Positions 1 to 64,000 of a stretch of DNA of 64,000 bases are shown one piece after another (positions within the stretch are counted from its first letter, which is position 1; each line of letters opens with the position of its first letter). Source of the stretch: a virus; UHGV virus genome UHGV-0348865. One strand, 5' to 3'. Both the position numbers and the translations under genes were made by a program. The notes below the pieces were generated by a model. The model was given only the letters and a program-made list of their open reading frames with translations. It ran no database searches and was not told the origin of the DNA.

Positions 1-599
1 AATTGACTGTTTGTTCCGTTGTTAGTTAACTTGACCCCAGCATATCTTCCGTTGACTGTAGAGTTAACACCCCACGTAGCTTCATACTCAGAGAGTTTCA
101 TATACTGAGAAAGGCTTCCGTTGATATTTTGCAGTTCTGTCTGAACAAGAGCAATCTCTTGACCTTGATCGTTAACAATACCTTCTACTGTCTGAATCTT
201 AGTTGTGTTACCTTCGATGCTAGTCTTAAAACCAGATACAGTGCTTTCCAGCTTCACAGGAGGTTGAACAGAATTATCCCAAATATCCTCAGTGGACAGG
301 TTCCCCATCTGGGTTTGGATATCTGCAATAGCTGTTTCTATCTCTGTAGTAATTCTATTCTCAAGCCCATCAAATTGTAGATTCATTGCATTAAGAGCTT
401 TAATACGAACATCAATCTCTTCGTGAATTTCATCTATAGCTTGGAACATTTGGTTAGTAGCTGTACTGACTTTTTGTAATTCATCATACACGGCTACGTT
501 ATATGTTTCTGTGTCCTGTACATTATTGAGAAACCCAACGTTGTACGGGAGTGTGGTGTTGTTACGACCTGTATTCTTTCTAAATCCTCCAGCACCCAT
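1..599 (-). CDS. tail-associated structural protein, N-terminal part (partial; ORF runs off the window start)
   Basis: ATG at 599-597 on minus strand preceded by AGGAGGG ribosome-binding site; frame stays open to coordinate 1; predicted coiled-coil-like sequence; context next to tail genes. Confidence 0.5.
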   Translation of the reverse strand, partial: MGAGGFRKNTGRNNTTLPYNVGFLNNVQDTETYNVAVYDELQKVSTATNQMFQAIDEIHEEIDVRIKALNAMNLQFDGLENRITTEIETAIADIQTQMGNLSTEDIWDNSVQPPVKLESTVSGFKTSIEGNTTKIQTVEGIVNDQGQEIALVQTELQNINGSLSQYMKLSEYEATWGVNSTVNGRYAGVKLTNNGTNSQ

Positions 600-625
600 T
601 CCATAATCCCTCCTTGCTAGATAAT

Positions 626-656
626 CTAAAAACAATAAAAGGGGCACGAAGCCCCT
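626..656 (-). terminator. rho-independent terminator downstream of 662..3679
   Basis: GGGGCTTCGTGCCCC hairpin followed by TTTATTGTTTTT on the minus strand. Confidence 0.7.
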
Positions 657-661
657 TGTTA

Positions 662-3600
662 TTATCTTCGTCCGCCAACAGCAAACTCTATCGTTAACCC
701 ATTGATAGCAGCATTACTGTTAACATCATTATCTATAACATTATAGAAAAGGTATGGATGGTTCAGTCTCACAGAGACATGCCTGTCAACACCGATCGTG
801 TATGTCTTAGATGTGTGTGGGTGTCCATATTCATTTGAGAATTGACTACCACCAGCTTCAAATATGTAAGTACCTGAACCAGTTGTCTGAGGTCTGAACC
901 TGTTGATATGTTTCTGATTCCATTCGTTAGTGATGTTATCAAAATCCATACCAGTTCTTTCTAACCTCATCTCCAGTGGTTTTTCTATAACCTTATCATT
1001 AAGCCTATCATAGAAGTAATCCAAAGCACCAACATCCACTTGATAGAATCCCCTCAAGAATGAACCTACTATCGTAACCCTCTGTCTAAAGTTTGTTGCA
1101 TCCTTTCTCCAAACAAGTTCTTTGATAGATGGGTCATCCCAAGTGATCTCTTGGAAGTCAGACCAGATTGGACCTCTCTCTAAAACAGGAGGGTCAACCA
1201 GACCGATACACTGAGCATAAGGGATAGTACGGAAAGACCAAGTATCAAACTCATAATTCCATACAGCAGCTTTAGTGCAAGCGAAGCTTTCTTTCGGCTC
1301 TCCCGGACCTACATAGAGAACCCAAACTTCTTTCTTATCCTGATGCAAGTGTACTCGAGTAGCTAGAGGGTTAACCAGACAAACCTCGTTAATCAGCATG
1401 TTCTTAACACGGTTAGATGCAATTGACTTCTTGGTTGCACCATTGTGTAAGATCACATCGTTCTGAGTAACTACGAAATGACTACCTTCTACTTCAACCA
1501 CACACTCAGGAGCAAGGATACCAGAGTCATTAAAGAGTTTCTTGAACATCAGAGGTTGGTATGTGTTATTAGTTGGAGAACCAATATACGTTTCAAACTC
1601 TGTATAAACGAACAAGTAGTCTTTAAGAGGCAGGATATCAATCAAGCTACCATTAGAATCGGCTAGGTCAATGTAACCAGCATACCCATTCTCTAGAGCC
1701 TGAGTCTGCCCTACGATGTTAGAAGCTAAGTCCGAAGACACAACTCGATCATAGGCAAAGTCATCCCACAGTGTAGGAGCCTTGTTCTCATTGGCAAAGT
1801 TAGACCAACGAAGACGAAGCGGATAGTTAGTGGTAACACCAGAAGCATTAGCCTCTCTCATATTCAGAGCAAAAAGACGGTTGTTAAAAGATCTCACTCT
1901 CTCACATTTCCAGTTAAACTTCTTGACTGAAGGGTTTCCATCACTATCAACAACTGTTTGCTCACCCCACCCCGGAAGGTCTACAAAGTATTCTGATTCG
2001 AATTCTTTTACCTGAGGAGTTTCATAGTGAGTTGTAGCAACTGCACAGTTAGAGATAACAGCGTGATACCAAGGGTAGTCATCAAAAGCATCGTAATCCT
2101 TCTGAGTCATCTGACTGACAGTGCATGTTACGTTAATCTCTCCTTTACGAAGAGCAACCAGTTTGATAGATTTACCAGTGACTGAAGTTGTAGAAACATA
2201 ACCAGTTTTATCAACAGACCACTGATAAGAGTACTCACCTTCTGGAGAAGCTGTGGCTGTAATGACAATCTCTTCACCAACATCAAGGGAGGCGCTGACA
2301 ATATCTAAGGTTACAGACGACAAAGGGGTTGCCAGTAAAGAAGCTCTTGCAAAACCTTCAATGTCATTCACGTTAGAGTAGTCGTAGAAGTTGTTACCTT
2401 CATACATCCCTGACGTATCAATACCGGATGTAGGCTCAGCAAAATAAACCGTCTCTTCACTTTCAGGAGGAGTTACTACTTCTTCCTCTTGAGTTTCTAC
2501 TGACTCTGACACAGGAGCGGCAAATGCCATAGCACTTGTTCTCATTGTCCTTCCAGCTAAATCCACACGTACAGTACAGACAGCAACTCTGTTACCTTCT
2601 TCAGTGGTAGCTGTAATCTCAGTAAAACCAGCAAGCAGAGCGTTGATCGTCCCTTGTGTGCTAGTCCCTGATACTGTTGCAATATTTGGGTTAGAAGAGG
2701 TCCAAGTAATGTTTTGATTAGGGGCGTTAGCAGGAGAAAGGGTGGCAGTTAAAATATACTGAGAACCTCTACTCACAGTAACATCTGACTGGCTTAAAGA
2801 GATACTATCAATCTGAGGGATAGAAACAATCTCACAAGAAGCAGTCTTAGTCCCGTTATCAGCAGTGATTGTTACATTACCTTCTCCATTCGCTGTAATG
2901 ACAGCAGTTAAAGAGTTGGCGTTAGGGGTTACAGATACAATAGAAGCATTATTGCTGGACCAAGTTACAGGGGTTTTGCCAGTAACAGCCGTGAGGGTAG
3001 TAGTCCCTCCTTTACGAATTGTAACAGTATCTTGACTCAAGAAGATGCCTGAATCACCATCGATGATATTAACAGCAATCTGAGCCACTACGGATTCATT
3101 GGCAGTAGAGATAGTTACTACAAGATTACCCTCTTTCTCAAAAGATGTTAGAGTAGCAAGTTTAGAGTCACTAGGGTCTACCGTAATACTTCCATAGGAT
3201 GAGTTACTAACCTCCCAAATAAGATCGGTATTGTTAGCATCAGCAGGGAGAAGAGAAACCTCTAGATTCTTGGTCTGATTGAAGTTCATTGAGATAGTTG
3301 ATTCTTTAGGAACGATCTGAGAAACAACTGGATAAATCTTAATTGAGGCAGAAGCCTTCTTAGTGACTGTAGCAACCTTACGGCTAATATCAGTCAAGCT
3401 TTCATCTGTCAGTTTATATAACTTCTTATCAGTACCTACAACAAGAAAGCTATTACCTGCGCTATAATAATCGAAAGGCATAGAAACGAAAGACAGAGGG
3501 GTTAAATCCTTATCTTCATCTACATAAGAAAGAGGGGCATTGCCCCCCGTCTTAAATACTCTCTGCTCAACAAATCGAGCATTTATAGCATTAGTGAAAG

Positions 3601-3679
3601 CATTAGGAGCTAAGTCTGTCGGAGCCTGATCAGCGATAACGCCTACAGCACCTAGTGACTTTATTGGATACAGCGCCAT
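662..3679 (-). CDS. large tail protein with repeated Ig-like (Big_2-type) domains; possible tail spike / host-specificity protein
   Basis: 1005-aa ORF; repeated approx 80-aa Thr/Ser-rich beta modules resembling bacterial Ig-like domains; position in tail module. Confidence 0.5.
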   Translation of the reverse strand: MALYPIKSLGAVGVIADQAPTDLAPNAFTNAINARFVEQRVFKTGGNAPLSYVDEDKDLTPLSFVSMPFDYYSAGNSFLVVGTDKKLYKLTDESLTDISRKVATVTKKASASIKIYPVVSQIVPKESTISMNFNQTKNLEVSLLPADANNTDLIWEVSNSSYGSITVDPSDSKLATLTSFEKEGNLVVTISTANESVVAQIAVNIIDGDSGIFLSQDTVTIRKGGTTTLTAVTGKTPVTWSSNNASIVSVTPNANSLTAVITANGEGNVTITADNGTKTASCEIVSIPQIDSISLSQSDVTVSRGSQYILTATLSPANAPNQNITWTSSNPNIATVSGTSTQGTINALLAGFTEITATTEEGNRVAVCTVRVDLAGRTMRTSAMAFAAPVSESVETQEEEVVTPPESEETVYFAEPTSGIDTSGMYEGNNFYDYSNVNDIEGFARASLLATPLSSVTLDIVSASLDVGEEIVITATASPEGEYSYQWSVDKTGYVSTTSVTGKSIKLVALRKGEINVTCTVSQMTQKDYDAFDDYPWYHAVISNCAVATTHYETPQVKEFESEYFVDLPGWGEQTVVDSDGNPSVKKFNWKCERVRSFNNRLFALNMREANASGVTTNYPLRLRWSNFANENKAPTLWDDFAYDRVVSSDLASNIVGQTQALENGYAGYIDLADSNGSLIDILPLKDYLFVYTEFETYIGSPTNNTYQPLMFKKLFNDSGILAPECVVEVEGSHFVVTQNDVILHNGATKKSIASNRVKNMLINEVCLVNPLATRVHLHQDKKEVWVLYVGPGEPKESFACTKAAVWNYEFDTWSFRTIPYAQCIGLVDPPVLERGPIWSDFQEITWDDPSIKELVWRKDATNFRQRVTIVGSFLRGFYQVDVGALDYFYDRLNDKVIEKPLEMRLERTGMDFDNITNEWNQKHINRFRPQTTGSGTYIFEAGGSQFSNEYGHPHTSKTYTIGVDRHVSVRLNHPYLFYNVIDNDVNSNAAINGLTIEFAVGGRR

Positions 3680-3688
3680 AATTCCTCC

Positions 3689-4492
3689 TTAGCTAATACG
3701 TCTCCAAATGTGAGCTGCTCTGAATGGTGGCAAAGTGTTAATAGGTTGACGAGAGATATCATCACGACCAAGACTTACACTACCAGAGATTGTATGAGTA
3801 TGTGTGTCATTATCAGTTCTCTGACTATAACCACCACCCGGACTATACCAGTTTGGTGAGCTGTTATGACCACTAGCATCCCCACGACCAAACACCATAT
3901 TGTGACTGTGAGTATTACTGGATAGAGAGAAGCTGGAGCCATTAACTGTCATCAAAGGTACGTTCTCAGTTCGAATAGTATTGAAGACACGACCACCAGT
4001 ACCACCTGCTTGGAACTCAACTCTCTGAGCATTAGGAACAGTTCCATCAGGGTTTACTACACCAGTACCCATAATGACACCAGTCACTTTAGCCCAAGAA
4101 CCAAACCCTAAGGAGATTGAATCACCTGGGTTAATGTCTTCTTCAGTGATATAGTAAGAACCAATTCGATAGAGCTTATTCTCCATCCAGTTCTTCATGA
4201 ACGCTTCCATCTGGCCTTTAGTAACAACATCCTTGTCACCAGTTCCCGGAGTAACATTCTTGATCATAAGACCACCAACATCCATTGCATCACCAGTAAA
4301 CTTAAGCTTCTCTGACATAATCTTAAAGGTATCAGAATCTATATCAACCGGTTCTGTAACATTGGGGAATGTGTTCTGTAACGTTTGTTTAATGAGGCGG
4401 ATTTGAGCCGCCCCTTCGTAGATGTAATCCCTGTCTCTAGGATAGAGCGGGTTTAAGTCGGTAATAACTACCGCATTAGTTTCGATAGCCAA
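3689..4492 (-). CDS. tail fibre-like protein (tail collar-type domain)
   Basis: 267-aa ORF, Gly-rich with collar-like segment; adjacent to tail genes. Confidence 0.45.
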   Translation of the reverse strand: MAIETNAVVITDLNPLYPRDRDYIYEGAAQIRLIKQTLQNTFPNVTEPVDIDSDTFKIMSEKLKFTGDAMDVGGLMIKNVTPGTGDKDVVTKGQMEAFMKNWMENKLYRIGSYYITEEDINPGDSISLGFGSWAKVTGVIMGTGVVNPDGTVPNAQRVEFQAGGTGGRVFNTIRTENVPLMTVNGSSFSLSSNTHSHNMVFGRGDASGHNSSPNWYSPGGGYSQRTDNDTHTHTISGSVSLGRDDISRQPINTLPPFRAAHIWRRIS

Positions 4493-4504
4493 AAGGCACC
4501 TCCA

Positions 4505-4996
4505 TTAATATTTACCTTCGGTGTAAAGATCAGCTTCTGCAACCCTTCTATTATGAAGACCCTGACTTCTCTGCTTCTCTCCCTTGACCGTTATTTTATC
4601 CCAACGAAGAAATTCGGAATATACATCCCCTTTAACTTCTCCATTGATAACCTTCCTTAACTTAGATGTGCTCAAAGCACCACTGCCAACATTGAAGTTG
4701 AAAGAAGTGAGTGCATCAAACTCATGAACTAGTAAAGGAACCTTTATGTTCTTTTGAGTAGCACGAACAGAGTCTTGTGTGTCTCTATCTAGCAGAGCTA
4801 GACAATCCTCTATAGAATACGTTAATCCTTGTCTAACCGGATAACCATTCATATCGCGCGTAGCCCCTACACATATAGTCCATATACCTGCGGAATCTTT
4901 ATAAGCCTTGGTTCTCATACCCTCATGCTTCATGATGAATTCCATTCCAGCTGGGCTTAAGTTTAGTTGTACAGGTAGCAATGCGGCGTTATCCAT
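4505..4996 (-). CDS. endolysin, T4-lysozyme-like (glycoside hydrolase family 24)
   Basis: N-terminal motif FIMKHEG...KAYKDSAGIWTICVGAT matches the T4 lysozyme catalytic region (E...YKD...YTIGIG). Confidence 0.75.
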   Translation of the reverse strand: MDNAALLPVQLNLSPAGMEFIMKHEGMRTKAYKDSAGIWTICVGATRDMNGYPVRQGLTYSIEDCLALLDRDTQDSVRATQKNIKVPLLVHEFDALTSFNFNVGSGALSTSKLRKVINGEVKGDVYSEFLRWDKITVKGEKQRSQGLHNRRVAEADLYTEGKY

Positions 4997-5025
4997 TCCT
5001 AACCTCCTTTTGTAGTCCCTTTAAA

Positions 5026-5244
5026 TTAAGGTAGTATCTTTCTCAGAGCGTTAGATTCAGCATCAGGGCAAATAACAACTAAGTTATTTTGAATTGTTCT
5101 CTGCTTGCATTGAGAGCTAAGCTTCTCTACTGGAGCAGGGACAGTTACTAATGGATGAACTGCGCTTACAGGAACTGCGGTTGATACCACAACGCCTGCA
5201 ACTAAACAGATTAAACCATATGCAGCCTGTTTCATCATTTTCAT
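5026..5244 (-). CDS. small secreted/membrane protein next to endolysin (possible lysis accessory)
   Basis: 72-aa ORF with N-terminal hydrophobic signal-like segment; location beside endolysin. Confidence 0.35.
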   Translation of the reverse strand: MKMMKQAAYGLICLVAGVVVSTAVPVSAVHPLVTVPAPVEKLSSQCKQRTIQNNLVVICPDAESNALRKILP

Positions 5245-5303
5245 TTGAGTGTCTCCTATATATTAACCTCTTGGGATATATTAGTTTCATTACTTACTAA
5301 GGG

Positions 5304-5333
5304 TACTTACTACTAAAGCCCCCGAAGGGGGCT
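5304..5333 (-). terminator. candidate terminator after tail fibre gene
   Basis: AGCCCCCTTCGGGGGCT hairpin on the minus strand followed by a moderately T-rich tract. Confidence 0.45.
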
Positions 5334-5337
5334 TATC

Positions 5338-7446
5338 TCACTTGTTAGATTTGAGTTCAGCAATCTCTGCTTTAAGGGTGTCGATTTGTTCCATCAAAGC
5401 CAGAATAGCTTCGTGGTGAAGACCAATCGCAATACCAGTAGAATCTGGAGATAGGACACCTTTGACAACTGTTCCATCAGGGAGGGTTCTGTCTGGGCCT
5501 GTATAGACCAACTCTGGATAGATATCCTGAACTTCTTGAGCAATGAACCCAATACCAAACTGGCCCCCGTCTAAGCGTCGCCAAGTGTACCCATGTAGTT
5601 TCTTCATCTTCTCAAGAGGTTCTTCTATCTTAGCAATATCCTTTTTAATTCGGATATCCGAATTACTTACCCAGTTAGCAGGAGCTATGGCACTACCAAA
5701 CTGGTTAAACAACCAATCATAATTCACCCCTGCTCCTGAGAATCTAAGTATGCCAAAGCTATCAACGCCCACGTTCTCCGCAAGAGACATGGAGAAAACA
5801 GCGCCCTGTGTTCCTGGATTACCCGCCCTGCCTGTCAGCTCACAAATAAACGCCGGGGATGCTACAGGCCACAGACCATCAGACCCTAACTTAGAAGCTG
5901 CAATGAAACCTGACCCCACACCTCTAGTGTATGTTGGGATTGTTAGCTCCCCACCAAGGTCGAATCGAATCTCGGAACTTTTACCTTGATAGTCTTCAAT
6001 TCTCCATACACCACCTCCACGTTGACCATAATTACCATCAGCACGCATAGAAGATCTTATGTGCATAGAGTCTCCAATATTATAGTCAGAGCGAACCTCA
6101 CCACCCTTTATAGCCGTCCCTGTTCCAGGAGCAGCGGAATCTCCATTAATAACAGACCAAGAAGTATTAGCTGCAATAAATGCTCCGTTGGCACGAACTA
6201 CCCATACGCCAGATACTTTGTTTGGAACGATCTCTGCTGAGTTGTTGCGTCCGTAGACGGCGCTGGAACGGGAGGCATCGAAGGTGATTCGCCCGTATGC
6301 GTCCCCAGAAGCTGCCAACGCGGTGAGGTTCGTGGCTGGCGTAACAGTTCCCCCAGCAAACGCCCCGCTGGGACTGAAGTATATCCCACGTGTTCCGGCG
6401 TATGTGTTGTCTAAAGAGGCTGTGATATTAGGAGCGCTATTCAACGCGACAGTCATATCAGAAGCAGAAGTTTTTCCACCTCGGAAAAACAAACCTTCTA
6501 TAGAGCCATCCTGAACACCGTTCCAATCTGGTACACGGAAAGTAGTTGTACCATTACCTAAAGAATATTTGCCACGCTGAGATGGGTCTGCTAACCAATC
6601 AGAATCGTCAATAGGGGTTAGCATTTGAGCAAACACCCATAGTTCTGGATATTTAGCTCGTTCTAATAGCTGCCCATCTAAAGTCACGTCATATGGGTGT
6701 ATAAGTGCTCGGCTTGCAGCCATATGAGGAGTACCAATTCCGTAGTTCATAATACCGTTCATTGTGGCTCCACCAGAACCACCACTGTTACGAAGCTGTC
6801 TCATAGTCACAGCGTCATAATCACCTACACCATCTGCAATAGTAACAGGCTGTTGGAAAGTTACCTTCTGAGTAAACTGTTTGATATCAGAGTTAATTCC
6901 TGTACGGTTCACACCAATAGTGCGACCCTTAGAATCCTTAACATAAGAGCCAATCGCAGCAAAAGGCAAATCCTCAATCTCTGGGCGATAACGTTTAGAA
7001 TAAACTGGATACTTGGTTTCTACACCAGAATCGTTCTGGTCTACTACTTGAAGACGACCAGCAGAGTGAATCTCTACCCCTTGAACAGAAGAAGCATAGC
7101 TACCAATCTTGATTGCATTGTCAGTAGTGACTTTCATCATATCCACAGACTCTACACCATTAGCCCCAGCAGAACGGAAAGGGATGTTATTGTCTACGAA
7201 AGGGTCTGCTTTGAACAAAGCACCTTCCATGATAGGTTGAATTGAATCTAATACATAATCTTTAGATGCACCTTCTGTTTTAGTTTGATATACATCAGCT
7301 GCATCTGTTTTCTGTAGATATTTACCTGTTAAATCTACTGCACCAGCTACTCCGTCTACAGTAGAAACCCCAACAACTGCTGCATCTCTATTGATTACAA
7401 CATGTGGCATCATTATCCCAGATTTGGGCATTAATTCTCTAGCCAT
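5338..7446 (-). CDS. tail fibre protein 2 with tail-collar domain and C-terminal intramolecular chaperone (peptidase S74-like) domain
   Basis: collar-like motif KYSLGNGTTTFRVPDWNG; C-terminal SDIRIKKDI...GFIAQEVQDIYPELV chaperone-type motif; paralogous to C-terminal part of 7486..10773. Confidence 0.7.
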   Translation of the reverse strand: MARELMPKSGIMMPHVVINRDAAVVGVSTVDGVAGAVDLTGKYLQKTDAADVYQTKTEGASKDYVLDSIQPIMEGALFKADPFVDNNIPFRSAGANGVESVDMMKVTTDNAIKIGSYASSVQGVEIHSAGRLQVVDQNDSGVETKYPVYSKRYRPEIEDLPFAAIGSYVKDSKGRTIGVNRTGINSDIKQFTQKVTFQQPVTIADGVGDYDAVTMRQLRNSGGSGGATMNGIMNYGIGTPHMAASRALIHPYDVTLDGQLLERAKYPELWVFAQMLTPIDDSDWLADPSQRGKYSLGNGTTTFRVPDWNGVQDGSIEGLFFRGGKTSASDMTVALNSAPNITASLDNTYAGTRGIYFSPSGAFAGGTVTPATNLTALAASGDAYGRITFDASRSSAVYGRNNSAEIVPNKVSGVWVVRANGAFIAANTSWSVINGDSAAPGTGTAIKGGEVRSDYNIGDSMHIRSSMRADGNYGQRGGGVWRIEDYQGKSSEIRFDLGGELTIPTYTRGVGSGFIAASKLGSDGLWPVASPAFICELTGRAGNPGTQGAVFSMSLAENVGVDSFGILRFSGAGVNYDWLFNQFGSAIAPANWVSNSDIRIKKDIAKIEEPLEKMKKLHGYTWRRLDGGQFGIGFIAQEVQDIYPELVYTGPDRTLPDGTVVKGVLSPDSTGIAIGLHHEAILALMEQIDTLKAEIAELKSNK

Positions 7447-7460
7447 TAAATCCTCCTAAA

Positions 7461-7478
7461 AGCTCCCCGAAGGGAGCT
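7461..7478 (-). terminator. intergenic hairpin between the two fibre genes (attenuator or RNA-stability element)
   Basis: AGCTCCCTTCGGGGAGCT perfect hairpin on the minus strand; no clean T-run, next gene's ribosome-binding site follows. Confidence 0.3.
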
Positions 7479-7485
7479 GTGTTAA

Positions 7486-10400
7486 TTAACGAGCTTTCAG
7501 TACAGCTACTTCATTCTCTAGAGCTTCAATCTTGTCCAAGAGGACAAGAAGAACTTCGTGATGAAGAGCGGCTGCTACACCATAGGTGTCAACAGATTTA
7601 ACATCCTTCACAATTGTTCCATCTTTCAACTCCGTGTCAGAGAACTTAGTAACCTTGACGGCATCCGGAAAAACCTTCTCAACATCTTGAGCTAAGAAAC
7701 CAATACCATTGGGCTTAGAGAGTTTATCCAACCGCTCCCATGTTACACCCTTAATAGCTTTAAGTTTCTCTATAGGGTTTTCAATCCGTTTGATGTTCGT
7801 CTTAAGCCTCTCATCAGAGGTGCTTGCCCAATTTCCTGCTTGTGCCGTTCCATCAGGAAAGAACTTGAAGTCAGCAGCTGTTCCAGTACCACCATTCACA
7901 GAAATCTGAGCGTGCATCAACTCTGTTCCACCACCACGAACACCACCAAAAGTGTAACTGCCATCATACCAGTCACCAGAGAAATAGGAAACATACCCCG
8001 GAGTACTTTGGTTGAAATTGATCATCCTGATAGCGTTCTTCTCACTTGGTGCTACACCAACAGAATTGTTAGCCCTGACCAGCACGTCAGTAGGTCTTAA
8101 GTATGCATCAATTGTTAGTGCCCCGTCAGCCCTCTCTGTTCCAATCTGGGTGATAGCATTGGGAAATACCAGAGTACCAGCATTATTGAATTTCCATTCC
8201 TGGTTTCCATTAAGAATCTTAGCACCAGACTTATTAGAAGCCCCATCTATCTCTCCATAAGCAGACATAGTTGCTGAGTAGGTTAAATCTGTTCCTATCT
8301 TATATTCTGAACGAACCAGACCACCAGATACAGTAAACCCAGCCGATGGTTTAACATCATCGCTATTAATAACACTCCAAGAAGTATTAGCAGCAGTAAA
8401 GCCACCATTAGCACGAATCACCCAGACACCTATGAAGCTGTTGGTGCGGACTTCGGTCGTGTTGTCGCGACCATAAGCGGCGTTTGATAGGCCCGCTCGA
8501 AAGCCGACGGAAAGCGCTGGTGTGGTTCCTGCGCCTAACGGAATATTAAGTGCTGGATCAGCCGCAAACATCGCCCCCGTAGGATCTCCATATACGCTCC
8601 ATATGTTCGCACCAACGGAGCCTGTAATATCAGGCGCGGCGTTCTGCTGAACAGTACCGTCGTTGGCGCTGTTACCACCGTCACCGCGAGCATACAGACC
8701 AGAGATAGAACCGGTTTGAACGCCATTTCTATCAGGAACGCGGAAAGTAGTAGAACCATCACCTAAAGAGTATTTACCTCTTTTCTGAGGATCAGCCAGC
8801 CAGTCAGCATCTGTGATAGGGCTTAAGGCTTGAGCATAAGCCCATAAATCTGGATATGAAGTACGAGACAAAAGTTGTCCATCAGAAGGTACATCATTAG
8901 AGTGAATTAAAGCACGACTATCAATTAAACGGAAATCACCTATGTTGAAGTTGGACACTCCGTTTAAGCTTGCACCACTTCCACCACCTCCTTGGTTGCG
9001 TAATTGACGAAGGGTAACTGCATCTGAATCACTAACCGCATCACCACCTAAACGAGTGGGACCAATCAATCCTTCCAGTTTCGTAATATCTGAGTTAACC
9101 CCAGAAGAGTTGATAGCAGCAGCACCAATAGCAGCAGGAGTAGGTTTGTTACCTTCAGTGTAAAACTTATTCTCACCGCTAGGACCAACATGCACAGGAA
9201 CCGAAGCAGACAGCACTTTTGTGTTACTTGTATCGTTGCCAACCAAGACAGTACCGTCAGAACCAGAGGTGATCAAATTAACAGCAACACCATTACTAGA
9301 AGTGCCTGTTAATACAATACCTGTTCCTAGATTTAAGTGTCCTGTCATTTTACCACCAGAAGTAGGAAGAGCACCTAAATCAGAAGAGGTCAAAGCAACA
9401 TTACCTGTTACCTCGTCAGGAACTTTTCCATTAACTGCAACAACATATGGAACTTGAGCAAGAGGCTTACCATCATACTGAGCATCACTGGTAAGATTTG
9501 GAGATCGAATTGCTTCCCCTCCTGTCCAATCAGGCAGACGGATGTTGATGTAGTTTGTAGAATCCGCATCAGTGATACCGTCAGCAAGTTTACCCCAAGA
9601 ATAGTATTGCTTTGAACCAGCCTGCCACTCTGTCTCAGAAACTACCGGAAGCTGACCGTTGACCAAAGAAGCTCCTAAATCTGATGCAGTGTCTTTGGAA
9701 ACCAAACGACCATCAGCAGGCAAAATACCCGGGTAAGAAACAGGACGAGATGGGTCATATGGAAACATCAACAATTCACCAAGATACAGAGATGGGTTCC
9801 CTGTCGGGATGGTGATATCAATATTACCAGTTGAGTCAGGAATACGAGAGTTTACTGTTATTACCCTATTCTCTGTCTTAACTGGGGTTAATGTTTTGTT
9901 CGAAGCTACAGTATAAAATTCATATTTGTAATCTTCCCAAACCAGAACGTTCTCACCAGTTTTTCTGTTAACAGCATCGGCATCAGCCGCAGCTTTTGTT
10001 CTGTATGTTTTAACATAACCATCCACTTTCCCATCAACCTGAGATGTACTGTAAGATGCAACGTTTACGACATTATTTAAACCAACTGAAGTTTTATCTA
10101 AGACTAGATTAACATCACCGGTAGCTGGAGATCCTCCGTTCACTGCAACTGAACGAACAGATGGGATTAAGTTAGCGATATCCTCTAAGGTTGTTTTATG
10201 TACGGTATTATCGTCCTTATCAACATAGAATCCTAAATCACCAAGCTCAGGAATACCTGTAGGTGCTGTATCCAAGTCTTTAACAGAACCATCTTTTCCG
10301 GGTTCGCCTTCTGGGATACCTAAAGAGATTACACCAGTGTTAGGGTTAAAAGAACCAGTAGCTTGACTCCCCGGAGGAAGGGTAGTTACATCAACAGACA

Positions 10401-10773
10401 TTCCCAACAGGATATCAAGCTGTCTCTGAACTTCGATTAGTTTCTGGTTAATGAGAGCAACGGCATTATTAGCATCCGACACTGCTGCGTTAGTCTGAGC
10501 AATAAGTGTCATCAAACGAGCATCTTGATCTTTAAAGTCCTGTTTAAGTTCTTCGATATCTTGCTTCATTAAAACACCTTGTTGATACAGACGTTCTACT
10601 TCAGTGATCAAGTCATCAATTGTACCAAACTTAGACTCCGCTAGCAGTGCCCAATATTTGGAGTCAGCTGCATATTCTGCTGCTTGCTTGTAAGCTCCGA
10701 TAGAGCCTTCCTTAGCACCAAACTGCCCAACATCATTCACTGCATCAGGTGCTTGGTTATTATAAACGATCAT
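7486..10773 (-). CDS. tail fibre protein 1 with tail-collar domain and C-terminal intramolecular chaperone (peptidase S74-like) domain
   Basis: 1095-aa ORF; DAVTLRQLRN and KYSLGDGSTTFRVPDRNG motifs; C-terminal SDERLKTNIKRIENPIEKL...GFLAQDVEKVFPDAV motif. Confidence 0.7.
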   Translation of the reverse strand: MIVYNNQAPDAVNDVGQFGAKEGSIGAYKQAAEYAADSKYWALLAESKFGTIDDLITEVERLYQQGVLMKQDIEELKQDFKDQDARLMTLIAQTNAAVSDANNAVALINQKLIEVQRQLDILLGMSVDVTTLPPGSQATGSFNPNTGVISLGIPEGEPGKDGSVKDLDTAPTGIPELGDLGFYVDKDDNTVHKTTLEDIANLIPSVRSVAVNGGSPATGDVNLVLDKTSVGLNNVVNVASYSTSQVDGKVDGYVKTYRTKAAADADAVNRKTGENVLVWEDYKYEFYTVASNKTLTPVKTENRVITVNSRIPDSTGNIDITIPTGNPSLYLGELLMFPYDPSRPVSYPGILPADGRLVSKDTASDLGASLVNGQLPVVSETEWQAGSKQYYSWGKLADGITDADSTNYINIRLPDWTGGEAIRSPNLTSDAQYDGKPLAQVPYVVAVNGKVPDEVTGNVALTSSDLGALPTSGGKMTGHLNLGTGIVLTGTSSNGVAVNLITSGSDGTVLVGNDTSNTKVLSASVPVHVGPSGENKFYTEGNKPTPAAIGAAAINSSGVNSDITKLEGLIGPTRLGGDAVSDSDAVTLRQLRNQGGGGSGASLNGVSNFNIGDFRLIDSRALIHSNDVPSDGQLLSRTSYPDLWAYAQALSPITDADWLADPQKRGKYSLGDGSTTFRVPDRNGVQTGSISGLYARGDGGNSANDGTVQQNAAPDITGSVGANIWSVYGDPTGAMFAADPALNIPLGAGTTPALSVGFRAGLSNAAYGRDNTTEVRTNSFIGVWVIRANGGFTAANTSWSVINSDDVKPSAGFTVSGGLVRSEYKIGTDLTYSATMSAYGEIDGASNKSGAKILNGNQEWKFNNAGTLVFPNAITQIGTERADGALTIDAYLRPTDVLVRANNSVGVAPSEKNAIRMINFNQSTPGYVSYFSGDWYDGSYTFGGVRGGGTELMHAQISVNGGTGTAADFKFFPDGTAQAGNWASTSDERLKTNIKRIENPIEKLKAIKGVTWERLDKLSKPNGIGFLAQDVEKVFPDAVKVTKFSDTELKDGTIVKDVKSVDTYGVAAALHHEVLLVLLDKIEALENEVAVLKAR

Positions 10774-10782
10774 ATTATCTCC

Positions 10783-11535
10783 TTATACACGAGAAGTACG
10801 AATACCATAAATATCAGGCAAGCTGCTCTGAAGTCGAGTCATGTTATTCGGAATTGCGATAGGTGAACCTGAGTACTCTTGTTTCTTATGCTGCTCTACT
10901 ATTTCATCAAGGATAGCTTTTCCTAATGCAGACCATTTCTGAACTCCATTATCATCTTGAACAAATAAGCAAGCGTGACGTAGAGTGAAATACAGAAGAA
11001 GCTCTGGTGCAATAGTAAGGATAGCACTGGTATCTGTATCTTCATGGAATTCCGGTGGGTCCGCATAATAGCTAAGAATCACTGAGTTTTCTGCTGGAAT
11101 CAAAGGGCTTCCATCATCAGGATAAACAGGAGTGTCTGCTTCAATACTAGGATAGAAAATGAAACGACTCCCGAAACGAGCAAAGTTAACAGGCTGGTTG
11201 TTCCAGTGGGATGGGTTAATTGTTCCATGCTGTCTACGATAGCTAATCTCTTCCGGAGATGTTACTTGGAAGATTGTACCATCTTTGGCTCTCATCATCC
11301 ATTGAGCTTCTAAGTAATCAGGAGGAATATAAGCCACTCCATCTTTGATATCTAAATACACTTCTTTTTCCAGAGGAGGAATACGTAAGTTACGATAAAT
11401 CTCTTTCTCTGCAAAGTTAATAAAGTTTGGAATTTGATTAACAAATTCGTCATCGTCCCTATCTGCCCAGAGGGCCACGGCCTTCTTTAGCCACCCATAG
11501 GTATTGATGGGGTATTGAACATCTGGCATTGCCAT
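10783..11535 (-). CDS. virion structural protein, function unknown
   Basis: 250-aa ORF between capsid/Ig ORF and tail fibre; tight spacing to neighbours. Confidence 0.4.
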   Translation of the reverse strand: MAMPDVQYPINTYGWLKKAVALWADRDDDEFVNQIPNFINFAEKEIYRNLRIPPLEKEVYLDIKDGVAYIPPDYLEAQWMMRAKDGTIFQVTSPEEISYRRQHGTINPSHWNNQPVNFARFGSRFIFYPSIEADTPVYPDDGSPLIPAENSVILSYYADPPEFHEDTDTSAILTIAPELLLYFTLRHACLFVQDDNGVQKWSALGKAILDEIVEQHKKQEYSGSPIAIPNNMTRLQSSLPDIYGIRTSRV

Positions 11536-11597
11536 AGGTTGTCCTCCTTGTTATATGTAGACAAAGAATATACATTACACACTGGCTTGTATAGGTC

Positions 11598-11629
11598 TTA
11601 AAACGAAAAAACCCCGCCCGAAGGCAGGG
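11598..11629 (-). terminator. rho-independent terminator after capsid/Ig ORFs
   Basis: CCCTGCCTTCGGGCGGGG hairpin followed by TTTTTTCGTTTT on the minus strand. Confidence 0.7.
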
Positions 11630-11636
11630 TCTAATT

Positions 11637-12149
11637 TTAAGCAGGTGTTACACCAGTAAAAGTGCATGTTGCATTGATAGACGGGTCAGCTGTCAAACTA
11701 GCTTGAACAGTAACTTCGCCACTTGCAGCAGCATCTAATTTTAACGAATTATTAGCGCTTATTGTACCAGCTTCTACGGGAGTTACAACAAGTGTGTAAT
11801 CATCAGCAACAGAATTGGTTACAGTAAACATGGTGTTGAAGTTAGTGGTAGTACCACCTACTTTACCTGTAATTGGCCCACGACTCACAATAGTAGGAGC
11901 AGGAGCAACAATTTCAGAAATGGTTGCTGTACCAGAAACACCTTCTAAAGTTGCAGTAATGGATACATCAGTGGATTGAGACGCACTCGGAGCAGTATAC
12001 AAACCAGACTGAGTGATAGAACCACCTCCTGTCACTGACCAAGTAAAGCCAGTTGTTTCGGTAGAACCATCACTTTTCTCCGCGCTTGCAGTGAACTGCC
12101 GAGTAGCCCCTGTCTCTAGACTTGCTAAAGACGCAGGGCTAACAGTCAC
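11637..12149 (-). CDS. Ig-like (Big_2-type) domain ORF; probably the C-terminal extension of the capsid protein made by -1 frameshifting
   Basis: Ig-like sequence; its frame is open upstream through the capsid 3' end and across a GGGAAAG slippery heptamer at 12173-12179. Confidence 0.5.
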   Translation of the reverse strand: MTVSPASLASLETGATRQFTASAEKSDGSTETTGFTWSVTGGGSITQSGLYTAPSASQSTDVSITATLEGVSGTATISEIVAPAPTIVSRGPITGKVGGTTTNFNTMFTVTNSVADDYTLVVTPVEAGTISANNSLKLDAAASGEVTVQASLTADPSINATCTFTGVTPA

Positions 12150-12160
12150 ACTGTCTACTG

Positions 12161-13219
12161 TTACGCCGCCACCTTTCCCGCAGCAGTGAACAGAACGCCG
12201 GAAGCATACGGGTTGCGGTGACGCAGACCAACTTCCATTTCAATCATCCACTTCTCGTAAGAACCGTCTTTAGCCAGTTCAGTACGTTTCGGAGCACGCA
12301 GAACCATCTGAGTCCAGTCAGCGCTACGGAAGAAGTAAACTGCATCGGTAGGCATCCAACGGTTAACGATGATTTTGTAGCTCTGGCCCAGCGGGTCAGT
12401 GATGCTGTTAACTTCGTAGATGAACTGCTTGGTGTTCTCAAAGATACGCTTACGTGAACCCTGAGTATTTTCTTGCAGGCCAGCGAAGATCTTAGCATGA
12501 GCCGGGTTGATCATGATGATATCTGCTTCAGAACCAGCGGTATACAGTTGCAGAGTCATATCAAAGATATCAGCTTCGTCGAAACCAATGTTAGTGGTCG
12601 GGTTAGAAGCATTCTGTGCAACTTTAACAGTTACTGCACCAGTATCCGGGTCAGCAGGACCATTCTTAGTCTTGTCAACAACGCCACCAGACAGACCACC
12701 GTGAGCACACAGGAACTGGAATGCACCAGTCTTACGAGCTGCATGGGTGTCGTTCTTACCAATCTGATCTGGATCAGTTGCAGAGTTAGTCAGGTACTGG
12801 TCAGCCAGAACGTCGGTACGAGCCTGACCGGACAGAAGGATTTTCTCGAGGTCACGCTTAATCTCTTTACCTTTCTTCTCCAGCTGATACATCAGTTCAC
12901 GACCACGACCGTAGTTAGCGGTGGTGTTAGCAGTATCAGAAACACGAACAACCTTACGCAGAATCTGAGTAACGTTAGATTTGATAACAGTCGGTTTCAT
13001 TTCGCCGTCTTCAGCACGAGAGCCTTCGACGTGTGCGTTATTACCGTCAACGCTTGCCAGTGCATCGGTCTGCCAGCTAAAGATAGTCTGGTTGATAGAC
13101 TCTTTACCGGTCATAGATACGAACGGGGTATCCTGAGGGGACAGAACAGAAATCCAGTTAGCAAAAGAAAGTTTTTTACCATTCTGGTCATACGATACAA
13201 ATAAAGTTGGATTAGCCAT
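12161..13219 (-). CDS. major capsid protein
   Basis: 352-aa ORF downstream of portal and scaffold-like genes, strong ribosome-binding site, followed by Ig-like extension ORF; assignment by context. Confidence 0.6.
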   Translation of the reverse strand: MANPTLFVSYDQNGKKLSFANWISVLSPQDTPFVSMTGKESINQTIFSWQTDALASVDGNNAHVEGSRAEDGEMKPTVIKSNVTQILRKVVRVSDTANTTANYGRGRELMYQLEKKGKEIKRDLEKILLSGQARTDVLADQYLTNSATDPDQIGKNDTHAARKTGAFQFLCAHGGLSGGVVDKTKNGPADPDTGAVTVKVAQNASNPTTNIGFDEADIFDMTLQLYTAGSEADIIMINPAHAKIFAGLQENTQGSRKRIFENTKQFIYEVNSITDPLGQSYKIIVNRWMPTDAVYFFRSADWTQMVLRAPKRTELAKDGSYEKWMIEMEVGLRHRNPYASGVLFTAAGKVAA

Positions 13220-13260
13220 GTTATGTTAGCTCCTATACTATTAATAATTTAATTTGTCGG

Positions 13261-14337
13261 TTAATCTACGAGGAATTTGAATGCGTCTTCGTGACTAACG
13301 CGACCCTCTGCGAATGCCTTGGCAACCTTAGCGTTGTCGGGCTTATTGGAAGTGCGAGACTTTGCAGCATCAGACTTCACAACCTTGCGTGGAGCACCGG
13401 GACGTTTAATCTTAGCCATCACCTGTTGCTTACCTTTATCAAATTGGTATGCTTTATGGAGAGCTAGGAAAATAGACGGACGGTTTTCCTTCAATACTTC
13501 TTCTTCAGTAGCACCTAAGTCAATTGCGTATTGCATTAAGTTTTGATATAAGTTTTCATCCCAATTTGGAATCTCACGTTTCAGAATATTAACACATTCA
13601 ATGCTCTTGGCTTGGAAAGCTTCCTGCTCTTTAGCTGCTGCTTCCTGCTTAATACGGGCCTGAGCCTGTTCAAGCTGTTGACGGCGAGCTGTGTACTTCT
13701 CTAGGAAACGTTTGTTTTCAACATATGCTTGAGGATCTTCTACTGCAAGCTTGTCCCAATCAAAACCGTTATAATCTTCAATTACTCGGTCTGCTTCTAA
13801 AGACGCTAGTTCTAATACATCCTTCAAACCTACTACACGTTCCTCAAATGCTTCCATATGACGCTGAAGAGTTGATTCTCGTTCTGTCATATCAGCACCA
13901 GTAAGATAGCCATTAGAAAGTTCTTCAATAGTCATCTCACGTCCATCAGGAAGGGTGATAACGGTTTCGTAGTCTACATCAAAGACCTCACCTTCACCGT
14001 CAACAGAATCATCTTCATATTCTGCATCGCTTGAATCTTCTTCCTCTTGTTCTTCTGCTTCAGAGGATTCATCTTCATCTTCTTCGACTTCGCCTTCCTC
14101 TTCACGATCTTCCCAACCATCTTCATCTTCGAACTTAAGCTCATCGCTTTCACCGAGAAGGTCGGTATCAAAGTCGAAATCGTCACCGTCTTTTTCCGGG
14201 AACTCATCGTCAATGTCCACTTCTGGTTCTTGTTCAGATTCTAATCGACCGAGTTCTTCTTTGAAAGAACCTTTCAGGTCATCCAGTTGGAGGAAAGATT
14301 TAAAATCGTTCGGGTCAATATAATTATCTTGTGGCAT
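13261..14337 (-). CDS. scaffolding-like protein (highly acidic N-terminal half)
   Basis: 358-aa ORF with long Asp/Glu-rich tract and helical C-terminal part; located between portal and capsid. Confidence 0.4.
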   Translation of the reverse strand: MPQDNYIDPNDFKSFLQLDDLKGSFKEELGRLESEQEPEVDIDDEFPEKDGDDFDFDTDLLGESDELKFEDEDGWEDREEEGEVEEDEDESSEAEEQEEEDSSDAEYEDDSVDGEGEVFDVDYETVITLPDGREMTIEELSNGYLTGADMTERESTLQRHMEAFEERVVGLKDVLELASLEADRVIEDYNGFDWDKLAVEDPQAYVENKRFLEKYTARRQQLEQAQARIKQEAAAKEQEAFQAKSIECVNILKREIPNWDENLYQNLMQYAIDLGATEEEVLKENRPSIFLALHKAYQFDKGKQQVMAKIKRPGAPRKVVKSDAAKSRTSNKPDNAKVAKAFAEGRVSHEDAFKFLVD

Positions 14338-14573
14338 TATGAAACATCTCCTGCACTATTGATAGCAGCTTTTATGACCTCTTTTAAGCTACCCACCATT
14401 TTATACTTTTGATAACAATCTTCGCGTTTCTTATTCTCATGAGGTTCGGTTTGAACTATCTCTGTCATGAGTCTTTCTTTCAATGCCTCTAATGCTGCGT
14501 CAAGACTGCCGTTAAGATTGAGAGCCGCCAAAGCGGCGGCGTGCTCTTTATTGAATTGATGCCTAATGTTCAT
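14337..14573 (-). CDS. small hypothetical protein
   Basis: 78-aa ORF tightly packed between portal and scaffold genes. Confidence 0.3.
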   Translation of the reverse strand: MNIRHQFNKEHAAALAALNLNGSLDAALEALKERLMTEIVQTEPHENKKREDCYQKYKMVGSLKEVIKAAINSAGDVS

Positions 14574-14582
14574 TCGACGTCC

Positions 14583-16826
14583 TTACTTTTTACTTCCAAG
14601 ACGTTTGCCTGGAATCCGTGAATCTTTGAGAGAAGCTTGTTGCTCTTTCTTAGTTACATTAGCTTCTTTCTTTTGGAGTTCCAAAGTTTTGTCCTGAACA
14701 CGAGCTTGCTGAACAATCTTCTCTTGGTCTACCTGATGAGACATAACCATCTGCAATTCTTTCAGTACAGATTCATACTGACGGACCTGCTGTTGCATAA
14801 GAGCTAACTTGTGCTTAGCTTGTTCCAGAGTAGCATTGTTATCTTCTTTACGGTTTTCCAGAGTCATTTCATCTGCTGCATTTTCTTGCTTGAACTGCAA
14901 CTCTTCCTGACGCAGACTTAATTCATCCGCAGCTTTCTGCTGTTCGAATGTAGTACGTTCACGTTGGTCGAATGCATCAGCAATCATCTTCTGAGAAGAA
15001 GCCTGTACGTTCTCAACCTGAGCTTTAGTCATCTCGAGCTGAAGGATTTCCATCGGAGAAGGTTCTGGAGGCTGATACTGTTCCAGAGGCAGAAGGTATT
15101 TATGTGTATCTTTAATACCCATCAACTCAAAGATCTGTGCAGTCATGTAACGGTCTTGCTCCAAACCAAAGAGAGGTGCTAACTGTGCATCTGCTGCAAT
15201 CAGCTGTTTCAAGCTAATCAGTTTCTGTGCACGTTCTGCTTTCTCGTTAGGAGAGATAGCCACAACAACTTGGAGGTTGTGACGAGCTGGTAATTGTTTT
15301 GGATTTACCTGAACCATACCACGAGGGGTTTGTACCTCAATAGGAACTTCACCGTTTTCTCTGATAAGGCTGTAAATACCACGCATCAACTCAACCATAC
15401 CATTGTGAGCAATGTTACGACATACCATACGGAGACGGTTCTGTGCAGCATTCATCATCAAGCCTACGGTTGCATAAGCGTTATCATTCTTAAACACATC
15501 AGGGTTGATACCCATGCCTAGTTTGGTTACACCTGTACGTGTCTCTTTAAGCTCCTCAGACATACCTAGGAGGCCATCAATACCTTGAGGTAGGTTATGG
15601 TATGGGAACAGGTCAATAGCGTCCTGACGTTCCATTTCAACCACTCCACCGGGACGGTTATCAAGCAGAGAGCGACGATCGTATGCACCAACAAGAGCCT
15701 TGTATCGACCATAGTTAGCATTGTTGACGTTATCAATGTAACCACGAACTAGCGCGGTACGTAAATCTTGAATATCTTTCGTAATGTCATAGACCGATTG
15801 ACCATAGAAGGAACCCGGAATCGGATACGGGCAGAAGGTTACAAACGGAATGTGAGTCACTTCTTCAGTGTGAAGGATATGCTCACCAGCTTGAATAACC
15901 TGATAGAGTTTAGACTCTTTATTCTTATCTAGAACACCAGTACGAATGTAGTGCTCATAAACCCAAACCATAGAAGCGATATCTTCAGTATCTGTACCAA
16001 TATCAGCATCAATATCCTGACGCCAGTCAGTACGAGACCAAGCAACTGTAGATTGAGTAGTATCCATCGTGTCTGTCCAGTCGTTAAATGCTTCAATCTC
16101 ATCTTTAGGGAAGCCCATAGCAACCAGATCTTCTTTAGAACGACGTACACGATGACAGAAGTATTGTGCATCTGCAAAAGAGGTAGCATGTTCGTCAACA
16201 AAGATTTGCTCTGAAGGAACATATTCAACTTTCACACGTTTAACAGTTTGTTCGTAAGTAACTTTAACATCTACTGTACCGTCTTCATTTTCTTCAGTGA
16301 AGATTTCCAGATTCTTGAGTCCACCAGCTTCTAATCCCTGAACATATGCAGCCAATGCTTCCGGTGGTACACCTTCAGCTTCTTCAGTTTGAGTAGAAGT
16401 TTGCTCATCCCAATAATATTTGATAAAAGAGTTACGAGTAACCAGACATTCTTGTGCAGCAGAAGAGATAATATTGTATCCCGGATTGTCACGCAGAAGA
16501 ATTTGGTTAACCAATTTAGTTGCTACATCAGCAGCATCAGAATCCTGTTGGTTGTCAGCTACGAAAGTAACTGCTTCATCACCAGAACAGAATACGTTAA
16601 TAATATCTTGCAATGTACCGTTAACAGATTCCCAAACAGTACGATCTACCCAACTAGAGCTGCCAGCAGTTACTGGTGCAGGTAAGTTACCATAGAAATA
16701 TTCCCAAGCTTCACGAGCATAGCCCTTAACAGCCATGTCCACGTAGCCTTGAGCATAATTAAAACGACGTTGAAGGTCAACACGTAACTCGTCCAACACC
16801 TCTTCACTATATTTTTGCTTAGCCAT
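14583..16826 (-). CDS. portal protein
   Basis: 747-aa ORF immediately downstream of large terminase in the late operon; C-terminal coiled-coil; assignment by size and context. Confidence 0.55.
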   Translation of the reverse strand: MAKQKYSEEVLDELRVDLQRRFNYAQGYVDMAVKGYAREAWEYFYGNLPAPVTAGSSSWVDRTVWESVNGTLQDIINVFCSGDEAVTFVADNQQDSDAADVATKLVNQILLRDNPGYNIISSAAQECLVTRNSFIKYYWDEQTSTQTEEAEGVPPEALAAYVQGLEAGGLKNLEIFTEENEDGTVDVKVTYEQTVKRVKVEYVPSEQIFVDEHATSFADAQYFCHRVRRSKEDLVAMGFPKDEIEAFNDWTDTMDTTQSTVAWSRTDWRQDIDADIGTDTEDIASMVWVYEHYIRTGVLDKNKESKLYQVIQAGEHILHTEEVTHIPFVTFCPYPIPGSFYGQSVYDITKDIQDLRTALVRGYIDNVNNANYGRYKALVGAYDRRSLLDNRPGGVVEMERQDAIDLFPYHNLPQGIDGLLGMSEELKETRTGVTKLGMGINPDVFKNDNAYATVGLMMNAAQNRLRMVCRNIAHNGMVELMRGIYSLIRENGEVPIEVQTPRGMVQVNPKQLPARHNLQVVVAISPNEKAERAQKLISLKQLIAADAQLAPLFGLEQDRYMTAQIFELMGIKDTHKYLLPLEQYQPPEPSPMEILQLEMTKAQVENVQASSQKMIADAFDQRERTTFEQQKAADELSLRQEELQFKQENAADEMTLENRKEDNNATLEQAKHKLALMQQQVRQYESVLKELQMVMSHQVDQEKIVQQARVQDKTLELQKKEANVTKKEQQASLKDSRIPGKRLGSKK

Positions 16827-17063
16827 CGATTCTCTCCCTCGGTTGATAGCTTAAATAAAAGAAGGGAGGACAAACCTCCCAATTTTTCTGTTTGGACGTT
16901 TCTGTTTTTAACGTGGGGCTGTCCTACCACCACTAGAATTTAGTAACCACAAGACTAAAAGGGAGGTCGTAGCCTACTCTCCCCAACAAGCCGCCAGAAT
17001 GCTTGCCCCCTGCGCTAGAAAGGCTAATCTCTGGCCTAAACCTCTCTAGAAACTCTTAGAATT

Positions 17064-18605
17064 TTAGTAACTCTGATTCCATCTGCTTACGTTTGCCTCA
17101 TACAAAGAAGCACTTCCGTAGCTAACGTCATGCTTAGAGCGACCACGATGTGTAACAGAGCACGCTGAATAGCGCATTGCATCCATTAAGTCATCATGTT
17201 CTTTAATAATCTTACCAACCTTACGGTGATATCTAGCTTTCTCTTCAAATAGCTTAGCGTTAGCGGCTGTGTTAAAGATTTTAAAGCGTCCACTCATCAT
17301 TCTTTCTCGGATATCCGTGATTCCCGGTTCTACAAAGAAGTTCTTTTTACCATCCATTCCAATTTTGTTGTAGAAGGTCTCACTCTGTACGTTAACTCCT
17401 GCATTCTTATAGAATTGAGCAACAGATGAACCACTACCTTTCTCAATATTGTCCGCATCGTGCGGTAGGATGACAGGAATCCACTGACCACGACCATTAA
17501 TAGCTGGAGCATGATACACTGGAGTAAAGCCACCTTCTTTATATGAGTCGTAAACATAGATAGTATCCGTGTTTGCATCGTAAGCTGTCCAAACAGCAGC
17601 AGTTGGGTGATCAATACCAATATCAATTGCACAGACACGTTTCCACGTATCAGGAATTTCGAATGGTTCACATTTAATTGTGTCATCCGATACATCATAA
17701 ATCAAACCACTTCCTAACAATGGCATACCTTTCGAACGCATCTCTAACTGCCACGCTGGAATACCTTCAGTCATATCTTTTATATCTTGGTCAGTGATAT
17801 GTCCACCTAGGTCTGCATGAGCATCCCACCAAGAAGCATTCTGGAAATATAGAGAACCTGTGTTCTCATCCCCTTCACCTTTCATAAATTTATCTACCAG
17901 TTCAGTTAAACCGTTCTCTGGTGTAGCTGTAATTGTAACTAGACCTTTAGTTGTGAGTGTACGTGTGACGCACTGTGCGAATATAGCCATAGACTCGTAT
18001 GGATCTTCTTCGTCTAACCAAATGTAGTCAACTGTTGCACCCATCAATGTGTGTTCACCCTGTTGGGTTGAACGGAATTCTAATGTACTTAAACCGTCAA
18101 ACTCTCCTCTTTCGTTTTGATGTTTGATTTGTACGATTTGAAGTTTGTTACCATCTCGCTCTATCGTGTCAATGACGATAGCATCACGAGGAATGACACC
18201 TGTCCCCAATAAGTTTGTATCCTTTCCGATAGGCGTACCAAACAATTCCTTTTGCAACACTTTCCTTGTGGAATCCCCTGTAATACCAACTGCCCATGCT
18301 AAGATAGGTCTTTTAAATTTATATCCTGTCCACCAAGTTGGGTAGCGACCTGTGACATGACAAGCAAACTCGTATGCCTCGCTGTAAGATTTACCAACAC
18401 GGTTCGCTGCACACAAGAATCTAAAGCGATGCTTCAATCCTGCTGCATAAAATTTCTTTTGGAAGTCATACGCCTTGAAAGACAAAATCTTATTATACTT
18501 CCTCCATTGGTCACGCTCTTTCAACATATTCAATAGTGCTTTCTTTTCCTCTACACTAAGGTTGTTACCAGTTAGAGCTTCATAAATTTGTTTATCTAAT
18601 GACAT
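17064..18605 (-). CDS. terL: terminase large subunit
   Basis: 513-aa ORF; Walker A-like ANRVGKS near N-terminus; Asp/Glu-rich nuclease-like C-terminal half; precedes portal. Confidence 0.75.
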   Translation of the reverse strand: MSLDKQIYEALTGNNLSVEEKKALLNMLKERDQWRKYNKILSFKAYDFQKKFYAAGLKHRFRFLCAANRVGKSYSEAYEFACHVTGRYPTWWTGYKFKRPILAWAVGITGDSTRKVLQKELFGTPIGKDTNLLGTGVIPRDAIVIDTIERDGNKLQIVQIKHQNERGEFDGLSTLEFRSTQQGEHTLMGATVDYIWLDEEDPYESMAIFAQCVTRTLTTKGLVTITATPENGLTELVDKFMKGEGDENTGSLYFQNASWWDAHADLGGHITDQDIKDMTEGIPAWQLEMRSKGMPLLGSGLIYDVSDDTIKCEPFEIPDTWKRVCAIDIGIDHPTAAVWTAYDANTDTIYVYDSYKEGGFTPVYHAPAINGRGQWIPVILPHDADNIEKGSGSSVAQFYKNAGVNVQSETFYNKIGMDGKKNFFVEPGITDIRERMMSGRFKIFNTAANAKLFEEKARYHRKVGKIIKEHDDLMDAMRYSACSVTHRGRSKHDVSYGSASLYEANVSRWNQSY

Positions 18606-18766
18606 ACTTCCTCCAGTTTAAAAATAGAAAAGGGAAAGTCCCTTCGTCAAAGAACCTCCCCTCTCCACTACAAGGGTACACTGCAAAAGAACATCGTGGC
18701 AATAAAACTATAACAATCCTCAGATTGCTAGTCAGATGATCTTCGACAGCTCCCTGTTTCCTTTAA

Positions 18767-19240
18767 TTAACTCTCGTCCGCTTCCTCCCCCTTTTCAGCG
18801 TCCTCAGAGTTGTCTTCTTCTGGAGGCATAACGTCGATACCAAGTGCTCCAGTCAAGAAGTCCTTGATTTGTGCATTCAATGATTCTTCGTTGATTACAT
18901 TCTCTTCCTCAATCTTAACTTCAACAGAGGCCGCCTTAGGATATACCAGATCTGCAACTTTTGATGCAGCCTTGAATCTAAGATCAGGTGGAATATTAGG
19001 ATCTTCGTAAATTTGAATTAACACTTCATCAGGAGACAAATGACTTGCAGCAACACGGTCCAACATTAATTGTGTCAGTTTACCTCTACTACCTCTGGGT
19101 CGTCCGAATTTATTTCCCTTTTGAAACTTCCCATTGCTTGGGTTCATACCACGGCTTTCGAGTTCTTCCGTTACTCCGGGTAATCTTCCTGTAACCTCAG
19201 CTACCTGTGCAGGCGTGAGTTCTCCGTTTTCTCCAAACAT
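18767..19240 (-). CDS. candidate terminase small subunit
   Basis: 157-aa ORF directly upstream of terL on the same strand; N-terminal helix-rich region, acidic C-terminus. Confidence 0.4.
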   Translation of the reverse strand: MFGENGELTPAQVAEVTGRLPGVTEELESRGMNPSNGKFQKGNKFGRPRGSRGKLTQLMLDRVAASHLSPDEVLIQIYEDPNIPPDLRFKAASKVADLVYPKAASVEVKIEEENVINEESLNAQIKDFLTGALGIDVMPPEEDNSEDAEKGEEADES

Positions 19241-19296
19241 TTTATACTCCTTCTACATTATCAACAACACAAAAAGCCTCCCAACGGAGGCAAACA

Positions 19297-19932
19297 TTAC
19301 TTACAATCACCAACGGACAGGTTAAACATCTTACCTAGAGCAATCGTCTCACCTTCCCACGGAAGTTCTGCACCCTTCTCTTCCTCTAAAAGAATAGAGC
19401 CGTCGACCAAAAATTTTTCGTAGTCTCGCAGTGCGTCGTCTACTAACTCACTCTTGTGAATCCACGTAATAGTTTCTGTACCATCCTCTTCGATTCGAAC
19501 ATCACGATGCCATTCATCTTTGGAGGTAATGTAATCATGGAGCATTTCATATTCAGCTTCTTCAATCATCTCAATCATTGCACGAGCGTAGTCAGGGAGG
19601 TGATCATGTTTGGTAGATTCATATTCAACTACTTCCAGAGTAGATGGTTGTGTTTTAGTTTTAGAATCAGGGCGAGTAGTATGAATCAAATCTAACATGT
19701 TTTTGTTCTCCGTAATAGTTGGTTTAAGAATACTTCCACTATATAAATCTTGTACAGCTAGTCCTGAAATATTTCCCATAGTTTCTAAATGTTGCAAGCT
19801 ACAACCAGAACGGCATAGCTGTGAATTATAATCGTTAAGGTCCATTGCTTTAATGTGGAAAGGAGAACCAGAAGGGAAACTACCTCCATCTCCATAAACA
19901 CCTTCCATGTTACGTGCGATTAAACTATTCAT
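19297..19932 (-). CDS. hypothetical protein
   Basis: 211-aa ORF in late operon. Confidence 0.35.
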   Translation of the reverse strand: MNSLIARNMEGVYGDGGSFPSGSPFHIKAMDLNDYNSQLCRSGCSLQHLETMGNISGLAVQDLYSGSILKPTITENKNMLDLIHTTRPDSKTKTQPSTLEVVEYESTKHDHLPDYARAMIEMIEEAEYEMLHDYITSKDEWHRDVRIEEDGTETITWIHKSELVDDALRDYEKFLVDGSILLEEEKGAELPWEGETIALGKMFNLSVGDCK

Positions 19933-20179
19933 CTGTCTCTCCCTTACTATAATCTTTATACGTTTCTACTTTGTAAGTGCGGAATGCTCTGAAGAAGAGC
20001 CAACCTAAGCTACTCACATCAATTGTAATATCGAAATCTGTTTCATCATCTAAATCAACAAGACGACCTAAGCATGTAGCTTCCATCCCTTCTTCAGAGT
20101 CACTATTGATTACGAAAGCGTATGTCTCTGTTCTAAACCGAGGCACCATCTCTGATAAAAAGTCTAATACTAAATTCAT
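19925..20179 (-). CDS. hypothetical protein (first ORF of late operon)
   Basis: 84-aa ORF; overlaps start of 19297..19932. Confidence 0.3.
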   Translation of the reverse strand: MNLVLDFLSEMVPRFRTETYAFVINSDSEEGMEATCLGRLVDLDDETDFDITIDVSSLGWLFFRAFRTYKVETYKDYSKGETDE

Positions 20180-20204
20180 AATTCTTCTCCTCTGAATAAG
20201 AGTA

Positions 20205-20340
20205 TAAAGGGCACATCATAAGACCTACCCGTAAAGGCCTCCTCATACCAACAACCCGTGTACGCTGAAGTAAAGGGCATGTCATAAAGGGGACTTCATG
20301 TTAAGGCACCTTCATAAAGGCTATATCACGTTAAGGCTTA
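20205..20340. repeat. 4-5 imperfect direct repeats of approx TAAAGGGCAYNTCATAAAG
   Basis: copies near 20205, 20231, 20271, 20301, 20331 immediately upstream of the late operon start. Confidence 0.55.
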
Positions 20341-21029
20341 TCCACCCACGTACTGAATCTCAACTTACCACATTCCTTACACTTCCATGTTGATAGATAC
20401 AAACCATGTATTCTTTCATCCCCGTAAGCTTTACGAAGAAGATAGTAATTGTGCTTACACTTCATCCGTCTAAATACTTTAATTAGATTCATTAAGTCCT
20501 CTCTTAAGCTTATATATAAGAGTTTAAAATTCTGATTTGACCGAGTGGGGCTAGCCGCTCGCCGCGCGTTTCCTAAAAAGGGGGAGTCCTCATTTAAAAA
20601 AGGGTTATTGGCAATGCCTTTACCCTCCCTTTCAACGTTCCACCTTTCCCCGTGCCTACTCCCCGTAGTTATTCCCCCGTGTATACTACCCAATACATTA
20701 CCTACCCGTTTATTTAGTACCCCTTTAGAGAGTGAGAGAAAGGCTAGCACTGTACAGGCACAATCATAACAGGTCTAATAATACCGTATAGTAACCATTC
20801 CGTCCCCCATAGTTTGAATGTAAATAGTTTCAATAGTTGTTATTATGAGTGCAATAATGATATATGTATTAATTAAGTGGATGATTGTATTTCTTTTAAT
20901 TGTTTCTTTTATTACTTTCTTTTTCAGCGTACATGAGCGTAGCGAATGGTCTTTGATGTTTGAGTAATGCTATTAATAGTTAACTAATTATTTAAGTGGT
21001 ATATTATTACCGCACTATCTTGCTATGCT

Positions 21030-21105
21030 TCCCCGTGGTCTGTTCTGCGGTTGTTGTATCCCCGTTTGTCCTGGTCTGTTGGTCTGTTACCCGTGGTGTT
21101 ACGCT
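21030..21105. repeat. iteron-like short direct repeats (GGTCTGTT x3, CCCGTGGT x2) in divergent control region
   Basis: visible repeats in an otherwise AT-rich ORF-poor region between minus-strand late genes and plus-strand early genes. Confidence 0.45.
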
Positions 21106-21225
21106 AACGCTACGAATGTTATAAAGTAACAATAAGAAGTAAGCTGATTCTCTGAGTATGGAAAGATTAGTAAATTAAATTCCTTTAGTTTTCAGTAGGA
21201 TGCAAGAAAGTTAGAAAATAAATGA

Positions 21226-21253
21226 TTGACAGTCTTTTCCTTTATTATATAGT
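21226..21253 (+). promoter_or_regulatory. sigma70-type promoter (TTGACA-16 nt-TATAGT) upstream of first early ORF
   Basis: consensus -35 at 21226-21231 and near-consensus -10 at 21248-21253. Confidence 0.55.
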
Positions 21254-21291
21254 TGTTGACAGTTGATTGAATCTATCTAAGGAATAACGAA

Positions 21292-21780
21292 ATGGCTAAA
21301 GCAATGCAGGTAGTTAATCTGGCAAGTTATGCACTGATTGCCGCGATCGGTGTTAGTGCACTGGTCACATCTCTTTCTGATAAGGCTATCGCTAGTCCTG
21401 CTCCTGCAACTGATGCGGCTAGTGTCTTCTCTAGTTCCATCAATAAGGGTTGGATGATTTGCAACGGTGCGGATAGTGACACCAATCAAATCGTCTTAAA
21501 GGTTAAATTCAGTAACGTTTCCCGTGATGGTCTGGTCGTTAGTACCAAAACACTAGATAATCAGGGCAATGAAGATTTGCTATTGAAGCGTACTGATAAC
21601 GATCCCGAACTAGTTACCTTCGGCACTGTACAACGTTACAGTCATGCGAAAGCTGTCACGAATCTGGTCAGTTATGGCCCGATGAACGAATCAATGCTTG
21701 CTACCACGGTTTACAATAACGAAGATAATGCGGTTTATACCGTACACATCAATTTGGCTAACTGTATCGGTGCTAAATAA
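21292..21780 (+). CDS. secreted early protein (signal peptide)
   Basis: 162-aa ORF, N-terminal hydrophobic signal with AIA-SP site. Confidence 0.45.
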   Translation: MAKAMQVVNLASYALIAAIGVSALVTSLSDKAIASPAPATDAASVFSSSINKGWMICNGADSDTNQIVLKVKFSNVSRDGLVVSTKTLDNQGNEDLLLKRTDNDPELVTFGTVQRYSHAKAVTNLVSYGPMNESMLATTVYNNEDNAVYTVHINLANCIGAK

Positions 21781-21804
21781 TATTAAATCTAACAGGAAAT
21801 ATTT

Positions 21805-22062
21805 ATGGGAAATGAAACTATCGCACTGATTGATACACATAATTACGGTGGCGTTACGCTCTCCTTTGATGAATCAACCGACGCTGGTTATTTATCTTTT
21901 CTTGCTAAAGGTGAGATACAAAATATCCGCTTTCCCGTTGTTTGTCTGGTGCAGGATTATATAACAGTTGGGAAGTATTTGGCGCAACGTGGGATTCTCC
22001 TATCGCTGGAAGAAGTGGAACAAATCAGTGTATCCTTTTTTGGCGAGGATAGCAACCAATGA
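21805..22062 (+). CDS. hypothetical protein
   Basis: 85-aa ORF. Confidence 0.3.
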   Translation: MGNETIALIDTHNYGGVTLSFDESTDAGYLSFLAKGEIQNIRFPVVCLVQDYITVGKYLAQRGILLSLEEVEQISVSFFGEDSNQ

Positions 22063-22253
22063 TTCATGATTATTTTTGGCGTTGCTTGTTTGGTGCGACC
22101 TTCCTGCTGTTCATTACTGATATGCTGTATTCTTACGTTTTCTAAGGTCTGGATGTGCTGTTTTTGTTTTTGTTAGTCGTGGGCTTCATTTCTTTAAATT
22201 ATTTACTGATTGTTGCCGCTCTCGATGTTATTAATCTCATTATTAAAGGTTGA

Positions 22254-22625
22254 TTGGCTATGTGGTTTATTAAATTCGTCGTTAAAACGGTTGTAGGCTT
22301 CTTTCTGGTTGTTCTCCTGTTAGGTGTCCTGCTATCGGCTATGGGTAGTGTAAAGGCTGCAACGTTCTCCCCTGCTACGGTTGACGGTTTACAGTGCACC
22401 TATTTGATTGAGAATTATGACACTGGTAAACAGTCACCTAAAGTTATTATTTTGCATGTAAATGATTTCGATCATGTGCAATCATTTGATAAAACTATTC
22501 AACTGATGAATGAGTCCACTGGCAAACAAGTCATGATTGATCATCTGATGCGCTCATCCCTAACCTTGTTTGATGAGTCTATGAATGAAGTTGCATCCGG
22601 TAACGGTCAATGTGTAAATCCATAG
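22254..22625 (+). CDS. membrane-anchored early protein
   Basis: 123-aa ORF with N-terminal transmembrane segment. Confidence 0.4.
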   Translation: MAMWFIKFVVKTVVGFFLVVLLLGVLLSAMGSVKAATFSPATVDGLQCTYLIENYDTGKQSPKVIILHVNDFDHVQSFDKTIQLMNESTGKQVMIDHLMRSSLTLFDESMNEVASGNGQCVNP

Positions 22626-23012
22626 GCTTAATCTTTCTCCTGTATTGTGCCGTGGTCATGCCTATGGTCATAATCTATCTGATGCTCTAAATCCTTCCTG
22701 TAAGCCTCCTAGTGAGGCTTTTCTCTTTTCTAAGGTGATTGTATGCCTTACTCCCTTTTAGTTCGCTGTAGTGCGTTTTAGACCGCTCATTATTTCTTTA
22801 CAAGCCGTTTTCTATGATGTACCGCGTGCGTGCGCTCTTTTACCTTCCTATAGTGAAAAAGTTTAAAATATTTTGCTTTACCCTATTGTATCCCTCACTG
22901 GTTAATGTATACTTCATTTCATCGGGTACGATGTAAAACATACAAGGCAAGGAAACTTGCCCCGCTCTTTAAAAATCAGGCAAGAAAGTGAAAATATTCT
23001 TAAAAAGAGTAT

Positions 23013-23040
23013 TGACACCAGAAAAAGCCTGATATATAGT
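23013..23040 (+). promoter_or_regulatory. sigma70-type promoter P1 (TTGACA-16-TATAGT) with A-rich upstream tract
   Basis: consensus hexamers and spacing. Confidence 0.6.
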
Positions 23041-23156
23041 GAGCATAAGTCAGCGATGACGTGAAATATCCCGCTCTTTAAAAACTTATCATCTTGCCCT
23101 TTCGCATAGATTCAAGCGAGATAAGGGAACGGAATAAAAGAAGATGATAAAAAGAG

Positions 23157-23186
23157 TTGACAAGCTAACACGGTGTGTTAAGCTAC
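23157..23186 (+). promoter_or_regulatory. candidate sigma70-type promoter P2 (TTGACA, weak -10 TAAGCT)
   Basis: consensus -35 with A-rich upstream tract; -10 imperfect. Confidence 0.4.
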
Positions 23187-23314
23187 AAATGCAGTAACCG
23201 CTCTTTAAAAATATGAATCATAAGTTAAGCCTCACCGCTTAATCTTCAATCAAATATAGCTGATTGATATATCCTCCCAATAAGGGGAGCGACGAAAAAA
23301 GATTAAAAAAGTGG

Positions 23315-23343
23315 TTGACAGCTAAAACAGCATGATTCATAAT
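23315..23343 (+). promoter_or_regulatory. sigma70-type promoter P3 (TTGACA-17-CATAAT)
   Basis: consensus hexamers and spacing. Confidence 0.55.
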
Positions 23344-24267
23344 GAGCACTCACTAAGCAAATCATCGCTTCAGTGAAAAGCGTAACAACGGCTAACAGTT
23401 GCATAGTGTGAGAAAGCACACTGATAGATTTACCGCTCTTTAATAATTTAAACATTCTCCTATATCGGTTGAATATGTTAGATGATAATAACCATCGGAT
23501 AACATACCAGATAAAACGGCGTAAAACTCCCTAAATTATCAGGGTAAACAGGTTTACATTCCCTTACTGGAAACGTCACCACTGATAAACGGATTCATTG
23601 AGTGCACGCAAAGACTTAAGCTAATCGCCCACGGTTAAGGGTAGCGGCGGCTATCGCTAACAAGGCGCTACAGTGAAAGAAGTTAATCAGGGTAGGCAAG
23701 TCCGAAGAATTAACGCCCAATTGAGGGCGGCGGGGAGTGGTTAAAAAGTGGCAAATTGCTATTTAACAATAAGGTTTAGTGTGAACGTTTACGATGTGAA
23801 CGGCTTGAGATTCATCACAAGATGAAAGTACATAGTCGGTTTATGTAGTAAACTTGCCGAAAGATATAAAACGTCAGAACATTAGACGGTCAATGACTCT
23901 TTCACAATAGCATCCCGTTGTGGGCGATGGCTAGTGATTGAGAGTTGATACAAAAGGATAGGCGAGAGCGAAAGCAAAGTAGACGATATTGCCGACGGTT
24001 ACAATAAACGTAACTAATTAGAGTCGGACGCACTGCCTTATTGTGATGATTGATCATCGCTATCAGGTCGGCTTGGTTTATAGCGACTAATTAAAGATAC
24101 CAGATGAAACATCACAGATAAGGGGGCGGCAAGGTTAACTCCTGATAAGACCGCCCCGCTTATCAATAATTACTTAACAATGAGTGATTATCGATAAGTC
24201 AATAGTGACTTAAAAAGCTCATAGCGAGCGGGGGCAATAGTGCCCTTACAATTGAAAGGTGAATATC

Positions 24268-25167
24268 ATGGCTAAAGTTTTTAATCTGGTAAAAGAATCT
24301 GGTTTTAACGCACTGGCTAACAACATTCGTAGCAATAACGCGGCGATTAAACAAGATGTTTCTAATTTTCTGTTAGGGCACTTGCAGCACTTCCGCAGTA
24401 ACGGTAAAAAGCTGGACGTATTGCAGGCGGCGGTTGACTTTCTGTTAACTGAACGTTTTCGTGATATGGATGTGATCGCCACTGCAATTACTTTCTTAAC
24501 TCCCATCAAGTTTAACACCGATGCGGCAAACGGTCGTAAAAAGTGGATTAATCTGGAAGGTGAGGCGAAAGCGAAAGAAGATGCGAAAGAAGCGCAAATT
24601 AAGGCCAAAATGGAACAAAACCGCGCTCGCTGGTCAAATGCTTTCGAAAACTTTGCTTTAGGCCGTGAAATTGAAGTCGATAACCCTAACTTTTACAAGG
24701 GTTGTAATGACAACGTGGCGGCACACCTGCAAATTCCGGCGAAAAACAAGGAAGATTTTAATCAGGATATTTACGCTTTAGTTGAACGCTTGAATGCAAT
24801 CCGTATTGAAGCCAAATTACTGGCTGATGAGCGCAACGGCGCAACTAGCGATAACACTATCGCCCTGAGTGAAGAAGTTGGGAAGGTTAAAAAGTCCTTT
24901 GATTCACTCATCAAGAAAGTCACGGCCTCAACGGTAGCGATCTCGGATGATTATCTGATGAACGCATCAAGCAAGGAATTAGAATCACTCGATTCATACG
25001 CTGATGAAATGGAAAAGACTGTTGCAGCTATGCAGGAGAAGTTAGAAAGTCTGCGCGGTCGTATCTCTTCAACGGTTGCTACCCGTACCGAACAAGCTGC
25101 GAAGGCAGAAGAAGAAGAAGTATTGCGTAAAGCGGCTGAGATTATGGCGGCACGTCAGGCGGCATAA
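24268..25167 (+). CDS. hypothetical early protein (helical, Lys/Glu-rich)
   Basis: ATG at 24268 with GAAAGGTG ribosome-binding site; first sizeable ORF after the promoter array. Confidence 0.5.
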   Translation: MAKVFNLVKESGFNALANNIRSNNAAIKQDVSNFLLGHLQHFRSNGKKLDVLQAAVDFLLTERFRDMDVIATAITFLTPIKFNTDAANGRKKWINLEGEAKAKEDAKEAQIKAKMEQNRARWSNAFENFALGREIEVDNPNFYKGCNDNVAAHLQIPAKNKEDFNQDIYALVERLNAIRIEAKLLADERNGATSDNTIALSEEVGKVKKSFDSLIKKVTASTVAISDDYLMNASSKELESLDSYADEMEKTVAAMQEKLESLRGRISSTVATRTEQAAKAEEEEVLRKAAEIMAARQAA

Positions 25168-25190
25168 GTAAGACAATATAAATAAACATA

Positions 25191-25226
25191 AGGCGCTATC
25201 TTAACGGGTAGCGCCTTTTCTTTTAT
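25191..25226 (+). terminator. rho-independent terminator
   Basis: AGGCGCTA...TAGCGCCT hairpin followed by TTTCTTTTAT. Confidence 0.6.
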
Positions 25227-25269
25227 CAGTGCATTGATTCAGTGCATTAATCAAAGAATTTAATCAAAG

Positions 25270-25497
25270 GTGATGATCATGTTAATTACGCATACCACGA
25301 TTTATAGGAATCTTGTCAACGGTCAACATTACCGCCTATCTAAAAAATATGGCGTTGAATGCAAATGTATTATTACCGGTGAATGGTATCCGTCACCAAT
25401 GAAGATTGAAACATTGGAACGTGAAGCGATCAGCTATATTATCACGCAAGAAACAACGTTAGGCCGTATCTTAAGAAAGTTGGGATTGAGAAAATGA
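25270..25497 (+). CDS. hypothetical small protein
   Basis: 75-aa ORF. Confidence 0.35.
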   Translation: MMIMLITHTTIYRNLVNGQHYRLSKKYGVECKCIITGEWYPSPMKIETLEREAISYIITQETTLGRILRKLGLRK

Positions 25498-25718
25498 TAT
25501 TCAGTAGTAATTTTGGCAAGTGTCCTATTTGTGAGAAACATCGCAGCACGGGCAACCATCGAAAATGCAGTAAGATATTACAGCGCCAACGTGATAACAA
25601 CCATTGGGATACTGTACACACTAACCAGCGTAAAGAAGAAGTTAGGAAAATGGCTGTTAAAGCGTCATTTGCTCAATCCACTCGTATTGAACACATTCAA
25701 AGGTATCAAGCATTATGA
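25494..25718 (+). CDS. small Cys/His-rich (zinc-binding?) protein
   Basis: ATGA start/stop overlap with upstream ORF; CPICEKH motif. Confidence 0.4.
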   Translation: MIFSSNFGKCPICEKHRSTGNHRKCSKILQRQRDNNHWDTVHTNQRKEEVRKMAVKASFAQSTRIEHIQRYQAL

Positions 25719-25924
25719 TCACTAACATTTCAGAATTTAAGAAAGCACCTTCCCGCTTGTTAGGCCGTCGTGTTGTATATCTTTACAGCAATAAAGGTAA
25801 ATGTACAACCGGACGAATCACAACGGTGAGTAGTGCTAACAAGAAACTACTAAAGTTATGTGTGACTATGGATGATGGTACAATCCTGCTACGCAGTTGG
25901 AAGTCATTTAGTTTACTCGATTAA
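25715..25924 (+). CDS. hypothetical small protein
   Basis: ATGA overlap coupling with upstream ORF. Confidence 0.4.
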   Translation: MITNISEFKKAPSRLLGRRVVYLYSNKGKCTTGRITTVSSANKKLLKLCVTMDDGTILLRSWKSFSLLD

Positions 25925-25993
25925 GTTATTTGTTCAAGCCTGTCACCTTGATGGGCTTGCCCGATATAATTTATCACTAAAAGGAATAAGATT

Positions 25994-26437
25994 GTGGCTA
26001 AATCTAAAATCAGCATGAAGGGCGGGCGTTGTTTTGCTATCTCTGAACTGGAGAAAGAGAAGCCAAAGGCAACTAATCACGTTAGCAAGCGTAGTCTAAA
26101 ACGTCGTGCTGCAAAAGCTGAGGCTGAATCCCATGTTCCTTCCAGTGTGGCAAAACGTATAGGCCATCGTGTCCATCGGGCTGATGCGTTGTTGTTAGCT
26201 GATCATAAACGCTCTTTGTTAAAGAGCGGGGGAGCTAAAACAGAAGAGGAGAAGAAGTTAGAAATCTTCTGTAATGGTCGCACCCGTGGTAAACAGAAGT
26301 TTAAAGGTAGTACGAAAGACCCGCAGGCTTTCCCTAAGACAAGTCAGTGTGCGCCTGATGTATTCTACGCAGATAGTAAACACAAGTGGGGTGTTGAGAA
26401 ATACATTGACCCCATTAAAGAGGCGAGGGTAAAATGA
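25994..26437 (+). CDS. basic hypothetical protein
   Basis: 147-aa Lys/Arg-rich ORF. Confidence 0.4.
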   Translation: MAKSKISMKGGRCFAISELEKEKPKATNHVSKRSLKRRAAKAEAESHVPSSVAKRIGHRVHRADALLLADHKRSLLKSGGAKTEEEKKLEIFCNGRTRGKQKFKGSTKDPQAFPKTSQCAPDVFYADSKHKWGVEKYIDPIKEARVK

Positions 26438-26616
26438 TTTATTCAGAGATTCTAAATAAAGTCAGAGAGATGCGGCAAGGTGATGCAGTAGTTGATGTTC
26501 TGGTTCATCTGGTAGCATCCTTGCAAGAAGAAAACGATTTGCTAAAGAAGGAAATAGAATCTAGAAGTAGAGAAAGGGATAGGAAATCATTATGGAATAG
26601 CACTCCTCTCTTTTAG
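26434..26616 (+). CDS. hypothetical small protein
   Basis: 60-aa ORF overlapping stop of previous gene. Confidence 0.35.
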   Translation: MIYSEILNKVREMRQGDAVVDVLVHLVASLQEENDLLKKEIESRSRERDRKSLWNSTPLF

Positions 26617-26627
26617 TACTATGACGC
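26611..26627 (+). promoter_or_regulatory. conserved 17-mer TTTTAGTACTATGACGC (copy 1)
   Basis: identical 17-mer recurs at 34695-34711; both followed by terminator-like hairpins. Confidence 0.45.
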
Positions 26628-26672
26628 TCTTTCTGTAGCGTCGTGCCCTCTCCCCATTTGAAGCTTCCGAAT

Positions 26673-26696
26673 AGCCGCCTTTGAGCGGCTTTTTGC
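26673..26696 (+). terminator. terminator-like hairpin
   Basis: AGCCGC-loop-GCGGCT followed by TTTTT. Confidence 0.5.
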
Positions 26697-26757
26697 GTTG
26701 CTGTAAGTACATTTGCGAGTGTATTTATAGCAACGGTCATGTGTTGCTTTCAGGTTT

Positions 26758-26783
26758 GCCCCGGCTACGGCTGGGGCTTTTTT
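26758..26783 (+). terminator. rho-independent terminator
   Basis: GCCCCGGC-TACG-GCTGGGGC hairpin followed by TTTTTT. Confidence 0.7.
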
Positions 26784-26807
26784 ATACCTATTGTATAGGA
26801 ATTTTCT

Positions 26808-27125
26808 ATGAAAAACCCGTTCGAGCTGATAAGTACAGACCCTGTAGAGGCTAACATGCTTTCATTGAAATCCAAGCTGATCATCATTCTTACGAAGTTA
26901 ATTCGTGATCAGGGTTGGTCGCAGTGTGTTGCCGCAGAGAAGCTAGGTGTTAGCCAGCCGAGGATTAGTAGCCTTATGAATGGACAGCTTTCAAAGTTCT
27001 CCATCGACACATTGTTGAAATTGATTCTCAAGGTGGGGTATGAGCTGGACATGAACTTCACCCCATTAAACACCAGATCGCCACTTGCAATAGCTGTAAA
27101 AGGTGATGATATAAGTTACAAATAG
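26808..27125 (+). CDS. HTH XRE-family DNA-binding protein, HigA-like antitoxin type
   Basis: central motif QGWSQCVAAEKLGVSQPRISSLMNGQLSKFSIDTLLKL typical of addiction-module antidote HTH proteins. Confidence 0.6.
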   Translation: MKNPFELISTDPVEANMLSLKSKLIIILTKLIRDQGWSQCVAAEKLGVSQPRISSLMNGQLSKFSIDTLLKLILKVGYELDMNFTPLNTRSPLAIAVKGDDISYK

Positions 27126-27238
27126 TAAGATACCGCCTATTCCGAAAGGGATGGGTGGAGCTATAAGCATCTTTTCGAGGGTGTTTATTGAAACAACAAA
27201 ATAGGAGGTAGCAAGTTCTGATAACAACGGCACAGCTA

Positions 27239-27628
27239 ATGTTGACATTGACTATTTATTATGAGGCAGGGAATCAGCCAACCGCATGTAAGGCTTTAGT
27301 TGCGGATACCGTGATAAATAGAATGGCCCAACGAAAACTGACCGCTGAACAGGTGATAAGACAAAAGAACCAGTTTGAGTGGATTCCGGTACTATTAAAA
27401 CAGGAGAAACCTTATAAACGTTATGTAAAGCTGATTCGTGATAAAAATCCGATGACTAAGCAAGCCATTGGAGAAAGCGAGCGACTTGCTAAACGTGCCC
27501 TTAAGAAGAATTATGTTCCTCTGTACAGTGGGACTTACTTTCAGAGTAAGAGCGAAGGGGTGCCAAAATGGTATGCCAATCCTATGTATTGTGGTGATTT
27601 AGTGTTCGATAATAGCTCTAGGGAATAA
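27239..27628 (+). CDS. SleB-like cell-wall hydrolase (Hydrolase_2-type) domain protein
   Basis: motif IYYEAGNQ...KALVADTVINRM resembles the SleB/Hydrolase_2 signature. Confidence 0.45.
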   Translation: MLTLTIYYEAGNQPTACKALVADTVINRMAQRKLTAEQVIRQKNQFEWIPVLLKQEKPYKRYVKLIRDKNPMTKQAIGESERLAKRALKKNYVPLYSGTYFQSKSEGVPKWYANPMYCGDLVFDNSSRE

Positions 27629-27827
27629 TCACTAGTGCCAGATTTGACAAACTAAATTCCTTTATAAACCAACCACTTAGTAAATTTATTGAAAAAGATG
27701 GTAGTATTCTGGGACTATGGGTAATGCTCTGTATATAGACCCTTTGAAAATTTCTTAGAAAATAAGTTTACTAAATATAACTTACTTAAATAATATTACT
27801 TTTAATCTCTGATAAGGGGTAAATAAT

Positions 27828-28124
27828 ATGACTTTAGAAGTATATAAATTCCTTTTTGTAAGCTGTTTAACTATCAGCGTTATAGGATTTATTGTTCTCA
27901 GAAACAAAGCAGCAAGCTGGGAGAGAATGTATAAATCCCTAGTCCGAGTGGATGAGATGTATAATGAGAAAGTTAAAGTAACTCTTAACGATCTTATTAT
28001 GCAAGTTGAAGACAGAAACAAGCGTCTTCAGAACCTCAATCATGAAGTGTTGCGCCTTGCTCGTGCTAATGAAGACTTACGAGTGGCTATTGCTAAGCAG
28101 CAGGAGATTAACAGTGAAAGTTAA
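27828..28124 (+). CDS. membrane-anchored coiled-coil protein
   Basis: N-terminal transmembrane segment then heptad-like helical region. Confidence 0.4.
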   Translation: MTLEVYKFLFVSCLTISVIGFIVLRNKAASWERMYKSLVRVDEMYNEKVKVTLNDLIMQVEDRNKRLQNLNHEVLRLARANEDLRVAIAKQQEINSES

Positions 28125-28350
28125 TATTAAATCTGATCGTACAATGCTTCGATTAAATAATATGAAGCCGGGGGTTCTGTTTGAGCGTAAAGAATCCCTT
28201 TATATTAGAACCGACACATTGTACGCAGACAATTATGTCAACTGTGTTGATGTGGTAACTGGAAAGCTCATGCCTTTTAAACGGGATGAAATTTGCCAAG
28301 TACGCAGCGATCTCCACATAACTAACATAGAGACTAAAGATGAAGATTGA
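28114..28350 (+). CDS. small paralogue family member 1
   Basis: GTG start overlapping previous stop; shares family pattern (hydrophobic-G-x-[VL]-F ... Y-[IM] ... [CA]-[VI]-[ND]-[VL]-x-[TN]-G). Confidence 0.4.
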   Translation: MKVNIKSDRTMLRLNNMKPGVLFERKESLYIRTDTLYADNYVNCVDVVTGKLMPFKRDEICQVRSDLHITNIETKDED

Positions 28351-28591
28351 TCTTGAGTTTAAGAATCCAGAGCTGAAAGTAGGTGATTTGAAACTTGGAG
28401 ATGTATTCCAAGTGAAGGCAACATGTATTGACCATTACATGATTGTCCAGCTATACACACCACATGTGTCAGAGACTGATCTTCGGAATGGTTGTGTAGT
28501 ACTTAGTTTAAATACCAATCAAGTAATGAAGCTAGACTCAAACTTACCTGTTTCGGTTATCCATAATGTAGTAATTACCAATCGGAAGTGA
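28340..28591 (+). CDS. small paralogue family member 2
   Basis: KLGDVFQV...HYMIVQL...GCVVLSLNTNQ pattern. Confidence 0.45.
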   Translation: MKIDLEFKNPELKVGDLKLGDVFQVKATCIDHYMIVQLYTPHVSETDLRNGCVVLSLNTNQVMKLDSNLPVSVIHNVVITNRK

Positions 28592-28806
28592 TTATGAACA
28601 TTGAAAAGAAGGTTGCTGATGAGGCTGTTCAGTTGCGATCTCTTGAAACACATGATGTATTTGTGTGGAGAGGTAGCCTGTTTCAGAAATCTGCCTATGC
28701 TGTAGAGGGCGGGGTTCGTTGTTTTAATATCCTTAACAACGAGATGCAAATCCTTCCTAACTTCGCTCATGTTAATAAGTTAGTTCATCTAACCATCAAT
28801 CAATAA
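28588..28806 (+). CDS. small paralogue family member 3
   Basis: THDVFVWRGSLF...VRCFNILNNE pattern; ATGA overlap with previous. Confidence 0.45.
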   Translation: MIMNIEKKVADEAVQLRSLETHDVFVWRGSLFQKSAYAVEGGVRCFNILNNEMQILPNFAHVNKLVHLTINQ

Positions 28807-28816
28807 AGGTAAGTAG

Positions 28817-29035
28817 ATGGAAATTAAAGTAGTTGATTATCCTAAATATGCAAATGCAGAAGACGTTAAAGGTGGTGATGTTTTCTCTTACGACAGACGT
28901 TTCTGGCTGATGTTAGAAGATAAAACTCCCGATGGTTTGTGTAAGGCCGCTAACCTGAACAGTGGTTCTGTTGAAGTCTTCGGTCTATCAACCACTGTTA
29001 TGCCACGTCCTGATCTGTGTTTATCCCAAAAGTAA
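28817..29035 (+). CDS. small paralogue family member 4
   Basis: KGGDVFSYDRRFWLML...CKAANLNSGS pattern. Confidence 0.45.
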   Translation: MEIKVVDYPKYANAEDVKGGDVFSYDRRFWLMLEDKTPDGLCKAANLNSGSVEVFGLSTTVMPRPDLCLSQK

Positions 29036-29040
29036 CACCG

Positions 29041-29150
29041 ACTTATAGCCCTTGTGTTTATCAGAGGGCTATGTGAGGGTGTTCCTCATTAACTTATTAA
29101 TTCAGGCATATGCCACACCGCTAGGGAGAGCTTGCTCGAACATCCGGTGT
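29041..29150 (+). ncRNA. conserved non-coding element, copy 1 (hairpin ACTTATAGCC...GGGCTATGTGAG plus GCTAGGGAGAG...CTCGAACATCCG block)
   Basis: same arrangement recurs at 35487-35605; no ORF. Confidence 0.4.
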
Positions 29151-29523
29151 TAGACTAAAACCTGTTAATTTTCGAAAGACTTTCCGATATGTAGGGGTAC
29201 GTATTGGTTTGGGATTCAGGAGACTTCCTAGGGGTAGGGAGTCTTCACCAGTTGGGATAAGAGATAGCTCTAGAACCTGAACTCTTAGGCAGAGAAGGTC
29301 GGCAATGAGTACGCGGTCAGGGTTAGTCTACTGACTAGGGCTATCCCTTATATCAACTGGCAATAATGCCTCCACTAACAAAGAGAGATAGGTATGAAAG
29401 TATCAACCAAACGTATGAACCGCCCTGAACGTATGGATGCAGTAGCTAATGGTGCTCTGAAACTGGAAGGCTTCTGGATTCATGCAATGTCAGCCATTCG
29501 TAACAAGCAAGGCAATTGGACCT

Positions 29524-29733
29524 ATGCCGGTTAAAACAGTTCATGTAATAGGTATGCGAGAGATCATTCGCATTGCCTTGATGGAACACACTGATCGCAA
29601 CGCTCAACTAACGCAAATCTCTAAGTGTCTTAACTGCTCAAGAGATGTGGCTAAGGAGTTGATGTTCGCATTCCTTTATAATGCAGAAGACGAGATGCTA
29701 CAGAATCATCTGATTCGTGGTGTGAGTCAATAA
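29524..29733 (+). CDS. hypothetical small protein
   Basis: ATG overlapping stop of a 46-codon upstream ORF (29394-29534). Confidence 0.35.
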   Translation: MPVKTVHVIGMREIIRIALMEHTDRNAQLTQISKCLNCSRDVAKELMFAFLYNAEDEMLQNHLIRGVSQ

Positions 29734-29736
29734 AGA

Positions 29737-29768
29737 AAGGCTGCCTTCGGGCGGCCTTTGTTGTTTTA
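29737..29768 (+). terminator. rho-independent terminator
   Basis: AGGCTGCC-TTCG-GGCGGCCT hairpin followed by TTGTTGTTTT. Confidence 0.65.
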
Positions 29769-29811
29769 ATTAAGGGACAACTCTTACTTAAACTAACAAG
29801 AGGAAGCTAAA

Positions 29812-29988
29812 ATGTCTAAGCAAACAATCAAACATACTCAAGCTGGTTACTCTTATGTCAACTCCCCTTGCTGCGGTGCTCGTATTAGTCTGGTTAAGGA
29901 AGAGGTTCGTATCGTTCAGCGTGGCGCTACTGTTGTTCGTGCATGCTGTGTATGTGGTAATGATATTTTCATTAAAGGTAAAGTATGA
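29812..29988 (+). CDS. small zinc-ribbon protein
   Basis: 58-codon ORF not in track; CCGA...CCVCGN Cys pairs; AGGAAG ribosome-binding site. Confidence 0.4.
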   Translation: MSKQTIKHTQAGYSYVNSPCCGARISLVKEEVRIVQRGATVVRACCVCGNDIFIKGKV

Positions 29989-30209
29989 TTATCGTTCGCT
30001 CTGAGCCTAAAGATAACACTTTTGGCAGCCTCCGTAATGGTGATGTGTTCTCTCTAGAGATAGACGGGGATACAAAACCTCCTTTATATATGAAGGTTAT
30101 GCACAGACATGCTATCTGTATAAATAACCCTGAAACAAGATTTACATTTGATAGAAGTTGTCCTGTCAGATTTTATCAAGCTACCCTAAACGTCAGGAGA
30201 GTAGGATGA
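29985..30209 (+). CDS. small paralogue family member 5
   Basis: RNGDVFSLEI...LYMKV...AICINNPETR pattern. Confidence 0.45.
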   Translation: MIIVRSEPKDNTFGSLRNGDVFSLEIDGDTKPPLYMKVMHRHAICINNPETRFTFDRSCPVRFYQATLNVRRVG

Positions 30210-30457
30210 AAAACTTCCAAGCTGCACCAATCACTAAAGTGATCGAAGTTGACGGTGTGATGATGACTGTTCCTCTGAATACCCGTCACATTGCGATTGA
30301 TAAGATGGGATATGTGTGGGCTTGGAAGATTAAGCCCTCTTACAATGAACTCTTTGATGAGTTTGTTTGCACTGGCACATATAGCCCTACGTTCTTGGGT
30401 ATCTTTGAAGATTTCAAAGGCAAGCCTAAGATTATCACACTCCCTGCATGTGCTTGA
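30206..30457 (+). CDS. hypothetical small protein
   Basis: internal ATG with GGAGAGTAGG ribosome-binding site; overlaps previous stop. Confidence 0.4.
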   Translation: MKNFQAAPITKVIEVDGVMMTVPLNTRHIAIDKMGYVWAWKIKPSYNELFDEFVCTGTYSPTFLGIFEDFKGKPKIITLPACA

Positions 30458-30464
30458 GGTTGTT

Positions 30465-30719
30465 ATGAAAGTTTCTAAACGCTGGGCAATATTTGGAGAG
30501 ATTCAAATAGGTGGTGAGATTAGGAGTGGAAGCTCCCAACTTGTAGCAGTGTTTGACTCTTATCCAACAGAAGAGTTCCTTATGAAGCTTTCTATTCCTG
30601 AACCTCGAAAGAAGGATGTAATTAAGCGCATTCTGGAAAGGGGTGTAGGTTTCTGGAAAGAGGATTGGTACTCTAAAGGCTATATACTCAGAGAGATTGA
30701 TTATGTTCAAATGGTTTAA
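30465..30719 (+). CDS. hypothetical small protein
   Basis: ATG with GAGG ribosome-binding site. Confidence 0.4.
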   Translation: MKVSKRWAIFGEIQIGGEIRSGSSQLVAVFDSYPTEEFLMKLSIPEPRKKDVIKRILERGVGFWKEDWYSKGYILREIDYVQMV

Positions 30720-30900
30720 ACGTCTCGTGCATCTGCACGATTGGGTAATCCTTGAAAAATATTCTCTGAGGATTACCGATGATTGTGGCGGGACAAAGCA
30801 CAAAGGTCTCCGCTATATCATGCAGTGTAAAGTGTGTGGTAGTATTACCTATCGTGACATTATTTAAATAAATCTGCGCTCTTAGCTCAACGGAGGGGTT

Positions 30901-31329
30901 TTGAAGATAGAGTTAGAATACCCCTTCGTCAATGACTGGCGATTGGGTTACTTAAGAACAAGTAGAGATGGTAGGAAGCGTGTTGATTTGTACAACTCCG
31001 ACACGGAAAGGACAACCATTTCTTACGCAAGATATTTAATGTCTTGTTATGTGGGTAGATACTTAACTTCAGAGGAAGAGGTTGATCATATTGATCAGGA
31101 CTCAACCAATGATGAGATTTCCAACTTACAGATTCTAAGTATCAGTGAACATTTAGAGAAGACATTAAAACATAGGGTTAAGGGTGCAGTATCAATCTTG
31201 ACTTGTGCCAACTGTGGTGTACTTTTCGAACGGAGAGAAAATAAAATACACAAAAAGAATCAGAATTATTTTTGTAGCAGATCTTGCAACGGTAAGTATT
31301 ACTGGAGCAATGGTTTCAATAACAAATGA
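30901..31329 (+). CDS. HNH homing endonuclease
   Basis: TTG start after GGAGGGG; motif EVDHIDQD...NDEISNLQILS..EH and C-terminal Cys cluster. Confidence 0.6.
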   Translation: MKIELEYPFVNDWRLGYLRTSRDGRKRVDLYNSDTERTTISYARYLMSCYVGRYLTSEEEVDHIDQDSTNDEISNLQILSISEHLEKTLKHRVKGAVSILTCANCGVLFERRENKIHKKNQNYFCSRSCNGKYYWSNGFNNK

Positions 31330-31340
31330 GAGTTCTTAAT

Positions 31341-31419
31341 GGGGGTGTACCTCACCCGTCTTCTAAACGGGCGTTAATCGAGTAATTGGAGTATGCAGGT
31401 TCGAGTCCTGTCTCCCCCT
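31341..31419 (+). ncRNA. tRNA-like element with canonical T-arm; possible tRNA (anticodon-like loop CTTCTAA would give UCU/Arg) but D-arm not resolved by eye
   Basis: T-arm GCAGG-TTCGAGT-CCTGT; 7-bp acceptor-like pairing GGGGGTG/CTCCCCC; flanked by 10-nt inverted repeat AGAGTTCTTA/TAAGAACTCT. Confidence 0.4.
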
Positions 31420-31436
31420 CTAAGAACTCTTGGAGA

Positions 31437-31766
31437 ATGTTTATGTTTAAAAAAGTATTATTACTATGTACTCTCTCACTAAGCCCTCTGGTTATGTCAG
31501 CTGATTTGAATTTCCTAGATGGGTCTTCCTCTTATTTAAAAAGAGAGAGAGGTTTGGTTAACAGTAGAACTCCTGATGAGGGATATTTTGTTGGATATAC
31601 AACCTCCACTACACGAAATATTGCTAATTGTAGCTCATCGGGAACCTTAAACAAAGTTGTGTGGGAGGTTGTTGCTTTATACATTGAACAGCATCCTGAG
31701 AGACGTCATCTAAGCAATGATGATCTTATCATAGAGGCTGTAAACAACGCTTGGTGTAATAAATAA
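31437..31766 (+). CDS. secreted protein (signal peptide)
   Basis: N-terminal MFMFKKVLLLCTLSLSPLVMSA signal. Confidence 0.45.
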   Translation: MFMFKKVLLLCTLSLSPLVMSADLNFLDGSSSYLKRERGLVNSRTPDEGYFVGYTTSTTRNIANCSSSGTLNKVVWEVVALYIEQHPERRHLSNDDLIIEAVNNAWCNK

Positions 31767-31782
31767 ACCATAGGAGGTGCTT

Positions 31783-32064
31783 ATGAGTTGGGGTGGTGTA
31801 ATATCCTTAATCTGTATCTTCCTTGTCTGTGTGGCCCTTACAGGCTGCGTACAGAGCCGTCCTGATGGATGGTGTGCATTATCTGTTGAAGGTGTGTGCG
31901 TATCTCGTTGGCATAAGGGTGAGAAGGTTCCTTCTGGTGAAATTGATATGCGTTACAGTGGTATCTCATGCCTGAATGGTGCAGCAGTAGATGAGGAGAC
32001 TAAAACCTTGTCAGATGCGCAGTGGTGTGGTGGCTCTGTAACAACAACCGGTAAGGAGTGGTAA
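31783..32064 (+). CDS. lipoprotein, Cys-rich
   Basis: signal peptide ending in lipobox-like LTGC; several Cys. Confidence 0.45.
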   Translation: MSWGGVISLICIFLVCVALTGCVQSRPDGWCALSVEGVCVSRWHKGEKVPSGEIDMRYSGISCLNGAAVDEETKTLSDAQWCGGSVTTTGKEW

Positions 32065-32065
32065 C

Positions 32066-32314
32066 ATGACAGCTCATTATTGGAATACAAAGAAGCTCCT
32101 TGAAGAGATGGCTGGAGTTAGTAAGTTCCAGTTAAATTCCATGCTTCGAATGGATGCTCGCTCTTTACGCTTCCAAGTAAAGATTGGTAACTTCAGCGAT
32201 GGCCTTTACTACACACTGAAGGAAAGGATTAAGAAGACTCACTTCATCATATATGGACTCAAACCGAGAACATATGTTAACTACATGTATTGGGATACAT
32301 GCTACGATAATTGA
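32066..32314 (+). CDS. hypothetical small protein
   Basis: 82-aa ORF. Confidence 0.35.
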   Translation: MTAHYWNTKKLLEEMAGVSKFQLNSMLRMDARSLRFQVKIGNFSDGLYYTLKERIKKTHFIIYGLKPRTYVNYMYWDTCYDN

Positions 32315-32321
32315 GGTTATT

Positions 32322-32543
32322 ATGAAACTAGACTCTAAGCAGTCACTTAAAACCGTTGAGCTGTCCACGCTGCCAAACGGAAGTATTTTTGGTCATGATA
32401 AACACTTCTGGATTAAAACAGACATCATAAACGATGGATATATCACCTGTGTCAATCTTTGGAACGGCTCAGTGGATGGTTATCGCCCTAGCACAAAGGT
32501 GGTCCCTCAGCCTGATGCTAAGGCTGTAGGTTTAGTTTACTAA
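32322..32543 (+). CDS. small paralogue family member 6
   Basis: PNGSIFGHDKHFWIK...YITCVNLWNGS pattern; start at internal ATG with GAGG ribosome-binding site. Confidence 0.45.
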   Translation: MKLDSKQSLKTVELSTLPNGSIFGHDKHFWIKTDIINDGYITCVNLWNGSVDGYRPSTKVVPQPDAKAVGLVY

Positions 32544-32552
32544 GGAGTTCAT

Positions 32553-32726
32553 ATGAGCTGTTATGGTGGCGGTGAAGTATACGATGACGATGATATGGAA
32601 TCTAACGATACATGCCCTGATTGTGGGTGCGAAACATTTGATGGAGTGTCAGTATATCCTACCTGTAGTTATTCACCAGTGATCTGTAAAACATGTGGAG
32701 ATCAACCTTGTGATGAGTCTTGTTAG
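32553..32726 (+). CDS. small Cys-rich acidic protein
   Basis: 57-aa ORF not in track; multiple CxxC pairs; AAGGAG ribosome-binding site. Confidence 0.4.
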   Translation: MSCYGGGEVYDDDDMESNDTCPDCGCETFDGVSVYPTCSYSPVICKTCGDQPCDESC

Positions 32727-32955
32727 TGTGTTAATAGCCTATCTGATAGGATCAGTAGTATCAGGTGTTCTGATTAAGATTATAGATGTTAAAGGAAATC
32801 AGTGTTTCCGAGATTGGGATGGTGAGCCAGACCTCGGAAAGATAGCAGCTATGGTTTTCTTGTGGCCTATTATTGCTGTACTATTTATAGCACTCGTAGC
32901 ATGGGCTGCTCTTTGGGATTTCATCCTTCCTAACAAAAAGTATGAGGACTCATGA
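32713..32955 (+). CDS. small membrane protein
   Basis: two predicted transmembrane segments. Confidence 0.4.
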   Translation: MSLVSVLIAYLIGSVVSGVLIKIIDVKGNQCFRDWDGEPDLGKIAAMVFLWPIIAVLFIALVAWAALWDFILPNKKYEDS

Positions 32956-33564
32956 CTAAAGAATTTTTAGAGTGGTTTGGTGATACCTTCAAAGAGTATC
33001 TATTCTCTCCAGAAGACTTTGAAGAACTGAAAACCTACACTTGGTTGGCTTGGAGAGATAGCCGACGAGAGATGAATAAGTAATATCGTGAAGGATTCTT
33101 ACGAGAGTCCTTTGAGATAGGACTTCAGATCTCCTATCAAACTAACATTCATGTAACTAGCCCATAAGGGCGTTACCCTTTAATAACCCAGCCCACTAAG
33201 GGGGCGGGAGTTTAGTGCTGGATTAGCATAACGCTTATTCCTACAAAGGCAACCGATTGTTAGATCTTACATGCAATATTAATTAATAGGATATGGGAGG
33301 GTTCGTCCCCTCCCCCTATTTATAAATTATCAGGAGAGTGCATTAGCTGATTAGCTGTAGAAGGGAGGCCGATACTACAGTGTGGCCCAGAGCTAGTGTA
33401 CTCTCCTGATGAGGCACCTCCTCATCGTGGTAAGCTGTGGAATGATCTTTACAGTAGTTACTTGAAGTAGCCTGTACGGCCCTCAGCAAAGAGTCCGGAC
33501 GATATCTGAGTGACTTTAAAAACAGATGGAGCCAGGTGGAATCCCTGGCAATTAATTACAGGTA

Positions 33565-33700
33565 TAGCTTATGTGACCCAGTAATGCAGAGTCTACGGTA
33601 AAGCAGTCGCCCGTGGTCGAATGACCGTATGCCCATTGGATGCATTCCTTTGGTGATGGCTAGGGAGTCCGAGCGTAGGTTCGAATCCTACACCTGTAAT
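33565..33700 (+). ncRNA. structured RNA candidate with tRNA-type T-arm closed by a 9-bp long-range stem
   Basis: T-arm GTAGG-TTCGAAT-CCTAC at 33675-33691; ATTACAGGT (33565-33573) pairs with ACCTGTAAT (33692-33700); region 33060-33730 has no ORF. Confidence 0.35.
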
Positions 33701-33730
33701 CAAATTGAATAATATCTAATTGGAGGATGT

Positions 33731-34042
33731 ATGAAAGCACGAAGAACTATATGGACTCCGATGCAGATTGAAAATCTTCGGAGACTAATCAAAGAGTACT
33801 CGGTTCAAGAAGTTGCTCAGATCATGAATGTAACGGAGAATGCCGTTAACACAGCTTGCACTAAGTTTGGTATATCAAGAGCTTCAATCCGAGTTAAGTG
33901 GTCTAAAGAAGAAGATCAGTTCCTTATCCGTAATGCTGGGTTCATGCCTATCCAGAGAATGGCTGACATGCTCGGTAGAAGTTATGCTGCTGTGCAGAAC
34001 AGGGCATGTATGCACCTTAACATTAGCCTAAAACTTAAATAG
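33731..34042 (+). CDS. DNA-binding regulator with two tandem HTH-like repeats
   Basis: two repeats of W...E..L.......S..E.A..M.....AV resembling sigma region 4 / Myb-like HTH. Confidence 0.4.
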   Translation: MKARRTIWTPMQIENLRRLIKEYSVQEVAQIMNVTENAVNTACTKFGISRASIRVKWSKEEDQFLIRNAGFMPIQRMADMLGRSYAAVQNRACMHLNISLKLK

Positions 34043-34050
34043 GAATCAAT

Positions 34051-34296
34051 ATGAAGATCATCCCAAAGATTAAAGATAACACTGTTTCACTGGCTACAAT
34101 TATTCCCGGAAACCCTTTCGTAGTTCAGAGAGGAACAGCATCTCCTCAGTATTACATCCGTGTCAGTAACGTGTCCAACAAAATCTCTGTAGAAGAGGGT
34201 TGGATTACGACAGTAAATCTACTGACTGGTGTACTGGGTGTTATGAAAAGTGATGCCCCAGTTGAAGTGATTCGTATGTCTGTGGTTCAGGAGTAA
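34051..34296 (+). CDS. small paralogue family member 7
   Basis: PGNPFVVQRG...YYIRV...ITTVNLLTG pattern. Confidence 0.45.
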   Translation: MKIIPKIKDNTVSLATIIPGNPFVVQRGTASPQYYIRVSNVSNKISVEEGWITTVNLLTGVLGVMKSDAPVEVIRMSVVQE

Positions 34297-34303
34297 TAAG
34301 TAG

Positions 34304-34552
34304 ATGAGCACCATTAATATTAAAGTTAAGCATAAGAAAGAGAACATCCTCAGGGTTATGGATTTATTCAGAGCCGACGTCTTTACTTTAAAACAGTGTC
34401 CAACTTCCCATACCTACATGCTAACGAACCCGAGCAATGGTCTTAAGCCCGCTGGGGCGGTTAATCTGGGAACTGGAGAACTTCGGACAATTGCTGGTGA
34501 TATGGTTGTTGATGAGAAGTTTAGTAAAGTCGAAATGATCTTGACTCCTTAG
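34304..34552 (+). CDS. small paralogue family member 8
   Basis: RADVFTLKQ...YMLTN...GAVNLGTG pattern. Confidence 0.45.
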   Translation: MSTINIKVKHKKENILRVMDLFRADVFTLKQCPTSHTYMLTNPSNGLKPAGAVNLGTGELRTIAGDMVVDEKFSKVEMILTP

Positions 34553-34694
34553 GAAAACAAATGAGACTTAAAGCATATTCTTATGACGATATGATTAACC
34601 AAAAAGGCTTCGGTCAACGACAGCCTGACGGTTCAATTATCTGGTTCGTAAATGGACAGAAAAAGGTAGCTAAATAAGCCCTCTTCTCTCCTCC

Positions 34695-34711
34695 TTTTAG
34701 TACTATGACGC
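34695..34711 (+). promoter_or_regulatory. conserved 17-mer TTTTAGTACTATGACGC (copy 2)
   Basis: identical to 26611-26627; followed by hairpin GCGTAGGG...CCCTCTACGC and T-run. Confidence 0.45.
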
Positions 34712-34783
34712 CTCTCTGTGGGCGGCCCAATTTGCGTAGGGAATTCCCTCTACGCAGCCATGACTTTTTAAGGAATTTCCCCT

Positions 34784-35017
34784 ATGTCTAAAGTAAGCGC
34801 AATCGATGCAATCCGTCAACCGTTCCAGTTCCAATCTAAATCAACCCAAACCTTCAGTGAGCCTAAGCAAATTCGCTTGGGTGGCACAGAGAAAACTGTG
34901 TTTGATCTGGCTAAAAACAAGAGTGTTACCGTGGTTGATGGTGGCACTCTGGTTAACGTTTCCCATCGTATCCGCACTGGCAAAACTGCCAAAGATCGTG
35001 CTAAGAAAGGTGAGTAA
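34784..35017 (+). CDS. hypothetical small protein
   Basis: 77-aa ORF. Confidence 0.35.
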   Translation: MSKVSAIDAIRQPFQFQSKSTQTFSEPKQIRLGGTEKTVFDLAKNKSVTVVDGGTLVNVSHRIRTGKTAKDRAKKGE

Positions 35018-35259
35018 TGAAAATAGGGAAACCAGCTAAGGATGTTCTAGCGAAGATTAGTGATATCTCTACTGGGGAAGTTTTCTCAGCAGAGCACTTT
35101 TCAAGTTACTACATGAAAATCCCTGACACTAAAGTAGAGGGTTGCATCATCCCTGCCAACGCAGTTAACCTGAACACAGGACATTTGTCTGCATTCAAAC
35201 CTGATTCACAGGTTACTGAAATCAAAGATGCCTACCTTGCCTTTGGTGGAGATAAATAG
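35017..35259 (+). CDS. small paralogue family member 9
   Basis: STGEVFSAEHFSSYYMKI...ANAVNLNTG pattern. Confidence 0.45.
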   Translation: MKIGKPAKDVLAKISDISTGEVFSAEHFSSYYMKIPDTKVEGCIIPANAVNLNTGHLSAFKPDSQVTEIKDAYLAFGGDK

Positions 35260-35260
35260 C

Positions 35261-35476
35261 ATGATAACACTCGTGTCTGTCGTTTACAGATTACACTACC
35301 GTCTGGATAAAGGAAAATCCTATAAATGCAAGAGTAAGACAGGGAATCGATGCTCTGTAGAGAACAACTCTGGTCAATGGGTGGATGTTCCTTGTTGCTG
35401 GTTCAGGAAAGATTTGACTAGCAAAGAGATTGACGAAATTCTTAGTGATGATTTTGTAAAATCAGGCGATTTTTAG
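35261..35476 (+). CDS. hypothetical small Cys-containing protein
   Basis: ATG overlapping upstream stop. Confidence 0.35.
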   Translation: MITLVSVVYRLHYRLDKGKSYKCKSKTGNRCSVENNSGQWVDVPCCWFRKDLTSKEIDEILSDDFVKSGDF

Positions 35477-35486
35477 ATAGAGTGAC

Positions 35487-35605
35487 ACTTATAGCCTTCC
35501 CTCCGGAGGGCTATGTGAGTTATTCTGACTCAACTAACCTAATCTTAATATATTTCCCGTATGGGGCCGATGCTAGGGAGAGGAATAATCCTCGAACATC
35601 CGTCG
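35487..35605 (+). ncRNA. conserved non-coding element, copy 2
   Basis: hairpin ACTTATAGCC...GGGCTATGTGAG and block GCTAGGGAGAG...CTCGAACATCCG shared with 29041-29150. Confidence 0.4.
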
Positions 35606-35870
35606 GATAGATATTTTAAGAGCAGGTTATCCACAGATATTGGGTAATATCTTTTTTTGAATTTAAAGCTTGGCTCTTTTCGGAGAGTCCTTTTTTAAAT
35701 TCAATGAGAGGAAATATGTCTAAATTAGATTTAAAACTGCTAGCAGCAGCGGTAGTGATTTGTGCACTAGCACTGGTAACGCAGAGAACATCTGGATTTA
35801 TTCAGTGTTTCTTTTCTGGGCAATCCACTTATCAGTGGGTTATTGACGAGTGTAAACAACAGGAGTAAGT

Positions 35871-36233
35871 ATGAATACACGTCCCATTAAGGGCAACGTT
35901 AATATTGAAACTCTGAACAAGGTTGCATCAAATCTCGGTGGAATGTCCAACGATGAGCTTGAGCAAGAACTTGCTTGGATTGCAAATGGTATCAAAGTTG
36001 CTAAAGGTAAGATTGCTCGTGAGCAAAGCAACATGAAAGCTCACAAGTATATCATCCGTCGTGCAAATGTGTTACCAGAGCGGGTTGTACATCTTGCCCG
36101 TAAAAACTACGCAGAAGCAAAGAAAGCGCTGGAAGAAGCTACTTTCCAGAAGCACCAATTTATGAACAACTATCGAAACTTCCGAGATATTCTTTATATC
36201 CGTAAGTCGATTGAGTTGATTAAAAACCAATAG
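35871..36233 (+). CDS. hypothetical protein
   Basis: 120-aa helical ORF. Confidence 0.4.
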   Translation: MNTRPIKGNVNIETLNKVASNLGGMSNDELEQELAWIANGIKVAKGKIAREQSNMKAHKYIIRRANVLPERVVHLARKNYAEAKKALEEATFQKHQFMNNYRNFRDILYIRKSIELIKNQ

Positions 36234-36244
36234 AGGTTGGTATA

Positions 36245-37438
36245 ATGTTTCCAGTAACATTAGAAGATACTGAAGGTAATGTTTTAACGGTCAACCCTCC
36301 TTGTTATGGGTTCCTTCAGCTTCGCAACTATAATGGTGGCGTTGATGAAGACGACGAAGATGATGACTACTTCGACCCTAACATGTATGAGGCAACTCAT
36401 GGATGGAATATGCACGTTCGAGTGTGGCATAAAGAAGCCAACGTTCGTAGTGCTGACGGGGAAGAATTCTTGTTAAGCCGAGAGATGGATATGTGTAAAA
36501 TCAAGCATATCTGGAACTCCGGAACTCATATGAAGATGTTAGGTTTTAGACGTTGGCGTGATGAAAAACCTGTATCCGCAGCTTTAGGTTGGGGTGCAAT
36601 TGATCACGAAGGCGAGCTTAAAAATAACATTGAGCACTGGAACGACAAAAACCCTGAACATCGAACCACACCTCGTGCTGTACTGGAAGCTATGGAAGCA
36701 TTTGTGGACAAAGATCGTCCCTCCTGTTTACGCTGGCACGAGAAAGGTTTTATGGGGGTAGCAACTGAGAACGTTCCTGCTGATCGTTGTCTGTTCTATT
36801 TGATGTTAGACCGAACCTTCTATTGTGAAGATGAAGAGAGTCAAGTTGAAACCTTCCTTCATAAATGGTTGGTTGAAGGTTGGACAATCCTTCAAGCTTA
36901 TGTCTACTCACGAATGGTTAGCACTCACACTAACCTCTTGGGAGAAAAGAAAGCAACTCTGGTTGGTAACGATTGGGATGCTTGTATTTTCCCAGCGTCA
37001 CTATTTACGGTTGGCATGGCTGATAAATATGCCGAAGCATTTAAAGTGCCTTGGCGTCAACAGTCATATAGAGATGGTTGTGGTCACTTTCGTGATGAAG
37101 ACTTTAAGTGGATTCATTATGAGAATGATGAAACAGCAGAGCTACGAGTGAACAACTCAATGTTCTTGCCGGTTATGCACCCTGATCTAGTAAAAGATGA
37201 GTCAGAAATACTCAAAGGTGACAACCTTCTGGTTACCTTTGCTCGTCGGGTATCTAAAGATGAAAGAACAGCTGACAGATTAGTCTACGCTTATCGCGCT
37301 GAGACTAAAGATATGTTCAATATTTATAATATTGTTCAGCGATTCAGTAGCGGAACTCTGGACCAAAGTTCGGAGTATTCAGTGATTCCGTCCTCTGAGT
37401 GGGATGGTATTATGAGCGGATTATTTTTAGGAAAATAA
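36245..37438 (+). CDS. hypothetical protein, first gene of ligase/amidotransferase cluster
   Basis: 397-aa ORF, no motif recognised. Confidence 0.5.
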   Translation: MFPVTLEDTEGNVLTVNPPCYGFLQLRNYNGGVDEDDEDDDYFDPNMYEATHGWNMHVRVWHKEANVRSADGEEFLLSREMDMCKIKHIWNSGTHMKMLGFRRWRDEKPVSAALGWGAIDHEGELKNNIEHWNDKNPEHRTTPRAVLEAMEAFVDKDRPSCLRWHEKGFMGVATENVPADRCLFYLMLDRTFYCEDEESQVETFLHKWLVEGWTILQAYVYSRMVSTHTNLLGEKKATLVGNDWDACIFPASLFTVGMADKYAEAFKVPWRQQSYRDGCGHFRDEDFKWIHYENDETAELRVNNSMFLPVMHPDLVKDESEILKGDNLLVTFARRVSKDERTADRLVYAYRAETKDMFNIYNIVQRFSSGTLDQSSEYSVIPSSEWDGIMSGLFLGK

Positions 37439-37448
37439 AAGGTTAGTT

Positions 37449-47631: not shown

Positions 47632-48182
47632 AGAAAAAGAAGAAAGTGTTTGCATTCGATATCGAGAGTAATGCACTGTACGATGACATAACTAAAGTAT
47701 GGTGTATCTATATCTTCGATGTTGAAACTGGTGAAAGGTGGGGCTATCGGCCTCACCAAATTGAAGACGGGATTCGTAAACTGACAGAAGCAGATGTACT
47801 AGTTGGTCATAATATTATTGACTTCGACTTACCTGCTCTGAAAAAGATGTATCCCTCTTTGATTAAATATAATTTTAACGTCTTTGACACTTTATGTCTT
47901 AGTCGATATCTTAAACCTGACCGTATTGGTGACAGTCCTGAGTATCCGAAAGGCGACCCTAGACGTGGCCCAAGAGGTCACGGCTTGAAGCAATGGGGTG
48001 AGTTCTTAGAGGAACTTAAAGGTGACTACGGTGAGCAAGAGGAAGCATGGGATGCTTTCACTGAAGATATGTTTACTTATTGTGAACAGGACGTTAACTT
48101 GACTGTTAAGGTTTATCTTTTCTTGTGTGAACTCACGGGATTTGACCCTTACGACCCACCTTCATTATATTGGAAAATGTAA
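47625..48182 (+). CDS. DNA polymerase 3'-5' exonuclease domain (T7 gp5 N-terminal homologue) as a separate ORF
   Basis: FDIES (Exo I) and [11 protein letters not shown] (Exo II) motifs align with the T7 DNA polymerase N-terminus; overlaps helicase stop. Confidence 0.75.
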
Positions 48183-48183
48183 A

Positions 48184-49545
48184 ATGATTGTTATCCCGAT
48201 TAACCAAATTGAAGATAAGGTTGCTCAACAACCTGATATCGCTGTTGGTCGTCACTTCATTGAACAGTTGATTAACAACAACTTGATTCCAGACGGTATC
48301 TGTCCCATCATTACTGGGGGGGCTGTTCGTGATGCTATCCTTAACAATATAGCCCCACATGACATTGATATCTTTATTGTCAGAGGACAAACACCAAGAA
48401 CTCAAAACACTTTCATCCCAACTGATCATTGGCAAGAGCTTGGACGGGAGATTGAAAGCAATGTGAAGGAATGGCTAGAGTCACAAGATATTGAATATGC
48501 ATCACTTCTTGCTGAAGCTACAAACGAATCCTATGCTGGGGGTTCTCAATTAACATTCACTGATATTATTGAGTTTCAGTGGAATGGGGTTCGTATCCAA
48601 TTCATGTTTAATTATCCTACTTCTATCGAAGAGGTATTGGATAATTTTCCTATGATGTGCCGTGGTGCGATGACTCTTGACAACTTATTCATGACTTCTC
48701 ACGGATACTTGGCTATGACTGCCCCTTGTCCAGTGGTTGTTTCTAGTCGTGAAATCAGGTATGTTCACAAGAAGTGGCCTAACTCTCAGGTATTGAGGTT
48801 TTCCTCTCCAGCAGTTGCACATCAATACATGGCCCAAACTCGATATCTTCCTACACCTCAACCAGTTAATCATCTGGTCAACGAACAAGGTCAGGTTGCT
48901 CTTCTTGAGGATACAACAAGTGCTCAATATTGTGTTAACCGTGACATGAGTCGATTCTTTGGAATCCCCTATGAAGAGATTCAGCTAATGTCAAGCACAC
49001 ATGGCTCTAGCCAGATTTATGCGTATTGGTCTGAAGGGTTGACAAATTTAACGACTAACACGGGCGGTGATCTGCTTGGTCGAGAAGATGAACCTAACCG
49101 ACACAATGCAATTGAAGGGGTGTTTGTAGCCCCTGCAATGCGTCGAGCACAAGAGTCACGAAGAGTAAGTCCTACTCGTAGAACATCTTTTGAAGAGGCT
49201 CTTGGTGTTACTGGCGATTCATTTGAGCGGTGGTTGTCTAGACGTTCTAATGGTCGACCAAACGGCTTAAACGTTAGTGCACGTCAGTTCTCTGGTCAGG
49301 GTTTTGCTGTTGGTGATATCAACGCACCTGTTAGGGCTGTGTGGGCTGATGAAGGTGTGACCCTAGATGTGGTAGGTAGTCTTGATATTCCTTCTCATGG
49401 GGAACTTGCTGAGACTGTCAACCGCAGCCTCGCTGATCGGTTTATTGCTAACAACCCTGAAGTATTAGAACCTCAAACCCGTACAGTTCGGTTTGCCGAT
49501 GAAGCGGGTCGTGGAATCTCTTTTGATATGGAAACAAATAACTAA
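48184..49545 (+). CDS. nucleotidyltransferase of the CCA-adding / poly(A) polymerase head-domain type
   Basis: motif ITGGAVRDAILNNIAPHDIDIF matches GGxVRD...DxD signature. Confidence 0.5.
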   Translation: MIVIPINQIEDKVAQQPDIAVGRHFIEQLINNNLIPDGICPIITGGAVRDAILNNIAPHDIDIFIVRGQTPRTQNTFIPTDHWQELGREIESNVKEWLESQDIEYASLLAEATNESYAGGSQLTFTDIIEFQWNGVRIQFMFNYPTSIEEVLDNFPMMCRGAMTLDNLFMTSHGYLAMTAPCPVVVSSREIRYVHKKWPNSQVLRFSSPAVAHQYMAQTRYLPTPQPVNHLVNEQGQVALLEDTTSAQYCVNRDMSRFFGIPYEEIQLMSSTHGSSQIYAYWSEGLTNLTTNTGGDLLGREDEPNRHNAIEGVFVAPAMRRAQESRRVSPTRRTSFEEALGVTGDSFERWLSRRSNGRPNGLNVSARQFSGQGFAVGDINAPVRAVWADEGVTLDVVGSLDIPSHGELAETVNRSLADRFIANNPEVLEPQTRTVRFADEAGRGISFDMETNN

Positions 49546-49554
49546 GGAATAAGA

Positions 49555-50088
49555 ATGAGTTTACTAGGAAGTGTTGAACTGCATGATGTAATTGACAATG
49601 GCTATCTGGATGCGGAGCATAAGTATGTTAACGCTGCTAGTGTGGATATCCGTATTGGTGATACTATCCTTGTTGAAGAACAGGCTGATGGCATCGTTGA
49701 TATTGATGCGAAAGAGAATCTTCAGTGGAAGGAAGTAAAGATTCCTGAAGATGGTTTGGTTATCATCCCGGGTCAGTTCTTCTTGGCTCACTCTATGGAG
49801 GAGTTTAACCTTCCAGATAACATCTCAAGTCTGTTTGTTCTGCGTTCGTCTATGGCTCGTTGTGGTCTGAACCATCTCCACGCTGGGTGGGCTGACGGGG
49901 GTTTTAATAATAGTAAATTGACATTCGAATTCCATAATGTGACCAAGCACCACAGCTTAAGGATTCGTTCTGGTATGCGTGTCGGTCAGATGGTGATGTT
50001 TGAGCACTCTCATGCAGGAGATCACTCCTATGCAGTGAAGGGTCGTTATAATAACTCTGAAGGTGTAGTTGCATCTAAGGGTGTGTAA
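49555..50088 (+). CDS. dcd: dCTP deaminase / dUTPase-fold protein
   Basis: SVDIRIG...PGQFFLAHS...RSSMARCGL motif pattern. Confidence 0.6.
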   Translation: MSLLGSVELHDVIDNGYLDAEHKYVNAASVDIRIGDTILVEEQADGIVDIDAKENLQWKEVKIPEDGLVIIPGQFFLAHSMEEFNLPDNISSLFVLRSSMARCGLNHLHAGWADGGFNNSKLTFEFHNVTKHHSLRIRSGMRVGQMVMFEHSHAGDHSYAVKGRYNNSEGVVASKGV

Positions 50089-50298
50089 ATGAGGCCAATC
50101 ACTATGAGAAAGTTTTGGTTAGCGAAGATTAAGTGGGCATCAGGTGGTATGACTATGACTGCACTGCCTACTCGTCAACAGGCTCGAGATTTTAAAAAGT
50201 CTATGTTTAATATGGACTTAACTAAGAGCATCAGTATTCATAAGGCCAGAGAGTATTCCTCTGGTCGTGTTTATATCAGCGGAAAGGTACATTACTGA
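50089..50298 (+). CDS. small basic protein, paralogue pair member A
   Basis: tandem with 50298..50507; shared KKSM...SIH...E.S.G pattern. Confidence 0.4.
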   Translation: MRPITMRKFWLAKIKWASGGMTMTALPTRQQARDFKKSMFNMDLTKSISIHKAREYSSGRVYISGKVHY

Positions 50299-50507
50299 TG
50301 AAAAAGATGTGGGCTATTCGTGTTGTTTGGAATCACGAGCAACACTTGGGAAAAGATAATATCAAACTGTTTAACACTCGCAAAGAGGCTCGTATTGCTA
50401 AAAAGAGTATGAAAGCTCTGGTCGGTACAGTTGAACATGTTAGCATACATCGTTGGGTTGAATTCTCAGAAGGTACTAGTATGCTATCTCGGAATGTTTA
50501 CTACTGA
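50298..50507 (+). CDS. small basic protein, paralogue pair member B
   Basis: tandem duplicate of 50089..50298. Confidence 0.4.
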   Translation: MKKMWAIRVVWNHEQHLGKDNIKLFNTRKEARIAKKSMKALVGTVEHVSIHRWVEFSEGTSMLSRNVYY

Positions 50508-50579
50508 TTGGTAGTAGATATGGTAACTCTCAAATGTATATAGAGTACAATAAGAATTTGTATTTTACAGGAGAGAGTT

Positions 50580-50906
50580 ATGTTAGATTTGAGTAAAGTG
50601 GCCCCGCCCACTGAAGAGATTACAAAATCCAAGGTGATGCAACAGTTTTATCATCGTGATATGCTTGGTCGCTTTATCAAGAATCGTGATGTTGTTGCTT
50701 GGTCTATTGGTAATCAGGGATATCTGTTGAAGGTTCTTCAGGTTACAGGTTCAACTGCTAAGAGAGTTAAGGTGTATGACCCTGAAATGGGGCGTTCTAA
50801 GTCAGTAGACCCACAGAACTGCATCGTAATTACCCAGCAGATCCTAAGTAATCTAGAAAGAAATGTAGCAAATTCTACTGAGTTAGAAGGAGAAGACCCT
50901 AAGTGA
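50580..50906 (+). CDS. hypothetical protein
   Basis: 108-aa ORF. Confidence 0.35.
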   Translation: MLDLSKVAPPTEEITKSKVMQQFYHRDMLGRFIKNRDVVAWSIGNQGYLLKVLQVTGSTAKRVKVYDPEMGRSKSVDPQNCIVITQQILSNLERNVANSTELEGEDPK

Positions 50907-51397
50907 TTCCAAAGGAATTGGAAGGGAAGATTGATGTAACAGAAGATGGTAGAGTATTTACCGTAAAGAGTAGAAGGTTTTTAACCCTCCACACTAATGG
51001 TGCCTATTATAGAGTCACTATTTACTTTCCTGACGGATTAAAGAATTTCTATGTCCACAGGCTGGTTGCTAGTAAGTACATACCGAACCCTGATAATCTT
51101 CCGTGTGTCAACCATAAGGATGGCAATAAACTTAACAATCATAAAGACAATCTTGAATGGTGTACCCACCGAGAAAACTCTCAACATGCATCATCATTAG
51201 GTTTGATGGTACAGAGGTTTGGAGAAGACAATCCGCAGTCTAAACTTACTCTAAAAGATGTAGAGTACTGTAGGAGAGTTTATATTCCTCGAGATAAAGA
51301 GTTTGGAGGCTCTGCCCTTGCAAGACGTTTTGGTGTCTCTCAGCAAGTGATATCAAAAGTTCTACTTAATCAAACTTGGAGGGAATATAATGCATAA
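50903..51397 (+). CDS. HNH homing endonuclease with C-terminal HTH-like region
   Basis: VNHKDGNKLNNHKDNLEWCTHRENSQH motif; paralogous to 54759..55253. Confidence 0.6.
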   Translation: MIPKELEGKIDVTEDGRVFTVKSRRFLTLHTNGAYYRVTIYFPDGLKNFYVHRLVASKYIPNPDNLPCVNHKDGNKLNNHKDNLEWCTHRENSQHASSLGLMVQRFGEDNPQSKLTLKDVEYCRRVYIPRDKEFGGSALARRFGVSQQVISKVLLNQTWREYNA

Positions 51398-51953
51398 GAA
51401 TGTCTTTGATTTACCTGAGATTGGTCGTGACAGCTATAGCATGTTAGACCGGTCTGAGCTTTCAATCTCTCGCCTTGAAACAATGCAAGGCATGATTAGT
51501 GCAAACAGCCTAGAACACATCCTGAGCTGCTTACAAGCTAACATGGAACTCTTGCATATCAAAGCTAAGAACTACCACTGGAACGTCTCTGGTGCAGGAT
51601 TTCAGGGTGTTCATGGTATGTTTGACGAGCTGGAAGATTACGCACGACAAGTAGGAGATCGTATTGCTGAACGTATGCGTTACCACTGTGTTAAGGTGGA
51701 TGCTACAGCAGCTAACTATCTTTCTCATGCTTGGTTCTCAGAGGGTAATGCTGATCTAGATATGGATGGTATGCTCTCTGATATGTGCATGACCTTGATG
51801 TGTATTATTGAGAAGATGGATGAGTTTGATGGTGATTTAGCCTCATACCCTGTTGATCAGAGTATGCTTCAAGAGATTAATGAAGGTCTTGGCAAGTATT
51901 GCTATTTCGTCAAGAGCAACATGTCCCATTCAAGTGGCGACGTGTCTTACTAA
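51390..51953 (+). CDS. Dps-like ferritin-fold protein
   Basis: KAKNYHWNVSGAGFQGVHGMFDELEDY matches Dps signature. Confidence 0.5.
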   Translation: MHKNVFDLPEIGRDSYSMLDRSELSISRLETMQGMISANSLEHILSCLQANMELLHIKAKNYHWNVSGAGFQGVHGMFDELEDYARQVGDRIAERMRYHCVKVDATAANYLSHAWFSEGNADLDMDGMLSDMCMTLMCIIEKMDEFDGDLASYPVDQSMLQEINEGLGKYCYFVKSNMSHSSGDVSY

Positions 51954-52202
51954 AAACCTCCGCCCTGTCTCCTAACCCGAGGTGGGGCGAACTTATTTAT
52001 AAGGATATAGATATATGTTATCAGCAATCGTATGGGGTATTTGGGCTATCTTTATTGGTGGTGGTATTTACTGGGCTTCTGGTAAGCTTATTGAAGAAAC
52101 CCCTGACAAGAAAGGTGAGATTCAAACAGCATCAACCATCATGGTTATTGTAGCTGTTGTTATCCCATTCCTGCTTCACCTCCTGACCGCATAAGGATTT
52201 AC

Positions 52203-52481
52203 ATGTCTAAAGTAATTAAGTTTTATAGTGATCAGTGTGCTCCATGTAAAGCAATGGCTCCTACCTTTGAGAAGGTTGTTAAGGAGTTTGATGTAGAAGT
52301 GGAAGAGATTAACATCCTTGAAGGTGATGGTCGTGAACAAGCTGTTAAGTATGGTGTACGAAGTATTCCTGCTTTCGTTGTGCCTGACCGAAATAGTGGC
52401 GCACATTATAGTCTATCGGGTATGCAAACTGAAGCAAACCTGAAAGCATTTTTGGATACAGCTCTGAATAATAAGGAATAA
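52203..52481 (+). CDS. thioredoxin-fold protein (CxxC)
   Basis: KVIKFYSDQCAPCKAMAP with CAPC active-site-like motif. Confidence 0.65.
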   Translation: MSKVIKFYSDQCAPCKAMAPTFEKVVKEFDVEVEEINILEGDGREQAVKYGVRSIPAFVVPDRNSGAHYSLSGMQTEANLKAFLDTALNNKE

Positions 52482-52490
52482 GGATAATTA

Positions 52491-53147
52491 ATGTCAGATC
52501 AATTAAAAGCAACACTAGTAGAAGCTATGGGTTCAGATAAATCTGTTGTTAACGCAGCCCGGGTATCTTTTGGTGTAACCCGTGAAGGTGATTTAAATGA
52601 GCGGGATGAACGTCTCATTAATTTCTTAGCTCGTGAGAAGCATGTGACTCCTTTTAGGCACCCACAGGTGACATTTCGCTGTGTAGCTCCTATTGCTATT
52701 GCTCGCCAGCTAGGAAAGCATCAAACGGGGTTTAGTTGGAACGAGATGAGTCGTCGGTATAAGGATGGTGATGTTGAGGTATTTATTCCACAAGAGATCT
52801 TCTCCCGACCTGAAGACCTTCACAAAGGTTCTGGTATCTTATTACAAGACGAAGCCCGCGTAGAAGCTCTCACACTGATTAATGAGGCATATGAAGTAGC
52901 TGTTAGCAATTATGAAAAATTGATTGACCTAATTGCTCCTGAGCAAGCTCGGTTTGTTCTGCCTCAGGGAATGACGACAGAATGGATATGGACTGGCTCT
53001 CTTTACGGGTGGTCGGAAGTATGCCGACAGCGTCTATCAGAACACGCTCAATATGAAGTTCGTTTGTTTGCACAAACTATTGATGAAGAGATGAAGAAGC
53101 TATATCCAATCTCTTGGAAAGCATTATCTACTACTTGGAATAAATAA
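52491..53147 (+). CDS. thyX: ThyX-family (flavin-dependent thymidylate synthase-like) protein with divergent signature
   Basis: VVNAARVSFG, HVTPFRHPQVTF, ARQLGKHQTGFSWNEMSRRY align to ThyX; canonical RHR appears replaced by KHQ. Confidence 0.55.
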   Translation: MSDQLKATLVEAMGSDKSVVNAARVSFGVTREGDLNERDERLINFLAREKHVTPFRHPQVTFRCVAPIAIARQLGKHQTGFSWNEMSRRYKDGDVEVFIPQEIFSRPEDLHKGSGILLQDEARVEALTLINEAYEVAVSNYEKLIDLIAPEQARFVLPQGMTTEWIWTGSLYGWSEVCRQRLSEHAQYEVRLFAQTIDEEMKKLYPISWKALSTTWNK

Positions 53148-53149
53148 CC

Positions 53150-53479
53150 ATGATTGACAGTAGTACATTCAGGACTTCAAATGGAAGTGAGATAAGTCCC
53201 GCTGAAGTAATCAATCGGCATAGAAGGCAATTAATCATCCATTCCTATTTGTATTACTGGTTGGATGACCCTATCTGGTCCGATGATAAATGGCAACAAG
53301 TTGCTAACGATTTGGTTGAGTTGCAATCTCTGTATCCAGAACCTACTGGAGTCTTTGACAACGAGTTTAAAGATTGGGATGGTTCTACAGGAATGCACCT
53401 CCCACATAACGAGGCTGTTGCTTGTATGGCGACAGCTGTTTACAGGATTCATAAAGATATGAACCATGAAGTGCTCTAA
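53150..53479 (+). CDS. hypothetical protein
   Basis: 109-aa ORF. Confidence 0.3.
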   Translation: MIDSSTFRTSNGSEISPAEVINRHRRQLIIHSYLYYWLDDPIWSDDKWQQVANDLVELQSLYPEPTGVFDNEFKDWDGSTGMHLPHNEAVACMATAVYRIHKDMNHEVL

Positions 53480-53651
53480 ATGTGAAGGAACAAACCTTCA
53501 CTTAAGTAACAAGGTTATCAGAGAGCTTGCCAAAGGCTCTCCAACCAAAGGGAAGAACAAACGATTTACTAACGTCAGGGTTTATACAGCAATCTGTAAA
53601 GATTGCTTAACTACTGAGTGTCATTACGAAGAAATTGGAGAGCGTAAATGA
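53466..53651 (+). CDS. small zinc-ribbon protein
   Basis: CSKCEG...CKDC pairs. Confidence 0.3.
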   Translation: MKCSKCEGTNLHLSNKVIRELAKGSPTKGKNKRFTNVRVYTAICKDCLTTECHYEEIGERK

Positions 53652-54385
53652 GTCGTCGTCAATCACGGAAAGAATCACGGAAAGACCTTCGTCGGGAAGC
53701 ACTTGTTACTCGTAAAGGTAAGCGAGAGTATGAAGAGGTGGTTTTAGCAAAGCCTGTAGTCCCTCAGAACCAGTTTCAGTCTGAGCTACTCAATGCTATT
53801 AAGACTAAACAAGTTGTGTTCACAGACGCTCCTGCGGGCTGTGGTAAGACCTTTGTAATCACTTCCACAGTTATTGATGCACTGAAAAGCGGTAAGATTC
53901 AGAAGATCATTCTGAGTCGCCCTTCGGTTGGCATGGGCAATTCCCTTGGGTTACTTCCGGGAGGAATGCGCGAGAAGTTTGAACCTTACCTGATGCCTAT
54001 CATTGATGTTATTACTCAGCGATATGGTAAGGGGTTCTATGAATGCCAGCTCGGTAACAGTAACATCGAGTTCGTACCTCTGGAATATCTCCGTGGTCGT
54101 TCTTTCAATGATGCTATTGTTATTGTTGATGAGTTCCAGAACACAACTAAGGATGAAGCCTTCTCCATCATGACTCGATTGGGAGAAACCTCTCAATTGT
54201 TCTGCATGGGTGATACAAACCAGCATGATATGCGTGGTCGTGAGAGTGGTCTTACTTGGGCTACTAACTTTATTGATGAACATGATCTGTATGAGTTCGC
54301 TGAGATTGTAGACGGCGAATCGGATGACATTGTTCGTTCTGGTTTCTGTAAAGCTATTGTTAAAGCCATGGAAAAGAAAGCTTAA
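53648..54385 (+). CDS. phoH: PhoH-like ATPase
   Basis: Walker A FTDAPAGCGKTF and overall PhoH-like layout. Confidence 0.7.
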   Translation: MSRRQSRKESRKDLRREALVTRKGKREYEEVVLAKPVVPQNQFQSELLNAIKTKQVVFTDAPAGCGKTFVITSTVIDALKSGKIQKIILSRPSVGMGNSLGLLPGGMREKFEPYLMPIIDVITQRYGKGFYECQLGNSNIEFVPLEYLRGRSFNDAIVIVDEFQNTTKDEAFSIMTRLGETSQLFCMGDTNQHDMRGRESGLTWATNFIDEHDLYEFAEIVDGESDDIVRSGFCKAIVKAMEKKA

Positions 54386-54758
54386 ACAGTAACTTATAAT
54401 GTATACTCCTTAGTGTACACTGATATATTAAGGAGTTTTAAATGGCAGATCATGTAGGAAAGAGAGATTATGCACAAGAAAGACGTACCGCAATTGCCCG
54501 TGGTGAGACAGGCATTGGGAGCAAGAGCGGAGATGCTCAGCGCCACCGTGCACGTCGCATCGTTGAAAAGCGCGATGGAAAAGCTGCTGTCAGAGGTAAA
54601 GACGTTGGACACAAACGAGCTGTCAAGTCTGGAGGTTCTAATGCGTCAAGCAACTTACGTGTTGAATCAGTCAGCTCAAACCGTTCAAACGGCGGCAAAA
54701 GTGGTGATCGAGCTGGAAAAGCAGCTGGAGCCGCTAAGCGAAAAGGGGCACTGAGTCA

Positions 54759-55253
54759 GTGATTCCTATTAGAAGTTGGCTTTCTTATGATGAAAAATCT
54801 GGAAAGCTCTTCTTTACTTCATCTGCAGAAAAAGGTCGTAAGTGGAATAAGAGCCATCCCGGCAAAGAGGCTGGTCATATAAACCGAAAAGGTTATATAG
54901 GCATCTTTTTCGAGGGTAGGCATTGGAAAGCTCACAGACTTATAGCAACACATTTGATACCAAACCCTAACAACTATCCAGAGATAAATCATATAAATGG
55001 AATTAAATCTGATAACAGGTTGGAAAATCTTGAATGGGTGACTCCTTCTGAAAATGTGAGGCATTCATTTGATATAGGTTTAAATGTTGGAAAGGTTCGC
55101 GACCTTAATGCAGCCACCAAATTATCCTCTGGAGATGTTGTAAAGATCAAACAGATGTATGTGAAGGGTTCTAGGGATTTTGGCTCTAGAGGTCTTGGTA
55201 AGTTGTTCGGTGTGAGCCATACAGCTATACTCCATGCTTTAAAGGAGCTTTAA
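54759..55253 (+). CDS. HNH homing endonuclease with C-terminal HTH-like region
   Basis: INHINGIKSDNRLENLEWVTPSENVRH motif; paralogue of 50903..51397. Confidence 0.55.
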   Translation: MIPIRSWLSYDEKSGKLFFTSSAEKGRKWNKSHPGKEAGHINRKGYIGIFFEGRHWKAHRLIATHLIPNPNNYPEINHINGIKSDNRLENLEWVTPSENVRHSFDIGLNVGKVRDLNAATKLSSGDVVKIKQMYVKGSRDFGSRGLGKLFGVSHTAILHALKEL

Positions 55254-55269
55254 GCTCATCGTAATATGA

Positions 55270-55299
55270 GGCTACCCAAATGGGTGGCCTTTTCTTTTA
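55270..55299 (+). terminator. rho-independent terminator
   Basis: GGCTACCC-AAAT-GGGTGGCC hairpin followed by TTTTCTTTTAT. Confidence 0.6.
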
Positions 55300-55333
55300 T
55301 ATAAATCAAGTTGAACTTTTTTAGGTAATAAAT

Positions 55334-55588
55334 ATGTCTATTGTAAAAATCGTAAATATTTTTGATGTAACCAGAGATGGCAAGATTGTTAAGTGGACTT
55401 TCACTAACCACCACAACAAATCAAACAAGATCATCGAACGCATGATTGAGATTAACCCTAAAACAGCTCGCACTAACGTACTCCTTCGCGGAGCTGATGG
55501 AAAATTTATCTCTTATAAGAATAAGAACGTAGAAAAATCTTTCCGTGTTGCAGTAGAAAACCTAATCCCATTCCCTAAAGGAGTTTAA
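55334..55588 (+). CDS. small protein, paralogue pair member A
   Basis: shares KTARTNV.LR...GKFISY....PFPKG with 55590..55874. Confidence 0.4.
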   Translation: MSIVKIVNIFDVTRDGKIVKWTFTNHHNKSNKIIERMIEINPKTARTNVLLRGADGKFISYKNKNVEKSFRVAVENLIPFPKGV

Positions 55589-55589
55589 T

Positions 55590-55874
55590 ATGAATAAATT
55601 AGCTATGGTTCAAATTCGAGATACTTTTCCTCTGCGTGAGAATATGAAACCACGTACTTGGTCTTACCTGCTAGCTGAGAGTAAGACTATCAACAAATAT
55701 TTTGTAGAGATTGATTGTATCCCAACTAGTATCACATTACTCCCTCACAAAACAGCCAGAACTAATGTGATGTTACGTGACAGCAAAGGTAAGTTTATCT
55801 CTTATCGTGATTCACGAATCAATAACGAAATTAAATCTGCTATGGAATCTTTAATGCCATTCCCAAAAGGTTGA
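55590..55874 (+). CDS. small protein, paralogue pair member B
   Basis: tandem duplicate of 55334..55588. Confidence 0.4.
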   Translation: MNKLAMVQIRDTFPLRENMKPRTWSYLLAESKTINKYFVEIDCIPTSITLLPHKTARTNVMLRDSKGKFISYRDSRINNEIKSAMESLMPFPKG

Positions 55875-56037
55875 GTGATGAAAGAATACATTTACGTAGG
55901 ACAGCGCTGGTTCGGTGATGAATGGGAAGGTGGATACAGCGTTGTAAAAGCTTTTAAGTCGGAAGAAGATGCCAAGTCATGGGTCTTAAAAGACGATATT
56001 GGCGAGAGAACTTACATTGAAGTAGAGGTGGAGTAGG

Positions 56038-56451
56038 ATGCCATTACCAGCTAGACACCAAAACCGTTTCTTAGTTCTCAAGTGGGATGATATTGAAATG
56101 AATCTCACTGAACATGAACTAGATTTGTTCCATGAATTATTATCAGAGATTCGCTCTGGTATTCCTGAACGTCAGTATGTGGTTATCAGTGATAAGCACC
56201 CTCAAGAGTTTGAAGAAGCTTGGGGCATGAAGCTGGCCTATATCCAGAGAGCTATTAGAGAAAGAGAAGAAGTTGCTAATCAGAGGGTTGTGGCCCATCT
56301 AGTCAGAGAGCAGCCTCGTGAGGTTAGATCTTCTTATTCTGCATCTACTTGGGCACAAACAAATGCAGCAATGAGAACATATGCTGTTGATTCCTCATCC
56401 TTGGATGTAGTAGAAGATAACCAAGCATTTACAGATTTACTTTACCAATAA
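56038..56451 (+). CDS. hypothetical protein
   Basis: 137-aa ORF. Confidence 0.35.
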   Translation: MPLPARHQNRFLVLKWDDIEMNLTEHELDLFHELLSEIRSGIPERQYVVISDKHPQEFEEAWGMKLAYIQRAIREREEVANQRVVAHLVREQPREVRSSYSASTWAQTNAAMRTYAVDSSSLDVVEDNQAFTDLLYQ

Positions 56452-56467
56452 TTTAAAGGAGTATAAA

Positions 56468-57820
56468 GTGAGCAACCCGGACGCTCTTCCATTTTTGACA
56501 GAGATGACTGTCGCTGATATAATCTCTAAGCAAGCAAAGCACGGAGTGAGTTTCAACCGAAGAAATGCTCGGTGGTATGTTCACCTCCTTAAAGAGATTA
56601 TTGTTAATATTGACAGAGAGTTGATTCCTCTCTTACCCAAGATGAGATTAGATGGCTCTACTTATATGAAGCCGTTTAAGAAGTCTGGAGCTTTACAGAA
56701 GTGGCCTCAAGCCTATTGTGATAGGGTTGGGCTGAAGAGAGAAGACATTGGTGGAGCTTTCACCTGTGTCGAATACGTAGACTTTGACCCATCGAAAGAT
56801 GCACGAGTTAAAGAAGCTCTTATGGATGAGGGCTTTCTTCCTCCAGAGTTTAACGTATCTAAGAAGCCTTGGAATACTTTCGAAATTAAGAAAGATATGA
56901 GAAAGTATGGAACATACCAAGCATGGTATACTGCTTGGATGCGAGGCAATGCTAAGCAGAAGCAGACAGCTGAGATGGTTGACGCTGATATTAAGAAGTT
57001 CTTAGAAAAGCATTTCAGGTTTAAAACTAAGAATTACATGAAGGCTTACGTGTTTGGTTTAGGTTTAAACCCTAACCGACGTAATCCTGTAACGTTTGAT
57101 GAGATTAAGAAAGCACTAGCCACATCAAACAAGTGGCCTACAGCTCCTACAAACCTCGAGGAGACTCTTGAAGAAGGGTTAGGGGGTGAGCTAGGGAGTG
57201 TCGGAAGTTTGCTTAAGAGACGCGTTGTAGCGGCTCACAGGCTGGGTCTTATCAGTGGACTTATAGCAAAGGAACGCGAAGATGGTAAACTTTCGGCAGA
57301 AGCTAACAGCTGCGCTACGCCAACTTTTCGATTCAAACATCGTATCGTGGTTAATATTCCCTCCCGTGGTTTGTTTGGTCACGAGTGTCGCAGTTTGTTT
57401 GAGTCTGACTATAACTCAGACAGTGATCACTCTCGTCCTTTCGTTATTACTAACGTTGTTCCTGATGGTTGTTATATACGAAAAGGTACTAACGTAATTT
57501 ACGAGAAAGGTAAGCCGGGGAAGAAAGACAAACCTGTAGGTGCTTACAAATATTACATACCCGCTGGTAAAGAAGTATTCTTAGGGTATGATGGTTCTGG
57601 GCTTGAACTTCGTATGCTCGCTCACTACCTCATTAAAGAGTGTAGGGATATGCTTGCTGAGGCAATCGAAGAGAACAACCCAGCTAAGAAAGCTCTGGCA
57701 GAACGTGGTTTAGCTTCTGCTATTATGTATCGTGATATTCTCCTTGAAGGTGATATTCACTCCCACAACCAGAAACTTGCTGGTCTTCCTACTCGTGACA
57801 ATGCTAAAACGTTTATCTGA
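56468..57820 (+). CDS. DNA polymerase (T7 gp5-like, family A) polymerase-domain fragment 1
   Basis: GYDGSGLELRMLAHY and LEGDIHSHNQKLAGLPTRDNAKTFI align with T7 DNA polymerase; ORF stops right after TFI. Confidence 0.8.
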   Translation: MSNPDALPFLTEMTVADIISKQAKHGVSFNRRNARWYVHLLKEIIVNIDRELIPLLPKMRLDGSTYMKPFKKSGALQKWPQAYCDRVGLKREDIGGAFTCVEYVDFDPSKDARVKEALMDEGFLPPEFNVSKKPWNTFEIKKDMRKYGTYQAWYTAWMRGNAKQKQTAEMVDADIKKFLEKHFRFKTKNYMKAYVFGLGLNPNRRNPVTFDEIKKALATSNKWPTAPTNLEETLEEGLGGELGSVGSLLKRRVVAAHRLGLISGLIAKEREDGKLSAEANSCATPTFRFKHRIVVNIPSRGLFGHECRSLFESDYNSDSDHSRPFVITNVVPDGCYIRKGTNVIYEKGKPGKKDKPVGAYKYYIPAGKEVFLGYDGSGLELRMLAHYLIKECRDMLAEAIEENNPAKKALAERGLASAIMYRDILLEGDIHSHNQKLAGLPTRDNAKTFI

Positions 57821-57933
57821 CGTAAATGGATACTTCGAGAGTAATCTCGTCGATTAAATTGGGTGAACTCAGGGAAACTCTCTAGTAGACAATCCTGAGC
57901 CAAGCAAGTATTCTATAGCAACTCAACAAGGAG

Positions 57934-58440
57934 GTGCTTATGGAATATACAACTGTAACTAAAACTAAAGAAGAACAGACTGCCGAGGCAGGTAAATACC
58001 CTCAAGGTCAGTTCAACCCAAAACCTTGTCGTAATTGCTCAAAAGATTTTCAACCAAATGCACCATCTGAACATTATTGCTCTGATGGATGCAAAGATAG
58101 AGGCTGGAGAAATTCATACTTCAAACGAATGTATGGAATCACAGCCGATGATTACGAAAAGATGTACGCTGATCAGGATGGGAAGTGTGCTATCTGTAAG
58201 GGCGAAGGGTTTGTAATGGCAACACATCACAGAATTAGACTTGTGGTTGATCATTGCCATGAATCTGGAGTAATACGTGGTCTGTTGTGCCACAACTGCA
58301 ACAGAGCTTTAGGGCTACTGAAAGATGATGTTAGCCGATTAGAAACAGCTATAGAATACTTGAAGGTGCAACGACTATCCGAAAGGAGTACACCGGAAGC
58401 TGATGCCGGTGGAAGCGCCCAACCCCTCGACAGAGGGTGA
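57934..58440 (+). CDS. HNH / endonuclease VII-like homing endonuclease inserted within DNA polymerase gene
   Basis: Cys-rich N-terminus, motif HRIRLVVDHCHESGVIRGLLCHNCNRALG (His-Me finger). Confidence 0.65.
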   Translation: MLMEYTTVTKTKEEQTAEAGKYPQGQFNPKPCRNCSKDFQPNAPSEHYCSDGCKDRGWRNSYFKRMYGITADDYEKMYADQDGKCAICKGEGFVMATHHRIRLVVDHCHESGVIRGLLCHNCNRALGLLKDDVSRLETAIEYLKVQRLSERSTPEADAGGSAQPLDRG

Positions 58441-58496
58441 TGATATAGTCTATCCTACACGGCGACGTGTAGCAGTTCATAAGAGAACGGGCAGGA

Positions 58497-59018
58497 GTGT
58501 TGCGGCTCCTGTCGAATATACGAGATGCATTCAACTACGGTGCTGGTGATGCTAAGCTAGGTTCAATTGTAGGAGGCGGGGCTGACGAAGGTTCAGTGAT
58601 GCGAGCACGTTTCTTGGCAGAGAACCCATGTATTGCAATCCTTATTGATCGTATGACAGAAAAGGCTGCTCAGGGATACTTGATTGGTGTTGATGGTCGT
58701 AAGATTACAATGAGACGAGATGCCACTGGTAAAGTTATGGTTCATAAAGCTCTTAACACACTCCTGCAATGTGCTGGTGCTGTTGTTATGAAATATGCTA
58801 TGATGTTCCTAAACAAGTGGATTGAGAGAGATGGAGTTCGTTGTGCTAAGGTAATTGATATGCACGATGAAGGTCAATTCTCAGTAAACCGTAATGATGT
58901 ACAGAAACTCAAAGAGCACACCGAGCTTTGTGTTAAGAAGGCTGGTGAGTATTTGAACATGGAGTGTCCTCTGGCTTCTGATTGTCAGATTGGATTAAAT
59001 TGGATGCATACGCACTAA
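58497..59018 (+). CDS. DNA polymerase (T7 gp5-like) polymerase-domain fragment 2
   Basis: GTG start; AFNYGAGDAKLGSIVGG and KALNTLLQCAGAVV align with T7 YGFLYGAGDEKIGQIVGAG and ALNTLLQSAGAL. Confidence 0.8.
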   Translation: MLRLLSNIRDAFNYGAGDAKLGSIVGGGADEGSVMRARFLAENPCIAILIDRMTEKAAQGYLIGVDGRKITMRRDATGKVMVHKALNTLLQCAGAVVMKYAMMFLNKWIERDGVRCAKVIDMHDEGQFSVNRNDVQKLKEHTELCVKKAGEYLNMECPLASDCQIGLNWMHTH

Positions 59019-59579
59019 AATCAGAACTGAAAGACCGGAACACAAATGAACTATTCTTATTGATTGGTTCGTAACAAGGAGATTGAAGTGGAAGAGATGC
59101 CATCGGATTGGTGTTATCGTCAGAGCGCCATCTGTAATGAACAAGGACGTCCTGATGAGGCTGAGTTTTATTTAGAACTTGCTGAACTGTGGAAAGAACG
59201 AGAGGAGAAAGAGTGATGGAAGGTATTTACCGTAAGCCACCTCCAAAATATAACATCCTTTATACTGATGCAACAGGCGAGTTTAGAAGTGTGTTAGTTT
59301 ACACGGATGAAGAACGAAACCAAATGGTTGCTGCTATTGAAGCCAATGGTGGTACAATCATGCGAATTTATAACATAACATAACATAAGGAATATCAATG
59401 ACTGCTTCTGAATTAAAAGAAACCCTATCCACTGAAGAAGGTAAAGCTTTCTTCTTATCTCAAGTACACTCTATGGGTAAAGATGCCCTTCGCCAAGCAG
59501 TCGTTGAGCTTACTGGTGTAGTGATTGACTTGAGCATTGAAAACGAAACACTTGAAGCTAAAGTGAACAGTTAAATAAG

Positions 59580-59603
59580 AAGCTGCCTTCGGGCGGCTTT
59601 TCT
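59580..59603 (+). terminator. rho-independent terminator
   Basis: AAGCTGCC-TTCG-GGCGGCTT hairpin followed by TTCTTGT. Confidence 0.55.
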
Positions 59604-59620
59604 TGTCTAAAGGATTTGAC

Positions 59621-60013
59621 ATGAATATTGGTTTAGACTATGATGACACTTACACAGCAGATAGACGTCTGTGGAGAGATGTGATAGGTTTAATGAAAGA
59701 GTACGGACATGATGTAAGATTCGTGACTTTCCGTTTCTCAGAGCCTAATGGTTATGATAACGTGGATATCCTCTACGATGCAGAGACCCTGCAAATCCCT
59801 GTCATCTTTTGTAATGGTGTGCAGAAGGATGATGTGTGTCGACAGTTAGGTTTCTTTGTAGATATCTGGATTGATGACTTCCCTGTTGGAATCCCCAAAA
59901 AGGACCACCTAGATGGTATGCTGAAGGGTGTGAGACTTAATGACCTTAGGGCAGCACCTCCTGTAGAAATAGCCGCTCCTGTGTACTCTGAAGAGCCTTT
60001 GGTGATACGTTAA
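59621..60013 (+). CDS. HAD-like phosphatase (possible deoxynucleotidase)
   Basis: N-terminal IGLDYDDTYT resembles HAD motif I DxDxT. Confidence 0.4.
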   Translation: MNIGLDYDDTYTADRRLWRDVIGLMKEYGHDVRFVTFRFSEPNGYDNVDILYDAETLQIPVIFCNGVQKDDVCRQLGFFVDIWIDDFPVGIPKKDHLDGMLKGVRLNDLRAAPPVEIAAPVYSEEPLVIR

Positions 60014-60360
60014 TAAGGAAGATTAAATGATTTGGGTTCACACTTATAAGATTGGAAAGAAAGTAATTACTGTTGTACATCACTCTGAAGAAAGCGCTAT
60101 CGCTTCTCAAGAAGTTCTTAAAGGTGAAGTTAAAGTATACGCTGAAGTAAAAGGAACAGAAAATGATTAATAAGATTAAAGATAATGAATATTTACTTAA
60201 CTCTTCTATTTTAGATAATGGAAATACTATTGATTTCATTACTCTTTCAGAGTTAAAAGAGTTAGTAGATTCCTTATATTCAGAGGAACAAAATCGTTTA
60301 TTACAAGAGTCTCTTAGTGGAGACTATGTTTGTGATGGGTGTTTAATTTAAGAGGTCTTT

Positions 60361-60864
60361 ATGGCTGAAGTTTATTTTGCAGGAGATGGTCATTTAGGTC
60401 ATCGTAACATCTGTAGTTTTCGTAAGCAATTTAAAAACATTGAAGAACACGACAAAGCAATTCTAGCTGCATTTGATCATGTAACTAAGCGTGATAAAGT
60501 CTTCTTTACTGGTGATTGGGTGTTTGAAAAGTATGCCCTTGATATCATCGCTGAAGTAAAAGGGGATAAGCATCTAGTCTTAGGGAACCATGACAGGTTA
60601 GAACTTCTCCCTGATATGATGAAAGTCTTCCGTAGAATCTCTGGTGATTATAAATATAAAGAGTTTTGGGTAACTCATATTCCTATTCACACTGATGAAA
60701 TGAGAGGGAAGTTTAATATTTATGCTCATACCCATAATCATGTAATTGATGATTGGAGATATTTCTGTACATCAATGGAGCAAATTAATTATAAAGCTGT
60801 TTCTCTGCAAGAGATTAGGAAGGTTTTCGATGAAAGAAGAAAAGAACAAGATCTCATTATTTAA
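60361..60864 (+). CDS. metallophosphoesterase (calcineurin-like)
   Basis: GDGHLGH, GDWV, GNHD and HTHNH motifs in canonical order. Confidence 0.6.
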   Translation: MAEVYFAGDGHLGHRNICSFRKQFKNIEEHDKAILAAFDHVTKRDKVFFTGDWVFEKYALDIIAEVKGDKHLVLGNHDRLELLPDMMKVFRRISGDYKYKEFWVTHIPIHTDEMRGKFNIYAHTHNHVIDDWRYFCTSMEQINYKAVSLQEIRKVFDERRKEQDLII

Positions 60865-61555
60865 AGAACCTGTAGTTTATAAAGACTCTATCAGAGATAA
60901 ATATAATGAGATGTTAAAGAAACAAGCTGATTCTAATCTTCACTATCAGAGGATAGTAGAACAATCTAACTTTAAAGGTTTACTTGAATGGTAACTTATA
61001 TCCTTTACTTTTTAGCTTTCTTAGGAATAATCTTTTTATCTATTATTCTTGAATTTGGTTTAAGTAAATTAGTTAATTATTTAGGTAATAAGTAATTAAT
61101 ATTCTTTTAAATAGAGAATCAAAGTCCCTAGGAGTCCCTACAACCTAAATCAAGGAATCCTTAATTCTCTATTTTTATCTCGCAGGTGGCTCCTGCCCTT
61201 CCGGTAGTCTCTCAATTTCTTACAAACTTATGAGAGATTGTCGTCTGCGCCTTATCGTCGTCAGTCCCGTGCAATAACTTTATCAGCTATAACTTATATA
61301 CATTATAGCACTTAGAGATATACTACCATGAAATTTAATCATAAATATGCAGCTACAGAAAAAGCTAGAGCTTATGTAACTGCTAGACAGTCTCGGGTTT
61401 ATAAGAGACAGTCTCCAACAAATAACTCTAAAGAGACTTTTGTTTGGACAAAACCTACTACCTTCCGGTAGTTCCTACACTATATATGTAATGTATATTA
61501 TACATAACCGCTCAAAGAGAGCAACAATCTTTCAAATTAAATAAGGAAATTAATA

Positions 61556-62302
61556 ATGAGCATGATCCCAACTATCGCAACTGCTTCCCGTAAATCCAAC
61601 TACGATGTAATCCCTGATGGTGAATACGAAGCACGTATCGTTCGTGTAGTAGGTTTGGGTGTTCACAATCGTGACCCTTGGATTGACCCGAAGACCAAAG
61701 CAGTAACTCCTAAGAATCCGGCTTTCCGTATGGATTTAGCTTTCGAGCTGATTGGTGTTGATGCTACTGGTAAAGATTCCGATGGTAAGGCATTAGAACC
61801 ACGTCCTGCTTGTCAGTTCAAGAGCTATGATGTAAACCCACGAGCTAAGAACTCTGGTATTCTTGATCTTTGCAAGATGATTGACCCAAGTATTCAAGCA
61901 CTGAAAGGTGATCTGTCTTGGTTCAAGGATGTTCTGTTAGGTCAGCCTGTTAACATTCTGGTTAACTCTTATACTAACAAAGCTGGTGAAGTTAAAAACT
62001 CCATCAAGACCATTTCTCCAATCCCAACCAAATATCGTGCAGCAGTTGGTGAAGCTCGCAGTCCTCTGGTATTCTTCGAACCGTATGCTGAAACTGACGA
62101 GAACGTAGCATCCTATCAACTGATGTTCCCGTTCCAGCGCAACCTGCTTACTCAAGCTAATGACGCTAAGAACATGCCTCTGGCTGGTCGTGAAATTACT
62201 CGTGCTTCTGAAACAGAACAGAAAGAAGCTACTCCTTCAATCCCTACGATTGATAAAGAGCCTGCTTCTACTTATGAAGATGATAACGACAGCCCTTTTT
62301 GA
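61556..62302 (+). CDS. candidate single-stranded DNA-binding protein (T7 gp2.5-like)
   Basis: acidic C-terminal tail ending in Phe (YEDDNDSPF) as in T7 gp2.5; otherwise by context. Confidence 0.4.
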   Translation: MSMIPTIATASRKSNYDVIPDGEYEARIVRVVGLGVHNRDPWIDPKTKAVTPKNPAFRMDLAFELIGVDATGKDSDGKALEPRPACQFKSYDVNPRAKNSGILDLCKMIDPSIQALKGDLSWFKDVLLGQPVNILVNSYTNKAGEVKNSIKTISPIPTKYRAAVGEARSPLVFFEPYAETDENVASYQLMFPFQRNLLTQANDAKNMPLAGREITRASETEQKEATPSIPTIDKEPASTYEDDNDSPF

Positions 62303-62311
62303 GGATAAATA

Positions 62312-62725
62312 GTGGAAGAAATCTGGAAAGATCATCCAACTCATGAATTCCTGTCAGTATCCTCTCTAGGGAGGGTTCTGATAAAACCGTTTGAGTCTCC
62401 AATGCCATATGGAGGCTTTAGGGTTTATACAAGTAAGCCTTCCTATTGGGTAAATAAAGTAGACGGTAGATGTGTTTTTGTGAGTAAAAGATATAAGCTC
62501 AGAAAGAGGGTTCATATTCTGGTGTGTGAAACATTTAATGGGCCAAAACCGTTTGAAGGGGCAGTTGTAATGCACCTGAACGATAACCCGTTAGACAATA
62601 GACCTGAAAATCTTAAGTGGGGTTCTCAAAAAGATAACCTCAATACTGAGTCTTTTATTGCATACTGTAAATCAAGGGTTGGTGATGATAACCCTCGAGT
62701 AAAAGGTATGCATAAGTTCATATAA
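62312..62725 (+). CDS. HNH homing endonuclease
   Basis: VVMHLNDNPLDNRPENLKWGSQKDN motif. Confidence 0.55.
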   Translation: MEEIWKDHPTHEFLSVSSLGRVLIKPFESPMPYGGFRVYTSKPSYWVNKVDGRCVFVSKRYKLRKRVHILVCETFNGPKPFEGAVVMHLNDNPLDNRPENLKWGSQKDNLNTESFIAYCKSRVGDDNPRVKGMHKFI

Positions 62726-62747
62726 ATAACTCTCCTTGTTATAGCTT

Positions 62748-62770
62748 AGCCACCTCCGGGTGGCTTTTTT
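62748..62770 (+). terminator. rho-independent terminator
   Basis: AGCCACC-TCCG-GGTGGCT hairpin followed by TTTTT. Confidence 0.65.
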
Positions 62771-62783
62771 CGTTGGAGACAAC

Positions 62784-63134
62784 ATGCAAAACACATTAAG
62801 TGATAACTTAGGGTTTATCGTTTTCTCAGCTCTTGTATTCTTTGGTGGTATGAAGTTTAACGAATATCAAACAGATAGCAGTAATCTGGACAAAGAGAAG
62901 CACCAGCAAGAGTTAGAGATTGAAAGAAATAGAGCAGCTGATGAAGTTGCTCAGAGAGTTCTTACCGGTTTATCTAACTGGAAGAAGAACACGGAAACCG
63001 TTTATAAAGAGATGCATTATGAGAAAACTAAACCAGTTTTTTATAATGCCTGCGCTAGTGATGAGTATGTCAGCTTGTTCAATGAGCGACAACAGCAGGC
63101 AATCAATGCCCTTACCAACAAACCTAAAAGCTGA
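62784..63134 (+). CDS. candidate i-spanin (Rz-like)
   Basis: N-terminal transmembrane segment then helical periplasmic region; contains embedded lipoprotein ORF in another frame. Confidence 0.45.
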   Translation: MQNTLSDNLGFIVFSALVFFGGMKFNEYQTDSSNLDKEKHQQELEIERNRAADEVAQRVLTGLSNWKKNTETVYKEMHYEKTKPVFYNACASDEYVSLFNERQQQAINALTNKPKS

Positions 63135-63278
63135 ATGTAGGGTTGACCTGCCTCTTTTAGAAAGTGCTCAAGGAAAAGCACTAGCCACTACGTTGGAGTG
63201 GTATCAGGACCAGTACACAGAATGTGCTGCCAATCACAATGGATTGTTAGAAGCTCTGAAAGAACGTGGAATAAAATA

Positions 63279-63279
<1 letters not shown>
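63019..63279 (+). CDS. candidate o-spanin (Rz1-like lipoprotein) overlapping the i-spanin gene
   Basis: signal peptide ending SMSAC (lipobox-like), Pro/Cys-containing short mature part; overlaps and extends past 62784..63134. Confidence 0.4.

Positions 63280-64000
<721 letters not shown>

Follow-up and report, generated by a model that had tools for sequence, protein, structure and literature searches.

Two elements on the + strand of the 64 kb window (the whole stretch of DNA that was analysed, 64,000 nucleotides from a Kuravirus, a phiEco32-like coliphage) are members of one RNA family. Element A lies at ~29030-29150 and element B at ~35478-35633. They are paralogues, two copies of a single structured RNA domain for which no counterpart was found in Rfam or in the searchable literature. 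The domain is a new conserved and intricately folded RNA within the predicted early transcripts of phiEco32-like and 7-11-like phages.

The original prediction had placed two elements at 29041-29150 and 35487-35605, and exact motifs and a covariance model agree on these places. The covariance model that was built from homologues matches exactly two sites in the 64 kb window, namely the B copy at 35478-35615 (141 bits, E 2e-32) and the A copy at 29032-29159 (107.5 bits, E 3e-24), and the third-ranked match scores only 12 bits. Exact matches of ACTTATAGCC in the window are found at 29041 and 35487 only. The composite GCTAGGGAGAG-N(2-14)-CTCGAACATCC has just two exact matches in the window (29120-29145 and 35572-35601) and none in 100 dinucleotide-preserving shuffles. 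The boundaries had to be redrawn. The family begins 8-10 nt further upstream than was thought, at a conserved AGURAC / AACACC flank that forms its 5' edge, and B continues ~28 nt further, to 35633, with helix P5. The two shared blocks are separated by 47 nt in A and by 57 nt in B instead of about 40 nt, and the stretch between them is structured, with two more covarying hairpins (H2 and H3).

The family is conserved in related genomes, across Kuravirus, Suseptimavirus, and the relatives of Salmonella phage 7-11, and one further member was found on an unrelated phage contig (L047). That contig is a third lineage with the element, which lies there in an early, host-takeover gene cluster, and it encodes a Srd-like sigma-70 decoy. 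Phage 7-11 carries a single copy, with one match to the H4-loop pattern genome-wide and no model match in 74-89.9 kb.

The fold is read on the + strand, which is the sense strand of the early genes. Hairpin H1 is extended by a pairing of the 5' flank (P1ext), and hairpin H2 overlaps P1ext and competes with it. The small hairpin H3 follows, with a RUAU loop that is kept in all members. Hairpin H4 holds an invariant 7x7 internal loop, CUAGGG(A/C) / (G/A)AACAUC, where the positions adjoining the inner stem co-vary (A..G, C..A or A..A). In B-type copies, the long-range helix P5 encloses H3 and H4 and gives a three-way junction.

That both elements are structured RNA, as had been suggested, is strongly supported by the comparison of homologous sequences. 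In the structure-guided alignment, 99.2% of cells are paired with 10 doubly changed pairs, against 32-47% in controls where pairing was recomputed with helix partners slid. In the plain MAFFT alignment with the RNAalifold structure, 98.5% of cells are paired with nine doubly changed pairs, against 35-48% in the slid controls. Covariation analysis with homologues is thus positive by both routes (98-99% against 32-48%). Compensatory substitutions are found in four to six helices and back every helix of the fold, which is retained in distant phages. Conserved G-U pairs within helices fix the sense strand as the functional one, and the + strand also folds better than the opposite strand. The idea of conserved stems with different loops holds for H1, but the most conserved part of the domain is the unpaired internal loop of H4.

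The P1ext 5' strand of A (AACACC, 29034-29039) overlaps the stop codon of the upstream ORF (29033-29035) and pairs with GGUGUU at 29078-29083, in a register identical to that of the B copies. This helix is predicted in the MFE fold and also in the RNAalifold structure of nine A-type sequences aligned by plain MAFFT. It covaries, with a compensatory AACAUC/GAUGUU in ECBP2 and a U-G intermediate in SU7. H1 of A (29044-29073) pairs UAUAGCCCU with AGGGCUAUG in 100% of cells around a variable loop, and its entire stem is swapped for UGUUAAGCG/CGCUUAACG in the distant L047. H2 of A (29074-29088) pairs UGAGG with CCUCA. One pair of this hairpin (column 47/55) is G-C in the A copies, whereas the B copies have U-A in Kuravirus and C-G in Suseptimavirus. 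The 5' strand and loop of H2 contain the P1ext 3' strand, so the two pairings are mutually exclusive. H3 of A (29105-29114) is GGC-AUAU-GCC, and its stem is GGC/GCC, GCC/GGC or CCC/GGG depending on the member. H4 of A (29115-29150) consists of the outer stem ACACCG/CGGUGU, the loop CUAGGGA / GAACAUC, and the inner stem-loop GAG-CUUG-CUC. Double changes affect three outer-stem pairs and two inner-stem pairs of H4.

A-type copies have a 3' extension (29184-29345 in A) with three hairpins. The first two (29184-29207 and 29219-29246) have the loops UAGGGGUA and CCUAGGGGUAGGG, and the third is a long hairpin (29263-29345) just 5' of the start of a 46-aa ORF (29394) that corresponds to phrog_13305. 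An insert (29271-29337) makes up the apical part of this long hairpin; it shows ~82% identity to the N-gene leader of P22-like phages and is lacking in SU7 and Bas93. The extension has AUAUGUAGGKGUA and CAGGGGU in common with L047. We infer that the extension belongs to the same functional unit as A. UAGGGAG and UAGGGGUA recur in the loops of three non-coding gaps. No terminator lies within ~500 nt of the A-type copies or of the L047 copy; a strong hairpin lies downstream of A at 29736-29759. Three terminators upstream of A (25190, 26673, and 26758) are not covered by any family copy.

The P1ext 5' strand of B (AGUGAC, 35481-35486; AGUAAC in most relatives) begins 5 nt past the upstream stop codon (35474-35476), and its partner is GUUAUU (35519-35524). 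The stop codon falls within the 5' strand in SU7 and Bas93. H1 (UAUAGCCUUCC / GGAGGGCUAUG, 35490-35515) and H3 (CCC-GUAU-GGG, 35556-35565) covary, and covariation is also seen in H2 (UGAGU / ACUCA, 35516-35532), the competitor of P1ext. H4 of B (35567-35606) consists of the outer stem CCGAUG/CGUCGG, the loop CUAGGGA / GAACAUC, and the inner stem GAGGA/UCCUC. P5 joins UAACCU..UCUUAA..AUAUUU (35535-35555) to AGAUAU..UUAAGA..AGGUUA (35609-35629). RNAalifold predicted it from 11 B-type sequences, 7-11 relatives included, in a plain MAFFT alignment, and three of its pairs show double changes. Its 3' strand runs into the conserved CAGGUUAUCCACAG, which includes a perfect DnaA-box 9-mer (35627-35635).

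The elements as first drawn contain no terminator-type T-run, as had been noted, but B is then followed by a weak hairpin and a conserved terminator. The weak hairpin (T1, 35636-35658) is A/U-rich with a predicted -3.7 kcal/mol and ends in U7. T1 is specific to Kuravirus, and its U-run is absent in Suseptimavirus and 7-11. The intrinsic terminator (T2, 35672-35696) is GGCUCU-loop-AGAGUCC with a bulged U, then U6, and its extended stem (35660-35702) forms a long hairpin just 5' of the next start codon. T2 and its flanks are conserved from Kuravirus to 7-11, and the SU7 and 7-11 records carry a terminator annotation. Every B-type copy that was checked has the same intrinsic terminator 25-40 nt downstream. 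This order of element and terminator is kept in the window, Bas90, SU7, Bas86, Bas93, 7-11, and two metagenomic 7-11-like contigs. No conserved alternative pairing between the domain and T2 was found; a candidate in Kuravirus (AAGAGC/GCUCUU) is missing in the 7-11 relatives.

The stop codon of the upstream ORF is 0-6 nt from the P1ext 5' strand, or inside it, in the window, Bas90, SU7, Bas93, and 7-11. The gene upstream of the element varies among phages and conservation starts abruptly at the 5' flank, and the earlier view that the element travels with the small genes is not supported. Nor do both copies follow members of that gene family, since B in the window is preceded by a non-member. 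No conserved promoter was found upstream of the element. Given this and the differing upstream genes, the element is most simply part of an operon transcript, and A and B would most simply be transcribed within host-RNA-polymerase early operons. In scans for consensus matches only, several intrinsic terminators lie on the + strand of the early region, and ~12 kb of + strand genes past T1 and T2 have no good sigma-70 promoter (no + strand match of at least 10/12 between 35.7 kb and 47.9 kb).

Our best guess, a tentative one, is that the domain may be a cis-acting control of termination or antitermination by host RNA polymerase. The domain would act in cis on the elongating polymerase and set the passage of the following terminator or terminators. 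The targets of B would be T1 and T2 (35636-35696), and for A the candidates are the strong hairpin at 29736-29759 and sites further on. Docking would take place on the invariant H4 loop together with the H3 loop, and the partner would be RNA polymerase itself (put/EAR-like) or else a host or phage factor (nut/N-like). A terminating ribosome would necessarily disturb the switch between P1ext and H2, which would thereby tie folding to translation of the upstream gene. Each transcription unit would have one copy, mirroring putL/putR and nutL/nutR. A published study of phage 7-11 stated that an undefined read-through (antitermination) device is probably needed. A B-type copy lies just before a conserved terminator, which makes the domain a candidate for this device, and the domain may be that device. 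Antitermination is favoured by the presence of two family copies, the covarying sense-strand fold, the likely place of the element inside operon transcripts, the precedent of HK022 put, the conserved order of element and terminator, the promoterless ~12 kb downstream, the several terminators of the early region, and the position of the L047 copy, also in an early host-takeover cluster. It is opposed by the A-type and L047 copies that have no nearby terminator, the three uncovered terminators upstream of A, the single copy of 7-11, the missing conserved pairing between domain and T2, the lack of put or nut similarity by the model, and the lack of any matching Rfam family.

Known systems resemble the domain in part. 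HK022 has two similar RNAs, putL and putR, one per early operon (PMC9378689), which are RNA-only processive antiterminators, and the two copies of our domain would likewise be distributed one per host-RNA-polymerase early operon. Nascent sense-strand RNA acts in put and would act here, and both exhibit stacked stem-loops with conserved irregularities. However, put is ~70 nt with two stems, whereas the A/B domain spans 125-155 nt and comprises a three-way junction and five or six helices. The putL site is near its promoter, whereas A and B are ~1-2 kb or more downstream, directly after ORFs, and the 7-11 lineage has one copy. HK022 putR is just upstream of a terminator. The covariance model gave nothing at E <= 0.01 on 24-35 kb of HK022, which we take to include both put sites (best 12.4 bits, E 0.06), and no match to P22-like nutL regions. 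An identity with put or nut was rejected on this lack of similarity. The domain resembles the lambda/P22 nut arrangement in that one copy precedes a small gene with a lambdoid N-leader block (29271-29337) and the other precedes a terminator. It differs in that it lacks a boxB-type 15-nt hairpin and a convincing boxA, and SU7 and Bas93 do not have the inserted N-leader block. CUCAUUAAC in the linker was rejected as boxA, being only a partial match to rrn boxA and partly base-paired. EAR (eps-associated RNA, Bacillales), which Irnov and Winkler are said to have described in 2010, is a structured RNA of similar size (~120 nt) between genes of a long operon and reportedly promotes read-through of distal terminators. 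Its host range and fold are different, and the A/B domain has no Rfam match and only a putative antitermination role.

It is possible, though rather doubtful, that the element is a discrete stable non-coding RNA acting in trans, ~215 nt in the B type, like a 3'-UTR-derived sRNA. Cleavage at the conserved 5' edge would release B from the early transcript, with T2 as its 3' end, the A type would be processed at both ends, and a host mRNA or protein would be bound by the H4 loop or by single-stranded CAGGUUAUCCACAG. Conservation is unbroken from AGURAC to the far flank of T2, and this is so even for Kuravirus and 7-11, whose non-coding DNA otherwise has little in common. A stable RNA ending at T2 would fit this conservation at least as well as termination control. 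T2 has a U6 3' end, and U-runs of this kind are typical of Hfq-dependent sRNAs. The motifs UAGGGAG and UAGGGGUA also recur as repeated protein-binding sites would. Against a trans-acting RNA stand the lack of a conserved promoter, the A-type and L047 copies without terminator, and the folded core, not a single-stranded stretch, that is common to all members.

The earlier suggestion of a module for mRNA processing or stability is unlikely for the domain. RNase III would cut P1ext and H1, giving the upstream message a protective 3' hairpin, and the downstream RNA would refold into H2. P1ext and H1 together form 6 bp, a 3x3 internal loop, and 10 bp, directly after the stop codon in every copy checked. 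This interrupted helix resembles the T7 RNase III signals, which are also paralogous irregular hairpins directly after stop codons in early polycistronic host-polymerase RNA. Long hairpins lie just 5' of the next start codon at both loci (29263-29345 and 35660-35702), and the former holds the insert with ~82% identity to the lambdoid N-leader region, which carries an RNase III site in lambda. However, ~17 bp is short for E. coli RNase III, and the T7 signals are single hairpins of ~50-60 nt without an H3/H4/P5 domain or an invariant 14-nt internal loop. Cleavage leaves the H4 loop, H3, and P5 unexplained, and a simple exonuclease barrier requires no conserved unpaired nucleotides. RNase III action suits P1ext with H1, or the downstream long hairpins, better than the whole element.

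A ligand-sensing riboswitch, with the three-way junction and invariant loop as aptamer and T2 as expression platform, is improbable. The stems co-vary around invariant junction and loop nucleotides, and B is followed by a terminator, which recalls riboswitches and RAT-type antiterminators with their aptamer-like junction upstream of an intrinsic terminator. In 7-11, genes for NAD salvage and PRPP synthetase lie upstream of the element. However, the genes downstream of A, B, and the 7-11 element differ and thus share no metabolic theme or common function. No conserved competition or overlap between the domain and a terminator was found, half of the family copies (A and L047 among them) have no adjacent terminator as expression platform, and no Rfam riboswitch matched.

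A DNA-level element, such as part of a replication origin or a DnaA-controlled site with hairpins extruded from single-stranded DNA, is very improbable. The perfect DnaA box (TTATCCACA, 35627-35635) is conserved to 7-11 with AT-rich stretches nearby. It is a single box without a cluster, relaxed DnaA matches in the window number five against 7.8 expected, and A has no box. The overlap of the box with P5 accounts for its conservation in terms of RNA, and the conserved G-U(T) pairs indicate a strand-specific fold of the transcribed sense strand. Chance resemblance, with 0 motif matches in shuffles, and short protein-coding genes can practically be dismissed: each element does overlap a mechanical ORF (29052-29153, 33 aa, TTG; 35482-35610, 42 aa, GTG), contrary to the original prediction of no frame, and hypothetical proteins are annotated there in the GenBank records of Bas90 and 101114UKE3, but the starts are only TTG or GTG, H1 has indels of 2, 4, and 6 nt among close relatives, and the substitutions are compensatory, paired across stems.

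Both non-coding elements of the original prediction are present in the window, and their sequences match its description. Element A (about 29030-29150) and element B (about 35478-35633) are paralogous copies on the plus strand, and both lie within intergenic gaps of that strand (29036-29393 and 35477-35703/35715, respectively). The composite GCTAGGGAGAG-N(2-14)-CTCGAACATCC occurs exactly twice in the window, and none of 100 shuffles contains a match. Exact matches of ACTTATAGCC in the window are found only at the starts of the two elements. The covariance model of the family (R1) was built from 17 homologous sequences and recovers only two copies in the window, with 141 and 107.5 bits (the next match has 12 bits). 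In the pattern scan of IMG/VR, each Kuravirus or Suseptimavirus genome had two matches, whereas Salmonella phage 7-11 had one. BLAST of both loci against GenBank phages returned 96-100% identity to the Escherichia phages YW01, Bas90, SU10, KBNP1711, and phiEco32, and 126 GenBank records matched the A region. Judged by its sequence, the window belongs with Kuravirus and related phiEco32-like phages. Its early and middle genes lie on the plus strand from about 21 kb to 64 kb, and strong sigma-70 promoter matches are located at 21226, 23012, and 23315. The RNA feature represented by A and B is real and well supported.

Homologues were taken from Bas90, phiEco32, NJ01, KBNP1711, ECBP2, SU7, Bas86, 101114UKE3, Bas93, and several metagenomic contigs. 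The structure-guided alignment (A4), which was fitted by hand to the structure, yields four hairpins (H1 to H4). H1 is formed by UAUAGCC...GGCUAUG and H2 by UGAGN...N'CUCA. H3 consists of a 3-bp stem with a RUAU loop. H4 consists of a 6-bp outer stem, an internal loop of CUAGGG(A/C) and (G/A)AACAUC, and an inner stem of 3-5 bp with a variable loop. Standard pairs occupy 99.2% of the 510 cells in A4, and changes on both sides are found in 10 of the 30 pairs. When the 3' partners were slid by 1-3 columns as a control, pairing decreased to 32-47%. Because A4 had been hand-fitted to the structure, the test was repeated on a plain MAFFT alignment (A7; 11 B-type sequences, distant 7-11 relatives among them), with the structure obtained by RNAalifold. 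A7 exhibits 42 pairs (98.5% paired, nine pairs doubly changed), and its slid controls exhibit 35-48%. On A7, RNAalifold again predicted H1 and H3 as well as the outer and inner stems of H4, and it proposed two further helices, P1ext and P5. The original prediction had suggested a structured RNA, and the check for covariation with homologues found compensatory changes on both alignments.

P1ext lengthens H1 by pairing the conserved 5' flank with the six nucleotides directly 3' of H1, and its register is identical in every member. The paired strands are AACACC/GGUGUU in the A type, AGUAAC/GUUAUU in the B type, and UACC/GGUA in the metagenomic contig L047. Within the A type, ECBP2 exhibits a compensatory AACAUC/GAUGUU and SU7 exhibits a U-G intermediate. 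P1ext was also chosen by RNAalifold on nine A-type sequences. P1ext and H2 overlap in nucleotides and therefore cannot form together, and each of them exhibits compensatory change. The simplest reading is that P1ext and H2 are two alternative conformations. P5 is a long-range helix of the B-type copies in which the linker between H2 and H3 (UAACCU..UCUUAA) pairs with UUAAGA..AGGUUA 3' of H4. It closes H3 and H4 into a three-way junction, and three P5 pairs exhibit double changes. A candidate P5 in the A-type copies (AUUAAC/GUUAAU, 29088-29093 and 29164-29169) is lost in phiEco32 and is not predicted by RNAalifold, and it was rejected. A closing helix of the whole element and pairings of the H4 loop with the H1 flank and of the H3 loop with the tail were also sought by hand and rejected (at most 4 bp, unconserved).

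Several conserved pairs are G-U, which would be A-C mismatches on the minus strand, and the minus strand folds worse than the plus strand; therefore, the functional strand is the sense strand. The two H4 loop positions beside the inner stem co-vary and take the combinations A..G, C..A, or A..A, in the A lineage as well as in the B lineage. By isostericity rules, such combinations would be expected if the two positions form a conserved non-canonical pair.

Only Kuravirus and Suseptimavirus, 7-11-like contigs, and L047 pass R1. Suseptimavirus (SU7, Bas86, and 101114UKE3) and Bas93-like phages have two family copies each. Salmonella phage 7-11 (Grimontviridae), scanned with R1 past 67.5 kb, has a family member at 90 bits, and the 7-11-like metagenome contigs have members at 86-95 bits. 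The remaining pattern matches, whether from IMG/VR, from metagenomes, or from genomes, fall in coding DNA by chance; these collection scans demanded the exact H4 loop, so that members with a different loop would escape. L047 (JBOFGJ010000684.1), a contig assigned to a Flavobacterium MAG, has a clear copy of the family at 3014-3145 (63 bits). This copy retains the H3 loop and the H4 internal loop, but its H1 stem has a wholly different sequence. The genes around it form a cluster of small plus-strand ORFs that includes an Srd-like sigma-70 decoy. L047 has no detectable protein or DNA similarity to the window, and BLAST against GenBank phages gave no match to it. The contig probably comes from a virulent phage that has gone unrecognised, and it is possibly mis-binned. 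A cognate binding partner was sought as a shared protein, and none is common to L047 and the window. What connects the two phage families and the one unrelated phage is an RNA and not a protein. The region is present in more than 120 sequenced phages, several of which were isolated on multidrug-resistant or pathogenic E. coli.

Rfam 15 at gathering thresholds gave only a weak tRNA match in the whole window (31341-31419). At E <= 10, it gave no match in 28900-29500 and just three sub-threshold matches in 35400-35750, on the terminator hairpin. ARAGORN found no tRNA in the window, and the Rfam tRNA model has no match at A or B. The stretch 33558-33700, which lies in another non-coding gap of the window (33083-33731), holds a tRNA-like acceptor stem and a true T arm, and it has ATAGC..TATGTGA and GCTAGGGAG in common with A and B. 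A tRNA-like origin of the elements through this stretch was rejected: R1 does not recognise the stretch, and A and B have no T arm. The prophage small RNA svsR was tested against kuraviruses and is unrelated. The searchable literature, primary phiEco32 papers excepted, contains no description of the A and B RNA. We rate A and B as a new family of phage structured RNA, cis-acting or processed, with no Rfam membership.

The original prediction also held that neither element has a coding frame. Mechanical ORFs do overlap both elements (29052-29153 and 35482-35610), and short hypothetical proteins are annotated at such loci in public records (for example Bas90_0108, several in 101114UKE3, and 9253-9354 of contig L001). 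However, indels and paired substitutions contradict coding. The B copies of the window and Bas90 differ by a 2-nt indel in H1 and other B copies by 4 and 6 nt, the substitutions among relatives are paired across stems, and the reading frame is not preserved among relatives. On this comparison, the short ORFs annotated in these RNA loci are probably spurious.

The upstream genes differ among phages, and nucleotide conservation begins abruptly at the AGURAC/AACACC flank. The stop codon of the upstream ORF lies inside the 5' strand of P1ext or at most 6 nt before it in the window, Bas90, SU7, Bas93, and 7-11; therefore, a terminating ribosome must cover this strand. The suggestion that the elements travel with a family of small genes is not supported: A directly follows one member, but an unrelated 82-aa ORF lies between B and the nearest member. 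The paralogous small proteins (about 72-80 aa; phrog_6570 / phrog_12612) are encoded at 28588-28806, 28817-29035, and 35017-35259 and are scattered through the early region.

A is followed by 245 nt more of conserved non-coding RNA, which consists of two hairpins and a long hairpin before a 46-aa ORF. The two hairpins show UAGGGGUA and UAGGGAG in their loops, and AUAUGUAGGKGUA and CAGGGGU of this extension are common to L047. The ORF (29394-29534, MKVSTKRMNRPER...) encodes a mildly basic protein that matches only PHROG families of unknown function. The closest terminator-like site 3' of A is a strong hairpin at 29736-29759 (-19.3 kcal/mol). Each of the three large non-coding gaps has UAGGGAG or UAGGGGUA in loops of its predicted hairpins, and the sites are 29122, 29192, 29229, 29235, 33661, and 35574. 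Four of the seven TAGGGAG sites of the window and both TAGGGGTA sites fall within about 1.2 kb of non-coding sequence, and the recurring sequence may be a repeated protein-binding motif. The apical insert of the long hairpin (29263-29345) is a block of about 67 nt (29271-29337). In P22-like Salmonella phages, the leader that separates nutL from gene 24 (N-like) has about 82% identity to this block. The match is found in BTP1, L, SE1, and ST160, with a near-identical 30-nt core TCGGCAATGAGTACGCGGTCAGGGTTAGTC. Because the block is present in phiEco32 and missing in SU7 and Bas93, it looks, from these sequences, like a small mobile RNA module common to lambdoid and virulent phages.

The sequence 3' of B is conserved from Kuravirus to 7-11. 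It consists of CAGGUUAUCCACAG, which is part of P5, and then GGCUCU-loop-AGAGUCC-U6 with its flanks, the intrinsic terminator T2 (35672-35696). The annotations of SU7 and 7-11 mark T2 as a terminator; its core is predicted to fold at -7.3 kcal/mol, and core plus flanks at -10.9 kcal/mol. Kuraviruses have an extra weak hairpin with a U-run (T1, 35636-35658; predicted -3.7 kcal/mol). The first gene past T2 encodes the endolysin in 7-11; in the window, it is a 54-aa ORF that includes a hydrophobic stretch. Past T2, there is no plus-strand sigma-70 match of at least 10/12 before 47.9 kb and no strong terminator before about 55.3 kb. AAGAGC in the 3' strand of P5 is complementary to GCUCUU of T2 in Kuravirus and this is lost in 7-11 and the contigs L029 and L045; an antiterminator pairing with T2 was rejected as unconserved. 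A perfect DnaA-box 9-mer (TTATCCACA, 35627-35635) lies between B and the terminator, overlaps the 3' strand of P5, and is kept in Suseptimavirus and the 7-11 relatives; no cluster of boxes is nearby. Of 5426 complete E. coli genomes, 399 have an 86% match to the 42 nt at 35614-35655 in the intergenic region that precedes nrdD (E = 0.005). The DnaA-box-like core probably accounts for this match, which may be due to chance.

The put RNA makes E. coli RNA polymerase resistant to terminators without protein factors, through the beta' zinc-binding domain. HK022 putL and putR are two similar RNAs, one per early operon (PMC9378689). HK022 put has about 70 nt and two stem-loops, whereas the A and B family has H1/P1ext, H2, H3, H4, and P5. 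R1 on HK022 24-35 kb, which we take to be the stretch holding both put sites, found nothing at E <= 0.01 (best 12.4 bits, E 0.06), and it found no match at P22-like nutL. The sequences of A and B have no single-stranded boxA (CGCUCUUUA-like) followed by a boxB hairpin with a GNRA-like pentaloop, unlike the boxA and boxB of P22-like nutL as annotated in phage L. A lambdoid nut site also goes with a cognate arginine-rich antiterminator of the N type encoded downstream; the ORF downstream of A is the mildly basic 46-aa one of the unknown-function PHROG families. By architecture and the R1 search, the family is neither put RNA nor nut site.

The study of 7-11 transcription reported that early transcription must run into downstream genes and that the antitermination strategy 'remains to be defined' (PMC8948821), and the SU10 paper carries a similar remark (PMC4281155). 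From the fold, the context, and these two papers, we tentatively favour an element that acts in cis on the elongating host polymerase and controls termination or antitermination. The invariant unpaired nucleotides of the sense-strand fold would form a binding surface. The elements lie within early operons of the host polymerase, without a promoter of their own, and in phiEco32-like phages each putative transcription unit has one copy. The B type, which is the more widespread of the two, is rigidly tied to an intrinsic terminator, and expression of the next gene block requires passage through it. The alternative pairing at the 5' end (P1ext or H2) would be perturbed by a ribosome. The logic would be analogous to HK022 putL/putR, nutL/nutR, or the intra-operon EAR element; if this reading is right, A and B would work like a put, EAR, or nut element without membership in any of them. 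We hold this reading as possible rather than probable because A and L047 have no nearby terminator, no copy covers the terminators upstream of A, a conserved pairing of the domain with T2 is absent, and the sequence conservation of T2 equally fits a discrete stable RNA ending there.

One rival is a processed RNA that acts in trans. An RNase III site or stability module is a second rival. P1ext (6 bp), a 3x3 loop, and H1 (10 bp) would give an interrupted helix of about 17 bp. A signal of the T7 R-site type has about two turns of interrupted helix with the internal loop at the scissile site. Hairpins longer than P1ext with H1 are located further downstream, at 29263-29345 and 35660-35702. A ligand riboswitch could be considered for B, which is followed by T2, but the mutually exclusive pairing of closing helix and terminator expected of a terminator riboswitch was not found in the family, and A and L047 have no adjacent terminator. 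A DNA-level site is a further rival. Promoters and a replication origin were rejected: neither A nor B contains a match to tAATGTAtA, the consensus of gp36, the motif of 7-11 late promoters (GTAAtg-16-aCTA) misfits the AGUAAC flank by eye, no conserved -35/-10 of an own sigma-70 promoter lies upstream (the match inside B at 35525-35554 is absent from 7-11), and a replication origin is contradicted by a single DnaA box without enrichment and a GC skew that shifts only at the divergent-transcription point at about 21 kb.

Cis-acting control of the elongating polymerase could be taken one step further, and here we are more doubtful. The family might be a new class of nascent-RNA regulator, a put-like antiterminator (RNA-only or factor-assisted) that is gated by the ribosome through P1ext and H2 and sets when phiEco32-like and 7-11-like phages move on from immediate-early to delayed-early/middle transcription. 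The gating ribosome would be the one finishing the upstream ORF. If true, this regulator would answer how 7-11 antiterminates and would be a second natural example of an RNA that reprograms the elongation complex. The phiEco32-like phages (Kuravirus and relatives) serve as models in the study of sigma factors and RNA-polymerase inhibitors that phages encode. Terminators occur within their long early operons, and the literature states that an antitermination strategy must exist. A complex, covariation-backed RNA at a conserved terminator is a concrete and mutable candidate for that strategy, and the interest lies chiefly in making this question of phiEco32 and 7-11 transcription testable. Whatever the mechanism (stable RNA, processing signal, or protein sponge), the RNA family is new, and its unusual feature is the invariant 7x7 internal loop with isosteric non-canonical covariation.

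Other observations were made in the window. The sequence at 31341-31419 is a tRNA-like gene of aberrant form, which scores 33 bits with the Rfam tRNA model and is not found by ARAGORN. Its anticodon is UCU, its D arm is almost absent, and its extra arm has 20 nt. Related phages have a normal tRNA-Arg there, and an HNH-endonuclease ORF (30901-31329) lies directly upstream. The gap 33083-33731 is a 650-nt non-coding gap of double the Bas90 length. Its extra part, which also holds the tRNA-like stretch 33558-33700, includes two stretches related to other phages: 33492-33567 has about 90% identity to the tRNA region of the N4-like group, and 33429-33482 has about 83% identity to RaK2/121Q-like jumbo phages. 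The half in common with Bas90 has several strong hairpins, including a terminator-like GGGAGGG..CCCTCCC at 33295-33314. The palindrome CGCTCTTTAACAAAGAGCG (26210-26228) inside the ORF 25994-26437 is near the rrn/lambdoid boxA consensus (GCTCTTTAACAA) when read on the minus strand.

Follow-up and report, generated by a model that had tools for sequence, protein, structure and literature searches.

A probable topologically rearranged tRNA-Arg(UCU) and a separate tRNA-like RNA in one phage genome

The DNA analyzed here, referred to below as the window, is a 64,000-nt stretch of UHGV-0348865, the genome of a coliphage belonging to the Kuraviruses. The T-loop motif GGTTCGARTCC has exactly two matches in these 64 kb (chance expectation, 0.01; 0/100 shuffles reached two), GGTTCGAGTCC at 31398-31408 in element 1 and GGTTCGAATCC at 33678-33688 in element 2. 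The T arms that the initial annotation had recognized in the two elements are these two matches, the only ones in the window. As to the programs it proposed for checking them, ARAGORN found no tRNA and no tmRNA over the whole window and was negative for both elements, and an Infernal search with the Rfam tRNA model was positive for element 1 alone. Both elements are real. Element 1 is 79 nt long (31341-31419, plus strand), and it and its surroundings are laid out as follows.

30901-31329, plus strand: HNH homing-endonuclease gene, adjoining element 1 on its 5' side
31329-31338, plus strand: 5' arm of a flanking helix, AGAGTTCTTA, which extends the acceptor stem and pairs with 31421-31430
31341-31347, plus strand: 5' strand of the acceptor stem, GGGGGUG, pairing with 31412-31418, with a U6·U67 mismatch
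31348-31350, plus strand: linker U8 A9 C10; U8 and A9 do not vary among 57 sequences
31351-31353, plus strand: 5' strand of helix H2, CUC, pairing with GAG at 31380-31382; D-stem-like, enclosing the anticodon arm
31355-31371, plus strand: anticodon arm, stem CCCGU/ACGGG, loop CUUCUAA, anticodon UCU at 31362-31364
31372-31379, plus strand: 8-nt bulge, CGUUAAUC, on the 3' side of the anticodon stem, ahead of the 3' strand of H2
31380-31382, plus strand: 3' strand of H2, GAG, from pairing and covariation counts
31383-31394, plus strand: 12-nt connector, UAAUUGGAGUAU, D-loop-like (A-A-N-U-G-G-A)
31395-31411, plus strand: T arm, GCAGG UUCGAGU CCUGU, from the Rfam alignment, covariation and motif match
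31412-31422, plus strand: 3' strand of the acceptor stem, CUCCCCC, discriminator U (31419), then CUA and not CCA
31421-31430, plus strand: 3' arm of the flanking helix, TAAGAACTCT; the ribosome-binding site of the next open reading frame (ORF), GGAG, is at 31432-31435

The acceptor stem first drawn for this element is present (7 bp, one of them the U·U mismatch), as is the anticodon hairpin with the loop C-U-U-C-U-A-A and the anticodon UCU. The anticodon arm has a 5-bp stem, a 7-nt loop, U33 and a purine at position 37, and the T arm has a 5-bp stem, G53-C61 and a loop of the form UUCRANY. The remark that element 1 lacks an obvious D-arm was borne out only in part: a conventional D-arm is absent, but a D-stem-like helix exists and encloses the anticodon arm. 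A9 and the anticodon stem are just 5 nt apart, and the D-arm of the cloverleaf four-way junction, a 3-4 bp stem closing its own loop of 7-11 nt with G18 G19, is absent from this interval. The GG is instead located in the connector ahead of the T arm, where the D-loop-like segment UAANUGGAG adjoins the T arm and is not within a D-arm. The inverted repeat noted around the element is the flanking helix, with a slightly offset start, and it covaries among related phages.

Element 1 is a member of a family with some 70 distinct sequences, nearly all of them on phage and phage-like contigs; Felix O1, phi92 and Sf14 are among the carriers. Across 57 distinct sequences, the acceptor, anticodon, T and H2 helices comprise 20 base pairs in four helices with 98% of cells paired, compared to 35-47% pairing in slid controls. 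Changes on both sides were found in 333 cells of the four helices, and none of 500 shuffles matched the observed values. All seven acceptor pairs of the family changed on both sides (99% of cells paired), all five pairs of the anticodon stem covary, and the loop-closing G-C of the T arm is invariant. The H2 helix (11-13 with 40-42) is paired in 171/171 cells, 31 of them changed on both sides, and was seen in nine combinations (CUC/GAG, CAC/GUG, CAG/CUG, CAU/AUG, CGC/GCG, CGG/CCG, CGU/ACG, CUU/AAG and CCC/GGG). A covariance model scored the family at 86-102 bits, with the window copy at 96.4, versus at most 33 bits for canonical tRNAs. The Rfam tRNA model (RF00005) gave element 1 33.2 bits against a gathering threshold of 29, aligning model positions 1-71 with 4 nt at the place of the D-arm and 20 inserted nt in the variable region; other family members scored between 31.7 and 38.6 bits. 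The suggestion of a real tRNA with unusual features thus suits element 1, which is conserved, covarying and arginine specific and has an atypical core.

The segments outside the helices are also conserved. At linker position 10, U is found in over 90% of the 57 sequences and in all but one other collected family sequence. The bulge has the family consensus C-R-U-Y-A-A-N-N and is as short as 3 nt in the ACG variant of locus L056. The connector is invariant save for two positions, as judged from sequences recovered via the 5' half, which left the connector free. Its part UAAUUGGA recurs in both of the divergent variants described below and resembles the D-loops of canonical phage tRNA-Arg genes (AAUUGGA and AAUGGAUA). 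By this resemblance, the connector may serve as the D-loop, and the helices may stack coaxially; since the connector and related segments hardly vary, covariation cannot test either proposal.

Compared to the canonical phage tRNA-Arg(UCU) genes of phiEco32, Bas91 and T4, element 1 has the same CUUCUAA loop and the same geometry of the acceptor stem and T arm, and most of its family shares the G or A discriminator and the CCA end. The element also occupies the same Kuravirus slot, adjoining a homing-endonuclease gene. However, it has no D hairpin; pairs 11-13:40-42 enclose the anticodon arm, the D-loop-like sequence follows H2 and runs into the T arm, the stems have no sequence similarity to those of the canonical genes, and the 79-nt RNA is undetected by ARAGORN.

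The family is restricted to arginine anticodons. The anticodon is UCU in 63 of 64 distinct family sequences and CCU in the remaining one, and two divergent variants of the same topology carry UCU (L040:13348-13426) and ACG (L056:2689-2763). A structure-only scan of 1.24 Mb recovered the topology with Arg anticodons only, bar one false positive; this non-Arg match was a canonical tRNA-Phe that had been mis-parsed. The family is located in tRNA arrays, and the loci that bear it hold 739 ARAGORN tRNAs of all isotypes. Among the 34 such loci with at least 8 tRNAs (593 tRNAs in all), ARAGORN called Arg(tct) in two, and one of these calls is itself a rearranged variant; these loci were gathered by family-specific patterns, so the arrays compared are not an unbiased control set. 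The array hosting the CCU copy already has ACG, CCG and UCU. In existing records, such genes are named "tRNA-OTHER", "tRNA-Undet" or plain tRNA-Arg without comment.

Kuravirus relatives have a canonical tRNA-Arg(UCU) in the slot held here by element 1, and the gene in the corresponding slot of a related phage is identified by tRNAscan-SE as Arg_TCT, Arg having the top isotype score (PMC12482277). The upstream HNH gene matches PHROG 14913 (HNH endonuclease; E = 3e-53) and Pfam HNH_3 (E = 3.9e-5, just under the curated cut-off), and its product is 67% identical to a homing endonuclease of Bas91 that is itself encoded upstream of a canonical tRNA-Arg. Element 1 is present without the HNH gene in Bas94 and HC-25922. 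Within the 64-kb window, element 1 is the sole tRNA-like candidate for the decoding of AGA, a codon that makes up 7.2 per 1000 codons and 19% of the Arg codons in structural ORFs.

We considered whether element 1 could instead be a tRNA-Arg mimic that acts outside translation, either as a decoy or inhibitor of a host factor that recognises tRNA-Arg(UCU), for instance an anticodon nuclease or another tRNA-targeting defence, or by titrating a modification enzyme or ArgRS. In that case, recognition and not decoding would be the reason why the anticodon loop, T arm and acceptor end are kept. A non-canonical core that ARAGORN refuses would fit such a role, and the extreme conservation of the unpaired segments would fit a protein-binding surface. 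Two loci, L032 and L090, retain a canonical tRNA-Arg(UCU) alongside the rearranged gene, indicating that the two forms are not strictly interchangeable, and phage tRNAs are reported to be able to counter tRNA-targeting defences (PMC10264068). However, near-complete phage tRNA sets contain no other AGA decoder, the anticodon varies only within Arg (UCU, CCU and ACG) so as to complement the other Arg tRNAs of the array, the CCA and the G/A discriminator are maintained in the family, and a true tRNA-Arg holds the same slot in relatives. We therefore regard the mimic explanation as unlikely and favor a decoding role for element 1.

The window copy of element 1 has several peculiarities. The acceptor U·U mismatch was found in this copy only, and its discriminator is a rare U, compared to G or A in 58 of 64 distinct family sequences. 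CCA is encoded in 67 of 92 family copies, and all five Kuravirus copies end in N-CUA. With its U·U pair, U discriminator and CUA end, the window copy would need trimming and CCA addition, and the locking of its ends in a long helix could hinder RNase P. These features, together with those of element 2 described below, could be taken to mean that element 1 is a decaying pseudogene and element 2 a decaying remnant, both non-functional products of recombination among phage tRNA regions. We consider this improbable. The window copy scores in the middle of the family range in the covariance model, and it is the only tRNA-like candidate for AGA decoding in a window in which AGA use is high. The flanking helix is part of the minimum-energy fold (z = -2.95) and shows compensatory changes among the Kuravirus copies (GTTC/GAAC, GCTC/GAGC and GCTTCTAGC/GCTAGAAGC). 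The shared CUA end and the compensated flanking helix in five Kuravirus copies indicate a lineage-specific, selected form and not decay.

Both elements are intergenic, on the coding strand, and each is immediately followed by a ribosome-binding site; the long helix of element 1 ends one base short of that of the next gene, and element 2 stops 28 nt ahead of a start codon. Such placement would suit elements that serve mainly as cis-acting processing punctuation, with tRNA-shaped ends recruiting RNase P and 3' enzymes to cut a polycistronic early transcript and to set the ends and stability of the neighbouring mRNAs, the anticodon being irrelevant. This leaves the invariant arginine anticodon loop, the conservation of H2 and the connector, and the placement of family members in pure tRNA arrays unexplained, and for the two elements together we give it very little credence. 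For element 2 alone, it is a reasonable partial explanation.

Element 2 is a 143-nt RNA (33557-33699) followed by UCA, with the following layout.

33327-33556, plus strand: upstream part of an insertion of about 390 nt relative to Bas91 and CHD5UKE1
33557-33563, plus strand: 5' strand of the acceptor stem, UACAGGU, pairing with 33692-33698
33564-33674, plus strand: interior of 111 nt, with about five short hairpins in the RNAalifold consensus
33675-33691, plus strand: T arm, GUAGG UUCGAAU CCUAC, from sequence, consensus fold and motif match
33692-33702, plus strand: 3' strand of the acceptor stem, ACCUGUA, then A73 and UCA; all other variants have CCA

The closing stem and T arm reported for this element were confirmed, but the 5' strand begins at 33557, not at 33565, and the length is 143 nt. 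The 9-bp stem is present in this copy and is specific to it; in the family, a 7-bp acceptor stem leads into A73 and CCA. Six distinct variants are known in all, 91-99% identical, and the element is rarer than element 1. At acceptor position 6, G-C is replaced by A-U in Klebsiella phage HS106 and in the IMG/VR contig L129, and in HS106 the element lies between tRNA-Tyr and tRNA-Ser with its CCA encoded. None of the hairpins of the consensus fold has an anticodon-type 7-nt loop. Compensatory support in the interior is limited to two pairs (columns 20:36 and 84:90), the structure there being mostly unsupported. The Rfam tRNA model gave no match over 33557-33702 even at E values up to 10, and nhmmer with the interior recovered only the element's own six variants from 1.24 Mb that included the T4 locus. 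The description as tRNA-like or a mimic fits this element, given its acceptor stem, T arm, CCA in the family, location in a tRNA array elsewhere and absence of an anticodon arm. Its ends would be handled like those of a tRNA, and the RNA would not be a decoder. Element 2 may also use the same nesting as element 1, with a helix between 33565-33569 and 33658-33662 and a 12-nt connector after it.

The upstream part of the insertion is a mosaic of three small modules common to the tRNA regions of other phage families, which separately match Kuravirus and G7C-like phages, jumbo phages and N4-like phages; module 1 is a hairpin (z = -7.4). In the window copy of element 2, there are two mismatches in the stem formed by columns 18-23 and 33-38, and with this damaged stem and UCA for CCA, the copy may be decaying. 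The idea of general decay gains from these changes and from the location of element 2 within a mosaic insertion downstream of a terminator-like hairpin; it is opposed by two metagenome contigs that carry sequences identical to element 2 of the window.

In build, element 2 resembles T4 rnaC. In both RNAs (139 nt in T4), the 5' and 3' ends are paired, a short hairpin immediately precedes a canonical T arm with a UUCGAAU loop, and the long, structured interior has no anticodon arm. Each is encoded within or next to phage tRNA genes, the T4 gene order being segB, tRNA-Arg, rnaD and rnaC. Element 2 thus has the rnaC-type architecture of about 140 nt, paired ends and a T arm in a phage tRNA cluster. 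In a MAFFT alignment of the two, identity was confined to the T loop, and sequence homology was not detected. The terminal stem of rnaC is irregular, in contrast to the regular 7-bp acceptor stem and A73-CCA of the element 2 family. The function of RNA C and RNA D, the species 1 and 2 stable RNAs of T4, is still unexplained (PMC3014915, PMC9697503). Element 2 also resembles the tRNA-like domain of tmRNA, being a large RNA with an acceptor stem beside a T arm and a CCA end. It was rejected as a tmRNA, however, as ARAGORN and Rfam were negative, the third acceptor pair is C-G and not G·U, no tag reading frame was seen in the element, and its 143 nt are under half the usual tmRNA length.

We additionally examined the nucleotidyltransferase that had been described as of the CCA-adding type.

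48127-49545, plus strand: nucleotidyltransferase gene, possibly of the class II CCA-adding or poly(A) polymerase type

The ORF matches PHROG 12715 (nucleotidyltransferase) and has an invariant GGAVRD...DID motif. Its score against the Pfam PolyA_pol head domain (PF01743) is 19.1 bits, below the cut-off of 23. NCBIfam gave no match, PDB sequences gave a single, non-significant chain at E = 0.45, and the AlphaFold model is unusable (mean pLDDT, 31). One public source names a homologue as a class II CCA-adding enzyme-like protein. The CCA-adding type is plausible and unproven.

Taken together, element 1 is probably a topologically rearranged tRNA-Arg(UCU) of phage and element 2 a separate, rare, tRNA-like RNA that does not decode. 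After the acceptor stem and U8-A9-U10, the RNA forms the 3-4 bp H2 helix round the anticodon arm, not round a D-loop. H2 is probably stacked on the anticodon stem, giving 5 + 1 + 3 + 1 layers, the height of a normal anticodon stem plus D-stem. The strand leaving H2 would bring A-A-N-U-G-G-A directly to the T arm, where it could make the usual elbow contacts, and the connector could offer ArgRS the A20-like base that the enzyme recognizes. The RNA would be excised from a transcript, given CCA, charged by the host ArgRS and used on host ribosomes to decode AGA (and AGG) codons, supplying AGA decoding for a phage need put at about 3-4 times that of E. coli. The Kuravirus gene lies inside an mRNA, without CCA, and its acceptor stem is prolonged by 10-12 bp, an extension that we infer to be a processing site; the gene has probably displaced the canonical tRNA-Arg(UCU) allele of related phages beside the homing-endonuclease gene. 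More broadly, we lean slightly towards the view that phages of many bacterial phyla have an elongator tRNA-Arg that is an isomer of the cloverleaf, with the D-stem placed round the anticodon arm and the D-loop shifted 3' to lie beside the T arm, and that it is charged by bacterial ArgRS and decodes on bacterial ribosomes.

No description of such a rearranged tRNA-Arg was found in the literature searched. Animal mitochondrial tRNA-Ser(AGY/AGN) likewise has no conventional D hairpin and keeps its acceptor, anticodon and T arms (PMC7609411, PMC4013460). It reads the same AGN box, in some cases with a UCU anticodon, which is a coincidence and implies no homology. In the mitochondrial tRNAs, a short unpaired connector takes the place of the D-arm, T arms are often reduced, and specialised mitochondrial factors are used. 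In contrast, the element 1 family has a canonical T loop, a covarying helix round the anticodon arm and a 12-nt connector with GG, and it would need to be compatible with the ordinary ArgRS, EF-Tu and ribosomes of bacteria.

Escherichia coli has reportedly, in one paper, been evolved in the laboratory to take a tRNA with a non-canonical fold. If the element 1 RNA is charged and used, the standard machinery of bacteria would already be running a differently wired tRNA, in phages that range from coliphages to uncultured ones of environmental metagenomes. With ARAGORN missing these genes and existing records naming them as listed above, phage tRNA inventories and codon-usage studies would then be biased for AGA. 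With element 2, the 50-year-old puzzle of T4 RNA C and RNA D gains a second example. The finding raises the question of why arginine alone has been rewired; one possibility is evasion of tRNA-targeting defences, and the rearranged tRNA-Arg may have been selected for escape from such defences or from the damage that phages inflict on host tRNAs. If our interpretation is true, the family would offer a compact scaffold for orthogonal tRNAs in synthetic biology and a natural test of the tRNA architecture needed by ArgRS, EF-Tu, RNase P, the CCA-adding enzyme, modification enzymes and the ribosome, and it would be the first natural non-cloverleaf tRNA in bacterial translation.

The window phage is a phiEco32-like coliphage (Kuravirus, Gordonclarkvirinae); 177 phage records, mostly from Escherichia phages of the phiEco32-like group, match window positions 31000-34000 at 85 to 96% identity. 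The initial annotation had noticed two tRNA-like elements with T-arms, and this was borne out, as the 64 kb of the window contain just two matches to the T-loop motif GGTTCGARTCC, at 31398 and 33678, against a chance expectation of 0.01. The searches that it had proposed as checks gave a divided result. The Rfam tRNA model scored 33.2 bits on element 1 (31341-31419), above the threshold of 29, but element 2 had no Rfam match up to an E value of 10, and ARAGORN made no calls in the window. In the Rfam alignment of element 1, the 15-nt D-arm region is reduced to 4 nt and the variable region carries a 20-nt insert. A scan for promoters and terminators returned matches as frequent as in shuffled sequence, with the exception of a hairpin at 33295-33314. 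The features discussed here are as follows.

30901-31329: HNH endonuclease gene, directly upstream of element 1; the same gene precedes the canonical tRNA in the Kuravirus relative Bas91
31341-31419: element 1, a 79-nt tRNA-like RNA with the anticodon UCU
33327-33715: insertion of about 390 nt without a counterpart in Bas91 and a second relative, CHD5UKE1, with element 2 at its 3' end
33557-33699: element 2, a 143-nt tRNA-like RNA in which an interior of 111 nt separates the 5' strand of a 7-bp acceptor stem from a canonical T arm; A73 is present
48127-49545: putative nucleotidyltransferase gene with an invariant GGAVRD...DID and a sub-threshold PolyA_pol match

Element 1 almost certainly belongs to a family of rewired tRNA-Arg genes. 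BLAST searches found the family across unrelated phage lineages, in about 270 records that include Kuravirus, phi92-like, Felix O1-like, and T5-like Klebsiella phages and 350-kb jumbo phages. The copies usually lie within tRNA arrays and are labeled "tRNA-OTHER" or "tRNA-Undet" or carry no label. We scanned IMG/VR three times with differing partial motifs, leaving every region of the molecule unconstrained in at least one scan. Together with the GenBank copies, these scans yielded 64 distinct 79-nt sequences, and a scan of one genome for each of 185,579 bacterial and archaeal species added 4 true copies. All four are on contigs of metagenome-assembled genomes, two of them (L132 and L134) with phage-style tRNA arrays. 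The other 6 of the 10 matches in that scan, among them the sole one in an isolate genome (Pedobacter), were rejected as chance matches. Judged from these sequence searches, the family is large and is carried almost exclusively by phages.

The acceptor, anticodon, and T helices covary strongly, with 99.2% of cells paired in a first set of 38 sequences and none of 500 shuffles reaching the observed values. The segments between the helices appeared invariant until a Kuravirus sub-lineage (Bas94, Bas93, and 1-6af) was found with two double changes, C13 to U with G40 to A and A14 to C with C39 to G. A fourth helix, H2, pairs positions 11-13 with 40-42. Eight combinations of this helix were known after the third IMG/VR scan, and the genome scan supplied a ninth (CUC/GAG, CAC/GUG, CAG/CUG, CAU/AUG, CGC/GCG, CGG/CCG, CGU/ACG, CUU/AAG, and CCC/GGG). 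Among 57 sequences, all 171 cells of H2 are paired, 31 of them changed on both sides, and the four-helix structure as a whole is paired in 98.0% of 1140 cells, compared with 35 to 47% for slid partners. H2 surrounds the anticodon arm and a 3' bulge, which reads C-R-U-Y-A-A-N-N in the main family and is 3 nt long in one variant. The next 12 nt form a connector that hardly varies (U-A-A-N-Y-G-G-A-G-U-A-U), beyond which lies the T arm. RNAalifold had instead proposed a mini-hairpin, 38-40:47-49, but the only support for this came from one-sided pyrimidine changes, and the Bas94-type and other variants break it; contradicted by the new variants, it was replaced by the helix 11-13:40-42. A variable-arm hairpin (UUAAU/AUUGG) was likewise broken by the observed variation. 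Under a covariance model of the family, its members score 86 to 102 bits and the window copy 96.4 bits, and no canonical tRNA exceeds 33 bits. Two genes score in between, namely a second rearranged gene in the locus L040 (53 bits) and L056:2689-2763 (55 bits).

Of the 64 distinct sequences, 63 have the anticodon UCU and 1 has CCU. A structure-only scan of 1.24 Mb that allowed any anticodon returned 60 matches with UCU, 1 with CCU, and 1 with ACG, together with a single false positive, which proved to be a mis-parsed canonical tRNA-Phe. The CCU copy lies in the L040 array beside Arg(ACG) and Arg(CCG) genes and the second rearranged gene, which has the anticodon UCU and a different connector. 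This second gene, at L040:13348-13426, is a divergent rewired tRNA-Arg whose connector contains UAAUUGGAUAGAAC, and L056:2689-2763 has the family topology with the anticodon ACG and a 3-nt bulge; these two genes may record the evolution of the rewired architecture. ARAGORN called 739 tRNAs of all isotypes in the family-bearing loci. In the 34 such loci with at least 8 tRNAs (593 tRNAs), Arg(ACG) is present in 14 and Arg(tct) was called in only 2; in L040 the gene called is the rearranged variant, and in L090 it is a canonical gene. L032 likewise holds both the canonical and the rearranged kind. CCA is encoded in 67 of 92 family copies, and 58 of the 64 distinct sequences have a G or A discriminator. 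In the window phage, AGA occurs 7.2 times per 1000 codons and accounts for 19% of the Arg codons in the structural genes; use in E. coli is about 2 per 1000. In the Felix O1-like phage Sf14, the corresponding slot holds a gene that tRNAscan-SE reports as Arg_TCT, its highest isotype score being that for Arg (PMC12482277). The family probably works in translation, with charging and decoding as predicted steps. The initial annotation had proposed real tRNAs with unusual features, a tRNA with an insertion, or tRNA mimics; this interpretation is supported, and comparative sequence evidence has added the structure of element 1 and its link to arginine.

The rewired core may work with the parts of a normal D-arm in a different order. 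U8, A9, and C11-U12-C13-A14 would correspond to the 5' half of a normal D-arm, G40-A41-G42 to the 3' strand of the D-arm, and A44-A45-N-U-G48-G49-A50 to a D-loop (A14 R15 N16 Y17 G18 G19 A20). The D-loops of the tRNA-Arg genes of phiEco32 (AAUUGGA) and T4 (AAUGGAUA) both resemble this A44-A50 segment. In contrast to normal tRNA, the anticodon arm of element 1 would be placed inside the D-stem, and the D-loop would lie 3' of the 3' strand of the D-stem. Stacking of H2 on the anticodon stem would give 5 + 1 (14:39) + 3 + 1 (U10·U43) = 10 layers, which equals the height of the anticodon stem, position 26, and the D-stem in a normal tRNA. The D-loop-like segment would then exit at the end of the helix away from the anticodon, with the T loop within possible reach. 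The main identity elements for the E. coli ArgRS are A20 and C35, and both would have counterparts in element 1.

At the position of element 1, phiEco32, Bas91, and CHD5UKE1 have an ordinary tRNA-Arg(UCU) of 73 to 77 nt. Only the anticodon loop and the T loop are common to element 1 and these canonical genes. Element 1 as a deletion derivative of its neighbors' tRNA-Arg was rejected, as the sequences are unrelated outside the loops. The HNH proteins of the window phage and Bas91 are 67% identical overall, nearly identical over the first 90 residues, and divergent toward the tRNA. This pattern fits allele replacement, which would have taken place through recombination beside the homing-endonuclease gene.

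In the window copy of element 1, U6 and U67 are mismatched (U6·U67), the discriminator is U, and CUA stands in place of CCA. N-CUA and a helix of 10 to 12 bp that extends the acceptor stem are common to all five Kuravirus copies. Because N-CUA is shared and the helix is kept by compensatory changes, the Kuravirus form is lineage specific rather than a product of random decay. The flanking helix would be a processing site at which the tRNA is freed from early mRNA before being trimmed and given a CCA end. The window copy is predicted to be functional, at somewhat better than even odds. The protein encoded at 48127-49545 is possibly a phage CCA-adding enzyme, and such a role would be consistent with the lack of CCA ends on both elements in the Kuravirus group. 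All of its homologues are close Kuravirus proteins. There was no NCBIfam match, the lone PDB sequence match was not significant (E = 0.45), and the AlphaFold model had a pLDDT of 31.

The insertion that holds element 2 is a mosaic, with separate pieces matching Kuravirus/G7C-like, jumbo, and N4-like phages, always in tRNA regions. Copies of element 2 were found in 13 GenBank records, 1 IMG/VR contig, and 3 metagenome contigs, giving 6 distinct variants. The three contigs from the metagenome scan are all identical to known copies, the window sequence itself recurring on two metagenome contigs, and nhmmer found no further variants over 1.24 Mb. The element ends in UCA in the window variant and in CCA in all others. 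In HS106, an N4-like Klebsiella phage, it occupies the gap between tRNA-Tyr and tRNA-Ser. Compensated pairs support the acceptor stem (G-C to A-U) and two hairpins; the remaining consensus fold is unsupported, and the interior fold is weakly supported because the searches gave few variants. One supported stem has two mismatches in the window copy. No hairpin of the consensus fold resembles an anticodon arm. An alternative helix, 33565-33569/33658-33662, whose positions are invariant, would surround the interior and be followed by a 12-nt connector, repeating the arrangement of element 1. A tmRNA or another Rfam family was rejected on the negative ARAGORN and Rfam results. T4 RNA C (139 nt) is similar to element 2 in layout and genomic setting but not in sequence; homology to rnaC was rejected, as the likeness is limited to the T loop. 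The gene order in T4 (L011 2909-3919) is segB homing endonuclease, tRNA-Arg, rnaD, and rnaC, which parallels the HNH endonuclease, the rewired tRNA-Arg, and, about 2 kb on, the rnaC-like RNA of the window. The function of RNA C is still unknown (PMC3014915, PMC9697503). We classified element 2 as one of the loosely defined tRNA-like stable RNAs of phages.

Several further modules were observed near the two elements. A very stable long hairpin at 33327-33412 (-46.6 kcal/mol, z = -7.4), with a 22-bp outer stem and an inner branch, is common to many Kuraviruses and G7C-like N4-type phages. About 54 nt of the insertion (33429-33482) are 81 to 85% identical to PBECO4/RaK2-type jumbo phages, another sign of the exchange of small RNA modules among phage tRNA regions. 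Directly 5' of element 2, a module of about 65 nt (33492-33556) is near-identical in N4 (L140 1501-1567), KP8 (L010, about 2460-2521), and G7C-like phages. It contains a T-arm-like hairpin (GCCAGG-UGGAAUC-CCUGGC) and is labeled tRNA-Undet in one record; it lies between tRNA-Thr and tRNA-Pro in N4 and directly 5' of a 67-nt "tRNA-OTHER" in KP8. Upstream of the insertion, a non-coding block of about 240 nt (33084-33325) is almost 100% identical in Bas91, CHD5UKE1, and phiEco32, with flanking genes at about 90%. This block, which ends in the terminator-like, G+C-rich hairpin 33295-33314, could serve as a replication origin or a regulatory region or could represent a structured RNA. Farther downstream, a cluster at 38413-44695 contains genes for a phiEco32-type COOH-NH2 ligase, an amidoligase, and proteins like glutamine-fructose-6-phosphate aminotransferase and ribosomal protein S6 glutaminyl transferase. 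Among the collected loci, ARAGORN "tRNA-???" calls with two-base anticodons (ac, ca, and ga) recur in phage tRNA arrays and may represent a further class of unusual phage tRNAs, in which the anticodon loops would be shortened:

L009: 3096-3171
L010: 1658-1732
L012: 2598-2672
L014: 262-337
L046: 5383-5457

We rank element 1 above element 2 in the importance of the result. No tRNA with the wiring of element 1 was found in the full-text literature, coverage of which was incomplete, and a prior description is possible. A review of non-canonical tRNAs from 2020 (PMC7609411) makes no mention of phages. Databases already list genes of the family as ordinary or "other" tRNAs.

Follow-up and report, generated by a model that had tools for sequence, protein, structure and literature searches.

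The gene at positions 48184-49545 of the window (the whole 64,000-nt stretch of DNA analysed here, UHGV virus genome UHGV-0348865) encodes a 'head-only' Pol-beta-type nucleotidyltransferase (NTase; aa 1 to ~268) carrying a disordered tail of ~185 aa. Minimal class-II-like NTases form a phage-specific superfamily, in which this gene represents the Gordonclarkvirinae branch; NTases of 170-290 aa from T7-like phages belong to it as well, and the anti-Gabija protein Gad2 appears to be a more distant member. Such head-only enzymes are found repeatedly next to genes of T7-type replisomes. The window protein does not qualify as a bona fide CCA-adding enzyme. The source phage is a Kuravirus (phiEco32/SU10-like). 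Gordonclarkvirinae are abundant, broad-host-range E. coli phages that are used in therapy studies (PMC11990801), and the NTase is among the few conserved enzymes of their replication operon without an assigned role.

The NTase gene and its distribution

The reading frame was found to be a genuine coding sequence of 453 codons followed by a TAA stop, in agreement with the preliminary description, which had placed an ORF of about 450 aa at the same coordinates. The enclosing ORF on the + strand spans 48127..49545, and GTG 48127 was considered as the start; it was dropped in favour of ATG 48184, which is taken as the right start because homologues from three genera share the same first residue and begin at MI.IP, as the window protein does (MIVIP). 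The match to PHROG 12715 ('nucleotidyltransferase') and the recovery of the gene by tblastn in 98 phage records, 70 of them with a full-length copy at 80-94% identity, show that the ORF is not due to chance. The existing annotation in those ~98 records is likewise 'nucleotidyltransferase'. The features of the gene and of its neighbours are listed in Table 1.

Table 1. Positions of the NTase gene, its motifs and its neighbours in the window (aa, residues of the NTase)
Feature	Position	Strand	Evidence
T7 gp4-type primase/helicase, 596 aa	45841..47631	+	ORF list; annotation of the Bas91 orthologue; DnaB_C in relatives
Separate Pol A 3'-5' exonuclease subunit, 185 aa	47625..48182	+	Pfam DNA_pol_A_exo1 2e-8; PHROG 38876/403
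Nucleotidyltransferase CDS	48184..49545	+	ORF list; PHROG 12715, 862 bits; 98 phage records; ATG 1 nt past the exonuclease-subunit stop
NTase core, aa 1-206, beta-alpha-beta Pol-beta fold, acidic (pI 4.8)	48184..48801	+	pLDDT mostly 75-93; alignment of 26 representatives
Motif A part 1, GGAVRD, aa 45-50	48316..48333	+	G45, G46, R49, D50 invariant (26/26)
Motif A part 2, DIDIF, aa 60-64	48361..48375	+	Catalytic carboxylates D60 and D62, plus F64, invariant (26/26)
TDIIEF strand, aa 126-131	48559..48576	+	Predicted strand 125-133; position 127 acidic throughout (D in 17, E in 9 of 26); I128 invariant
IQFMF strand, aa 138-142	48595..48609	+	Q139 invariant; M141 25/26
FPMMC, aa 155-159	48646..48660	+	hhalign alignments; Pro156 invariant, replaces Asp
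REIRYVHKKWP helix, aa 189-199	48748..48780	+	Predicted helix 188-197; R189 21/26; position 190 acidic throughout; Y193, K197 invariant
Less conserved subdomain, aa 207-268	48802..48987	+	pLDDT 53-71; BLAST-detectable homology between genera stops inside
Predicted disordered, fast-evolving C-terminal tail, aa 269-453	48988..49542	+	pLDDT <50; indels; no Gad2 or Cca match
WSEGL island, aa 282-286	49027..49041	+	W-[ST]-x-x-L kept in 7/9 representatives of at least 367 aa
Arg-rich tail patch including RRVSPTRRTSF, aa 318-366, pI 11.8	49135..49281	+	Sequence composition and pI
dCTP deaminase (DCD), 177 aa, directly downstream	49555..50088	+	Pfam DCD 4e-33

Conserved motifs of the NTase core

Conservation was counted over alignment columns of 26 representatives, whose identity goes down to about 30%; across genera the core is 32-40% identical. 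The signature GGAVRD...DIDIF, which had been read from the sequence beforehand, is present as reported and contributes several of the residues that are invariant among the representatives (G45, G46, R49, D50, D60, D62 and F64; the others include Q139, P156, Y193 and K197). Judging from these residues, the window protein is predicted to be an active enzyme: an invariant set of metal-binding and GG-loop residues in 26 representatives would be hard to explain otherwise, and catalysis is expected. By the topology of Pol-beta NTases, position 127 is likely the third carboxylate.

Further along the core, the strand IQFMF corresponds to a Q-[LM]-[IM] strand common to the small phage NTases and Gad2. 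FPMMC was aligned by hhalign with FD[WYF]x[IV]C of the same two groups, a motif that resembles class II motif B RRDFTINA (E. coli Cca and PcnB, with RRDLTINA and RRDFTINS, were compared by eye). The helix REIRYVHKKWP occupies about the place of the class II motif D helix, and its sequence is not EDxxR.

A disordered tail of variable length

AlphaFold2 gave pLDDT values below 50 at 269-417, 424-440 and 445-453. The tail is confined to the long-tailed branch of the family and differs in length through indels, which within Kuravirus reach 52 columns, and between genera it is unalignable; the 274-285-aa members of the family stop soon after the core and have no C-terminal extension at all. When the C-terminal half was compared with the Gad2 profile, hhalign returned a probability of 0.2% and the C-domain of Gad2 (about aa 185-400) was not found, nor did aa 269-453 match Cca or a class II body or tail. 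The earlier impression that the C-terminal half is unlike that of standard enzymes was thus borne out. Within the otherwise unalignable tails, the short W-[ST]-x-x-L island stands out as a candidate docking motif; the exceptions are P0061, which has YTQGL, and P0070, in which no match was found.

The long disordered tail, with its conserved island and its aromatic/acidic C-terminus, resembles a replisome tether, and the motif B Asp has been lost; both would suit a catalytically dead replisome scaffold that merely retained the NTase fold. We consider this extremely improbable, as the metal-binding and GG-loop residues described above are kept without exception down to about 30% identity.

Comparison with class II CCA-adding enzymes and poly(A) polymerases

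In class II enzymes, motif B (RRD) serves ribose recognition, and motif D (EDxxR) is the amino-acid template that selects C and A. The window protein has class II motif A (GGxVRD...DxD) and a head-domain fold, for which the closest PDB structures are class II heads; CD-NTases of the cGAS/DncV type were not the best structural or profile match, so that the unrelated subfamily named in the preliminary description as a counter-case did not arise. The Pfam head model PF01743 (PolyA_pol head) stayed below threshold, with 19.2 bits against a cut-off of 23 (20.4-21.9 bits in three relatives). PDB sequence searches with the protein and with the family profile returned motif A only (E about 0.4), and an NCBIfam search gave no match. 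In hhalign against E. coli Cca and PcnB, motif A alone was aligned (19.7%), the two-sequence class II profile being thin. Motif B RRD is absent, the aligned position, as placed through FDxxIC of the small NTases and Gad2, being [FM]-P-x-x-[CSA]. EDxxR was not found in the window protein, in which the helix R189-[D/E]190...Y193...K197 lies at about that place, and no helical body and tail for the acceptor/T arm of tRNA were found. The class II enzymes compared (E. coli Cca and PcnB, B. stearothermophilus 1MIV, PAP I 3AQL) have motif A in common with the window protein but are only 12-17% identical to it. The stand-alone 'CCA-adding enzyme head domain' of Streptococcus pneumoniae (NP_344798.1, PDB 2LA3) was a weaker structural match than the full-length class II enzymes and, unlike the window protein, is bacterial and has no disordered tail.

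The profile and structure comparison proposed in the preliminary description hence recovered a class II-like head with motif A but neither an above-threshold PF01743 match nor a class II body and tail, and the identification as a CCA-adding enzyme or poly(A) polymerase could not be upheld. Its signature is also not specific for that family, since Pfam assigns small phage NTases with the same GGAVRD...D.DIF to Gad2. The annotation 'class II CCA-adding enzyme domain' claims more than has been established for this NTase.

It had further been suggested that the enzyme acts on tRNA in a phage carrying tRNA-like genes. ARAGORN detected no tRNA over the window, and Rfam detected a single tRNA-like element (31341-31419, 33.2 bits) that has no D-arm; one atypical element therefore stands and no further ones. 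Its 3' end reads ...CCCCC-U-CUA with no CCA encoded, and the counterparts in phi92 and 121Q encode G-CCA. A tRNA 3'-end enzyme, which would add or repair CCA on nuclease-damaged host or phage tRNAs or mature the tRNA-like RNA, would agree with this missing CCA, with the shared motif A and class II-like fold, and with the location of one small homologue 2.4 kb from an Rnl2-type RNA ligase. However, no more than about 4 Gordonclarkvirinae records contain the tRNA-like element, which most relatives lack, whereas the NTase is clade-wide in 98; the published Kuravirus vAPECPW12 has no tRNA, and Cca is already supplied by the host. In addition to the missing class II elements, the short family members have nothing beyond the core, the core is acidic, and the gene context is one of replication, not of RNA repair. 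We thus regard a tRNA role as quite unlikely.

Small phage NTases are the closest relatives, and Gad2 is a probable remote one

The window protein matched PHROG 1614 (E 1.4e-7), and hhalign of its family against the small phage NTases gave 99.3% over 130 columns. The best BFVD Foldseek matches were the proteins of phiAS7, LKD16, VEN, PS3 and DU_PP_II (E 1e-8 to 5.5e-5, TM up to 0.64 on the target), so that small NTases of T7-like phages are better structure matches than the class II heads of the PDB. GGAVRD, D.DIF, Q-[LVI]-[MI] and F-x-x-x-C, followed by a basic helix, are common to the window protein and the small NTases (PHROG 1614; the 'nucleotidyltransferase' of Pseudomonas phage LKD16, Aeromonas phiAS7, Ralstonia DU_RP_I gp11, Emajogi gp22), and the genes of both adjoin those of primase/helicase and DNA polymerase. 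The small NTases, of 170-290 aa, do not have the long tail, whereas about 185 disordered residues are appended in the window protein, and they keep the Asp of FDxxIC where the window family has an invariant Pro.

Comparison of the small NTases with Gad2 by hhalign gave 96.1%, and that of the window family with experimentally verified Gad2 (SPbetaL7, B. laterosporus) gave 73.3% (E 3e-5, 109 columns). The Gad2 model PF26128 was precomputed on 30 of the 44 close clusters and was 'weak' (E 1e-5 to 1e-3) on P0010, which is 88% identical to the window protein. With a custom HMM of Firmicute Gad2 N-domains, the window protein scored 2.2 bits against 6.5 for the top shuffle, and some family members reached 15.1. 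Strict membership of Gad2 was rejected, as this narrow HMM misses the window protein, and from these profile comparisons the link to Gad2 appears remote. Gad2 is likewise phage-encoded, and its N-terminal NTase domain has the same motif positions (AGGA..., D.D[IV]YF, LQ[MI]IH, FDFTVC). It differs by having no R-D of GGAVRD and by a folded C-domain of ~215 aa that is absent from the window protein; moreover, gad2 lies in a variable anti-defence locus of SPbeta phages, whereas the window NTase sits in a fixed replication slot.

Deletion of gad2 was reported to render SPbetaL7 sensitive to Gabija, and a Gad2 homologue blocks Gabija (Yirmiya et al., 10.1101/2023.05.01.538930). From its predicted enzymatic domain, Gad2 was argued to inhibit Gabija otherwise than Gad1, which blocks DNA cleavage by Gabija (10.1101/2023.05.01.538930). 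Saying that the window NTase works like Gad2 would specify no reaction, because the mechanism of Gad2 is itself unsolved (PMC12904381). Our literature search found no paper linking Kuravirus and Gabija.

The NTase gene holds a fixed slot in the replication operon

The 3' end of the primase/helicase gene, whose product has an acidic C-terminus with W as the last residue, overlaps the start of the exonuclease gene, and a gap of 1 nt separates the latter from the NTase gene. The block is packed tightly enough for the NTase to be co-expressed with primase/helicase, exonuclease and deaminase. The polymerase proper, itself split, lies 8 kb downstream of the NTase; ThyX and thioredoxin are also encoded in the operon, and the module of relatives includes NrdD. 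The order primase/helicase, Pol A exonuclease, NTase, dCTP deaminase is retained by relatives as distant as 30% identity, and the identical slot was found in Bas91, Bas89, Bas87, P0061, P0062 and P0084 (in which the NTase has 274 aa). The preliminary description was accordingly correct in placing the gene among polymerase pieces, namely the exonuclease subunit upstream and the split polymerase downstream, but the position that it called unusual is invariant in the clade.

Small homologues adjoin primase/helicase and DNA polymerase genes in Ralstonia DU_RP_I, Bordetella BB8, Caulobacter KSC and Vibrio VP506, and in Pseudomonas phage Emajogi gp22 lies next to gp23 in the same replication-type context; in Achromobacter phage AchV4 the small homologue adjoins a dUTPase. 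The ORF upstream of the small homologue P0098 was tested as a Pol exonuclease like that of the window, and it is not one. The closest family, like several unrelated phage lineages, thus carries the NTase together with genes of replication and nucleotide metabolism, and not with tRNA or RNA-repair genes. Adjacency within phage early/middle operons is weak evidence for a common function.

The setting in a module of nucleotide supply, with DCD, ThyX and, in relatives, NrdD, would also suit an enzyme of host takeover that, as poly(A) polymerase I and MenT toxins do, tails host RNAs or tRNA 3' ends, whether for host shutdown or for faster RNA decay that feeds nucleotides to the phage. Overexpression of two relatives, SPbetaL7 Gad2 (10.1101/2023.05.01.538930) and Emajogi gp22, is toxic, but toxicity of distant relatives under high induction is unspecific. 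Since the protein has no RNA-binding domain and its core is acidic, we hold RNA tailing to be unlikely.

Proposed function

We propose, at a probability of roughly one in three, that the enzyme is a replication-module NTase whose head transfers nucleotides without a template and whose tail does the targeting, and that replicating phage DNA would be protected in this way from nuclease-type immunity of the host. The loop of GG45-46, R49 and D50 and the carboxylates D60, D62 and D127 would bind NTP-Mg2+, and a nucleotide would then be transferred, untemplated, onto the 3'-OH of a nucleic-acid end or onto another acceptor arising during replication of the linear phage DNA. Targeting would probably be supplied by the tail, through the WSEGL island, the Arg-rich patch and the acidic/aromatic C-terminus, because the core is acidic and has no substrate-binding body. 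The likely gain would be the shielding of replicating DNA, as with the distant relative Gad2, and not housekeeping CCA synthesis on tRNA. Gordonclarkvirinae were reported to be unusually resistant to the tested defences, a panel without Gabija, by no known mechanism (PMC11990801). The strict synteny of this core gene is unlike that of typical anti-defence genes, which lie in variable islands, and speaks against a defence role.

A narrower version of this proposal, which we regard as something of a long shot, makes the NTase a replisome-tethered terminal transferase and a core part of T7-type replication modules, masking DNA or nascent 3' ends with untemplated nucleotides. The disordered tail would dock on the primase-helicase/Pol A machinery, and the masked ends would escape end-sensing host nucleases (Gabija, RecBCD-linked systems, perhaps restriction). 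If true, end masking would be an enzymatic counter-defence and would also explain how Gad2 works. Bas87-94 are tractable E. coli phages carrying the gene and could provide a route to what such enzymes transfer, and onto what.

The acidic core (pI 4.8) gave no sign of nucleic-acid binding. Such a core without a nucleic-acid-binding module, together with the preprint's argument that Gad2 differs in mechanism from Gad1, would agree with a nucleotidylyltransferase for proteins or small molecules, which might modify a protein of the host or of a defence system by AMPylation or NMPylation, or produce an inhibitor derived from nucleotides. This appears distinctly improbable, as the top structural neighbours are all polynucleotide 3'-end transferases and no candidate acceptor is known.

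Finally, the NTase might act with the dCTP deaminase in a pathway modifying the DNA or the dNTP pool, which would explain restriction resistance. The idea was raised for the pair of DCD and NTase by Humolli et al. in the BASEL paper (PMC11990801), and the phages resist EcoRI, EcoRV and EcoKI (PMC11990801). Sites for all three enzymes nevertheless occur in the window, by which resistance through site loss was ruled out for them. The invariant adjacency of NTase and DCD and the dUTPase beside the AchV4 homologue are also in line with such a pathway. To our knowledge, however, no pathway of phage DNA hypermodification proceeds via a class-II-like NTase; ThyX and thioredoxin in the operon fit an ordinary supply of dTTP, and homologues are also carried by T7-like phages not known for modified DNA. 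We therefore judge modification rather improbable, and site counts point the same way: CCWGG was observed 8 times against 92 expected, and GGATCC, GGTACC, GAGCTC and CTGCAG are also strongly avoided, a pattern that speaks for DNA of ordinary bases being exposed to restriction.

A conserved nucleotidyltransferase with a variable tail

The window comes from a Kuravirus (phiEco32/SU10-like, Gordonclarkvirinae), an E. coli podophage. The nucleotidyltransferase (NTase) ORF proposed in the preliminary description proved to be real, with an N-terminus (MIVIP) whose start residue is shared by homologues from three genera, and the GGAVRD...DIDIF head signature was found as described. The protein shares 93.8% identity with its counterpart in phage CHD5UKE1 and 93.6% with that of Bas91, its gene is present in 98 phage records (tblastn), and the product has been detected by mass spectrometry of an SU10 lysate; the gene is already catalogued, and the new part is its placement.

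An exhaustive HMMER search over 1.84 billion representatives (E<=1e-10) returned a small family of 32 proteins in all (72-482 aa), the full-length members measuring 274-482 aa and the shortest of these stopping soon past the core. Across 26 representatives, G45, G46, R49, D50, D60, D62, F64, I128, Q139, P156, Y193 and K197 were invariant, and positions 127 and 190 were always acidic. Such conservation argues for a functional metal-dependent site of nucleotidyl transfer, whose carboxylates would be D60, D62 and probably D127. The protein is a genuine, conserved and almost certainly active Pol-beta NTase; a dead scaffold is very improbable.

The C-terminal half, as the preliminary description had it, is unlike standard enzymes, with low model confidence, no alignment across genera and no helical tRNA-holding body or tail. 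Cross-genus BLAST signal was confined to the first 234-261 residues (32-39% identity), and the remainder was unalignable apart from a few islands. In an AlphaFold2 model built on an 11-sequence alignment, pLDDT was mostly 75-93 up to about residue 206, 53-71 up to residue 268, and <50 at 269-417, 424-440 and 445-453. The core is acidic (pI 4.8); the tail is Arg-rich over aa 318-366 (pI 11.8) and acidic at its end. An island, W-[ST]-x-x-L, was found in seven of nine long-tailed representatives, the metagenomic homologue P0061 having YTQGL and homologue P0070 no match. Within Kuravirus, tail indels reached 52 columns, against none in the core. In many family members a W, F or Y stands among the final few residues.

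Relationship to class II enzymes, small phage NTases and Gad2

The proposed identity as a CCA-adding/poly(A) polymerase-type (class II) enzyme held for the head fold and motif A and was otherwise unsupported. All 32 Foldseek PDB matches at E<=1e-3 were class II CCA-adding, A-adding or poly(A) polymerase enzymes, so the modelled fold marks the NTase as their relative; placement with cGAS/DncV-like enzymes, which the preliminary description had named as evidence against itself, was not found by profile search and structure prediction. The Pfam PolyA_pol score was 19.2 bits, under the cut-off of 23, NCBIfam gave no match to the protein, and the family profile matched PDB CCA enzymes only over the 20-residue motif A (E about 0.4). 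The class II RRD-F-T-I-N site gives way in the family to [FM]-P-x-x-[CSA], whose proline is invariant; EDxxR is not found, although a conserved R-[D/E]...Y...K helix lies nearby, and the tRNA-holding helical body and tail are missing. The sequence thus places the NTase outside class II membership.

Weak matches of the exhaustive search were 190-290-aa phage proteins (small NTases) sharing GGAVRD, D.DIF, Q-[LVI]-[MI] and FD[WY]x[IL]C, and the profile-profile link between them and the family was 99.3% over 130 columns. In BFVD, the best structural match was the Kuravirus orthologue of phage MN05, followed by small NTases of the T7-like phages Aeromonas phiAS7, Providencia PS3, Vibrio VEN, Pseudomonas LKD16 and Pectobacterium DU_PP_II (E values 3.8e-8 to 5.5e-5), which exceeded every PDB match in quality.

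Gad2 (Gabija anti-defence protein 2) is a 400-aa anti-Gabija protein of SPbeta-like phages with an AlphaFold-predicted NTase domain; gad2 knockout makes SPbetaL7 Gabija-sensitive, and the B. laterosporus homologue blocks Gabija (10.1101/2023.05.01.538930). The precomputed Pfam entry PF26128, named Gad2, was listed on 30 of 44 close clusters and on all but one of 120 listed Gad2 homologues (the exception being a 226-aa fragment), and was flagged 'weak' on the 88%-identical Kuravirus protein P0010. We built a 60-sequence Gad2 profile from the preprint supplement. By sequence comparison the link is at superfamily level and not one of membership, because this profile gave 96.1% against the small NTases and 73.3% against the family (109 columns, motifs in register), but a narrow Gad2 N-domain HMM gave the NTase 2.2 bits, within shuffle range, and the C-terminal halves are unrelated; strict membership was rejected on the HMM result. 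Relatives of the NTase, SPbetaL7 Gad2 and Emajogi gp22, are toxic on overexpression. A role in RNA tailing or host takeover is doubtful, and nucleotidylation of proteins or small molecules quite improbable.

The replication module

The NTase does lie between a polymerase piece and dCTP deaminase, as had been remarked. The order primase/helicase, Pol A exonuclease, NTase, dCTP deaminase was the same in all members checked, namely Bas91 (Kuravirus), Bas89, Bas87, the metagenomic P0061 and P0062 (~30% identity) and the most distant, P0084 (274 aa), with overlapping start/stop codons in several blocks. Small NTases were flanked by primase and DNA polymerase I in Ralstonia DU_RP_I and by primase/helicase and polymerase in Bordetella BB8, lay just upstream of primase-helicase-polymerase in Caulobacter KSC and ~1 kb upstream of primase-helicase in Vibrio VP506, adjoined gp23 primase/helicase in Emajogi (gp22), and directly preceded dUTPase in Achromobacter AchV4; two further contexts gave no information. 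The NTase thus combines a class-II-like head, devoid of tRNA-binding parts, with a fast-evolving tail predicted to be disordered, and its position within a T7-type replication operon is fixed.

With a probability of roughly 0.35, we favor a reading in which the NTase would transfer nucleotides untemplated to an acceptor met during replication, its tail would target it, and the payoff, by analogy with Gad2, would be protection against nuclease-type immunity.

Several minor observations were made in this region. The AchV4 NTase-dUTPase pair parallels the invariant NTase-dCTP deaminase pair; dCTP deaminase is a member of the dUTPase superfamily. The primase/helicase C-terminus is acidic with a terminal Trp, recalling the acidic, aromatic-ended tail of T7 gp4, which contacts polymerase. 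The polymerase is in three pieces because the exonuclease subunit is separate and, compared with Bas91, an insertion of ~706 bp interrupts the Pol A gene; no group I intron was found there (Rfam, gathering score). The two HNH_3 ORFs agree with the 'homing endonuclease insertions' described by the BASEL authors (PMC11990801). The conserved cluster upstream of the replication genes suggests an uncharacterised peptide or amine ligation pathway, and an ATP-grasp gene is also near the VP506 small NTase.

Features of the window and of the compared AchV4 locus
Feature	Position	Strand	Details
Atypical tRNA-like gene	31341-31419	+	Rfam tRNA, 33.2 bits
Upstream cluster	~40000-45621	+	Amidoligase, GlmS-like glutamine amidotransferase; Bas91 locus L001 1-6438
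RimK-like ATP-grasp	43502-44695		In upstream cluster
Gamma-glutamyl cyclotransferase	45202-45621		In upstream cluster; GGACT 3.4e-17
Primase/helicase	45841-47631	+
Pol A 3'-5' exonuclease subunit			185 aa; stop codon 1 nt before NTase start
ORF enclosing NTase	48127..49545	+	ORF list
NTase	48184-49545	+	ATG 48184; 453 aa
GGAVRD motif	aa 45-50		In NTase
DIDIF motif	aa 60-64		In NTase
dCTP deaminase			Starts 9 nt past NTase gene
HNH_3 homing-endonuclease-type ORF	50903-51397	+	164 aa; in replication module; missing at syntenic Bas91 locus
HNH_3 homing-endonuclease-type ORF	54759-55253	+	164 aa; in replication module
Pol A polymerase gene	56468-59018	+	Split
Pol A residues 1-450	56468-57820		100% identical to Bas91
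Endonuclease VII-type ORF	57934-58440		In Pol A insert; Pfam 7.3e-24
C-terminal DNA_pol_A part	58497-59018
AchV4 small NTase, dUTPase	L018 3504-4981

The tRNA-like element

The preliminary description spoke of tRNA-like genes, and this was partly upheld: ARAGORN found no tRNA over the 64 kb, and Rfam matched one atypical element. Its acceptor stem is 7 bp long, 4 nt take the place of the D-arm, the T-arm is normal, the anticodon loop is CUUCUAA (anticodon UCU, Arg), and the variable region has a conserved 20-nt insertion; CCA is not encoded. Maturation of phage tRNAs, one of the roles proposed, was contradicted: the element occurs in about four Gordonclarkvirinae records (blastn) against 98 with the NTase, and one published Kuravirus (vAPECPW12) reports no tRNA, so the NTase is not kept for that purpose. 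No support for host tRNA repair was found in the protein or its gene neighbourhood. With RRD, EDxxR and the tRNA-holding domains missing as well, a tRNA enzyme is unlikely. Copies of the element (85-90% identical) also turned up in unrelated phages (about 270 records, from phi92-like, Felixounavirus, 121Q-like jumbo and Klebsiella phages), in tRNA clusters and often unannotated or labelled tRNA-OTHER or tRNA-Leu. In a four-sequence alignment both the acceptor stem and the anticodon stem showed compensatory changes; the 3' end is encoded as G-CCA in phi92 and 121Q and as U-CUA in the window copy.

Restriction sites and DNA modification

The BASEL authors reported that these phages resist restriction and pointed to the dCTP deaminase and NTase pair (PMC11990801), which would together modify DNA or dNTPs. 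The window contains 11 EcoRI, 37 EcoRV, 8 EcoKI and 97 EcoP1 sites; resistance to those enzymes is therefore not due to site loss, which was rejected as the cause. However, CCWGG is strongly avoided (8 observed vs 92 expected), as are GGATCC, GGTACC and GAGCTC (0 each) and CTGCAG and CCATGG (1 each), and this avoidance suggests that at least some enzymes read the phage DNA as ordinary bases. ThyX and thioredoxin are also encoded in the operon, which is in keeping with the deaminase serving ordinary dTTP supply, and DNA or dNTP modification is judged improbable. GATC is likewise avoided (143 occurrences vs 301 expected), whereas GATATC, AATATT and TTTAAA are more frequent than expected. GC content falls locally to 0.346 at 60001-62000, against about 0.42 over the rest of the composition profile, and the sign of the GC skew flips near 22 kb, presumably at the switch in transcription direction.

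What the first reader, a model, noticed from the sequence alone, without database searches (positions are those of the whole stretch)
51390..51953. Dps-like ferritin-fold gene in a phage
The KNYHWNV-G-GF-H-MFDE signature is characteristic of Dps, a host nucleoid-compacting and iron-sequestering protein. A phage copy could protect replicating DNA from oxidative damage, compact DNA, or interfere with the host nucleoid.
Basis: partly seen in the sequence, partly recalled or inferred. Interest (0 to 1): 0.45.

Follow-up and report, generated by a model that had tools for sequence, protein, structure and literature searches.

The report
Known Dps mini-ferritin of Kuravirus phages
This gene encodes the Dps-family iron-oxidising "mini-ferritin" (gp67) that phiEco32-like coliphages carry in their DNA-replication gene block; it is real, expressed and conserved, but it has been annotated since 2008, so the find is ordinary, although its role in infection has not been tested.

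Summary
Window 51390..51953 (+) is an intact 187-aa ORF with a GGAGG ribosome-binding site. It contains the quoted KNYHWNVSGAGFQGVHGMFDE stretch. Sequence profiles, a confident AlphaFold model and fold search all place it in the Dps branch of the ferritin superfamily. All six ferroxidase-centre positions of E. coli Dps are invariant across the phage clade, and the gene is under strong purifying selection (dN/dS about 0.01-0.07).

The window is a Kuravirus (phiEco32/SU10-like prolate podophage). The protein is 100% identical to one in phage myPSH2311 and 98% identical to phiEco32 gp67. GenBank already labels gp67 "DNA binding protein, member of the Dps family". The SU10 ortholog was detected by mass spectrometry. 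So this is already known.

Two refinements:
- The Kuravirus form lacks the Lys/Arg-rich tail that E. coli Dps uses to bind DNA. It has conserved, non-basic N- and C-terminal extensions and a net charge of -15. Iron and peroxide detoxification is therefore the favoured role, and DNA compaction is not.
- A conserved small SH3-like protein (gp68) sits just upstream of dps in most relatives.

No experimental study of a phage Dps was found. Interest is low.

The parts
51390..51953 (+). dps-like gene, the ortholog of phiEco32 gp67 / SU10 CDS67. It encodes 187 aa, 21.2 kDa, pI 4.7.
   Evidence: ORF. Pfam, NCBIfam, PHROG and PDB hits. AF2 model with pLDDT 87.4. Foldseek top 50 PDB matches all Dps. 100% identical to myPSH2311 AVP40147 and 98% to phiEco32 gp67.
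51378..51382 (+). Shine-Dalgarno GGAGG, 7 nt upstream of the ATG.
   Evidence: Read directly from the sequence.
51390..51521 (+). N-terminal extension, residues 1-44, specific to the Kuravirus-type 'long' proteins. It holds the conserved motifs MH[KN]N[VP]FDLP and S[ILM]xR[LM][ED]xM, has net charge -3, and is predicted to form a helix at residues 18-36 with low confidence.
   Evidence: Alignments and tail-charge table. AF2 pLDDT 54-71 over this stretch. dN/dS 0-0.24. No paralog elsewhere in the window.
51567..51674 (+). Ferroxidase-centre segment, residues 60-95: K60, H63, W64, H75, D79, D90, E94. These correspond to E. coli Dps K48, H51, W52, H63, D67, D78, E82.
   Evidence: Invariant in alignment A1, which holds 13 phage homologs plus E. 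coli Dps. The E. coli sequence was verified against 1F30/1DPS.
51918..51950 (+). C-terminal tail, residues 177-187 (NMSHSSGDVSY). It has no Lys or Arg, is predicted disordered, and is conserved in the long type only.
51961..51989 (+). Terminator-like hairpin with an 11-bp stem (7 G-C pairs), starting 8 nt after the dps stop codon.
   Evidence: Consensus scan only.
50580..50906 (+). gp68-like gene, 108 aa, with an SH3-like beta-barrel fold and unknown function. It is the conserved upstream neighbour of dps in this phage lineage and a possible partner.
   Evidence: 19 invariant positions across 7 genera. Adjacent to dps in most of them. Present in 10 of 10 clade contigs against 0 of 25 others. 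AF2 pLDDT 82.7 with only weak KOW/PWWP/Tudor fold hits.
50903..51397 (+). HNH homing-endonuclease gene inserted between gp68 and dps. It is not part of the Dps function. Its last 8 nt overlap the start of dps.
   Evidence: Pfam HNH_3 and PHROG 59. Absent from phiEco32. Present at this site in only 3 of 59 related records.

Best explanation
The ORF encodes a divergent but genuine Dps-family mini-ferritin, the ortholog of phiEco32 gp67. It is made as a middle-gene product together with the phage's nucleotide-metabolism and replication proteins. Shown here: it has the Dps fold, with helices A and B, a short BC helix, and helices C and D. It keeps every ligand of the inter-subunit ferroxidase centre: H63 and H75 with D79 on one subunit, D90 and E94 on the two-fold partner, plus the radical-trapping W64. 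It is under strong purifying selection, and its SU10 ortholog is translated during infection. Inferred from what is established for Dps proteins: twelve subunits form a hollow cage. The cage binds Fe(II) at the dimer interfaces, oxidises it preferentially with H2O2, and deposits Fe(III) inside. This removes both reagents of Fenton chemistry while phage DNA is being replicated and oxidant-sensitive nucleotide enzymes are working. Because its tails are non-basic and each subunit carries net charge -15, it most likely acts like the non-DNA-binding Dps proteins (Listeria Dps, Bacillus Dlp-1/2) and not as a DNA-coating protein.
For: Family and fold:
- Pfam PF00210 scores above its cut-off, and the three NCBIfam hits with E<0.01 are all Dps models.
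- All significant PDB sequence hits are Dps.
- The AF2 core has pLDDT above 94 and includes the BC helix at residues 107-112.
- The Foldseek top 50 PDB matches are all Dps, with rmsd down to 1.1 A and TM up to 0.93.

Active site and selection:
- The ferroxidase ligands and the Trp are invariant across phage homologs down to 29% identity and in E. coli Dps.
- Core dN/dS is 0.015-0.07.

Expression:
- SU10 CDS67 was detected with 6 peptides at 35.8% coverage and is classed as a middle gene.

Context:
- In six genera the gene lies among dCTP deaminase, thioredoxin, ThyX, PhoH, DNA polymerase and, in relatives, the oxygen-sensitive anaerobic RNR NrdD/NrdG.
- The nearest cellular relative examined lies in a Fur-family / Dps / AhpC peroxide-stress cluster.

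Tails:
- N-tail net charge is -3, the C-tail has no K or R, and the whole protein is net -15 with pI 4.7. The E. coli Dps N-tail is net +3.

Literature:
- Published work already proposes oxidative-stress relief as the role of phage DPS genes (PMC8008677).
Against: - No assay exists. Dodecamer formation, iron oxidation and any phenotype are all inferred.
- The host already has Dps, Bfr and FtnA, so the benefit of a phage copy during a short lytic cycle is not obvious.
- The protein falls far below NCBIfam's Dps equivalog cut-offs (35 against 114 bits) and is only 18% identical to E. coli Dps. Altered chemistry is therefore possible.
- The conserved Kuravirus-specific N- and C-extensions have no role in this explanation.
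- The Privateer homolog co-purified with CsCl-banded virions, which a purely cytoplasmic detoxifier does not predict.
- 'Short' homologs in sister genera do carry K/R-rich N-tails, so DNA binding may be ancestral in the clade.
Confidence: 0.6

Rival explanations
1. It is a DNA-binding and DNA-compacting protein, as the GenBank label 'DNA binding protein' implies. It would coat or condense phage or host DNA the way stationary-phase E. coli Dps does.
For: It belongs to the Dps family. The short homologs in Grimontviridae and related genera have K/R-rich N-tails with net charge +1 to +5, like E. coli Dps. The conserved upstream gp68 has an SH3-like fold whose weak structural neighbours include nucleic-acid binders and could act as an adaptor. 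An N-terminal helix is needed for DNA binding in Lactococcus lactis Dps (established knowledge).
Against: In this protein and all long-type relatives the N-tail has net charge -3 to 0, the C-tail -3 to 0, and the subunit -15. From established knowledge, tail-less or tail-immobilised Dps proteins (Listeria, Agrobacterium, Dlp-1/2) do not bind DNA, and a dodecamer carrying about -180 charges would repel DNA unless cations bridge them. The 'DNA binding' label is transferred from the family name and was not tested.
Confidence: 0.15
2. It is a virion-associated protein, either capsid cargo or surface-bound, of prolate C3 podophages. It would be delivered with or packaged beside the genome, by analogy with ferritin-like cargo inside HK97-fold encapsulin shells.
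For: The Privateer Dps homolog was among the few proteins detected in CsCl-purified particles. The gene is conserved in all C3-morphotype phages compared in the SU10 paper. BFVD contains Dps-fold domains inside proteins labelled 'Prohead protease' in uncultured Caudovirales. The long-type N-extension carries a conserved terminal peptide motif that could be a docking signal.
Against: The gene lies in the middle-gene nucleotide-metabolism block on the + strand, far from the structural genes, which are the large ORFs at 662..19932 on the - strand. The SU10 sample was a PEG-precipitated lysate that also contained DNA polymerase, thioredoxin and PhoH, so it shows expression only. An iron-loaded roughly 250-kDa cage could simply co-band with particles (inference). 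A 9-nm dodecamer cannot pass through a portal channel (established knowledge). The Privateer protein lacks the N-extension. The neighbours of distant viral Dps loci gave no recognisable head genes, and the 'Prohead protease' labels were not verified.
Confidence: 0.1
3. It is an iron reservoir or chaperone. It would capture iron released in the dying host and hand it to iron-dependent enzymes needed for dNTP synthesis, such as host class Ia RNR or the NrdG Fe-S cluster in relatives. Its main role would not be to protect DNA.
For: The same intact ferroxidase site. The tight, conserved linkage to nucleotide-metabolism genes, including NrdD/NrdG in sister genera.
Against: No iron-release partner, reductase or Bfd-like ferredoxin was found. 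gp68 has a single Cys and no metal-binding motif. Dps proteins store only about 500 Fe per cage and are mainly associated with detoxification (established knowledge). This Kuravirus window shows no annotated phage RNR gene near dps.
Confidence: 0.1
4. It is an integrase, as many GenBank records of related phages label it.
For: Only the product names in records such as DE5, IME267, EC.W8-1 and IMEP8.
Against: No integrase or recombinase domain appears in Pfam, NCBIfam or PHROGs. The fold is a four-helix bundle identical to Dps. The label is an annotation error that has been propagated.
Confidence: 0.01

Closest known systems
phiEco32 gp67 (YP_001671812) and SU10 CDS67, with orthologs across Gordonclarkvirinae
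   Same: It is the same gene. Identity is 98% to phiEco32 gp67 and 96% to the SU10 protein in BFVD, with the same position between gp68 and the small membrane ORF/thioredoxin and the same 187-aa architecture. It is already annotated 'member of the Dps family'.
   Different: In this window an HNH homing-endonuclease gene is inserted between gp68 and the dps gene. There is no other meaningful difference.
Non-DNA-binding Dps mini-ferritins: Bacillus anthracis Dlp-1/Dlp-2 and Listeria innocua Dps
   Same: Same fold (1jig rmsd 1.1 A over 135 columns, TM 0.88; 1ji5 TM 0.93). Same ferroxidase ligands and no basic tail. This is the best functional analogy.
   Different: Identity is only about 22-26%. 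The phage protein adds a roughly 44-aa N-extension with a predicted helix and an 11-aa C-tail, and it is unusually rich in Met and Cys (15 Met, 5 Cys).
E. coli Dps, the host protein
   Same: Four-helix bundle with a BC helix. Its residues K48, H51, W52, H63, D67, D78 and E82 are all matched.
   Different: Only 18% identical, with phmmer E about 0.1, so this is not a recent capture from the host. It lacks the Lys-rich N-terminal tail (K5, K8, K10) that mediates DNA binding and condensation. Net charge is -15 against -4.
Mycobacterium smegmatis Dps2 (2Z90 / 4M35)
   Same: It is the best sequence match among solved structures (E 2e-9, about 25% identity) and a near-top fold match.
   Different: From established knowledge, MsDps2 binds DNA through its tails. 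The phage tails are non-basic.
Short Dps homologs of Grimontviridae and Lahexavirus phages (7-11, GAP52, Privateer/P59, BUCT695, LAh_9)
   Same: Same phage clade of Dps (29-41% identity), same linkage to gp68, and the same nucleotide-metabolism module.
   Different: They are 137-156 aa long, have a short K/R-rich N-tail (net +1 to +5) and no C-tail. They may therefore bind DNA where the Kuravirus form does not.
DPS genes of gut 'Gratiaviridae' and Lactobacillus phages (Benler et al. 2021, PMC8008677)
   Same: These are phage-borne Dps genes proposed to relieve oxidative and iron stress in the infected cell. Lactobacillus phage LP65 and Semele proteins are fold matches.
   Different: The lineages and hosts differ and sequence similarity is only distant. 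That paper did not mention the phiEco32-like phages.

Membership tests
Dps (DNA-protection-during-starvation / mini-ferritin) family | A four-helix bundle (A, B, C, D) with a short extra helix in the long B-C crossover loop and no C-terminal E helix. | tested here: met
   The AF2 model has helices at 41-65, 71-98, 107-112 (BC), 125-146 and 154-176, with core pLDDT above 94. The Foldseek top 50 PDB matches are all Dps.
Dps (DNA-protection-during-starvation / mini-ferritin) family | Inter-subunit ferroxidase-centre ligands: His...His(+12)...Asp(+4) on helices A/B, and Asp...Glu(+4) on helix B of the partner subunit. | tested here: met
   H63, H75, D79, D90 and E94 align with E. coli H51, H63, D67, D78 and E82. 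They are invariant in 14 sequences and invariant or at least 90% conserved in 86, except D79.
Dps (DNA-protection-during-starvation / mini-ferritin) family | A conserved Trp next to the first His, the radical trap (E. coli W52). | tested here: met
   W64 is invariant in alignment A1 and at least 90% conserved in A3.
Dps (DNA-protection-during-starvation / mini-ferritin) family | Assembly into a hollow dodecamer with 23 symmetry. | not testable with these tools
   Only a monomer could be modelled. The ferroxidase site needs a two-fold dimer, so conservation of both half-sites is indirect support.
Dps (DNA-protection-during-starvation / mini-ferritin) family | Fe(II) oxidation by H2O2 or O2 and mineralisation of Fe(III). 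| not testable with these tools
   This is a biochemical assay. Only ligand conservation and purifying selection are available.
Dps (DNA-protection-during-starvation / mini-ferritin) family | Curated profile thresholds. | tested here: inconclusive
   Pfam PF00210 is passed (31 against 24.5 bits), but that model covers the whole ferritin-like superfamily. The NCBIfam Dps equivalog models match only far below their cut-offs (35 against 114, 32 against 170). It is a divergent member and not an equivalog of E. coli Dps.
DNA-binding Dps subtype (E. coli Dps-like) | A mobile Lys/Arg-rich N- or C-terminal tail, or a positively charged surface. | tested here: not met
   The N-tail (residues 1-44) has net charge -3 with 1 K and 3 R. 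The C-tail has no K or R. The subunit is net -15 with pI 4.72. The E. coli N-tail is net +3.
Classical ferritin / bacterioferritin | An intrasubunit di-iron site, a fifth C-terminal E helix and a 24-mer assembly. | tested here: not met
   The model has no E helix and has a BC helix instead. No ferritin or Bfr structure appears among the top 50 fold matches. One chain whose depositors named it 'putative bacterioferritin' (3kwo) is a weak sequence hit at E 5.7e-4.
Tyrosine/serine integrase (the label in many GenBank records) | A recombinase catalytic domain. | tested here: not met
   No such domain appears in Pfam, NCBIfam or PHROGs.

The most novel reading that the evidence does not exclude
In Kuravirus-type phages the Dps cage has been repurposed. 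The ancestral basic DNA-binding tail was replaced by a conserved acidic N-extension ending in the peptide motif MH[KN]N[VP]FDLP. That motif would dock the iron cage onto a specific partner: the co-transcribed SH3-like gp68, the replisome, or the procapsid. On this reading Dps is a targeted, possibly virion-associated, component of prolate podophages, analogous to ferritin-like cargo in encapsulin shells, and not a free cytoplasmic detoxifier.
Probability: 0.1. Interest if true: 0.55.

Novelty: already known. Interest (0 to 1): 0.2.

Why it matters
As a discovery it matters little, because the gene has been annotated as Dps-family in phiEco32 since 2008 and is mentioned in the SU10 and Privateer papers. 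Three things have some residual value:
- The common GenBank labels are unreliable for this protein. "Integrase" is wrong, and "DNA-binding protein" is unsupported for the Kuravirus form.
- Dps is a lineage hallmark of C3 prolate podophages, yet I found no experimental study of any phage Dps. A simple knockout under peroxide or iron stress would show why lytic phages of enterobacteria carry their own mini-ferritin.
- The split between basic-tailed short forms and acidic-tailed long forms, and the conserved gp68 neighbour, give concrete handles for that experiment.

Tried and rejected
- Different ferritin-like family (ferritin, Bfr, rubrerythrin): rejected by the sequence and fold searches.
- Integrase label: rejected.
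- Recent capture of the host dps: rejected, at 18% identity and phmmer E about 0.1 to E. coli Dps.
- N-extension shared with other proteins of the phage as a common targeting peptide: tblastn of residues 1-45 against the whole window found nothing (best E 0.21).
- Resemblance of the N-terminal motif to beta-clamp-binding peptides (QL[SD]LF, QLxLxL): considered from memory. It does not fit the consensus and was not pursued.
- gp68 identity: no Pfam or PDB sequence match, and only weak SH3-barrel fold hits with E of 3e-3 or worse.
- Dps beside head genes in distant viral contigs: the neighbours in L046 and L047 gave no recognisable structural families, so the 'Prohead protease'-Dps fusions listed in BFVD remain unverified.
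- The original phiEco32 paper (Savalia 2008) could not be read, so I could not check whether gp67 was in its virion proteome.
- Six full-text searches aimed at phage Dps found no functional study of one.
- The promoter scan found fewer sigma-70-like sites than in shuffled sequence. This is uninformative, because the SU10 paper assigns the late promoters to a phage-encoded sigma factor.

Full report
OBSERVATION. Window 51390..51953 (+) is an uninterrupted ORF of 187 codons. It starts at an ATG 7 nt downstream of a GGAGG. A terminator-like hairpin at 51961..51989 follows 8 nt after its stop codon. The antisense ORFs listed over the gene have no support.

FAMILY ASSIGNMENT. Pfam matches only PF00210 (Ferritin-like), at 31 bits against a cut-off of 24.5. 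In NCBIfam the three hits with E<0.01 are all Dps models, but all fall far below their equivalog cut-offs, for example 35 against 114 bits. PHROGs gives phrog_3636 'DNA binding protein' at E 4e-55. A phmmer search of the PDB returns Dps structures, led by M. smegmatis Dps2 at E 2e-9 and followed by B. subtilis MrgA, B. anthracis Dlp-2 and B. brevis Dps. E. coli Dps itself scores only E about 0.1.

An AlphaFold2 model was built on an 86-sequence alignment. Its mean pLDDT is 87.4, with values above 94 for residues 41-178. It shows helices A (41-65), B (71-98), the short BC helix (107-112) that distinguishes Dps from 24-mer ferritins, C (125-146) and D (154-176). The top 50 Foldseek matches in the PDB are all Dps subunits, with rmsd as low as 1.1 A and target TM-scores up to 0.93.

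ACTIVE SITE. In an alignment with 13 phage homologs, query residues K60, H63, W64, H75, D79, D90 and E94 align with E. coli K48, H51, W52, H63, D67, D78 and E82 and are invariant. In the 86-sequence alignment, which reaches cellular Dps proteins, H63 and E94 stay invariant and W64, H75 and D90 are at least 90% conserved.

Nei-Gojobori dN/dS against phiEco32 and DE5 (close relatives) and KBNP1711 and SU7 (about 81% identical) is 0.015-0.07 for the core and 0-0.24 for the N-extension. dS is saturated for the distant pairs. The catalytic machinery of a Dps is therefore intact and selectively maintained.

WHAT THE WINDOW IS, AND PRIOR KNOWLEDGE. The region is 90-93% identical to many Escherichia phages of the genus Kuravirus (Gordonclarkvirinae), and the 24-kb surroundings are about 94% identical to SU10. 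The protein is 100% identical to myPSH2311 AVP40147 and 98% identical to phiEco32 gp67. RefSeq NC_010324 annotates gp67 as 'DNA binding protein; member of the Dps family'.

The SU10 paper lists CDS67 ('contains a DPS domain') among genes shared by all five C3-morphotype phages then sequenced. It classes the gene as a middle gene and detected the protein by mass spectrometry with 6 peptides at 35.8% coverage. That sample was a PEG-precipitated lysate that also contained DNA polymerase, thioredoxin and PhoH, so it proves expression and not virion incorporation. The Privateer paper reports the Dps-family homolog in CsCl-purified particles and notes that its function is unverified.

Benler et al. 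(PMC8008677) discuss phage DPS genes as aids against oxidative stress. A tblastn search finds homologs in 137 phage records. A scan of IMG/VR found 35 loci, including jumbo-phage contigs, and BFVD lists many phage 'Dps' models. The finding is therefore already known.

WHAT IS SPECIFIC TO THIS PROTEIN. The subunit is very acidic, with pI 4.72 and net charge -15. Residues 1-44 have net charge -3, and the 11-residue C-tail has no Lys or Arg. By contrast the 22-residue N-tail of E. coli Dps is net +3.

Across 86 homologs the phage clade splits in two:
- 'Long' proteins (169-195 aa; Kuravirus, Nieuwekanaalvirus, Suseptimavirus and metagenomic kin) have a 28-52-aa non-basic N-extension. It carries the conserved motifs MH[KN]N[VP]FDLP and S[ILM]xR[LM][ED]xM, and these proteins also have a short acidic C-tail ending in Tyr.
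- 'Short' proteins (137-156 aa; 7-11, GAP52, Privateer/P59, BUCT695, LAh) have a 10-22-aa K/R-rich N-tail (net +1 to +5) and no C-tail.

It is established for Dps proteins that DNA binding depends on such basic mobile tails or on a positive surface, and that tail-less members (Listeria Dps, Dlp-1/2, Agrobacterium Dps) do not bind DNA. The label 'DNA-binding protein' is therefore unsupported for the Kuravirus form, though it is plausible for the short forms. The N-extension is predicted to contain a helix at residues 18-36, but only at pLDDT 54-71. It has no paralog elsewhere in the window. Its function is unknown.

CONTEXT. In phiEco32, KBNP1711, SU7, 7-11, GAP52, P59, BUCT695 and LAh_9 the gene always lies in the nucleotide-metabolism and replication block. 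That block holds dCTP deaminase, thioredoxin, ThyX, PhoH and DNA polymerase, and in the Grimontviridae and Lahexavirus relatives the anaerobic ribonucleotide reductase NrdD/NrdG as well.

A small gene, gp68 (window 50580..50906), lies immediately upstream of dps in all genera checked except 7-11, usually abutting or overlapping it. It has 19 invariant positions across 7 genera. It is present in 10 of 10 IMG/VR contigs of this clade and in 0 of 25 contigs carrying more distant viral Dps genes. Its model (pLDDT 82.7) is an SH3-like barrel with only weak KOW/PWWP/Tudor neighbours. Shared ancestry could explain this linkage, so a functional partnership is only a hypothesis.

In this window an HNH homing-endonuclease gene (50903..51397) has been inserted exactly between gp68 and dps while preserving the ATGCATAA overlap. 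It occurs at this site in only 3 of 59 related records. The closest cellular relative examined sits in a Fur-family / Dps / AhpC cluster, a classic peroxide-stress arrangement.

MECHANISM. Shown: the Dps fold, a complete ferroxidase site, purifying selection, translation during infection, and placement among replication and nucleotide genes. Inferred: twelve subunits form a cage that oxidises Fe(II), preferentially with H2O2, and stores Fe(III). This suppresses hydroxyl-radical formation while phage DNA is replicated and while oxidant-sensitive or oxidant-producing enzymes operate.

A plausible rationale comes from established knowledge. Host Dps is scarce in growing cells, and flavin-dependent ThyX can leak H2O2. 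I give this explanation about 0.6. The rivals are a DNA-coating role (0.15), virion association or capsid cargo (0.1) and an iron-donor role (0.1). The 'integrase' label is simply wrong.

VERDICT. Novelty is 'already known', and interest is about 0.2. The least ordinary reading still open is that the acidic N-extension is a docking peptide that targets the cage to gp68, the replisome or the procapsid. I put its probability at about 0.1.

Noticed in passing
window 50580..50906 (+): The gp68-like 108-aa protein (PHROG 10984, unknown function) is conserved across 7 genera and almost always sits directly upstream of the phage dps. It is predicted to be an SH3-like beta-barrel with a C-terminal helix, and it was detected by mass spectrometry in SU10. 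It may be a Dps partner.
   Followed up: partly
window 50903..51397 (+): An HNH homing-endonuclease gene is inserted precisely between gp68 and dps and keeps the 8-nt stop/start overlap. phiEco32 lacks it, and only 3 of 59 related phage records have it at this site (ManiMatter_Bas94, XT18, XT73).
   Followed up: yes
GenBank records of related phages (e.g. MW741821 DE5, IME267, EC.W8-1, IMEP8, XT73): The Dps ortholog is widely mis-annotated as 'integrase'. No recombinase domain is present. This error could wrongly flag these strictly lytic therapeutic-candidate phages as temperate.
   Followed up: yes
window 51780..51812 (residues 131-141) and Cys residues 47, 100, 134, 139, 171: The protein is unusually rich in sulfur residues for a Dps, with 15 Met and 5 Cys. 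This includes a DMCMTLMC stretch on helix C that is conserved in the long-type clade.
   Followed up: no
BFVD entries A0A6J7XDU5, A0A6J7WPK9, A0A6J7WIS1; L047 5596..6513: Dps-fold domains occur inside larger proteins of uncultured Caudovirales that are annotated 'Prohead protease' (333-763 aa). An IMG/VR contig (L047) encodes a 305-aa protein with a 155-aa N-terminal region followed by a Dps domain. This hints at capsid-targeted Dps in some phages, but the labels were not verified and the neighbouring genes were unrecognisable.
   Followed up: partly
window 50089..50298 and 50298..50507 (+): Two tandem 69-aa paralogous ORFs both match PHROG 4939 (unknown function). phiEco32 has three similar-sized ORFs at this position.
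   Followed up: no
window 53150..53479 (+): A 109-aa ORF consists only of the N-terminal Ia (NAD+-binding) domain of NAD-dependent DNA ligase (Pfam PF22745, E 4e-35). Related phages annotate it as 'DNA ligase', but it lacks the catalytic domains. It may modulate host LigA.
   Followed up: no
window 52015..52194 (+): A 59-aa ORF directly downstream of dps (PHROG 9296, unknown function) has two hydrophobic segments that suggest a small membrane protein. It is conserved at this position in phiEco32, KBNP1711 and SU7.
   Followed up: no
L011 3550..5227: The closest cellular Dps relative examined (P0068, from a JGI metagenome contig) lies between a Fur-family regulator gene and an AhpC peroxiredoxin gene, a canonical peroxide-stress cluster.
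   Followed up: partly
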